This document shows, piece by piece, positions 1 through 32,000 of a stretch of 32,000 bases of DNA. The stretch spans positions 217,418 through 249,417 of the forward strand of contig NC_001264.1 of the NCBI RefSeq assembly GCF_000008565.1, read 5' to 3'. The DNA comes from Deinococcus radiodurans R1 = ATCC 13939 = DSM 20539 (GTDB lineage: Bacteria; Deinococcota; Deinococci; Deinococcales; Deinococcaceae). Under the pieces are notes generated by a model that did no database searches, was not told where the DNA came from, and worked only from the letters and a program-made list of their open reading frames with translations. Within the stretch, counting starts at the first letter, position 1. Each line of letters opens with the position of its first letter. The translations under genes were made by a program, and so were the position numbers.

Positions 1-4
1 GTCC

Positions 5-1114
5 TTAACGGCTCTGGGTGTCGGCCGCGTCACGCAGGGCGTCGCCCATGAAGTTGAAGGCGAGGACGCTGATAAAGACGAAGAGGCCCGGCCACAGCAG
101 CCAGGGGTAACTGCTCACGACTTCGAGTTTGCTCGCGTCGCGCAGCAGCAGACCCCAGCTCGTCATCGGTTCCTTGATGCCCAGGCCCAGGAAACTGAGG
201 GTGCTTTCGCCCAGGATGTAGCCCGGCAGCGCCAGGGTCGCGGTGACGAGCAGAAACGAGCTGAGGTTGGGGGTGATGTGCCGCAGAATCACGCGCAGGT
301 TGCTCGCGCCCATCGCCTGCGCCGCCGACACGTAATCGAGGTTGCGTGCCGCGAGCACTTGCCCGCGCACCACCCGGGCCAGACTCGCCCAGCCGATCAG
401 CGCCAGCACCGCCACGATGCCGGTGTACACCCAGGTCGAGGGCCAGCGCGCCGGAATCAGCGTGGCGAGCGCCAGCAGAATCGGCAGGCGGGGAAAAGAC
501 AGCAGCACCTCCACCACCCGCTGAATCAGGGTGTCCACCCAGCCGCCGAAGTACCCGCTGACGCCGCCGAGCAGGATGCCGAGGGCAAACGAAATCAGCA
601 CGCCGACGACCCCCACCGTCATGCTCACCTGAGCGCCCACCAAAGTGCGTGAAAACAGGTCGCGCCCAAGCTGGTCGGTGCCAAAGAGGAAGAAGTAGCG
701 CGGCACCTTTTCCCCGTACTCGTCCTGACCATCCGGCACGCCGAAGAGGTGGCGGTCGGACTGAAGGCCCAGGAAGGAATAAGGCTCGCCCTTCACGAAA
801 AACTGGACCGGCAGCGGGTGCGCGGTGTCGGGCACCGTCTTCTTGGCGAAGGTCACCGGGTCGCGCTTGGTGGTCGAGCCGTAGACGAACGGGCGGTGCA
901 GGCGGCCCTGGTGGATGAGGTGCACCGTCTGCGGGCGTTGGTACTCGTAGCCCTCATGCTGGGTGGTGATGTTGTACGGCGCCAGAAAGGGCGAAAGCAG
1001 CGCGATAACGTAGAGCGCGATGAGCACCCACCCTGCAATCACGCCGGGCCGCGACTTGCGGTAGCGCCGCCACGCCATTTGCAGCGGGGTCCGGGTTTCG
1101 GGGCCGCCGGTCAC
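5..1114 (-). CDS. ABC transporter permease, peptide/nickel (DppC/OppC-like) family
   Basis: 369-aa ORF with multiple hydrophobic helices. The N-terminal segment 'RKSRPGVIAGWVLIALYVIALLSPFLAPY' is typical of OppC_N. A binding-protein-dependent transport signature lies around 'SAAQAMGASNLRVILRHITPN'. Its start overlaps the stop of the upstream permease by 4 nt (ATGA, 1111-1114). Confidence 0.85.
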   Translation of the reverse strand: MTGGPETRTPLQMAWRRYRKSRPGVIAGWVLIALYVIALLSPFLAPYNITTQHEGYEYQRPQTVHLIHQGRLHRPFVYGSTTKRDPVTFAKKTVPDTAHPLPVQFFVKGEPYSFLGLQSDRHLFGVPDGQDEYGEKVPRYFFLFGTDQLGRDLFSRTLVGAQVSMTVGVVGVLISFALGILLGGVSGYFGGWVDTLIQRVVEVLLSFPRLPILLALATLIPARWPSTWVYTGIVAVLALIGWASLARVVRGQVLAARNLDYVSAAQAMGASNLRVILRHITPNLSSFLLVTATLALPGYILGESTLSFLGLGIKEPMTSWGLLLRDASKLEVVSSYPWLLWPGLFVFISVLAFNFMGDALRDAADTQSR

Positions 1115-2082
1115 GAGTACCTCACGCGGGGGTCGGCCCAGGCGAGGGCGAGGTCGGAAAGCAGGTTGCCGATGAGCAGCAAGAAGGCCGAGAGCATCAG
1201 CAGGGTCATGGCGGTGTACTGGTCCTTGTTGAGCAGCGAATCGTAGAGCAGCGGCCCGATGGTGGGCAGGCTCATGACGATGGAAATGATGATGGTCCCA
1301 CTAATGAGCGTGGGCAGGCTGAGGCCCGCGAGGCTGATGAGCGGGTTGATGGCGTTGCGTACCGCGTGCTTCCAGATGACGCGGCCCTGCGGCAGGCCCT
1401 TTGCTTTGGCGGTGCGGATATAGTCCTGGCTCAGCACGTCGAGCGTGCTTGCCCGCATCTGGCGCATCAGGCCCGCCACGCCTTCGAGGCCCACCGCCAG
1501 CACCGGAATCCAGAGGTGCGCGAGCAGGTCGAGGACTTTGGCGAAAGACCACGGCGCGTCGATCATGTCGGGTCTGAACAGCCCGCCCACGTTCGTTCCG
1601 CCGAGCTGCCGCACCAGCACCACGAGCAGCAGCGCCGCCAGAAAGTCGGGAATGGCGAGGCCCACATAGCCCAGAAAGTTAGCGATTTGCGCGGGAATGC
1701 CGTAGCGGTTAAAAGCCGTGTAGATGCCGAGCGGCACCGCGATCAGCCACGTCAGCGCCAGCGTGAGCGCGGCGATAAACACCGTCCAGCCCAGCCGCTC
1801 GCCGATGATGGACGTGACCGGCGCCCCCGACGCGAAGGAGTACCCGAAATCGAGCCGCGTGACCACGCCGGTGATCCAGTTGAGGTACTGCTTCCACGCC
1901 GGCTGGTCGAGGCCGAGCTGCCGGGTGATGTTGGCGACGGTTTCCTTGGAGAACCGGGGGTCTTCGAGGTACTGGTCAATAAAAGAACCGGGCTGCAACT
2001 TGATGACGAGAAAGCACAGCACCGAGATCACGAGCAGGGTGGGAATCATGCCGAGGATGCGGCGCAGGGTGTAGTTCAGCAT
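1111..2082 (-). CDS. ABC transporter permease, peptide/nickel (DppB/OppB-like) family
   Basis: The ORF opens 'MLNYTLRRILGMIPTLLVISVLCFLVIKLQPGSF', the canonical DppB/OppB N-terminus. The 'YIRTAKAKGL' EAA-loop motif is present. I prefer ATG 2082; the track start at 2097 is a TTG five codons upstream. Confidence 0.85.
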   Translation of the reverse strand: MLNYTLRRILGMIPTLLVISVLCFLVIKLQPGSFIDQYLEDPRFSKETVANITRQLGLDQPAWKQYLNWITGVVTRLDFGYSFASGAPVTSIIGERLGWTVFIAALTLALTWLIAVPLGIYTAFNRYGIPAQIANFLGYVGLAIPDFLAALLLVVLVRQLGGTNVGGLFRPDMIDAPWSFAKVLDLLAHLWIPVLAVGLEGVAGLMRQMRASTLDVLSQDYIRTAKAKGLPQGRVIWKHAVRNAINPLISLAGLSLPTLISGTIIISIVMSLPTIGPLLYDSLLNKDQYTAMTLLMLSAFLLLIGNLLSDLALAWADPRVRYS

Positions 2083-2138
2083 GTGGCAACAAAGCAACAG
2101 GGAGAAAGCACAGGAAAAAACTCCTCACGGGAAAAAGA

Positions 2139-2210
2139 CCCCTCACCCCTTTGCTCCGCAAAGGCCCTCTCCCCTACGGAGAGGGAGGAAGCAGCGGAAG
2201 GGTGAGGGGC
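2139..2210. repeat. Small non-coding repeat (Deinococcus SNR-like), copy 1, nested hairpins
   Basis: The outer inverted repeat CCCCTCACCC (2139-2148) / GGGTGAGGGG (2200-2209) encloses two inner hairpins, CCTTTGC-TCCG-CAAAGG and CCCTCTCC-CCTAC-GGAGAGGG. The same module order recurs at 17256-17370 and 30746-30800. It lies between the binding-protein gene and the first permease gene. Confidence 0.8.
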
Positions 2211-2217
2211 CTTTTCC

Positions 2218-3965
<1,748 letters not shown>

Positions 3966-4011
3966 GGGTGTCCTCCAGAGAACGAGTTGTGAAAACTGGC
4001 GCCCAGCATAA

Positions 4012-4054
4012 GACCAATTGTGGTCCAATAACAAGACCTTTTCAGAATTGGTCC
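4012..4054. promoter_or_regulatory. Candidate HutC/GntR operator pair in the divergent control region
   Basis: Inverted repeat GACCA-ATTG-TGGTC at 4012-4025. The related word AATTG(T)GGTCC occurs at 4016-4026 and again as AATTGGTCC at 4046-4054. The second copy sits in the spacer of a putative promoter: TTCAGA at 4041-4046, a 16-nt spacer, then TACGGT at 4063-4068. TGGTC/GACCA cores are typical of HutC-subfamily operators. Confidence 0.4.
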
Positions 4055-4062
4055 GCAAGTGG

Positions 4063-4068
4063 TACGGT
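4063..4068 (+). promoter_or_regulatory. -10-like box TACGGT, 6 nt upstream of GTG 4075 (leaderless-type start)
   Basis: TANNNT hexamer at 4063-4068, spacer TGCGCC, then GTG 4075 in the regulator frame. No Shine-Dalgarno sequence is present. The same geometry occurs at four other genes in this window. Confidence 0.4.
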
Positions 4069-4074
4069 TGCGCC

Positions 4075-4857
4075 GTGTCCTCGCCTGCCCCTTTGCCGCC
4101 CGAGCCGCCCGCGTGGTGGGTCGCGCTCGACCCTGCCGACGCGGCCCCCGCCTACGTGCAGCTCGCGCAGGGGCTGCGGCGGCGCATCGAGAGTGGCGAG
4201 CTGAGCGCGGGCACCGCCCTGCCCGCCGAACGCGAACTCGCGGCGCGGCTCGGCGTGTCGCGGGTCACGCTGCGGCAAGGGCTGGGGCTGCTCGAAGCCG
4301 AGGGACTGCTGAGGCGGCGGCGCGGCAGCGGCACCTTCGTAGCGGGCACGCCGCACACCTCGCGCCAGCTTGGGCTGCTGAGTTCCTTTTCCGACGAGGT
4401 GCGCGCCCAGGGCGGGGTGCCGGGTGCCCGCGTCCTGAGCTTCACGCAGGGCCGCCCCACGCCCCAGGAAGCGCTGAGTCTGGGCCTGACCGCCGCCGAG
4501 CAGGTCTACCGCCTGCGCCGGCTTCGCACCTCGGACGGCGACCCGCTGGCGGTGGAAGACAGCACGCTGCCCGCCGCCCTGATTGGCCCGCTGACGGCGC
4601 AGGACGTGACCGACGCCAGCCTGTACGGGCTGCTGGGCCAGCGGCACCTCGCCCCGGCGCGCGCCATTCGGCACCTGCGGGCGCAAAACGCCTCGGCGGA
4701 ACTCGCGCACCTCCTCGGCGTGCCGCTCGGCGCCGCGCTGCTCACCACCGAGCGGGTGTCGTGGCTCGCCTCCGGACGCCCGGTGGAGTACGCCCGCGCC
4801 TGCTACCGGGGCGACCGCTACGACTTCGTGATGGACCTGCGCGGAGAGGACCACTGA
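4075..4857 (+). CDS. GntR-family transcriptional regulator, HutC subfamily (wHTH + UTRA effector domain)
   Basis: The wHTH region is '[64 protein letters not shown]'. The C-terminal ~150 aa have a UTRA-like pattern, ending '...[19 protein letters not shown]'. The start is uncertain: the track uses TTG 4018, and I prefer GTG 4075. The stop overlaps the anmK start (TGATG, 4855-4859). Confidence 0.85.
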
Positions 4858-6060
4858 TGCGCCCACCCCACGTTCTCGGCCTGATGAGCGGCACCAGCGC
4901 CGACGGGATAGACGCCGCGCTGCTCGAACTTCCCGGCTGGCCGGAGCTTGTCGTCAATGCTGCCGAGCGTGAGCAAATGTTCCCGAAGCTGACCGACTTT
5001 CCCACTGGAAAACCGCGTGGCCGGGTGGTCGCCCACACCTTCACTCCCTACTCGCCGGAACTGCGCGGGCGCGTGCTGCGGGCCATGCAGGGAGAAGCGC
5101 AGACCGCCGAGCTGACGCAACTGCACTGGGACCTCGGCGCGGCGCTGGCGGGGGCCGCCCGTGACCTAGCCCCACAAGCCGACCTGATTGCCAGCCACGG
5201 GCAGACGGTGCAGCACCACCCCCGCCCCGACCCCGCACGCGGCTGGGCGCGGCCCGCCACCCTGCAACTCGGTGAGGCGGCGCTGATTGCCGAGGTGACA
5301 GGGAGGCCGGTGGTGGCCGACTTTCGTCCGGCGGACCTCGCAGCGGGGGGCGTGGGAGCGCCGCTGGTGCCGTTCGCCGACTGGGCGATGTTCGCTGAAG
5401 GACGGCAAAAAGCGTGTCCTGCTCAACGTGGGCGGGCTGGCGAACATCACCTTTTTGCCCAGCCTAGATGCAGGCGGCCTGGACGCGGGCGGCGTGGTCG
5501 CCTTCGACACCGGCCCCGGCAACTGCCTGCTCGACGAACTTGCCGGGCAGGTGGGCCAAAGCTGCGACGAGGACGGACGACTGGCCGCGCAGGGCCGCGA
5601 GGACGCCGCGACGTTGGAGCGCTGGCTGGCCCACCCCGAACTGGCCGCGCCGCCGCCCAAAGCCACCGGGCGCGAGGTGTGGACGCTCGCGCGGTTGCCA
5701 GCGCCGACTCCCGGCCTCCCTCTGAGCGACCTCGCCGCCACCGCGACCCGGCTGACCGCCCGCAGCGTGGCCGGGGCGCTGCGCTTTCTCCCTGGCCCGC
5801 CGGATGAAGTCGTCATTGCCGGAGGCGGGGCCAGAAACCCGGTGCTGCTGCGAATGCTGCAAGACGAAGTCGGGGCCGTTCCGCTCAGAACGTTTGCCGA
5901 CCTCGGCTGGGACCGCTGCGGCTGGACCGACGCCACCCGCGAGGCCGCCGCCTTCGCCTTTCTCGGCTACGCCCACGCGCAGGGCTGGCCCAACACGCTG
6001 CCGCAGACGACCGGAGCGCGGCGGGCGGTCAGCGGCGGCAAAATTTCGCTGCCCGGCTGA
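4857..6060 (+). pseudogene. anmK: Anhydro-N-acetylmuramic acid kinase, frameshifted (or sequencing error)
   Basis: The N-terminal part is '[24 protein letters not shown]...[25 protein letters not shown]', which carries AnmK signatures. Sense is lost after 'AEGRQK'. It resumes in the +1 frame as '[17 protein letters not shown]...[12 protein letters not shown]...[13 protein letters not shown]'. The switch is at the A5 run 5407-5411, and removing one A restores '[13 protein letters not shown]'. The 582-aa track ORF 4059..5807 is a chimera of out-of-frame regulator sequence plus this N-terminal part. Confidence 0.85.
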
Positions 6061-6110
6061 ATAGCCTCCATCCTCTTTCCCTCTGCAATTTCCCTCCCCA
6101 AAGGACCCTC

Positions 6111-7028
6111 ATGACCGACCCGCGCCGCACCGAACAGGTTCACCCCGACTACGCCGACCTCGACACCCTGGCCCCCGACGCGCTGATTGCGGCGCTGGCC
6201 GACGACCAGTTGGGCGCGGTGAGGGCGGTACAGGCGGCGGCCCCGCAGCTCACGGCGGCGCTGAACGCGGCGGTGCCCCAGCTGGAGCGCGGCGGGCGGC
6301 TGGTCTACGTGGGCGCGGGAACGAGCGGGCGGCTGGGCGTGCTCGACGCCACCGAACTCACCCCCACCTTTTCCTGGCCACCTGAGCGCGCCGTGCCCTT
6401 GATTGCCGGGGGCGAGCGGGCCATCCGGCAGGCGGTGGAAGGAGCCGAGGACGACGAAGCGGCGGGCGAGCGCGACGTGCAGGCGGTGAACATCGGCCCC
6501 GACGACGTGCTGATCGCGGTGGCGGCGAGCGGGACGACGCCGTATGTCCTCGGCGCGGCGCGCTCAGGCCGGGCGGCGGGGGCGCTGACCGTGGGCCTCG
6601 CCAACAATCCGGGGGCGCCCCTGCTCGCGGCGGTGGACTGCCCGGTGTTGCTCGACACCGGCCCCGAAATCATCAGCGGCAGTACGCGGCTCAAGGCGGG
6701 TACGGCGCAAAAAATCGCGCTGAACACACTGTCGAGCGCCCTGATGGTGCGTCTGGGCAAGCTCTACGGCAACCTGATGGTGGACGTGCGCGCCACCAAC
6801 GCCAAGCTGGAAGACCGGGCGCGGCGGCTGGTGCAGCACGCGACGGGGGCCGACGCCGACGCTGCCCAGGCCGCGCTGAGCGAGTGCGGCGGCAGCGTGA
6901 AAACCGCGCTGGTGATGCTCAAACTCGGCCTCGGGGCGCAGGAAGCGGCGCAGCGGCTGGAAGGGGCCGGGGGCCATGCACGGCAGGTACTGGGAGAAGG
7001 GGAAGCGCTCGGCACTTCGGCTTCCTGA
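6111..7028 (+). CDS. murQ: N-acetylmuramic acid 6-phosphate etherase (SIS domain)
   Basis: 305 aa. 'YVGAGTSGRLGVLDATELTPTFSWP', 'AIRQAVEGAEDD', 'IAVAASGTTPYV' and 'ISGSTRLKAGTAQKIALNTLS' are characteristic MurQ motifs. The ATG is preceded by AAAGGA. Confidence 0.9.
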   Translation: MTDPRRTEQVHPDYADLDTLAPDALIAALADDQLGAVRAVQAAAPQLTAALNAAVPQLERGGRLVYVGAGTSGRLGVLDATELTPTFSWPPERAVPLIAGGERAIRQAVEGAEDDEAAGERDVQAVNIGPDDVLIAVAASGTTPYVLGAARSGRAAGALTVGLANNPGAPLLAAVDCPVLLDTGPEIISGSTRLKAGTAQKIALNTLSSALMVRLGKLYGNLMVDVRATNAKLEDRARRLVQHATGADADAAQAALSECGGSVKTALVMLKLGLGAQEAAQRLEGAGGHARQVLGEGEALGTSAS

Positions 7029-7030
7029 CC

Positions 7031-7048
7031 GTTCCTCAGCCGAGGAAC
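7031..7048. terminator. Short hairpin between convergent murQ and wrbA
   Basis: GTTCCTC-AGCC-GAGGAAC: a 7-bp stem with a 4-nt loop. It fills almost the whole 21-nt gap between the two stop codons. The stem is short and there is no long U-tract, so terminator function is tentative. Confidence 0.35.
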
Positions 7049-7049
7049 T

Positions 7050-7652
7050 TCAGCCGAGCAGCTTCGCCGTCAACTCCACCTGCCGCCTGACCTGATGGCG
7101 GATGCTCGCCCGGTCATTCTCCAGCAGCGGCTGGCCGTTGGCGGTTACGCTCGCGCCGTAGGGGTTGCCACCGGACTTGAAAATCACCTCGTCGGTGTAG
7201 CCGGGAGGCGTCAGAACCGCGCCCCAGTGCATCGCCGTCATGTACAGCGTTTGCAGGGTAGTTTCCTGGCCGCCGTTGACATTCTGGGCCGAAGTCATTG
7301 CGCTGAAGGTCTTGTTCGCCAGTTTGCCGCTTGACCACAGGCCGCCGAGGGTGTCGATGAACGCCCGCATCTGGCTCGTCGCGCCGCCGAAACGGGTGGG
7401 CGAGCTGAACACGATGGCTTCGGCCCATTCGAGGTCGGCGGGGGTCGCCTCTGGTACGTCTTTCATCGCCTCGATGTTGGCTTTCCAGGCGTCCTGGCCG
7501 TCAATCACGTCTTGCGGAGCAGTTTCGCGCACCTTGAGCAGCCGCACCTCGGCCCCGGCGGCGCGGCCCGCCTCGGCGGCTTCCTGGGCCATGGCGTAGC
7601 CGGTGCCGGTGCTGGAATAAAAGACGATGGCGAGCTTGACAGGAGCGGTCAT
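7050..7652 (-). CDS. wrbA: NAD(P)H:quinone oxidoreductase, WrbA type (flavodoxin-like fold)
   Basis: 200 aa. '[24 protein letters not shown]', '[28 protein letters not shown]' and 'GGQETT' align by eye with E. coli WrbA blocks. Confidence 0.85.
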
Positions 7653-7658
7653 GGCGTC

Positions 7659-7664
7659 ACCATA
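7659..7664 (-). promoter_or_regulatory. -10-like box TATGGT, 6 nt upstream of the wrbA ATG (leaderless-type start)
   Basis: The minus strand reads cgcTATGGTgacgccATGacc. No Shine-Dalgarno sequence is present. Confidence 0.4.
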
Positions 7665-7735
7665 GCGGACCGGGCGGCAGGTGGAACGTCACTTCAAAGG
7701 GCGCCGGAACGACAGAGCGGCGCGCGGGCAGCGGC

Positions 7736-7741
7736 TAGACT
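7736..7741 (+). promoter_or_regulatory. -10-like box TAGACT, 7 nt upstream of ATG 7749 (leaderless-type start)
   Basis: The sequence reads ggcTAGACTccggcgcATGacc. No Shine-Dalgarno sequence is present. Confidence 0.35.
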
Positions 7742-7748
7742 CCGGCGC

Positions 7749-8313
7749 ATGACCGGAGCGGGCGTCGAGGAGCTGCTGCACGAGTTTCAGGGTTACGTGC
7801 TGGCCTACCGCCTGCGCCGCGCGGTGGGCGGACGGGTGGCTCCGCGCGGGCAGAGCGCTTACGCTGGGCGAGTACGCCCGCAAACGGCTGGAGCGCCAGC
7901 AACTCGCCCGCGACCTGGTGGGCGGGGGGCTCCATCCCCGGCAACTCGGGCACCTCGACCGGCTGTCCGACGAGCTGATGTTCGGCTTCTGGCTCAACCC
8001 GCGCGAAGTGGCGGCCTTTTTGAAGGGGGCGGGTCTGAACGCGGCGGGCCTGACTGGAATGGGATGGGGCACGCCTCACCCGGCGCTGGGCGACCCGGCG
8101 GCTTTTGCGGCGCTGCTGAGTGACAACGAGCAGGCGCGGCTCGGCGACCTCGGCGTGCGGCTGGTGGTCGCGCACCACCTCACTTGCCTGACGCTGGGCG
8201 CGCCGCTGCTTGACCCGAACGACACCGAGCGCGTGTGGCAACGCATCGAGGCGACGCGGCCCCCGCTGTTCGTGGACGAAGTGATGGCGGGACGCGAGGA
8301 CGAAGGCGCCTAA
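7749..8313 (+). pseudogene. Hypothetical protein, apparent +1 frameshift near 7830-7850 (or sequencing error)
   Basis: The frame from ATG 7749 ('MTGAGVEELLHEFQGYVLAYRLRRAVGG') has G/C-rich third positions until about 7835, then loses that bias. The +1 frame is open from 7753. It gains the bias at about the same place and continues as 'WLRAGRALTLGEYARKRLERQQLARDLVGGG...LSDELMFGFWLNPREVAAFL...' to the stop at 8313. It has no ATG or GTG before 7918. I did not recognise a family. Confidence 0.45.
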
Positions 8314-8321
8314 GCTAAGGC

Positions 8322-9323
8322 ATGGACATTCCCGACTCGACCGCCCGCCTGCTGCGTTCCCTCACCGACTCGCGGGCGCTTTCCGGCGCGGCGCTGGGGG
8401 TGGTCAATAGCGCGGGCGAGCGGGCGACGCTGGTGCTGGGCCACGCGCAACTGACGCCGGAAACGCACCCGCTGACGCCGGAGCACTGGTTCGACCTCGC
8501 CAGCCTGACCAAACCGCTGTTCACCGCGCGCGAGGTGCTGCGGGCCGCCGAGCGCGGGCAACTCGACGTGGACGACCCGCTCGCCGCCCACCTGCCCGAA
8601 ACGGCGGAGCTGCCGCTGGGCGAGCGCACGCTGCGGCAACTGCTGAGCCACTCGGCGGGGGTTCCGGCGGGCGGGTTCCTGCCACTGCACGAGTGGGGCG
8701 ACCCGGCGGCCATTCGCGCCCGGCTGCCGCTCGAATCCTGGGAACTGCGGGAGCCGGGCGAGGCAGAGTATTCCGACCTGGGGTACCTGCTGCTGGGGCT
8801 GGTGCTCGAACGGGTGAGCGGACGACCCCTGGGCGAGTTCGCGCTGGACGCGGAGCTGACCTTTGTTCCTGACCCCGCCCATGCCGTCGCCACCGAGGAC
8901 TGCCCCTGGCGCGGGCGCGTGCTGCGCGGCGAGGTGCACGACGAAAAGGCGTTCGCGCTCGGTGGTCCGGCGGGGCACGCGGGGCTGTTCGGGACGCTCG
9001 ACGGGGTGCTTGCCCAGGCAGAACGGCTGCTGCGCGGCGGCTGGCTAGGTAAGGCAGCGCAGGCGGCAGCGGTGCGTCCCGAAAGCGGTGGCCATACCCT
9101 CGCCTTCGTGCAATCGCAGCCCGGCTGGAGCGGCGGCAGCCTGTGCAGCGCGCGGGCCTTCGGGCACACCGGCTTTACCGGCACCGGGCTGTGGGTGGAC
9201 CCGGAGTACGGGTTGGCCTGGACGCTCCTCACCAATCGGGTGCATCCGAGCCGGCACACGAGCATCGACACCCAGGCGCTCAGGCGGGCGGTGGGAAATA
9301 CCTTGCTGGCTGAGTTGGGCTGA
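8322..9323 (+). CDS. Serine hydrolase, beta-lactamase/transpeptidase-like family
   Basis: 333 aa. The S-x-x-K nucleophile motif is 'ASLTKPLF'. The second motif is 'YSDLGYLLLG'. The third box is 'GHTGFTGTGLWVDP', the KTG-equivalent HTG. Confidence 0.8.
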   Translation: MDIPDSTARLLRSLTDSRALSGAALGVVNSAGERATLVLGHAQLTPETHPLTPEHWFDLASLTKPLFTAREVLRAAERGQLDVDDPLAAHLPETAELPLGERTLRQLLSHSAGVPAGGFLPLHEWGDPAAIRARLPLESWELREPGEAEYSDLGYLLLGLVLERVSGRPLGEFALDAELTFVPDPAHAVATEDCPWRGRVLRGEVHDEKAFALGGPAGHAGLFGTLDGVLAQAERLLRGGWLGKAAQAAAVRPESGGHTLAFVQSQPGWSGGSLCSARAFGHTGFTGTGLWVDPEYGLAWTLLTNRVHPSRHTSIDTQALRRAVGNTLLAELG

Positions 9324-9326
9324 ACT

Positions 9327-10415
9327 TCACCCCGCCCCGAACGCCAGATACAGCCGCGCGAGCAGCGCCGGGTCGGTCAGCGAGCCGCCGAGCACTTCCT
9401 CGGCGCGGCGCAGGCGGTAGCGCAACGTGTTGACGTGAACGTGCTGCCGAGCGGCGAGTTCATTCAGCGTGCCCCGGTGGGCGAGGTAGGCGCGCAGGGT
9501 GGCCTCGGTGCGCCCATCGTCGCCCAGGGCCGCGAGCCGGGCGAGGGTCTGGCTTCGCAGCGTGTCGAGCGCCCCGCCCGTCAGCAGGGCGTAGAGCGGG
9601 TCGAGTTCGCCGAAGACCTGCACGCCACCGCTCGCTGGAACGGCGGCGAGGGCCTGCCGTGCCTCGGCGTGGGCAGCGGCCAGGGCGCGGCCCCGGTGCA
9701 GCCCGCCCACCCCCAGCCGCACCGGCTGCCCGGTGGACTCGGTGAGCGCGGCGTAGAGTTCGGCGGCCTCGCGCTGCACGTCGGCGGCGGGCCACAGCCA
9801 CAGCGCCCGCTCTCCTGTGGCCCGGTCTCCTGCCGTCCCGTCCCCTTGCACCGTGCACAGTCCGCGCCGCCCACTGCCGACGAGGTAGCCTTCCCCCGCC
9901 CCGGCGAGCACGTCGAGCGCGTGGGCCTGTGCCGCCCGCGCACTCGCGCCGCTGCCGAAGTCCTGGGCGAGCGCGGCCACCGCCACCACGTAGGCTTCGT
10001 CGCCCAGCGCGGCGGGGTCGCCCTGGCCGGAGAGCAGCGCGTCGAGGGTTCGTTCTCCCACCCGGCGGCGGGCGGCCCCGGCAGCGGCACTTTGCAGCCG
10101 CGAGAGCAGCGCGTACTCGGCGGCGAGCGGGCCGAGCGCGGTCCATTCGGGCGGTGCCCACAGCGTCAGACGTCCCACCTGTCGGCGGCCATGCGCGAGG
10201 GGAAAGGGCTGGCCTTCTCCCTCCTGTACGCCTGCTGCCGCCACCACCTCGCCCCAGCTCGCCCGGATTTCGGCGCCGCCCCCGGTCAATTCGGCGAGTT
10301 GCCGCACCAGCGCCCGCTCGGGCTGCGGGCCGGTGGCCGCCTGCCGAAGCTGGCCGAGCAGCGCGAGCAACCCTGGCTCGGCCAGCAGGCGGGCCAGCGA
10401 TAGGGGGCGGGACAT
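9327..10415 (-). CDS. PucR/CdaR-family transcriptional regulator
   Basis: The C-terminus 'LRAYLAHRGTLNELAARQHVHVNTLRYRLRRAEEVLGGSLTDPALLARLYLAF' is the PucR C-terminal HTH. The realistic start is 'MSRPLSLARLLAEPG' at ATG 10415, with an alternative ATG at 10427. The 666-aa track ORF extends spuriously, antisense into the neighbouring gene. Confidence 0.8.
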   Translation of the reverse strand: MSRPLSLARLLAEPGLLALLGQLRQAATGPQPERALVRQLAELTGGGAEIRASWGEVVAAAGVQEGEGQPFPLAHGRRQVGRLTLWAPPEWTALGPLAAEYALLSRLQSAAAGAARRRVGERTLDALLSGQGDPAALGDEAYVVAVAALAQDFGSGASARAAQAHALDVLAGAGEGYLVGSGRRGLCTVQGDGTAGDRATGERALWLWPAADVQREAAELYAALTESTGQPVRLGVGGLHRGRALAAAHAEARQALAAVPASGGVQVFGELDPLYALLTGGALDTLRSQTLARLAALGDDGRTEATLRAYLAHRGTLNELAARQHVHVNTLRYRLRRAEEVLGGSLTDPALLARLYLAFGAG

Positions 10416-10422
10416 GACCCGC

Positions 10423-10428
10423 AGCATA
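10423..10428 (-). promoter_or_regulatory. -10-like box TATGCT, 7 nt upstream of ATG 10415 (leaderless-type start)
   Basis: The minus strand reads ggcTATGCTgcgggtcATGtcc. The box contains the alternative ATG 10427. Confidence 0.35.
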
Positions 10429-10472
10429 GCCGGGCACGCCCGCCACGGCGCAAGGTGCATAGTGGGGGCACG

Positions 10473-11683
10473 ATGACAATTCGCGCTGGAATTTCCATTC
10501 CCAGACTGCAACGCTGGGACGCCCACGTGCAGCAGACTTACCTCGACTCCGGCCTGCTGCCGAACGCGCAGACGCTGGTCTACCGGCGCGGCGAACTCGC
10601 CTACCAGAGTGTGCTGGGCTTTGCCGATATGGGGGCCCGCACGCCGCTGCGCGAGGACCATCTGTTTCGCATCTATTCCATGACCAAGCCGCTGACCTCG
10701 CTCGCCTGCCTGATGCTGGTGGAGGAAGGCCGCCTGAGCCTGAAAGACCCGGTGTCGGCGTTTATTCCCGCCTGGGCAGAGCTGAATGTCCACGCGGGCG
10801 ACGCGCCGCCCACCGCCCCCACGCGCCCGATGCAGGTGGTGGACCTGCTGCGGCACACGGCGGGCCTGAGCTACCACATCCAGCAGGGCACCGCCACCGA
10901 CGCGCTCTACCGCGAGCGCCGACTGGGGTTCGGGACCACGCTGGCCGACTTCGTGGCCGGGATTGCCGAGCTGCCGCTGGAATACTCGCCCGGCGAGGCG
11001 TGGCTGTACTCGGCAGCGACCGACGTGCTGGGTTACGTCGTGCAGCAGGTGGCGGGCGTACCCTTCGAGCAGTTTCTGAAGGAGCGGATTCTGACGCCGC
11101 TGGACATGCACGACACCGACTTTCAGGTGCCGCCCGAAAAAGCAGAGCGCCTGACGACCTGCTACGCGCTGACGCCGCAGGCCAGAAAGTCTTCGACCCG
11201 GCGCAGGGCAGCCGTTTCCTCGCCCCGCCGCTGTTCGTGTCGGGTGGGGGCGGGCTGGTGGGCACCGCCGCCGACTACCTGCGCTTTTGCCGCTGCCTGC
11301 TGCGCGGCGGTGAGCTGGACGGCGCACGGCTCATCGGCCCCAAGACCCTGCACCTGATGGTGCAAAACCATCTGCCGGGCGGCGCGGACATCGCCTCGCT
11401 CTCGCGCTCGGTCATCGGGGGCGGCGACGCGGCGGGTGTGGGCTTCGGCCTGGGCTTTGCTGTGACCATTGACCCGGCGCGCACCCTGCTGCCGGGCAGC
11501 CGGGGCGACTTTTTCTGGGGCGGTGCGGCGGGCAGCTATTTCTGGGTGGACCCCGCCGAGGACCTCGCGGTGGTGTTCATGACCCAGACCCTCAACTCGC
11601 CCGAACAGGCCCGCCACACCCTACGCACGATGGTCTACGCCGCCCTGGAGGACTCCGCGACCGACTGGCCGACGCGGGCCTGA
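10473..11683 (+). pseudogene. Class-C-like beta-lactamase family serine hydrolase, frameshifted (or sequencing error)
   Basis: The N-terminal part carries 'LFRIYSMTKPLTSLACLMLVEEGRLSL' (S-x-x-K) and 'EYSPGEAWLYSAATDVLGYVV', and runs to '...RLTTCYALTP'. Sense resumes one frame back as 'GQKVFDPAQGSRFLAPPLFVSGGGGLVGTAADYLRFCRCLLRGGELDG...FFWGGAAGSYFWVDP'. The switch is at about 11175-11180, and one missing base restores it. The start is ATG 10473 or ATG 10455. Confidence 0.8.
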
Positions 11684-11784
11684 GTTAGAGCAGCTTGCAG
11701 AATTACGGCATTCGGGGAAAAGCACCCCAAATGCCTCCATTCCGCGTGCTGCTCATTGTTTTCGCTCGCTCTGCTCGGCATAAC

Positions 11785-11810
11785 AGGCCACAAAAAACGT
11801 GGCCTTTTTA
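11785..11810 (+). terminator. Rho-independent terminator candidate
   Basis: The stem is AGGCCAC (11785-11791) / GTGGCCT (11799-11805), with loop AAAAAAC. The T-run is 11805-11809 (its first T also closes the stem), followed by A at 11810. It lies about 100 nt after the hydrolase stop, in an AT-richer spacer. Confidence 0.55.
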
Positions 11811-11884
11811 TGCAAAATGCTCTAGAGGAAAAGACAAAGAGCCGGGGCACGTTTCACCTTTTGCACAAATGCAAGGTGGACGGT

Positions 11885-11923
11885 TGCCCCGTATTCTTTG
11901 AGGTCAAAGGTCAACACGGGGCA
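11885..11923 (+). promoter_or_regulatory. Stem-loop displaying a tandem AGGTCAA AGGTCAA repeat upstream of the secreted-protein gene
   Basis: The 8-bp stem is TGCCCCGT (11885-11892) / ACGGGGCA (11916-11923). The 23-nt loop contains a perfect tandem heptamer, AGGTCAA, at 11901-11907 and 11908-11914. It lies 40-80 nt upstream of the start codon. Function unknown. Confidence 0.3.
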
Positions 11924-11963
11924 GGTCGGAGGGAGGGAGCGGGCGTTTCCTGACAGGAGTCTC

Positions 11964-12770
11964 ATGCGGCAACAGCAGACTGACAGAATGAAAAAAAGAT
12001 TGATGCTGGCCTGCGCTCTGCTGTGGGCTGGGGCAAATGCGAGTGCGCCGCGCCCTCTGACTCCTGCCCCCGAAACGGGCCGGTTCAGCATGTCCTCCTA
12101 CCTCGGAAAGCAGCCTCTGCTGGCTTGGTGCGATGCGCCTAGGCGCGTACTGGCGCTGCTTCAGTACGGCATTCCAGCGGAAACCGCTCAGGCCACACCC
12201 CCGAACGGCGAATTGTACGAATGGCCCAAAACAGCGGCAGGACTGGGGAAAATTCAGGTTTCCGAGGTACAACTCGGAGCACCTGACCCCGGCGCGGGCC
12301 AGATTTACACGCCGCTCAAACTGACTTCCGGCCCGCGCAAAGGCCAAAGCGGCTATGTCCACACCAGCAACATCGAAAACACCAACGACCCCGCCTACCG
12401 CATGACCAAAACAGGCGAATTCAAGCTAGGAAACGACGTTTACAAGTGCCGCTACGTCAAAGATGCCGCCTTCATCGGCGTAACCCGGAAGCGCACCGTC
12501 ATCATCTGGGACAACGGCAAAACGGCGACCTATGCCACGCGCAATTTTGACGGCTCGGCGGGGGTGTATGTGACGGGTGGCAGGCGGATACCCCCCGGCA
12601 TGGAAGGTGGAACGCACTACGAATTCTCGGCGCCGGGCGGCATCACTTACTACGTCAACATCGACGCCAATGGGCCGAAAACAGGAGCAAGTGTCATTGT
12701 CCGCCAAGACGGGCACCTCGAACCGGGCCAGCCCTTCCTCGCCTATTCCGTCAGCCTGCCGAAAAAGTAA
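11964..12770 (+). CDS. Secreted hypothetical protein (Sec signal peptide), no recognised family
   Basis: AGGAG at 11955-11959 precedes ATG 11964; an alternative ATG is at 11988. The signal-like N-terminus is 'MRQQQTDRMKKRLMLACALLWAGANASA'. Codon third positions are visibly less G/C-rich than in neighbouring genes. The stop TAA (12768-12770) is embedded in the hpaE ribosome-binding site AAGGAG. Confidence 0.65.
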   Translation: MRQQQTDRMKKRLMLACALLWAGANASAPRPLTPAPETGRFSMSSYLGKQPLLAWCDAPRRVLALLQYGIPAETAQATPPNGELYEWPKTAAGLGKIQVSEVQLGAPDPGAGQIYTPLKLTSGPRKGQSGYVHTSNIENTNDPAYRMTKTGEFKLGNDVYKCRYVKDAAFIGVTRKRTVIIWDNGKTATYATRNFDGSAGVYVTGGRRIPPGMEGGTHYEFSAPGGITYYVNIDANGPKTGASVIVRQDGHLEPGQPFLAYSVSLPKK

Positions 12771-12780
12771 GGAGTTTCAA

Positions 12781-14355
12781 ATGACCCAGCCCAATCCAAC
12801 CCAGCCCAGTCCGACGCAGCAAAACCACGACCTCGCCCGGCAGCTCCGCGAAAGCCGCCTGAGCAGGGGCCTTCAGCACTTCATCGGCGGCGAGTGGGTG
12901 GACGCCCACAGCGGCAAGACCTTCGACGCGCACTCGCCGGTGGACAACGACTTTCTGGTGAAGGTGGCCGAGGGAGACGCCAGCGACATTGACCGGGCCG
13001 CAAAAGCCGCCCACGACGCCTTCCAGACGTGGCGCGAGGTGAGCGGGGCCGAGCGGCGCAAGATTCTGCATAAGGTGGCCGACCTGATCGAGAAGCGCGC
13101 ACAGGAAATCGCTGTGCTGGAAAGCGTGGACACCGGGCAGGCCATCCGCTTTATGAAGTCGGCGGCGGCGCGCGGGGCCGAGAACTTCCGGTTTTACGCC
13201 GACCGCGCGCCGGGCGCCCAGGACGGCCAGAGCCTGCCCGCGCCCGGCTTTATCAACTACTCCATTCGCCAGCCCATCGGCCCGGTCGGGGTGATTACGC
13301 CCTGGAACACGCCGTTCATGCTGAGCACCTGGAAAATTGCGCCCGCGCTGGCTGCCGGCTGCACGGTGGTGCACAAGCCCGCCGAGTGGTCGCCCGTAAG
13401 CGCCACGTTGCTGACCGAAATCATGGACGAGGCTGGGCTGCCGGGAGGGGTGCACAACCTCGTGCACGGCTTCGGCGAGAGCGCGGGCAAGTCGCTGACC
13501 GAGCACCCGCTGGTCAAGGCGGTGGCCTTCGTAGGCGAGACGACCACCGGGAGCCACATCATGCGGCAGGGGGCCGACACGCTCAAGCGCGTGCACTTCG
13601 AGCTGGGCGGCAAAAACCCGGTGGTGGTCTTCGACGACGCCGACCTCGATAAGGCGCTCGACGCCGTGGTGTTCATGATCTACAGCCTCAACGGCGAGCG
13701 CTGCACGTCCTCCAGCCGGGTGCTGATTCAGGAGGGCATCTACGACGAATTCACCCGCCGCATTGCCGAGCGCGCCGCGAACATCCGGGTGGGCGACCCG
13801 CTCGACCCCGACACCGAAGTCGGGCCGCTCGTTCACCCGCGCCACTTCGAGAAGGTGATGTCGTACTTCGAGTGCGCGCGGCAGGAAGGCGCGACCATTG
13901 CCGCCGGGGGCGAGCGCGTGGGCGAGGCCGGAAATTTCGTGCGCCCGACACTGTTTACCGCCGCCCGCAACGACATGAAGATTGCCCAGGAGGAAATCTT
14001 CGGGCCGGTGTTGACCGCCATCCCTTTTAAGGACGAGGCCGACGCGCTTGAGCTAGCGAACGACGTGAACTACGGCCTGGCCGGGTATCTGTGGACGAAC
14101 GACCTCACCCGCGCCCACCGCTTCGCGCACGGCCTGGAGGCAGGCATGATCTGGGTCAACAGTGAAAACGTGCGGCACCTGCCCACGCCCTTCGGCGGCG
14201 TGAAAAACAGCGGTATCGGACGCGACGGCGGCGACTACAGTTTCGAGTTCTACATGGAGACGAAGAACATCGCCATCTCGCTGGGGACGCACAAAACGGC
14301 GAAGTTGGGTGTGGGGCAGGCTCCGGCAGTGGGCAAGAAAGAGGCTGGAGAATGA
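12781..14355 (+). CDS. hpaE: 5-carboxymethyl-2-hydroxymuconate semialdehyde dehydrogenase (NAD+ aldehyde dehydrogenase family)
   Basis: ATG 12781 lies 7 nt after AAGGAG. 'FELGGKNPVVVF', 'SLNGERCTSSSRVLIQEGIYDEF' and 'IWVNSENVRHLPTPFGGVKNSGIGRDGGDYSFEFYMETKNIAISLG' match E. coli HpaE blocks closely by eye. It has a Pro/Thr/Gln-rich N-terminal extension (PNPTQPSPTQQ) and a short C-terminal tail. Confidence 0.9.
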   Translation: MTQPNPTQPSPTQQNHDLARQLRESRLSRGLQHFIGGEWVDAHSGKTFDAHSPVDNDFLVKVAEGDASDIDRAAKAAHDAFQTWREVSGAERRKILHKVADLIEKRAQEIAVLESVDTGQAIRFMKSAAARGAENFRFYADRAPGAQDGQSLPAPGFINYSIRQPIGPVGVITPWNTPFMLSTWKIAPALAAGCTVVHKPAEWSPVSATLLTEIMDEAGLPGGVHNLVHGFGESAGKSLTEHPLVKAVAFVGETTTGSHIMRQGADTLKRVHFELGGKNPVVVFDDADLDKALDAVVFMIYSLNGERCTSSSRVLIQEGIYDEFTRRIAERAANIRVGDPLDPDTEVGPLVHPRHFEKVMSYFECARQEGATIAAGGERVGEAGNFVRPTLFTAARNDMKIAQEEIFGPVLTAIPFKDEADALELANDVNYGLAGYLWTNDLTRAHRFAHGLEAGMIWVNSENVRHLPTPFGGVKNSGIGRDGGDYSFEFYMETKNIAISLGTHKTAKLGVGQAPAVGKKEAGE

Positions 14356-14870
14356 GCGAAATTTCCGCCATCTGGGAGCGCATTGAGGCGTGGCACGCGG
14401 CCAACGACCAGACGGAAAACCTGAACCCAGGCGCAACCGCCGAGGCCCTTGCCCAGGCCGAGAAAGATATGGGCCTGACCTTTCCGCCCGAAATGCGCGA
14501 ATCGTTACTGCGCCACGACGGCAGCGTAGACGACAGCTGGCCCACCGGGGAACTACTCTCGCTGGAGCGCATGGCCGACGAACGCAAGGTCTGGATGGAC
14601 TTGCTTCAGGACGGCACGTTTGACGGAAATGCCAGTCATAACGAAAGCTCGGAAGCGTTGCAACCTGGCTGGTGGAACCCGGCCTGGATTCCGCTGGATG
14701 CCGATGGCGGCGGGAACGGTGCAGTGATTGACCTGGCTCCGGGGCCGCAGGGAACTGTGGGACAGGTGATTGATATGGATCACGAAGTCGGCCCCAGTGG
14801 GCCAAAGTACGTTTCGTTGGCGGCCTATCTGGAAGCGATGCTTGAGCGACTTTCGGAGGCGGAAGAATGA
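14352..14870 (+). CDS. SMI1/KNR4 (SUKH-1 superfamily) protein
   Basis: 172 aa. 'IWERIEAWHAAN...NPGATAEALAQAEKDMGLTFPPEMRESLLRHDG' followed by 'WIPLDADGGGNGAVIDLAPGPQGTVGQVIDMDHE...YVSLAAYLEAML' fits the SMI1_KNR4 pattern. ATGA overlaps occur at both ends (14352-14355 and 14867-14870). Confidence 0.75.
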   Translation: MSEISAIWERIEAWHAANDQTENLNPGATAEALAQAEKDMGLTFPPEMRESLLRHDGSVDDSWPTGELLSLERMADERKVWMDLLQDGTFDGNASHNESSEALQPGWWNPAWIPLDADGGGNGAVIDLAPGPQGTVGQVIDMDHEVGPSGPKYVSLAAYLEAMLERLSEAEE

Positions 14871-15729
14871 CCCCTCACCGCCTCCTCATCACCGGCGCGG
14901 CGGGCGAAGTCGGCTCGGCGCTGCGGGAGCTTCTACGTGGGCCTCTCGGTCAACACTTTCCCATCATTCGCCTGACCGACAACCGCGACCTAGGCGCGGC
15001 CCGGCCCGGAGAGGAAGTCATGCTCGCCGACCTCACCGACTTTAACGCCGTGCTGAAGGTCATGCAGGGCGTGGACGCCGTCATTCACCTCGCCGGGATT
15101 CCCGATGAGGACAGCTACGCCAACATCCGCGCGGTGAATATCGACGGCACTTACCACGTGCTGGAAGCGGCGCGGCAGGCGGGCGTAAGGCGCGTGGCGT
15201 TCGCGTCCAGCATTCACACCGTCGGCTTTTACCCGCGCACCGAGATCATCTCCCCCACCGTGCCGGTGCGCCCGGACACCTATTACGGCGTGAGCAAAGT
15301 GTTCGGCGAGGCGCTGGGCCGCATGTACTGGGAGCGCTACGGGCTGGAGTTCGTGGGCGTGCGCATCTGCTCGTTTCAGCCGCGTCCGAAAGACCGCCGC
15401 CACCTCTCCACCTGGCTCTCGCCGCGTGACGCCACGCAACTGTTCGCCCGCGCCGTGACCGCGCCGGACGTGGGCTTTCTGGTCGTGGCGGGCATCAGCG
15501 GCAACACCCGCCGCTGGATGTCGCCGGAGGGCTGGGACGTGCTCGGCTACGTGCCGCAGGACGACGCCGAACGCTTTGCCGCCGAGGTGGAGCACATTCA
15601 CGGCAACGAGGGGGACATCACCGAGCAGCGGCAGGGCGGGATTTTCGTGGACGCCCATTATCACGGACGAGCACAGACGCCGCCCGCGCCCGTCTCGCCA
15701 CCCCCCGTCTCACCATCCAAGGAGGAACC

Positions 15730-15733
<4 letters not shown>
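14867..15733 (+). CDS. NAD-dependent SDR (extended, epimerase/dehydratase fold), uronate-dehydrogenase-like
   Basis: The Rossmann motif is '[14 protein letters not shown]' and the catalytic motif is '[16 protein letters not shown]' (YxxxK). From recalled sequence, it aligns by eye along most of its length with Agrobacterium Udh: 'RLLVTGAAGQLG', 'LYGVSKCFGENLARMY', 'LSTWFSHDD', 'FQGGTFVD'. It has a Pro-rich tail, [18 protein letters not shown]. It overlaps the hpaB start (ATGA). Confidence 0.75.
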
Positions 15734-17244
<1,511 letters not shown>

Positions 17245-17255
17245 GGGTGAAGACA

Positions 17256-17370
17256 CCCCTCACCCCTTGCTGCGCAAGGCCCTCTCCCCCAGGTAGAGGG
17301 TCAAAAGACGAAAAAGCCCTCTCCTAAGGGGAGAGGGAGGGAGCCGCGTCAGCGGCGGAAGGGTGAGGGG
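17256..17370. repeat. Small non-coding repeat (SNR-like), copy 2, longest form
   Basis: CCCCTCACCCC (17256-17266) and GGGTGAGGGG (17361-17370) bracket three hairpin modules: CCTTGC-TGCG-CAAGG, CCCTCTCC..AGAGGG and CCCTCTCC-TAAGG-GGAGAGGG. The first 33 nt are identical to copy 3 (30746-30778). It sits between hpaB and hpaD. Confidence 0.85.
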
Positions 17371-17410
17371 TCTCCCAAACGCCAGCACCCACCAGCCCAC
17401 CGGAGACAAT

Positions 17411-18385
<975 letters not shown>

Positions 18386-18395
18386 TGCGGATGCC

Positions 18396-19466
18396 ATGCT
18401 GATTACCCGACAACATCACCCCGACAATCTGGAAACGCCCGCCCACGCGCTGCTTGAGACTCTCACGCCCGCGCATTACGTCCGCAGCCATTTCGCGGTG
18501 CCTGCCCTGGACGCCGCCGAATTCCGGCTGAAGGTGGCAGGGCAGGTCGCCTCTCCCCTGTCGCTCTCGCTCGCCGAACTGCGCGCCCTGCCCGCCACGA
18601 CCCACGTCCTCACGCTGGAATGCGCAGGCAACGGGCGGGTGTATCTGACCCCCAAGGCCAGCGGCGTGCAGTGGGAAGTCGGCGCGGTGGGCACGGCGCA
18701 GTGGACGGGCGTGCCGCTGCGAACGCTGCTGGAGCGGGCCGGGGTGGCGGACAACGCCCGCGAGGTCGTGCTGGTCGGCGCCGACGAGGGCCAGATGGAC
18801 GACCCCGTCAAGTCGCCCGGCCACATCTACTACTCGCGCAGCTTGCCGCTGAGCAAGGCGCTGGACAACGTGCTGCTCGCCTACGAGATGAACGGCGAGG
18901 CGCTGACTCCCGCGCACGGCGCACCGCTGCGGGCCATCGTGCCCGGCTGGTACGGCATGGCGGCGGTGAAATGGCTGACCGAGATTCGCGTTATCGACCA
19001 CGCCTACCAGGGGTACTTTCAGACGGTGGATTACGCCCGCTGGGAGAGGCAGGACGGCTTGCCGCCAGTGCGGGTGCCGCTCTCGGAAATGCGCGTCAAA
19101 TCGCAGATTCTTACGCCTGCGCCGCACGCCTGTGTTCAGGCCGGCGAAGAACTCGAACTCTGCGGCGCGGCCTGGACGGGCGGCGAACGCACCGTGCAGC
19201 GGGTCGAAGTCAGCACCGACGGCGGTCAGAGCTGGCAGGACGCGGAGTGGCAGCAAGACGCCGCGCCCGGCGTGTGGCGACACTGGCACCTGAGCTGGAC
19301 GCCGCAGCAGCCCGGCGAGGTCAAGCTACTCAGCCGGGCCACCGACTCGGCGGGGCAAGTGCAGCCCGCCGCGCACGACCCGCACCGGGGCAGCTACGAG
19401 GTTCACCACATCGTCGCCGTGCCCGTCACCGTCAAAGCGAAGCAGGAACACAAGGAGAAGTCATGA
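18396..19466 (+). CDS. SUOX-family molybdopterin oxidoreductase (sulfite-oxidase-like, no heme domain)
   Basis: 356 aa. 'LTLECAGNGR' carries the conserved Mo-ligand Cys. 'GAPLRAIVPGWYGMAAVKWLTEIRV' is the Moco-domain signature. A C-terminal Ig-like dimerisation domain follows ('VQRVEVSTDGGQSWQDAEW'). There is no cytochrome b5 or c module. Its stop overlaps the hpaG start (ATGA, 19463-19466). Confidence 0.85.
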   Translation: MLITRQHHPDNLETPAHALLETLTPAHYVRSHFAVPALDAAEFRLKVAGQVASPLSLSLAELRALPATTHVLTLECAGNGRVYLTPKASGVQWEVGAVGTAQWTGVPLRTLLERAGVADNAREVVLVGADEGQMDDPVKSPGHIYYSRSLPLSKALDNVLLAYEMNGEALTPAHGAPLRAIVPGWYGMAAVKWLTEIRVIDHAYQGYFQTVDYARWERQDGLPPVRVPLSEMRVKSQILTPAPHACVQAGEELELCGAAWTGGERTVQRVEVSTDGGQSWQDAEWQQDAAPGVWRHWHLSWTPQQPGEVKLLSRATDSAGQVQPAAHDPHRGSYEVHHIVAVPVTVKAKQEHKEKS

Positions 19467-20251
19467 AAACCGCCAACTTTATCGCCGGGGGCCGCACCCT
19501 GAAAGGCGAACTGCGCCAGGACGGCCTGCTCTACGACGCCGCCGGTGACAGCCATCACCCCGACGACGTGCAATTCCTGCTGCCGCTGACGCCCGGCAAG
19601 GTCATCGCGCTGGCGCTGAATTACGCCGACCACGTGGCCGAACTCGGATTCAAGGCCCCCGAGGAGCCGGTGATGTTCCTCAAGCCCAACACCAGCCTGC
19701 TGCCGCACCAGGGCACCGTGATCTACCCGCGCGGTGCTAAGTTCATGCACTACGAGGTCGAACTCGGCATCGTCATCGGACGCGATGCCCGGCGCGTGAA
19801 GGCGAAGGACGCGGACGATTACGTGGGCGGCTACACCATCGCCAACGACCTGGTGGTGCGCGATTACGTCTCCAACTACTACCGCCCGCCCATGCGCGCC
19901 AAGGGCTGGGACACCTTCGGGCCGCTGGGGCCGTATCTGGTGAGCGCCGACGAGGTGCCCGACCCCTACAACCTGGGCCTGCGCGCCTACGTCAACGGCG
20001 AACTGCGGCAGGAAGGCAGCACGCGCGACATGATTCTCAAGGCCCCCGAACTGATCGAGTTCATGAGCCGCTTCATGACCCTGGAAGCGGGCGACGTGAT
20101 TCTGACCGGCACGCCCAAGGGCGTCTCGCACGTGCATCCCGGCGACGTGATGCGTCTGGAAATCGACGGTCTGGGCGCACTGGAAAACCCAGTGGCGCTG
20201 GAAGACGAGAGCGCTGAGCCTTTGATTGCGGACGAAGGAGAAAGGAAGTAG
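19463..20251 (+). CDS. hpaG: Fumarylacetoacetate-hydrolase-family enzyme, HpaG-like (OPET decarboxylase / HHDD isomerase), single domain
   Basis: AAGGAG (19452-19457) precedes ATG 19463. 'KVIALALNYADH', 'PVMFLKPNTSL', 'HYEVELGIVIGR', 'GYTIANDLVVRD' and 'GDVILTGTPKGV' are FAH-fold motifs. At 262 aa it is a single domain, unlike the two-domain E. coli HpaG. Confidence 0.8.
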   Translation: MKTANFIAGGRTLKGELRQDGLLYDAAGDSHHPDDVQFLLPLTPGKVIALALNYADHVAELGFKAPEEPVMFLKPNTSLLPHQGTVIYPRGAKFMHYEVELGIVIGRDARRVKAKDADDYVGGYTIANDLVVRDYVSNYYRPPMRAKGWDTFGPLGPYLVSADEVPDPYNLGLRAYVNGELRQEGSTRDMILKAPELIEFMSRFMTLEAGDVILTGTPKGVSHVHPGDVMRLEIDGLGALENPVALEDESAEPLIADEGERK

Positions 20252-20322
20252 TCGAACGGTCTAACCGTCAAACCGTCGAAGCGCAAAAGGCGGTTTGACC
20301 GTTTGACTTTGGACGGTTCGAC
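20251..20322 (+). repeat. Imperfect 72-nt inverted repeat built from AACCGTC / GGTTTGAC words (hpaG-hpaF intercistronic structure)
   Basis: The left arm is GTCGAACGGTC-TAACCGTCAAACCGTC. The right arm is GGTTTGACCGTTTGAC-TTTG-GACGGTTCGAC. The outer arms pair 9 of 11 and the inner CCGTCAAACCG / CGGTTTGACCG pair 10 of 11. Tandem AACCGTC occurs at 20263-20269 and 20271-20277. GGTTTGAC (20292-20299) is directly followed by CGTTTGAC (20300-20307). No U-tract follows. Confidence 0.6.
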
Positions 20323-20337
20323 GTTCCGCAGGAACTT

Positions 20338-20724
20338 ATGCCCCATCTCACCCTCGAATACACCGACAACCTGCCCGAGCCGCGCATTCCTGAGTTGCTG
20401 CAAAAGCTCAACGGCGTGTTGCTCGCCCGGCCCGACATCTTCCCCGTCGGCGGCATCCGGGCGCGGGCGTATCGCCTCAGCGAATATGCGCTGGCGGACA
20501 GCAGCGAACCGTCCGACGCGTTCGTGCACCTGCGACTGCAAATTGGCGCGGGCCGCAGCGAAGAGGTTAAAAAGGAGACGGGAGATGCCCTCTTTGCCGT
20601 TCTAACCGACCATTTTGCCGCCGAGTTCGCCCAGCGCGGGCTGATGCTCTCGGCGGAAATCAGCGAGTTCAGCGAGGCCGGGACGTGGAAGAAAAACAAT
20701 ATTCACGCGCGGTACCGGAAATGA
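20338..20724 (+). CDS. hpaF: 5-carboxymethyl-2-hydroxymuconate delta-isomerase
   Basis: 128 aa. 'MPHLTLEYTDNL...FPVGGIRARA...DAFVHLRLQIGAGRS...KKNNIH' parallels E. coli HpcD/HpaF ('MPHFIVECSDNI...FPLAGIRSRV...YAFVHMTLKIGAGRS...KQNNVH'). Confidence 0.9.
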   Translation: MPHLTLEYTDNLPEPRIPELLQKLNGVLLARPDIFPVGGIRARAYRLSEYALADSSEPSDAFVHLRLQIGAGRSEEVKKETGDALFAVLTDHFAAEFAQRGLMLSAEISEFSEAGTWKKNNIHARYRK

Positions 20725-21074
20725 CGGGGCCTATCGCTGCCGTCCTGATTCATGTGGGCGACCCCGAGCGCGGCCTCGACTGGTACGAGCAGGCATTCGT
20801 GGGCGCGGTTCGTCGCGTTCTGCCGGACACCGATTTCGAGTATCTGGACTACGCCGGCGTCATGCTGGAAGTGGTGCCCGCCGATGCCAAAGTCGGGTCG
20901 GGCGCGGCGGGCAGTGTGATCTACTGGCAGGTGCCCGATTTCGCAGCGGCGCTGGCCCATTTTCGTGCGCTGGGCGCCGAACTGTACCGTGGTCCGCTGG
21001 ACATCGAGGGCGGCGAGCGTATGGGTCAGGTGCGCGACCCCTGGGGCAACCTCATCGGCTTGCGGGGCCCTTGA
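20721..21074 (+). CDS. Glyoxalase/bleomycin-resistance/dioxygenase (VOC) superfamily protein
   Basis: 117 aa from ATG 20721, with an ATGA overlap on the hpaF stop. 'AAVLIHVGDPERGLDWYEQAF' and 'GQVRDPWGNLIGL' are typical VOC beta-alpha-beta-beta-beta module ends. Confidence 0.7.
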   Translation: MTGPIAAVLIHVGDPERGLDWYEQAFVGAVRRVLPDTDFEYLDYAGVMLEVVPADAKVGSGAAGSVIYWQVPDFAAALAHFRALGAELYRGPLDIEGGERMGQVRDPWGNLIGLRGP

Positions 21075-21113
21075 CGGCGGAGCGCTGTAGCTTTCCCCCG
21101 GCGTACCCGAAGC

Positions 21114-21878
21114 TCACTGCTCGCCGTGCTCCTGCCGCTGCTCCACGTGCTCGTCCACCCGCGCCGCCATGCCTTCGGGCAGTTGTTCGGTGCCCACCGG
21201 CTGCACCGGGGTTTCCGAGGGCGGCGGGCTGGTCTTGCCCTTGCGGAGCATGTCCTGCACCTGCTGCCGGGTGCGGTGCATGGAACCGTGAGCAAAGCGG
21301 CGTTGCAGCGAGCGCCCGAAGAGGCGAAAGCCGATGCGGTAAAAGGGATTGCTGATGTGCCCGGTCTTGGACACCGCGTGAATCCGCATCAGCACGCGCC
21401 CGGTGTTCAGTTGCTTGTGGATGGTGAATTCGATCTGGCCCTGCTCGAAGTGGCCTTCGAGGGTGTGGTAGTTGTAGCCCCAGACCGCTTCCAGGGTGCC
21501 GTCGGGGGCGGTGCGCTGCTCGTTGATGACTTTGCCCACCCGCACGCCGAACCAGAAGGTAAAGAACAGAAAGCGGCCCCGCAGCACCATCACCCGGTCT
21601 TCGAGCGGCGTGTCGGGTACGAAGATGCCGGTGATAAGTTCGGGCGGCGGGAAGCTGTAATTCCGCAACACCTGCTGAGCGGCTTCGAAGGAACCACCCG
21701 GAACCGGCGCACCGGGCGCCTCGGCGGGCAGCTCCTCCTCATAGTCGTCGATGTGCCAGCCGGTTTTGCTGGTGTACTCGTTCATCCGGGTGAGGTCGAA
21801 GCTCGCCTGGGCCTTGGAATAGGCTTCCAGCCGGGCCTTTTGCACCTCGTAGAGTGGGGGCTGCTCGTGGCGGCTCAC
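21114..21878 (-). CDS. DUF1990 (UPF0548)-like protein, long form
   Basis: 254 aa. 'GGSFEAAQQVLRNYSF' and 'VWGYNYHTLEGHFEQGQIEFTIHK' match the recalled DUF1990 core pattern (G-x-G-x-F...W ; Y-x-T-L-x-G-H-x-x-x-G-E-x-F). It has a basic/Pro-rich C-terminal tail. Its start overlaps the upstream gene's stop (ATGA, 21875-21878). Confidence 0.55.
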   Translation of the reverse strand: MSRHEQPPLYEVQKARLEAYSKAQASFDLTRMNEYTSKTGWHIDDYEEELPAEAPGAPVPGGSFEAAQQVLRNYSFPPPELITGIFVPDTPLEDRVMVLRGRFLFFTFWFGVRVGKVINEQRTAPDGTLEAVWGYNYHTLEGHFEQGQIEFTIHKQLNTGRVLMRIHAVSKTGHISNPFYRIGFRLFGRSLQRRFAHGSMHRTRQQVQDMLRKGKTSPPPSETPVQPVGTEQLPEGMAARVDEHVEQRQEHGEQ

Positions 21879-22474
21879 TCGGCCTCCGCTTTCACCTCGC
21901 GCGGCATCTCTTCTTTTTCCAGGGTGCGCACCTGAATGTCACCGAGCTGCTGGCCGCCGCTTTTTTCGACCACGCGCTGGCAAAACGACACCCAGGTCTT
22001 TTCCTGCATCTTCTTGCCGACCCCCAGCGTGTCGTAGGTAAAGGCCACCAACCCGTCACGCGAGGCGGCGAGCGAGCGAATCTCGAAGTGCCAGGCGTCG
22101 GCGAAGTGTTCGTGCGGCGTCAGGGAAAAGCAGATGGTCCCGGCCTCGGGGTGGCCCTTGAGGGTCTCGAAGGTGAAGGAATGGTCGTCCACGTCGGTCA
22201 CCCGCACGTCGCCGTTCCAGGGACCGAGAATGCGGATGCAGAACTGGTCGCCGACGCGCAGTTCGCGCTCCTCGCCCACCGTCTTTTCGAAGTTGGCGAG
22301 CAGGCCGGGCGAGTAGTGCTCGATCTTGAGCTTGATGTCGCGCATCAGCTCCGGCGCGGGCAGGGTCGGGTTCTGAAACTCCACCCAGTAGCGGCGCTCC
22401 AGCAGATTGTTGGCCCCGCTGCTCGCGGTCTGCTTGTCCTTGTGTTGCTCGGGCTTGACGCTTTCTCCGGTCAT
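21875..22474 (-). CDS. DUF1990-like protein, short form (divergent paralog)
   Basis: 199 aa. 'ILGPWNGDVRVTDVDDHSFTFETLKGHPEAGTICFSL' has the same T-L-x-G-H-P-E-x-G core as its neighbour. There is no Shine-Dalgarno sequence. CACACT lies 6 nt upstream of the ATG. Confidence 0.5.
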   Translation of the reverse strand: MTGESVKPEQHKDKQTASSGANNLLERRYWVEFQNPTLPAPELMRDIKLKIEHYSPGLLANFEKTVGEERELRVGDQFCIRILGPWNGDVRVTDVDDHSFTFETLKGHPEAGTICFSLTPHEHFADAWHFEIRSLAASRDGLVAFTYDTLGVGKKMQEKTWVSFCQRVVEKSGGQQLGDIQVRTLEKEEMPREVKAEAE

Positions 22475-22488
22475 GCCGACAGTGTGCG

Positions 22489-22526
22489 CCGCAGGTCGCC
22501 CGGCTGTGTTGACCAGGAACCTGCGG
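22489..22526 (-). other. Stem-loop between the Mo-enzyme operon A and the DUF1990 pair
   Basis: Perfect 8-bp inverted repeat CCGCAGGT (22489-22496) / ACCTGCGG (22519-22526) with a 22-nt loop, inside the 97-nt gap. No U-tract follows on the minus strand, so it is not a canonical terminator. Confidence 0.3.
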
Positions 22527-22571
22527 CACGGTTAATGAAGGCGCCCGGTAAAAGGTGCTGGTAAAGGAACC

Positions 22572-24800
22572 TCAGCCCCGTTCCTGGCGGCTCCAACCGC
22601 TCAGGATTTTCTCCATCGTCAGCGGGTAATCGCGCACGCGCACGCCGGTCGCGTTGTAGACCGCGTTCGCCACCGCCGCGCCCACGCCGCAGATGCCGAG
22701 TTCACCGATGCCCTTGGCCTTGACCGGCGAGGACTTGTCGTCGAGTTCGTCGAGAAAAATCACGTCGAGGTCAGGAATGTCGGCGTGAACCGGCACGTGG
22801 TACTCGGCGAGGTCATGGTTGACGAACAGCCCGCGCCCGGTGTCCACCTTCAGCTCCTCCATCAGCGCGGCGCCGATGCCCATCGTCATGCCGCCGAGGC
22901 ACTGGCTGCGGGCGGTGACGGGGTTGAGGATGCGTCCGGCGGCGGCCACGCTCAGCAGCCGGCGCACCCGCGTTTCGCCGGTCACCACGTCCACTGCCAC
23001 CTCGGCGAAGTGCGCCCCGAAGCTCGCCTGCACGTAGCGCTCGGTGAGGTCGCCGAAACTCGCTTCCCCGGTGGCACTCAGGCCTCCCTTGCCCGCCAGG
23101 CCCCTGAGCGCCGCCCGTTTGCCGCCCTGGCCGTCGCGCACGTACCCTTCTTCAAAGACCGCCGTGTTCGGGTCGAAGCCGAGTTCCTTGGCAATCGCGG
23201 TCCGCAGGTCGCGGCAGGCGTAATAGACGCTGCTGGAGGAACTGTTGGCGCCAAAAGACCCGCCCGACCCGGCGGCGCGGGGAAAGTCGGTGTCGCCCAG
23301 CCGGACCGTGACCTGTTCGAGCGTCAGCCCCAGCATCTCGGCAGCCACCTGCCCCAGAATGGTGTAGCTGCCGGTGCCGATGTCGGTCATCTGCGTTTCC
23401 ACCGTCAGGGTGCCGTCCTGCTCGAGCCGTACGCGGGCGCCGGATTTCTGCACCAGGTTGCCGCGGAAGGCCGAGGCGACGCCCAGGCCGACCAGCCAGT
23501 CGCCCTCGCGGCGCTCGCCGGGCCTGCGGCGCTCCTTCCAGCCGAACCGCTCGGCGCCCACCGTCAGGGCCTCGACCAGGCGGCGCGAGGAGTAGGGGCG
23601 GCCCGGGCCTTTCTCCGGGTCGTATTGCACGTCGTTGAGGATGCGCAGCTCCACCGGGTCCATGTCCAGCGCCTCGGCGAGTTCGTCCACCGCGCATTCC
23701 AGGGCGAGCATGCCCACCCCCTCGCCGGGCGCGCGCATGGAGGCGCCGGGGGGCAGCCCGAGTTCGGCCAGCCGGGTGCGAATCAGGCGGTGTTCGCCCG
23801 CGTAGAGCAGCTTGGTCTGGTCGGCGGCGGTCTCGGCGTCCCCGCCGGGCAGGTTGCCGGAAAAGGAGTCGTGCCCCACGGCGATGAGGCGGCCCGACTT
23901 CTCGGCCCCGAGCCGCAGGCGCTGCACGGTGGCGGGGCGGTGGCTGGTGTGATTGAAAATCTGGTGCCGGGTCAGCATCACCTTGACCGGGCGCCCGAGT
24001 TGCCGCGCCGCCGCCGCCGCGAGCACCGCGTCGGCGTAGAACAGCAGCTTGGAGCCGAAGCCCCCGCCCACGTAGGCGCTGACGATGCGGATGTCCTTTT
24101 GCGGCACCTGCAGGGTCTTGGCCAGGCCCCGGTGGACCCAGTGCAGAATCTGGTGCGAGGTGTAGAGCGTGAGCCGGTCGCCTTCCCAGTGGGCGAGGCT
24201 GGAATGCGGCTCCATCGGCGCCTGCGACTGGTCGGGGGTGGTGTAGGTCACGTCCACCCGAACCGGCGCCGAGCCGAAGGCCCGGTCAAAGTCGCCCACC
24301 ACGCTGTCTTCGGAGTCGCTGGTCGGTTCTGCCTGCCCGAGCTGCGCGGCGAGGTCGTAGGCTCCGTCCAGGCGGCGGTAACGCACCCGGATGAGGCGGG
24401 CGGCGGCGCGGGCCTGCTCGAAGGTGTCGGCCACCACCAGGGCAATCGCCTGGTCGTGGTGGTGGATGGCGGTTCCGGCGAGCTGCGGCGTGGCGTCGTC
24501 CTGCTGGGGAGCGACGCCGGGGTTCTCGCCCTGGGCGGGCATATTTTTGTGGGTCAGGACGAGCTGCACGCCCGGCGCAGCCTCGGCCTCGGCGGTGTCG
24601 ATGTCGAGCAGGCTGCCGTGCGCGATGTCGGAGCCGAGGACGAACCCGTAGGCGGCGTCCCGCAGCGCGGCGTCCCGGTACTCGTAGGCGTAGGTGGCCT
24701 GCCCGGTGACCTTGAGCGGCCCTTCCTTGCGGGGGTGGGGCCGGGTCAGCACCCGTTCCTGGTCGAGCGGGGTGGGTCCGGCGGGTTCGGTGAATTTCAT
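22572..24800 (-). CDS. Xanthine-oxidase-family molybdopterin-binding large subunit (PaoC/aldehyde oxidoreductase-like), operon A
   Basis: 742 aa. '[12 protein letters not shown]', '[10 protein letters not shown]', '[21 protein letters not shown]' and '[26 protein letters not shown]' (catalytic Glu region) are present. ATGA overlap with the FAD subunit gene. Confidence 0.9.
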
Positions 24801-25831
24801 TTCTCGCCTCCAGACGGGGCAGTGGTTAATTCTGGCACCTGGGGCGTCGGGTGCGACGCGGCGAGGTGGTGCGCGGGCAGCTCCTCGTTCATCGCCTCGG
24901 CGAGCAGGCGGCGGGCGAGGACGAGTTTGAAGGCGTTTTGCTCGGTGGGCCGGGCGCCCTCAAAGAGCTTGTCGAACACAGCGTCGGCCCCCTGCGCGAG
25001 CAGTTCCTCGGCGGCTTCCATCCGCCAGGGACGCGGCGCCAGGCCCCCGAAGGCGAAATGCATCCAGCGGCTACCTCCGCGCCCGCCCTTCACGGTGGCG
25101 AGCGACACGGCGGCAAAGGCGTAGGACGAACGGTCGCGCACCTTGCGGTAGCTCTGCTCGGGGCCGGCGGGCGGGGGCAGAATCACGGCGGTGACGAGTT
25201 CACCGGGTTCCAGCGCGTTCTCGATGTGCGGGGTGTTGCCGGGGAGCCGGTAAAAGTCGTCGAGCGCGAGGCGGCGCGTTTCGCCATTGACCTGGCGGGT
25301 TTCCACCTCGGCGCCGAGCACCCGCAGCGCCACCGCCATGTCGGAGGGGTGCTGAGCGATGCAGGAGTCGCTGACGCCGACGACGGCGAGGTCACGGTTC
25401 ACGCCACCGGGGGCCAGAGCGCCGCAGCCGGTGCCGGGTTCGCGCTTGTTGCACGGCAGGGCGCGGTCGTAGAAGTAGTGGCAGCGGGTGCGCTGAAGCA
25501 GATTCCCCGCCGTGCTCGCCCGGTTGCGAATCTGGGTGGACGCCCCAGCGAGAATGGCGCGGCTGAGCACCTCGTACTCCCGCCGCACACGGGGGTCGGC
25601 GGCGAGCGCGGTGTTGCGAACGAGAGCGCCGATACGCAAGCCACCATCCGCCGTCGCTTCGATGGTGTCGAGGCCAGCGTGGTTGAGGTCGAGGAGCTGA
25701 GCCGGAGCCTCGATTTCCAGCTTCATCAGGTCGAGCAGGTTGGTGCCGCCCGCGATGTATTTGCCGTCCGGCGCGAGTTGCGTGAGGGCCGCTTTGGCCG
25801 AGTCGGCCCGCTCGTAGGTAAACGCTTTCAT
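24797..25831 (-). CDS. FAD-binding medium subunit (PaoB/CoxM-like) with a four-Cys motif, operon A
   Basis: It starts '[11 protein letters not shown]' at ATG 25831, with an ATGA overlap on the small-subunit gene. The FAD-binding motif is '[13 protein letters not shown]', followed by '[35 protein letters not shown]...[11 protein letters not shown]'. Confidence 0.9.
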
Positions 25832-26391
25832 TGTCCCCCCTGGCTCTGCTCGTGCACGTCGCGCACCGCCGCCACGATGTTGGGATAAGCGGCGCAGCGG
25901 CAAAGGTTACCGCTCATGCGTTCGCGCACCTCGCTGTCGGAAAACTTCACCTGACCGAGGTCGGCAGTGACGTGGCTGGGAATCCCGCGCTCGATTTCAC
26001 CGAGGACGGAGACCGCCGCCATGATTTGCCCACAGGTGCAGTAGCCGCACTGGTAGCCGTCGTGCTCGATAAAAGCCTGCTGCATGGGGTGGAGATGCTC
26101 GGGCGTGCCGAGGCCCTCGATGGTCGTCACCTCATCGCCGTCGTGCATGACAGCCAGCGACAGGCAACTGTTGAGACGCTCGCCGTTGACGATGACGGTG
26201 CAAGAACCGCACTGGCCGTGGTCACAGCCTTTCTTGGTCCCGGTGAGGTCGAGGTGTTCGCGCAGCGCGTCGAGCAGCGAGGTGCGCGGGTCGAGGGTCA
26301 GGGTGCGGCGCTCGCCGTTGACGGTCAGGGTGACAGGCAACAAAGGCTCGGGCGCGGCACCCACAGGGGAACGTTGGGAAGAAGGAGTCAT
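25828..26391 (-). CDS. [2Fe-2S]x2 small subunit (PaoA/CoxS-like), operon A
   Basis: 187 aa. '[14 protein letters not shown]', '[13 protein letters not shown]' and '[12 protein letters not shown]' are present. There is no twin-arginine signal. GAGG lies upstream of the ATG. Confidence 0.9.
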
Positions 26392-26448
26392 AGCAAGACC
26401 TCATGGAGCGAAAGTTAGGCGGCGAAAGAAAAATGGCGAGCACGAACA

Positions 26449-26484
26449 GTGGAGAAGCGGGAAGTTCTCTCCCGGCTTCTCCAC
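26449..26484 (-). terminator. Strong hairpin downstream of the small hydrophilic ORF (possible terminator or attenuator)
   Basis: GTGGAGAAGC (26449-26458) pairs perfectly with GCTTCTCCAC (26475-26484), and further partial pairing occurs inside. On the minus strand a TTTTT tract follows only about 17 nt later, so this is not a canonical terminator. Confidence 0.4.
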
Positions 26485-26548
26485 AACTCGCTCAGATGTT
26501 GATAGGCCCGGCAGTGCGGGGCACCAACAAGCCTCAGTGGGGGCGAGC

Positions 26549-26722
26549 TCAGCTGTTGCCGTCTTTGCCGCCACCGCTTTCGCTGCCGTTGCGGCGCCCG
26601 TCGCCGTTCTTCTCGTCGGTGCTGGGTTGACCGTCGCCCGGGTCGCGCTGACCGCCGGACTTCGGCTCGTTGTCGCGCTCATGCGAACGCTCGGGGTCGT
26701 TCTTCTTTTCAGCTTGGGTCAT
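26549..26722 (-). CDS. Small hydrophilic, low-complexity protein (57 aa), not in the supplied ORF track
   Basis: Hand translation gives MTQAEKKNDPERSHERDNEPKSGGQRDPGDGQPSTDEKNGDGRRNGSESGGGKDGNS. It is bounded by an in-frame TAG five codons upstream of the ATG and by a TGA at 26549-26551. Third codon positions are strongly G/C-biased, as in neighbouring genes. TAGGGT lies 6 nt upstream of the ATG. A hairpin lies 65 nt downstream. Confidence 0.55.
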   Translation of the reverse strand: MTQAEKKNDPERSHERDNEPKSGGQRDPGDGQPSTDEKNGDGRRNGSESGGGKDGNS

Positions 26723-26728
26723 GGACTC

Positions 26729-26734
26729 ACCCTA
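26729..26734 (-). promoter_or_regulatory. -10-like box TAGGGT, 6 nt upstream of ATG 26722 (leaderless-type start)
   Basis: The minus strand reads gcgTAGGGTgagtccATGacc. The geometry matches the regulator, wrbA, hypothetical and PucR starts. Confidence 0.35.
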
Positions 26735-26955
26735 CGCAGGCGGCAGCGGCGCAGACGTGAGAAAACGCCCAAGCGACTTGAGCGTGCCCCGCACTGCAAA
26801 GGTCGGCCCCACCGGAAAGATAGACAACATCCTTCATTTTCCCTTAAATGACGTCCCTGACGCGGACACGACTCATGTTTCGGGATGGGAAGGCGCGTTT
26901 ATGCTTGCGCCAATCCGATGTCGGTGTCGGTTCAATCTCTTTGAGGAAGGTCCAC

Positions 26956-27519
26956 ATGAATATCCCGGTGCAACTCACAGTCAACGGAGAGAGCCACCAG
27001 CTCGACCTCGACCCGCGCGCCTCGGTGCTTGACACCCTGCGTGACCGCCTGAACGTCATGTCGGTCAAGAAGGGCTGCGACCACGGCCAGTGCGGCGCCT
27101 GCACGGTGCTGATCGACGGCAAGCGCGTGCTGTCCTGCCTCTCGCTGAGTGCGTCCTACGACGGCTCGGAAGTCGTGACCGCCGAGGGGCTGGGCACGCC
27201 CGAGCACCTCCATCCCATGCAGCAGGCCTTCTTAGAGCACGACGGCTTTCAGTGCGGCTACTGCACGCCGGGGCAGATCTGCTCAGCGGTGGGGATGCTG
27301 GACGAACTGGCGCAGGGGATGCCCAGCCACGTCACGCCGGACGTGCGGCAGGAGCCGCAGTTCAACGACGCCGAAATCCGCGAGCGCATGAGTGGCAACC
27401 TCTGCCGCTGCGGGGCTTACGTGAACATCGTCTCGGCCATTCGCGAGGTCGGGCAGACGGCGCAGACCCAGGCGGTCACGCCGCTCCCGGTCGGCGAGCC
27501 GGTGGGGGTGAAGCGGTGA
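26956..27519 (+). CDS. [2Fe-2S]x2 small subunit (PaoA/CoxS-like), operon B
   Basis: GAGGAAGG (26943-26950) precedes ATG 26956. 187 aa. '[14 protein letters not shown]', 'CGYCTPGQICSAV' and 'GNLCRCGAYVNI' are present. There is no Tat signal. Confidence 0.9.
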   Translation: MNIPVQLTVNGESHQLDLDPRASVLDTLRDRLNVMSVKKGCDHGQCGACTVLIDGKRVLSCLSLSASYDGSEVVTAEGLGTPEHLHPMQQAFLEHDGFQCGYCTPGQICSAVGMLDELAQGMPSHVTPDVRQEPQFNDAEIRERMSGNLCRCGAYVNIVSAIREVGQTAQTQAVTPLPVGEPVGVKR

Positions 27520-28532
27520 AGCCCTTCGACTTTCAGCGGGCTGATACGGTGCCGGACGCGCTCGGCAAACTGGCTCCGGGCGGCGCGTATCTGGCTGGCG
27601 GCACCAATCTGGTGGACCACCTGCGCGCCGGGATTCGTGAAGTCGACCAAATCGTGGACGTGTCGCGCCTCGACCTGACCGAAATCACCGAGACTTCTGG
27701 CGGCAGCGTGCGCGTGGGCGCAATGGTCAAGAACAGTGACATGGCGGCGCACCCATTCATCCGAGAGCGCTACCCCATGCTCTCCGAGGCGCTGCTGGCG
27801 GCGGCGTCGGGGCAGATTCGCAACATGGCGACCACCGGGGGCAACCTGCTCCAGCGCACCCGCTGCGTGTACTTCTACGACCCCACCACGCCGTGCAACA
27901 AGCGCGAACCCGGCACCGGCTGCTCGGCCATCGCGGGCTTCGGCAAGTACAACGCGCTGTTCGGCGCCTCTGAGCACTGCGTGACCACCCACCCGTCGGA
28001 CATGTGCGTGGCGCTGGCGGCGCTGGACGCCGTGGTGGTCGTGGAAGGGCAGGGCGGAGAGCGCCGCATTCCCTTCGCCGAGTTTCACCGGCTGCCCGGC
28101 GACACCCCGGAAATCGACACCAACCTGCGTGGCGGCGAACTGATTACCGCCGTAGAGCTTCCCCCGGTGCCGGTGGCCGCACACTCCACCTACCGCAAGG
28201 TGCGCGAGCGGGCGTCGTATGCCTTCGCGCTGGTGTCGGTGGCGGGGGCGCTGCACCTTGAAGGCGGCAATGTGAAAGAAGTCCGGCTGGCCTTCGGCGG
28301 CGTGGCCCACAAGCCCTGGCGCGCGCAGAAGGCCGAAGCCTACCTGACCGGGCGCCCAGCGACCCCCGAGAATTTCCGCGCCGCCATAGAAGCCGAACTC
28401 GCCGACGCCCAGACCGGGCCGGAGAACGCCTTCAAGGTGCCGATGCTGCGCAACACCGTGATTTCGGTGCTGGAAGAACTCGTCGAGAACCGGACGGCCC
28501 AGCGCCGCGCCGAGCAGGGAGGAGCCGCATGA
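27516..28532 (+). CDS. FAD-binding medium subunit (PaoB/CoxM-like) with a four-Cys motif, operon B
   Basis: The GTG 27516 start overlaps the upstream stop (GTGA). 'YLAGGTNLVDHLR' is followed by '[35 protein letters not shown]...SEHCVTTHPSD'. Confidence 0.9.
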   Translation: MKPFDFQRADTVPDALGKLAPGGAYLAGGTNLVDHLRAGIREVDQIVDVSRLDLTEITETSGGSVRVGAMVKNSDMAAHPFIRERYPMLSEALLAAASGQIRNMATTGGNLLQRTRCVYFYDPTTPCNKREPGTGCSAIAGFGKYNALFGASEHCVTTHPSDMCVALAALDAVVVVEGQGGERRIPFAEFHRLPGDTPEIDTNLRGGELITAVELPPVPVAAHSTYRKVRERASYAFALVSVAGALHLEGGNVKEVRLAFGGVAHKPWRAQKAEAYLTGRPATPENFRAAIEAELADAQTGPENAFKVPMLRNTVISVLEELVENRTAQRRAEQGGAA

Positions 28533-30655
28533 CCGCCGACACCAAAAAAGGCAGCGTGGGCCAAGACCGAGTGCGTCTGGAAGGCCGCCTGAAAGTCACC
28601 GGCACCGCGCCTTACGCCTTCGAGCAAAAAGTGGAGAACCCGGCTTACCTGTTTCCGCTGACCTCCACGATTGTCAAGGGGAAAATCCGCTCCATCGACG
28701 ACTCGGCGGCCCGCGTCCTGCCCGGCGTCCTGGAAGTGCTGACCTACCAGAACGCCATGAACCTGCTCGCCAAGACCGACACCGAGCTGTATCTCCTCCA
28801 GAACCGCGACGTGCACTACTACGGCGAATACATCGGCGCGGTCATTGCCGAGACGCAGGAAATCGCCCGGCACGCCGCCAGTCTGGTGAAGGTGGAGTAC
28901 GACGCCGAAGAGGAAGACACCCGTTTCCGCGCCGAGCACCCCGACCGCTACAGCCCCATCAAGATCAACACTGGCGTGCCCGCCGACAGCAAGCAGGGCG
29001 ACGTGGACAAGGGGCTGGCCGAGGCCGCGCTGGTCGTGGACGAGGTGTACACCACGCCCTACGAGCACCACAACCCGATGGAAATGCACTCGGTGATTGC
29101 CGAGTGGGACAAGGAAAAACTCGACGGGGTGCTGGGCGTGCTCGGCGAGCGGCCCCACCTGCGGATTCACGACGCCTCGCAGGGGGTGTCGTACGAGCGG
29201 CTGATGCTGCTGCCGCTGCTGGGCCTGTTGCCGCAGCAGGTGGAAATCAATTCGCCCTACGTGGGCGGCGCGTTCGGGTCCAAGGGCATTCCCCACGCGC
29301 AGGTGATGCTGACCATTCTGGCGGCCAAGCTGCTGCCGGGGCGCCCGGTCAAGTACATGCTGACCCGCCAGCAGATGTTCCGCTCGGTGGGCCACCGCCT
29401 GACCACCCATCAGCACTTCCGGCTCGGCGCTGCGGAGGACGGCACGCTGACCACCATCACCCACGACGTGCAGCAGAGCACCAGCCGCCTCAAGCAGTTC
29501 GCCGAGCAGACCGTCAACGCCACCCGGCACCTCTACGCCGCGCCCAACCGCGAGACGAGCACCCGCATGGTGCCGCTCGACATCGGCCCGGCCACCTTCA
29601 TGCGGGCGCCCGGCGAGTTTCCCGGCATGTTCGCGCAGGAAACCGCGATGGACGAGCTGGCGGTGAAACTGGGCCTGGACCCCATCGAGCTGCGGCTGCG
29701 CAACCAGCCCGAGACCGACCCGGAAAGCGGCAAGCCCCATTCCAGCCATTACCTGAAAGAGTGCCTACAGGAAGGGGCGCGGCTGTTCGGCTGGGAGAAG
29801 CGCCACGCGCAGCCCCGCGCCCGGCAGGAAGGCGAATGGCTTTACGGCATGGGCGTGGCGAGTGCCACCTACCCCAAGCAGATGACCCCGCCCACCAAGG
29901 CCAGCGTGGCGTTTAAAGGCGGCAAATACCACGTAAGCATCGCCGCCGCCGACCTGGGGACTGGCGCCTGGACGGTGCTGACCCAGATTGCCGCCGACGC
30001 GCTGCAAGTCCCCGAGGAAGAGGTCGTGCTGCAAATCGGCCACACCGACCTGCCGCTGGCGTACCTGGCGGGCGGCTCGACCGGCACCTACAACTGGGGC
30101 AGCGCGGTGATGGTGGCCGCCGTCAATTTCCGCAGCCGGTACGGACAGACCCCGGCAGAAGGCGACGAGGCCGAGGGCAGCGCCCACTTTCCCGACGAGG
30201 CCAAGAAGTACGCGCTCGACGCTTACGGCGCCCACTTTGCGGAGGTGAAGGTCAGCCGCGTGACCGGCGAAGTGCGCGTGACCCGCATGCTCGGCGTGTA
30301 CGACGGGGGCCGCATCATCAACCCGCGCACCGCCAACTCGCAGTTCATCGGCGGGATGACGATGGGCATCAGCGCCGCGCTGCACGAGGAAAGTTACCTC
30401 GACTCGCGCCCTGGCTACGGGCACGTGGTCAACAGCGACTTCGCCGGCTACCACATCGCCGCCAACGCCGACGCGCCGCAGGTGGAGGCCCGCTGGATCG
30501 AGCACCCCGACCCGATGTTCGGCCCGACCGGCGCCAAGGGCATCGGTGAAATCGGCATCGTGGGGGTGCCCGCCGCCATCGGCAACGCGATCTACAACGC
30601 GACCGGCAAGCGGCTGCGCGGGCTCCCCTTCACGCCCGACAAGCTGGTGGAATAA
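28529..30655 (+). CDS. Xanthine-oxidase-family molybdopterin-binding large subunit (PaoC-like), operon B
   Basis: 708 aa. 'KVTGTAPYAFEQ', 'YVGGAFGSKG', 'MRAPGEFPGMFAQETAMDELA' and 'GAKGIGEIGIVGVPAAIGNAIYNATG' are present. ATGA overlap with the FAD subunit gene. Confidence 0.9.
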   Translation: MTADTKKGSVGQDRVRLEGRLKVTGTAPYAFEQKVENPAYLFPLTSTIVKGKIRSIDDSAARVLPGVLEVLTYQNAMNLLAKTDTELYLLQNRDVHYYGEYIGAVIAETQEIARHAASLVKVEYDAEEEDTRFRAEHPDRYSPIKINTGVPADSKQGDVDKGLAEAALVVDEVYTTPYEHHNPMEMHSVIAEWDKEKLDGVLGVLGERPHLRIHDASQGVSYERLMLLPLLGLLPQQVEINSPYVGGAFGSKGIPHAQVMLTILAAKLLPGRPVKYMLTRQQMFRSVGHRLTTHQHFRLGAAEDGTLTTITHDVQQSTSRLKQFAEQTVNATRHLYAAPNRETSTRMVPLDIGPATFMRAPGEFPGMFAQETAMDELAVKLGLDPIELRLRNQPETDPESGKPHSSHYLKECLQEGARLFGWEKRHAQPRARQEGEWLYGMGVASATYPKQMTPPTKASVAFKGGKYHVSIAAADLGTGAWTVLTQIAADALQVPEEEVVLQIGHTDLPLAYLAGGSTGTYNWGSAVMVAAVNFRSRYGQTPAEGDEAEGSAHFPDEAKKYALDAYGAHFAEVKVSRVTGEVRVTRMLGVYDGGRIINPRTANSQFIGGMTMGISAALHEESYLDSRPGYGHVVNSDFAGYHIAANADAPQVEARWIEHPDPMFGPTGAKGIGEIGIVGVPAAIGNAIYNATGKRLRGLPFTPDKLVE

Positions 30656-30745
30656 CCGCCCGCGTTTTCCTGGCCCCTTTTCCCCACCGGGAGAGGAGGT
30701 TTTAAAGTTGACGGAATGAGATTTCGTCAGAGTTGGTCTGGATTC

Positions 30746-30800
30746 CCCCTCACCCCTTGCTGCGCAAGGCCCTCTCCCACCAGTGGAGAGGGTCAAAGAC
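30746..30800. repeat. Small non-coding repeat (SNR-like), copy 3, truncated (left half only)
   Basis: CCCCTCACCCCTTGCTGCGCAAGGCCCTCTCCC is identical to 17256-17288. It is followed by ACCAGTGGAGAGGGTCAAAGAC (compare AGGTAGAGGGTCAAAAGAC in copy 2). There is no closing GGGTGAGGGG. It lies between convergent genes. Confidence 0.75.
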
Positions 30801-30825
30801 AGGCAATATTTTTCCTTGAAATTTT

Positions 30826-32000
30826 CTAGAGTGCCCCAGCAATCGCCCGACCCGCTGCCCGCCCGCTGAAGAGGCAGCCGCCGAGGAACGTGCCTTCCAG
30901 CGCCCGGTAGCCGTGATAGCCGCCACCGCCGAAGCCCGCCACCTCGCCCGCCGCGTAAAGGTCGGGAAGGGGCTGACCGCCCGCGCCGATAACCCGGCCT
31001 TGCAGGTCGGTTTCGAGGCCGCCGAGCGACTTGCGGGTCAGGACACTCAGGCGCACCGCGATGAGGGGACCCTGCGCCGGGTCGAGCAGCGGCGCGGGTT
31101 TGGCGACGCGGGTCAGCCGCTCGCTCAGGATGGCGCGCGCCCCGCGCACGATGGCGAGCTGGGCGTCTTTGCCCGCCACGTTGTGCACTTGCAGGTCGCG
31201 GTCGAGCACCTCGCGCTCCACGGTGGCGTAGTCGAGCAGCTCACCGCCGGTCAGTTCGTTCATGCCGCGCACGAGGTCGCGCAGGTTATCGCGCACCACG
31301 AAGTCTTCGCCCCGGTCCATAAACGCCTGCACCGGTCCGGGGACGTGTTTGCTCGCCCGCCGCAGCGTCAGGCGCAGGTCTTTGCCGGTCAGGTCAGGGT
31401 TCTGTTCGCTGCCCGACAGTCCAAACTCGCGTTTGATGACGGCGCGGTTGAGCAGGAACCAGGTGTGCGGGTAGCCGTGGGTGGTGATGTGCCGCAGCGT
31501 GTCGTAGCTGCTCGCGCCGGGGATGTGGGGAAAGGGCAGGCGCCGCCCACTGGGGTCGAGCCACAAGCTGCTGGGGCCGGGCAGGATGCGAATGCCGTGC
31601 TGGGGCCACACCGGGTCCCAGTTGCGCACGCCCTCGGTGTAGTGCCACATGCGGTCGGGGTTGATGAGGCTGCCGCCCTGCGCCACCACCTGCTGCTGCA
31701 AGAGGCCGTCCACATGGCGTGGCACGCCCGAAAGCATGACCTCCGGCGCGGGGCCGAGGCGCTCGGTGGGCCAGTAGCGCCGCACCAGCTCATGGTTGCC
31801 ACCGATGCCACCTGACGTGATCAGCACCGCCTGCGCGGTCAACTCGAAGTCACCCGTGACCACGCGGGAACTGGTTTCGCCCCGGCCCACGTCGGACGGT
31901 TCGAGCACATCGCCGTGAACGCCCGTGACCCGGCCCGCCGTTAGGGTCAGGCCGCGCACCCGGTGGCGAAAGCGAAATTCGATGCGCCCCGCCCGCTGAT
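30826..32000 (-). CDS. FAD-dependent oxidoreductase (FAD-binding dehydrogenase / fumarate-reductase-flavoprotein-like), N-terminus outside the window
   Basis: The frame stays open upstream of the listed GTG 31959 to the window edge (...QRAGRIEFRFRHRVRGLTLTAGRVTGV). 'AVLITSGGIGGNHELV' and the C-terminal 'LYAAGEVAGFGGGGYHGYRALEGTFLGGCLFSGRAAG' are typical of this flavoprotein family. Confidence 0.75.
   Translation of the reverse strand, partial: QRAGRIEFRFRHRVRGLTLTAGRVTGVHGDVLEPSDVGRGETSSRVVTGDFELTAQAVLITSGGIGGNHELVRRYWPTERLGPAPEVMLSGVPRHVDGLLQQQVVAQGGSLINPDRMWHYTEGVRNWDPVWPQHGIRILPGPSSLWLDPSGRRLPFPHIPGASSYDTLRHITTHGYPHTWFLLNRAVIKREFGLSGSEQNPDLTGKDLRLTLRRASKHVPGPVQAFMDRGEDFVVRDNLRDLVRGMNELTGGELLDYATVEREVLDRDLQVHNVAGKDAQLAIVRGARAILSERLTRVAKPAPLLDPAQGPLIAVRLSVLTRKSLGGLETDLQGRVIGAGGQPLPDLYAAGEVAGFGGGGYHGYRALEGTFLGGCLFSGRAAGRAIAGAL

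What the first reader, a model, noticed from the sequence alone, without database searches (positions are those of the whole stretch)
11964..21074. Homoprotocatechuate meta-cleavage cluster with three translationally coupled non-pathway genes, and with hpaC, hpaH and hpaI absent
Gene order is: secreted orphan - hpaE - SUKH - Udh-like SDR - hpaB - [SNR] - hpaD - SUOX - hpaG-like - [structured spacer] - hpaF - VOC.

The extra genes are not loosely adjacent. They are welded in by 4-nt ATGA overlaps: hpaE/SUKH at 14352, SUKH/SDR at 14867, SDR/hpaB at 15730, SUOX/hpaG at 19463, and hpaF/VOC at 20721. This argues for co-translation with the pathway enzymes.

The canonical flavin reductase (hpaC), hydratase (hpaH), aldolase (hpaI) and an HpaR/HpaA-type regulator are not in the window.

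The combination suggests a variant pathway or substrate range. For example, the substrate might be a modified or conjugated 4-hydroxyphenylacetate whose processing needs an extra dehydrogenase and a Mo-enzyme. I am not aware of a described hpa operon with this composition, but I cannot search to confirm that.
Basis: partly seen in the sequence, partly recalled or inferred. Interest (0 to 1): 0.7.

Follow-up and report, generated by a model that had tools for sequence, protein, structure and literature searches.

The report
Deinococcus radiodurans homoprotocatechuate operon with passenger genes
This is the long-annotated aromatic-acid (4-hydroxyphenylacetate) breakdown operon on chromosome II of Deinococcus radiodurans, and its extra genes recur in the same operon across the genus while the "missing" steps are encoded elsewhere on the same chromosome, so it is a genus-typical mosaic and not a new pathway.

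Summary
Ten + strand genes (11964-21074) run orphan, hpaE, SUKH, SDR, hpaB, hpaD, SUOX, hpaG, hpaF, VOC, with five verified ATGA overlaps. The window holds no hpaC, hpaH or hpaI.

The window is D. radiodurans chromosome II (100% protein matches), and RefSeq already annotates it this way.

The absence argument fails. HpaH and HpaI both pass their NCBIfam equivalog cut-offs as solitary genes about 298 kb and 81 kb away on the same replicon. In Deinococcus sp. VB343 hpaH directly follows VOC, so a rearrangement scattered them.

Across 28 other Deinococcus hpa clusters, the Udh-like SDR is present in 20, SUOX in 9, SUKH in 7 and a small VOC in 9. They sit mostly in two slots (hpaE|hpaB and after hpaD) that also hold TPR, DUF559 or HpaC genes. 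Three clusters have none of SDR, SUKH or SUOX.

All ten genes are under purifying selection. SUOX keeps the sulfite-oxidase active site and is most likely the characterised DrSO. The SDR keeps the Udh catalytic and carboxylate-binding residues but has Asn112Ile and Ser75Ala/Pro.

Verdict: a lineage-typical mosaic operon. Only the SDR is a serious candidate for an undescribed pathway role.

The parts
9327..10415 (-). PucR-type (HTH_30) transcription regulator and likely regulator of the cluster. Here it is separated from the cluster by an inserted serine-hydrolase gene.
   Evidence: PF13556. Called as 362 aa. It is divergent and directly adjacent to the hpa cluster in most relatives.
10472..11683 (+). 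Serine-hydrolase (beta-lactamase family) gene inserted between the regulator and the operon. It is not part of the pathway.
   Evidence: PF00144. Annotated. Absent at this position in D. wulumuqiensis.
11785..11805 (+). Terminator-like hairpin followed by a T-run, closing the upstream gene.
11870..11897 (+). Promoter-like TGCAAG-N16-TATTCT, overlapping the inverted repeat at 11855-11878. Candidate operon promoter and operator.
   Evidence: The sequence is conserved upstream of the first gene in L001 and L005. The consensus scan found no canonical sigma-70 site, so this is inferred.
11964..12770 (+). First gene of the operon: a secreted, lineage-restricted all-beta protein (the 'orphan').
   Evidence: No Pfam, NCBIfam or PDB sequence hit. 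It has a Sec signal peptide (from the sequence). 52 representatives among 1.84 billion clusters. Found upstream of hpaE in about 10 clusters. Model pLDDT is 88.6, with no Foldseek PDB match.
12781..14355 (+). hpaE, 5-carboxymethyl-2-hydroxymuconate semialdehyde dehydrogenase.
   Evidence: TIGR02299, 815 bits against a cut-off of 638.
14352..14870 (+). SMI1/KNR4 (SUKH-1) protein, a sporadic resident of the hpaE|hpaB slot.
   Evidence: PF09346. Knr4 core, E 2e-14. Present in 7 of 28 clusters. dN/dS 0.16.
14867..15733 (+). Udh-like NAD(P)-dependent SDR, a near-constant resident of the hpaE|hpaB slot. Substrate unknown.
   Evidence: 3rft and 3ay3, E 1e-57 to 1e-61. S111, H113, Y136, K140, S165 and R174 are kept, with N112I and S75A/P. 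Present in 20 of 28 clusters.
15730..17244 (+). hpaB, the oxygenase component of 4-hydroxyphenylacetate 3-monooxygenase (Thermus-type HpaB-1).
   Evidence: TIGR02309, 909 bits against a cut-off of 480.
17245..17410 (+). Structured spacer carrying a module of a dispersed repeat (SNR-like). It replaces the hpaB/hpaD overlap seen in other species.
   Evidence: -83 kcal/mol, z -5.0. Partial copies elsewhere. The hpaB>hpaD junction is -8 or -4 in many relatives.
17411..18385 (+). hpaD, 3,4-dihydroxyphenylacetate 2,3-dioxygenase (VOC-fold type).
   Evidence: TIGR02295, 382 bits against a cut-off of 321.
18396..19466 (+). Heme-less sulfite oxidase with no signal peptide, so presumably cytoplasmic (SUOX family). 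Most likely the characterised DrSO (about DR_A0225).
   Evidence: PF00174 plus PF03404. Residues equivalent to chicken SO R138, H140, C185, R190, W204 and Y322 are conserved. Follows hpaD in 9 of 28 clusters. Named 'sulfite oxidase' in NCBI records.
19463..20251 (+). hpaG, a single-domain FAH-family decarboxylase/isomerase.
   Evidence: TIGR02303, 343 bits against a cut-off of 276.
20252..20337 (+). Long imperfect hairpin spacer.
   Evidence: -47 kcal/mol, z -5.8. No other copy in the sequence held.
20338..20724 (+). hpaF, 5-carboxymethyl-2-hydroxymuconate isomerase.
   Evidence: PF02962, 156 bits, full length.
20721..21074 (+). Small VOC-family protein of unknown function, the last gene of the operon in this species.
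   Evidence: PF00903. Orthologue in L001 at 76%, where hpaH follows it directly.

Best explanation
This is the homoprotocatechuate (4-hydroxyphenylacetate) meta-cleavage operon of Deinococcus radiodurans chromosome II, roughly DR_A0219 to DR_A0228.

It is most likely transcribed as one unit from a promoter about 70 bp upstream of the secreted orphan gene. Ribosomes are passed between genes at 4-base overlaps. A PucR-type regulator upstream probably controls it.

Inferred from family membership, the enzymes work as follows:
- HpaB hydroxylates 4-HPA using reduced flavin from a general cellular reductase, because there is no dedicated HpaC.
- HpaD opens the ring and HpaE oxidises the semialdehyde.
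- HpaF and HpaG isomerise and decarboxylate.
- HpaH and HpaI, solitary genes elsewhere on the same replicon after a rearrangement, finish the route to pyruvate and succinic semialdehyde.

The non-core genes mostly sit in two permissive slots, hpaE|hpaB and after hpaD (in this species a small VOC gene also follows hpaF). Across the genus these slots carry a changing cargo: SUKH, SDR, VOC, DUF559, SUOX, TPR and HpaC.
- SUOX works as a sulfite oxidase that rides on the operon's transcription.
- SUKH and VOC are sporadic passengers.
- The Udh-like SDR is an old, nearly constant resident with an altered substrate pocket. It is the one extra gene that may have a real but unknown role linked to the pathway.
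For: Identity: 100% matches to D. radiodurans proteins AAF12406-AAF12413 and to a 412,978-bp chromosome II contig.

Core enzymes pass their equivalog cut-offs at full length.

HpaH (P0268) and HpaI (P0483) of D. radiodurans pass their cut-offs. They lie at about 54.5 kb and 271 kb, against about 353 kb for the cluster, on one contig.

In L001, VOC>hpaH>convergent aminotransferase is collinear with the D. radiodurans hpaH locus. That puts a breakpoint exactly at VOC|hpaH. D. wulumuqiensis shares the VOC|DUF1990 junction.

Slot cargo varies between species.

The -4 junctions are conserved. dN/dS is 0.06-0.21 for all enzymes and 0.26-0.49 for the orphan.

The SUOX active site is intact. The literature notes that the D. 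radiodurans enzyme is the only characterised SOR not encoded next to an electron acceptor and that it appears always expressed.

A terminator-like site and a conserved promoter-like motif lie upstream of the orphan.
Against: - No transcript data were available, so a single transcription unit is inferred. The 166-nt and 86-nt structured spacers could attenuate or process the mRNA.
- Twenty of 28 clusters keep the SDR. In L017 and L018 it is more conserved (77-78%) than HpaB, HpaD and HpaE (70-73%). That is more than expected of a mere passenger.
- SUOX co-diverges with hpaD, so it is an old resident rather than a recent insertion.
- I could not check the rest of the genome for a flavin reductase.
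- Growth of D. radiodurans on 4-HPA is not documented in the papers I could search.
Confidence: 0.58

Rival explanations
1. The Udh-like SDR is a real pathway enzyme, while SUKH, SUOX and VOC are passengers. There are three candidate roles:
(i) NAD+-dependent oxidation of the cyclic hemiacetal form of the ring-fission product to a pyrone. This would be analogous to LigC in the protocatechuate 4,5-cleavage pathway and to Udh acting on a pyranose hemiacetal that carries a carboxylate next to the ring oxygen.
(ii) Oxidation of 4-hydroxy-2-oxoheptanedioate to the 2,4-diketo acid, followed by FAH-type hydrolysis to pyruvate and succinate. This would bypass HpaI, like the diketo-hydrolase branch of non-phosphorylative L-rhamnose catabolism.
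(iii) Supplying reduced flavin to HpaB in place of HpaC.
For: - The SDR is in 20 of 28 clusters, always between hpaE (or SUKH) and hpaB, and often overlaps its neighbours.
- dN/dS is 0.16-0.18, like the core enzymes.
- The catalytic S/Y/K and the carboxylate-binding S165/R174 of Udh are kept. The positions I recall as sugar-hydroxyl contacts, N112 and S75, become Ile and Ala/Pro, which would suit a less hydroxylated carboxylated substrate.
- hpaC is absent from all 20 SDR-bearing clusters.
- hpaG scores 187 bits to the 2,4-didehydro-3-deoxy-L-rhamnonate hydrolase model.
Against: - Eight clusters lack the SDR and seven of those also lack hpaC.
- The same I112 subfamily occurs outside hpa contexts. 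It stands alone in D. maricopensis, is coupled to an XDH-type enzyme in a deltaproteobacterial MAG, and sits among sugar genes in Brevibacillus.
- HpaE already performs the semialdehyde oxidation.
- No lactonase is present.
- Most SDR-bearing clusters also keep hpaI.
- The roles of residues N112 and S75 come from my memory of the AtUdh structure paper.
Confidence: 0.25
2. One reading: the cluster encodes a variant pathway for a modified or conjugated (for example sulfonated) 4-hydroxyphenylacetate. It would need both the extra dehydrogenase and the Mo enzyme, and it would dispense with hpaC, hpaH and hpaI.
For: - The extra genes are translationally coupled and under purifying selection.
- SDR and SUOX are both old residents of the Deinococcus cluster.
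- SUOX would make sense if sulfite were released from a sulfonated aromatic.
Against: - hpaH and hpaI exist in this genome and in the relatives' clusters.
- SDR and SUOX occur independently of each other. SDR occurs without SUOX in D. deserti, L004 and L007, and SUOX without SDR in L010, L021, AJ005 and D. aetherius.
- Clusters with neither are otherwise intact (L016, L023, D. psychrotolerans).
- There is no desulfonating enzyme, sulfatase or transporter in the cluster.
- The SUOX slot holds a TPR protein or HpaC in other species.
Confidence: 0.08
3. The cluster is a decaying relic in D. radiodurans. After losing hpaH and hpaI by rearrangement, having no hpaC and acquiring repeat insertions, it no longer supports 4-HPA catabolism. 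On this reading it survives mainly as an expression platform for SUOX and other passengers.
For: - hpaH and hpaI are scattered.
- A serine-hydrolase gene separates the regulator from the operon.
- An SNR-like element breaks the ancestral hpaB/hpaD overlap.
- Sulfite-oxidising enzyme genes in D. radiodurans are described as apparently always highly expressed.
Against: - All ten ORFs are intact and full length.
- Core-gene dN/dS against three relatives is 0.06-0.17.
- The solitary hpaH and hpaI still pass their equivalog cut-offs.
Confidence: 0.09

Closest known systems
hpa clusters of other Deinococcus species in public records: D. wulumuqiensis R12 plasmid (NZ_CP049358), D. ficus pDFI2, D. deserti VCD115 plasmid 2, D. 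psychrotolerans plasmid
   Same: - D. wulumuqiensis has the same order: orphan, hpaE, SUKH, SDR, hpaB, hpaD, SUOX, hpaG, hpaF, VOC, followed by the DUF1990 genes and XDH genes.
- D. ficus has hpaE-SDR-hpaB-hpaD-SUOX-hpaH-hpaI, with SUOX overlapping hpaH.
- D. deserti has hpaG-hpaE-SDR-hpaB-hpaD-hpaH-hpaI.
- All have a divergent PucR-type regulator.
   Different: - D. radiodurans (with D. wulumuqiensis) lacks hpaH and hpaI in the cluster.
- D. radiodurans carries every accessory gene type at once.
- It has a serine-hydrolase gene between the regulator and the operon.
- It has an SNR-like insertion between hpaB and hpaD.
- D. psychrotolerans shows the most canonical form: hpaE, VOC, hpaB, hpaD, hpaC, hpaG, hpaF, hpaH, hpaI.
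Escherichia coli W/C hpa (hpc) cluster: hpaGEDFHI, hpaBC, hpaR, hpaA, hpaX (from my knowledge of the literature)
   Same: The reaction sequence is the same: HpaB, HpaD, HpaE, HpaF, HpaG, HpaH, HpaI. hpaE, hpaF and hpaG match the same families.
   Different: - HpaB is the Thermus-type HpaB-1. The E. coli-type model scores 205 bits against a cut-off of 885.
- HpaD is the VOC-fold TIGR02295 type, whereas the E. coli enzyme is, from memory, of the LigB class.
- HpaG is a single domain, not the two-domain fusion (239 bits against 811 for the fused model).
- There is no hpaC, hpaX, HpaR or HpaA. The regulator is a PucR type.
- Extra genes are interleaved.
Uronate dehydrogenase (Udh) of Agrobacterium tumefaciens (PDB 3RFT) and Chromohalobacter salexigens (3AY3)
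   Same: Homology runs over the whole length, E 1e-57 to 1e-61. The Rossmann motif, Ser111, His113, Tyr136, Lys140, Ser165 and Arg174 are conserved.
   Different: - Asn112 becomes Ile and Ser75 becomes Ala/Pro in the whole Deinococcus clade.
- There are no uronate or glucarate genes nearby.
- It sits in an aromatic catabolic operon.
- No curated NCBIfam model reaches its cut-off. The best is Azf at 148 bits against 400.
Heme-less sulfite oxidase DrSO of D. radiodurans (D'Errico et al. 2006, J Bacteriol 188:694) and other SUOX-family sulfite-oxidising enzymes
   Same: - It has the Moco and dimerisation domains and the full set of sulfite-oxidase active-site residues.
- It has no heme domain and no signal peptide.
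- NCBI names it sulfite oxidase.
- Reviews note that the D. radiodurans enzyme is not encoded next to an electron acceptor. This fits a gene flanked by hpaD and hpaG.
   Different: - Identity with DrSO (DR_A0225) rests on my memory of the locus tag and on counting from DR_A0230 = DUF1990. The paper itself was not available.
- It scores below the curated SorA, SoxC and SorT cut-offs, with 244 bits against 600 for SorA.

Membership tests
Homoprotocatechuate (hpa) meta-cleavage pathway gene set | HpaB oxygenase component | tested here: met
   TIGR02309, 909 bits against a cut-off of 480, full length.
Homoprotocatechuate (hpa) meta-cleavage pathway gene set | HpaC flavin reductase component | tested here: not met
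   No PF01613 protein among the window ORFs scanned. tblastn with the L015 HpaC finds nothing in the window or in the other D. radiodurans loci held. The flavoprotein at 7050-7652 is WrbA. The rest of the genome was not searched.
Homoprotocatechuate (hpa) meta-cleavage pathway gene set | HpaD ring-cleavage dioxygenase and HpaE semialdehyde dehydrogenase | tested here: met
   TIGR02295, 382 bits against 321. TIGR02299, 815 bits against 638.
Homoprotocatechuate (hpa) meta-cleavage pathway gene set | HpaF isomerase and HpaG decarboxylase/isomerase | tested here: met
   PF02962, full length. TIGR02303, 343 bits against 276. HpaG is a single domain only, and no second FAH gene is in the window.
Homoprotocatechuate (hpa) meta-cleavage pathway gene set | HpaH hydratase and HpaI aldolase | tested here: met
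   Absent from the window. Present as solitary genes on the same replicon: P0268, TIGR02312, 492 bits against 351.5, and P0483, TIGR02311, 431 bits against 368.8.
Homoprotocatechuate (hpa) meta-cleavage pathway gene set | Induction by, and growth on, 4-hydroxyphenylacetate | not testable with these tools
   No experimental report was found in the searchable library.
Uronate dehydrogenase (Udh) | SDR fold with the catalytic Ser-Tyr-Lys and the carboxylate-binding Ser165/Arg174 | tested here: met
   Alignment to 3rft and 3ay3.
Uronate dehydrogenase (Udh) | Sugar-hydroxyl contacts Asn112 and Ser75 (residue roles recalled from the AtUdh structure paper) | tested here: not met
   Ile at 112 and Ala/Pro at 75 in all 16 cluster-linked sequences and in the stand-alone Deinococcus members.
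Uronate dehydrogenase (Udh) | Context of uronate or glucarate catabolism, and activity on glucuronate or galacturonate | tested here: not met
   The context is the hpa operon. More distant homologues sit in mixed contexts. Activity cannot be tested here.
Sulfite-oxidising enzymes (SUOX family) | Moco-binding domain plus dimerisation domain | tested here: met
   PF00174, 200 bits, and PF03404, 60 bits.
Sulfite-oxidising enzymes (SUOX family) | Mo-ligand Cys and the sulfite-pocket residues (chicken SO C185, R138, R190, W204, Y322) | tested here: met
   All are conserved in the alignment to 1sox. K200 is not conserved, and R450 lies beyond the aligned stretch.
Sulfite-oxidising enzymes (SUOX family) | Heme domain or adjacent cytochrome c partner, and periplasmic export | tested here: not met
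   No heme domain, no signal or Tat motif in the N-terminus (from the sequence), and the neighbours are hpaD and hpaG. notes this for the D. radiodurans enzyme.
SUKH/SMI1-KNR4 immunity proteins of polymorphic toxin systems | SUKH-1 domain | tested here: met
   PF09346, 66 bits. Knr4 core, E 2e-14.
SUKH/SMI1-KNR4 immunity proteins of polymorphic toxin systems | Adjacent toxin gene | tested here: not met
   The neighbours are hpaE and the SDR in all seven clusters that carry it. The dS excess in D. wulumuqiensis (1.6 against about 0.5) suggests cassette-like replacement.

The most novel reading that the evidence does not exclude
The Udh-like SDR that sits between hpaE and hpaB in about 70% of Deinococcus hpa operons catalyses an undescribed step of homoprotocatechuate catabolism. 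The options are oxidising the cyclic hemiacetal of the ring-fission product, opening an aldolase-independent diketo-acid branch, or feeding reduced flavin to HpaB in a genus that almost never carries hpaC. The heme-less sulfite oxidase that co-diverges with hpaD, and that occupies the slot where hpaC sits in the two clusters that have one, would also be functionally tied to the pathway and not just a passenger.
Probability: 0.2. Interest if true: 0.6.

Novelty: new variant of a known kind. Interest (0 to 1): 0.33.

Why it matters
If the best explanation holds, the finding is mainly a caution. Tight translational coupling and genes missing from one window do not by themselves indicate a new pathway.

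The useful residue is threefold:
- A genus-wide, conserved and uncharacterised Udh-like dehydrogenase lies inside an aromatic catabolic operon, in the model organism D. radiodurans, where knock-outs and enzyme assays are easy.
- It explains the odd genomic context of the characterised heme-less sulfite oxidase, which is embedded in the hpa operon.
- The first gene of the operon encodes a secreted, lineage-restricted protein with a confident all-beta model and no structural match in the PDB.

Tried and rejected
- Remnants of hpaH, hpaI, ParA/B or other relatives' neighbours in the window: none.
- The flavoprotein at 7050-7652 as an HpaC surrogate: it is WrbA and is not conserved near the relatives' clusters.
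- The recurrent neighbours c13, c14 and c16 of the relatives' clusters: no Pfam or NCBIfam hit.
- Rfam on the cluster: no match at E <= 0.1.
- Sigma-70 consensus scan: 0 sites.
- Literature: no paper on a Deinococcus hpa cluster, and no main-text mention of the locus tags DR_A0219-0229. D'Errico et al. 2006 is not held.
- Single-sequence AlphaFold of the orphan: useless, pLDDT 33.
- PDB sequence searches for the orphan and VOC: nothing significant.
- Mutual exclusion of the SDR and HpaC as evidence for a reductase role: too few HpaC-bearing clusters (2), and 7 clusters lack both, so no inference was drawn.
Identity was established through exact protein look-ups instead.

Full report
**1. What is there**

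The window has about 66% G+C. It is chromosome II of Deinococcus radiodurans.
- All ten proteins of the finding match GenBank entries AAF12406-AAF12413, AAF12497 and AAF12498 exactly.
- The SDR lies on a 412,978-bp D. radiodurans contig with the same gene order.
- A PLSDB copy of the replicon matches the 9,111-bp stretch at 100% and carries the RefSeq names hpaE, SMI1/KNR4, NAD(P)-dependent oxidoreductase, hpaB, hpaD, sulfite oxidase, FAH family, CHM isomerase and VOC.

hpaE, hpaB, hpaD and hpaG exceed their NCBIfam equivalog cut-offs at full length.

Both longer spacers fold far better than shuffles, with z -5.0 and -5.8. A module of the hpaB-hpaD spacer recurs at two other places in the window and at another chromosome II locus, so the 'SNR' label is reasonable.

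**2. How much the overlaps mean**

Four-base overlaps are the normal operon junction in this genome. Five other gene pairs in the same window have them: two ABC permeases, the two DUF1990 genes and subunits of both XDH-type enzymes. The overlaps therefore show co-transcription and coupling. They do not show shared function.

They are, however, conserved across species. hpaE>SUKH, SUKH>SDR and hpaE>SDR are -4 in most clusters that carry these genes.

**3. The 'missing' genes**

The window has no hpaH, hpaI or hpaC, not even as remnants. D. radiodurans nevertheless has both later enzymes.
- HpaH is P0268, scoring 492 bits against a cut-off of 351.5 for TIGR02312. It is a solitary gene at about 54.5 kb.
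- HpaI is P0483, scoring 431 bits against 368.8 for TIGR02311. It is a solitary gene at about 271 kb.
- The cluster lies at about 353 kb on the same contig.

In Deinococcus sp. VB343 (L001), hpaH follows VOC directly, and a convergent class-III aminotransferase follows hpaH. The same hpaH-aminotransferase pair is collinear with the D. radiodurans hpaH locus. This places a rearrangement breakpoint exactly at VOC|hpaH. D. wulumuqiensis shares the VOC|DUF1990 junction, so the event predates the split of the two species.

In 18-19 of 28 other Deinococcus clusters, hpaH and hpaI sit at the 3' end of the cluster.

hpaC is truly rare in the genus. I found it only in D. psychrotolerans and in the MAG fragment L015, both times between hpaD and hpaG. 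From established knowledge, two-component flavin monooxygenases accept freely diffusing reduced flavin. The lack of a dedicated reductase is therefore not fatal.

A divergent PucR-type regulator accompanies nearly all clusters. In D. radiodurans a serine-hydrolase gene with a terminator-like hairpin separates it from the operon. A promoter-like TGCAAG-N16-TATTCT motif upstream of the orphan is shared with L001 and L005.

**4. The extra genes across the genus**

I compared 20 informative loci from one-genome-per-species contigs and eight annotated plasmid or megaplasmid records.

| Gene | Clusters carrying it (of 28) |
|---|---|
| Udh-like SDR | 20 |
| SUOX | 9 |
| SUKH | 7 |
| Small VOC | 9 |

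Three clusters (L016, L023 and D. psychrotolerans) have none of SDR, SUKH or SUOX, yet they are otherwise intact.

The accessory genes mostly sit in two slots.
- The hpaE|hpaB slot holds SUKH, the SDR, a VOC, and in four species a DUF559/endonuclease-domain gene on the opposite strand.
- The slot after hpaD holds SUOX, a TPR protein (L001, L005) or HpaC.
- A small VOC can also follow hpaF (this window, L001, D. wulumuqiensis) or lie between hpaH and hpaI (Deinococcus sp. NW-56).

The SDR and SUOX occur independently of each other.

All ten genes are under purifying selection against three relatives.

| Genes | dN/dS |
|---|---|
| Core enzymes | 0.06-0.17 |
| SDR | 0.16-0.18 |
| SUOX | 0.17 |
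| SUKH | 0.16-0.17 |
| VOC | 0.20-0.21 |
| Orphan | 0.26-0.49 |

SUOX divergence tracks hpaD divergence across eight clusters, with Spearman 0.85 on non-independent pairs. This fits one old acquisition followed by losses.

**5. What the extra proteins are**

SUOX has the Moco and dimerisation domains. It keeps the residues equivalent to chicken sulfite oxidase R138, H140, C185, R190, W204 and Y322. It has no heme domain and no export signal.

It is most likely the heme-less sulfite oxidase characterised by D'Errico et al. (2006).
- The other SUOX-family proteins of this organism are described as uncharacterised or frame-shifted.
- Reviews say the D. radiodurans enzyme is the only characterised one not encoded next to an electron acceptor, and that it appears always expressed.
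- Counting locus tags back from DR_A0230 = DUF1990 gives DR_A0225, the tag I remember. The paper itself was not available.

The SDR is a full-length homologue of uronate dehydrogenase. It keeps the catalytic Ser, Tyr and Lys, and Ser165 and Arg174. From my memory of the AtUdh structure, those last two hold the substrate carboxylate. Asn112 is Ile and Ser75 is Ala or Pro in every Deinococcus-clade sequence, including stand-alone ones. More distant members of this subfamily are not in hpa contexts.

The SUKH protein is a standard SMI1/KNR4 domain with no toxin partner. In D. wulumuqiensis its dS is three times that of its neighbours, which suggests allelic replacement.

**6. Interpretation**

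The simplest account is a standard Deinococcus hpa operon. Its permissive slots have collected co-expressed passengers, and in D. radiodurans the last two genes were scattered by rearrangement.

- The two genes assort independently.
- Clusters without them are otherwise intact.
- SUOX looks like an ordinary sulfite oxidase.
- The 'missing' genes exist elsewhere on the replicon.

What remains open is the SDR. It is present in 20 of 28 clusters. It is more conserved than HpaB, HpaD and HpaE in the most distant comparisons: 77-78% against 70-73% in L017 and L018. It also has a modified pocket. I put about 25% on a real pathway-linked role. The candidates are hemiacetal oxidation analogous to LigC, an HpaI bypass through a diketo acid, or flavin reduction. 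All three are inference without direct evidence.

**7. Novelty**

The architecture has been in public annotation since 1999 and recurs in many Deinococcus records. I found no paper that discusses it. It is a lineage-specific variant of a known kind of operon. Interest is modest.

Noticed in passing
window 11964-12770 (+): The first gene of the operon encodes a secreted protein of a tiny, apparently Deinococcus-restricted family. Only 52 representatives turned up among 1.84 billion clusters. It has two invariant cysteines and evolves fast (dN/dS 0.26-0.49). AlphaFold with 28 homologues gives a confident all-beta model (pLDDT 88.6, pTM 0.83). That model has no Foldseek match in the PDB at E <= 0.001.
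   Followed up: partly
window 17245-17410; partial copies at 30746-30778 and 2138-2209; L087 6323-6371: A dispersed, strongly structured repeat module (SNR-like) is inserted between hpaB and hpaD. Many other Deinococcus species have an 8- or 4-base overlap at that junction.
   Followed up: partly
window 20252-20337: An 86-nt imperfect long hairpin (-47 kcal/mol, z -5.8) lies between hpaG and hpaF. It has no other copy in the sequence held and no Rfam match. In several relatives hpaG and hpaF abut.
   Followed up: partly
L015 2583-3089; L090 9637-10143; compare window 18396-19466: In the only two Deinococcus-type clusters with a flavin reductase (HpaC-like, PF01613), the gene sits between hpaD and hpaG. 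That is the slot occupied by SUOX here and by a TPR protein in L001 and L005.
   Followed up: partly
L088 9836-10198; L091 7420-7761; L094 8210-8548; L095 9131-9475: Small DUF559/endonuclease-domain genes lie on the opposite strand inside the hpaE|hpaB slot of four species. This suggests the slot is a hot spot for selfish insertions.
   Followed up: no
L096 (D. deserti), L089 (D. ficus), L004, L007 and others: Clusters with hpaG placed upstream of hpaE (hpaG about 72% identical to the window's) have no hpaF (CHM isomerase) within the cluster.
   Followed up: no
L088 8389-8970 compared with window 14352-14870: The SUKH gene of D. wulumuqiensis is only 65% identical, with dS 1.6, while its neighbours have dS about 0.3-0.6. 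This looks like cassette-like replacement of this one gene.
   Followed up: partly
window 8322-9323, 9327-10415 (-), 10472-11683; L079, L081: Two serine-hydrolase (beta-lactamase family) genes flank the PucR-type regulator. Two other D. radiodurans assemblies have different DNA immediately upstream, and in L079 the regulator is missing. This points to a strain-variable rearrangement point.
   Followed up: no
window 22572-26391 (-) and 26848-30655 (+); L083 4491-8804: Two divergent three-subunit xanthine-dehydrogenase-family enzymes lie just downstream of the cluster. In a deltaproteobacterial MAG, a 57%-identical homologue of the SDR is translationally coupled to such an enzyme.
   Followed up: no
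window 2218-4058 (-): A family-5 solute-binding protein gene is split into two overlapping ORFs (2218-3180 and 2796-4058), each matching a different part of PF00496. This indicates a frameshift or pseudogene next to the ABC permeases.
   Followed up: no
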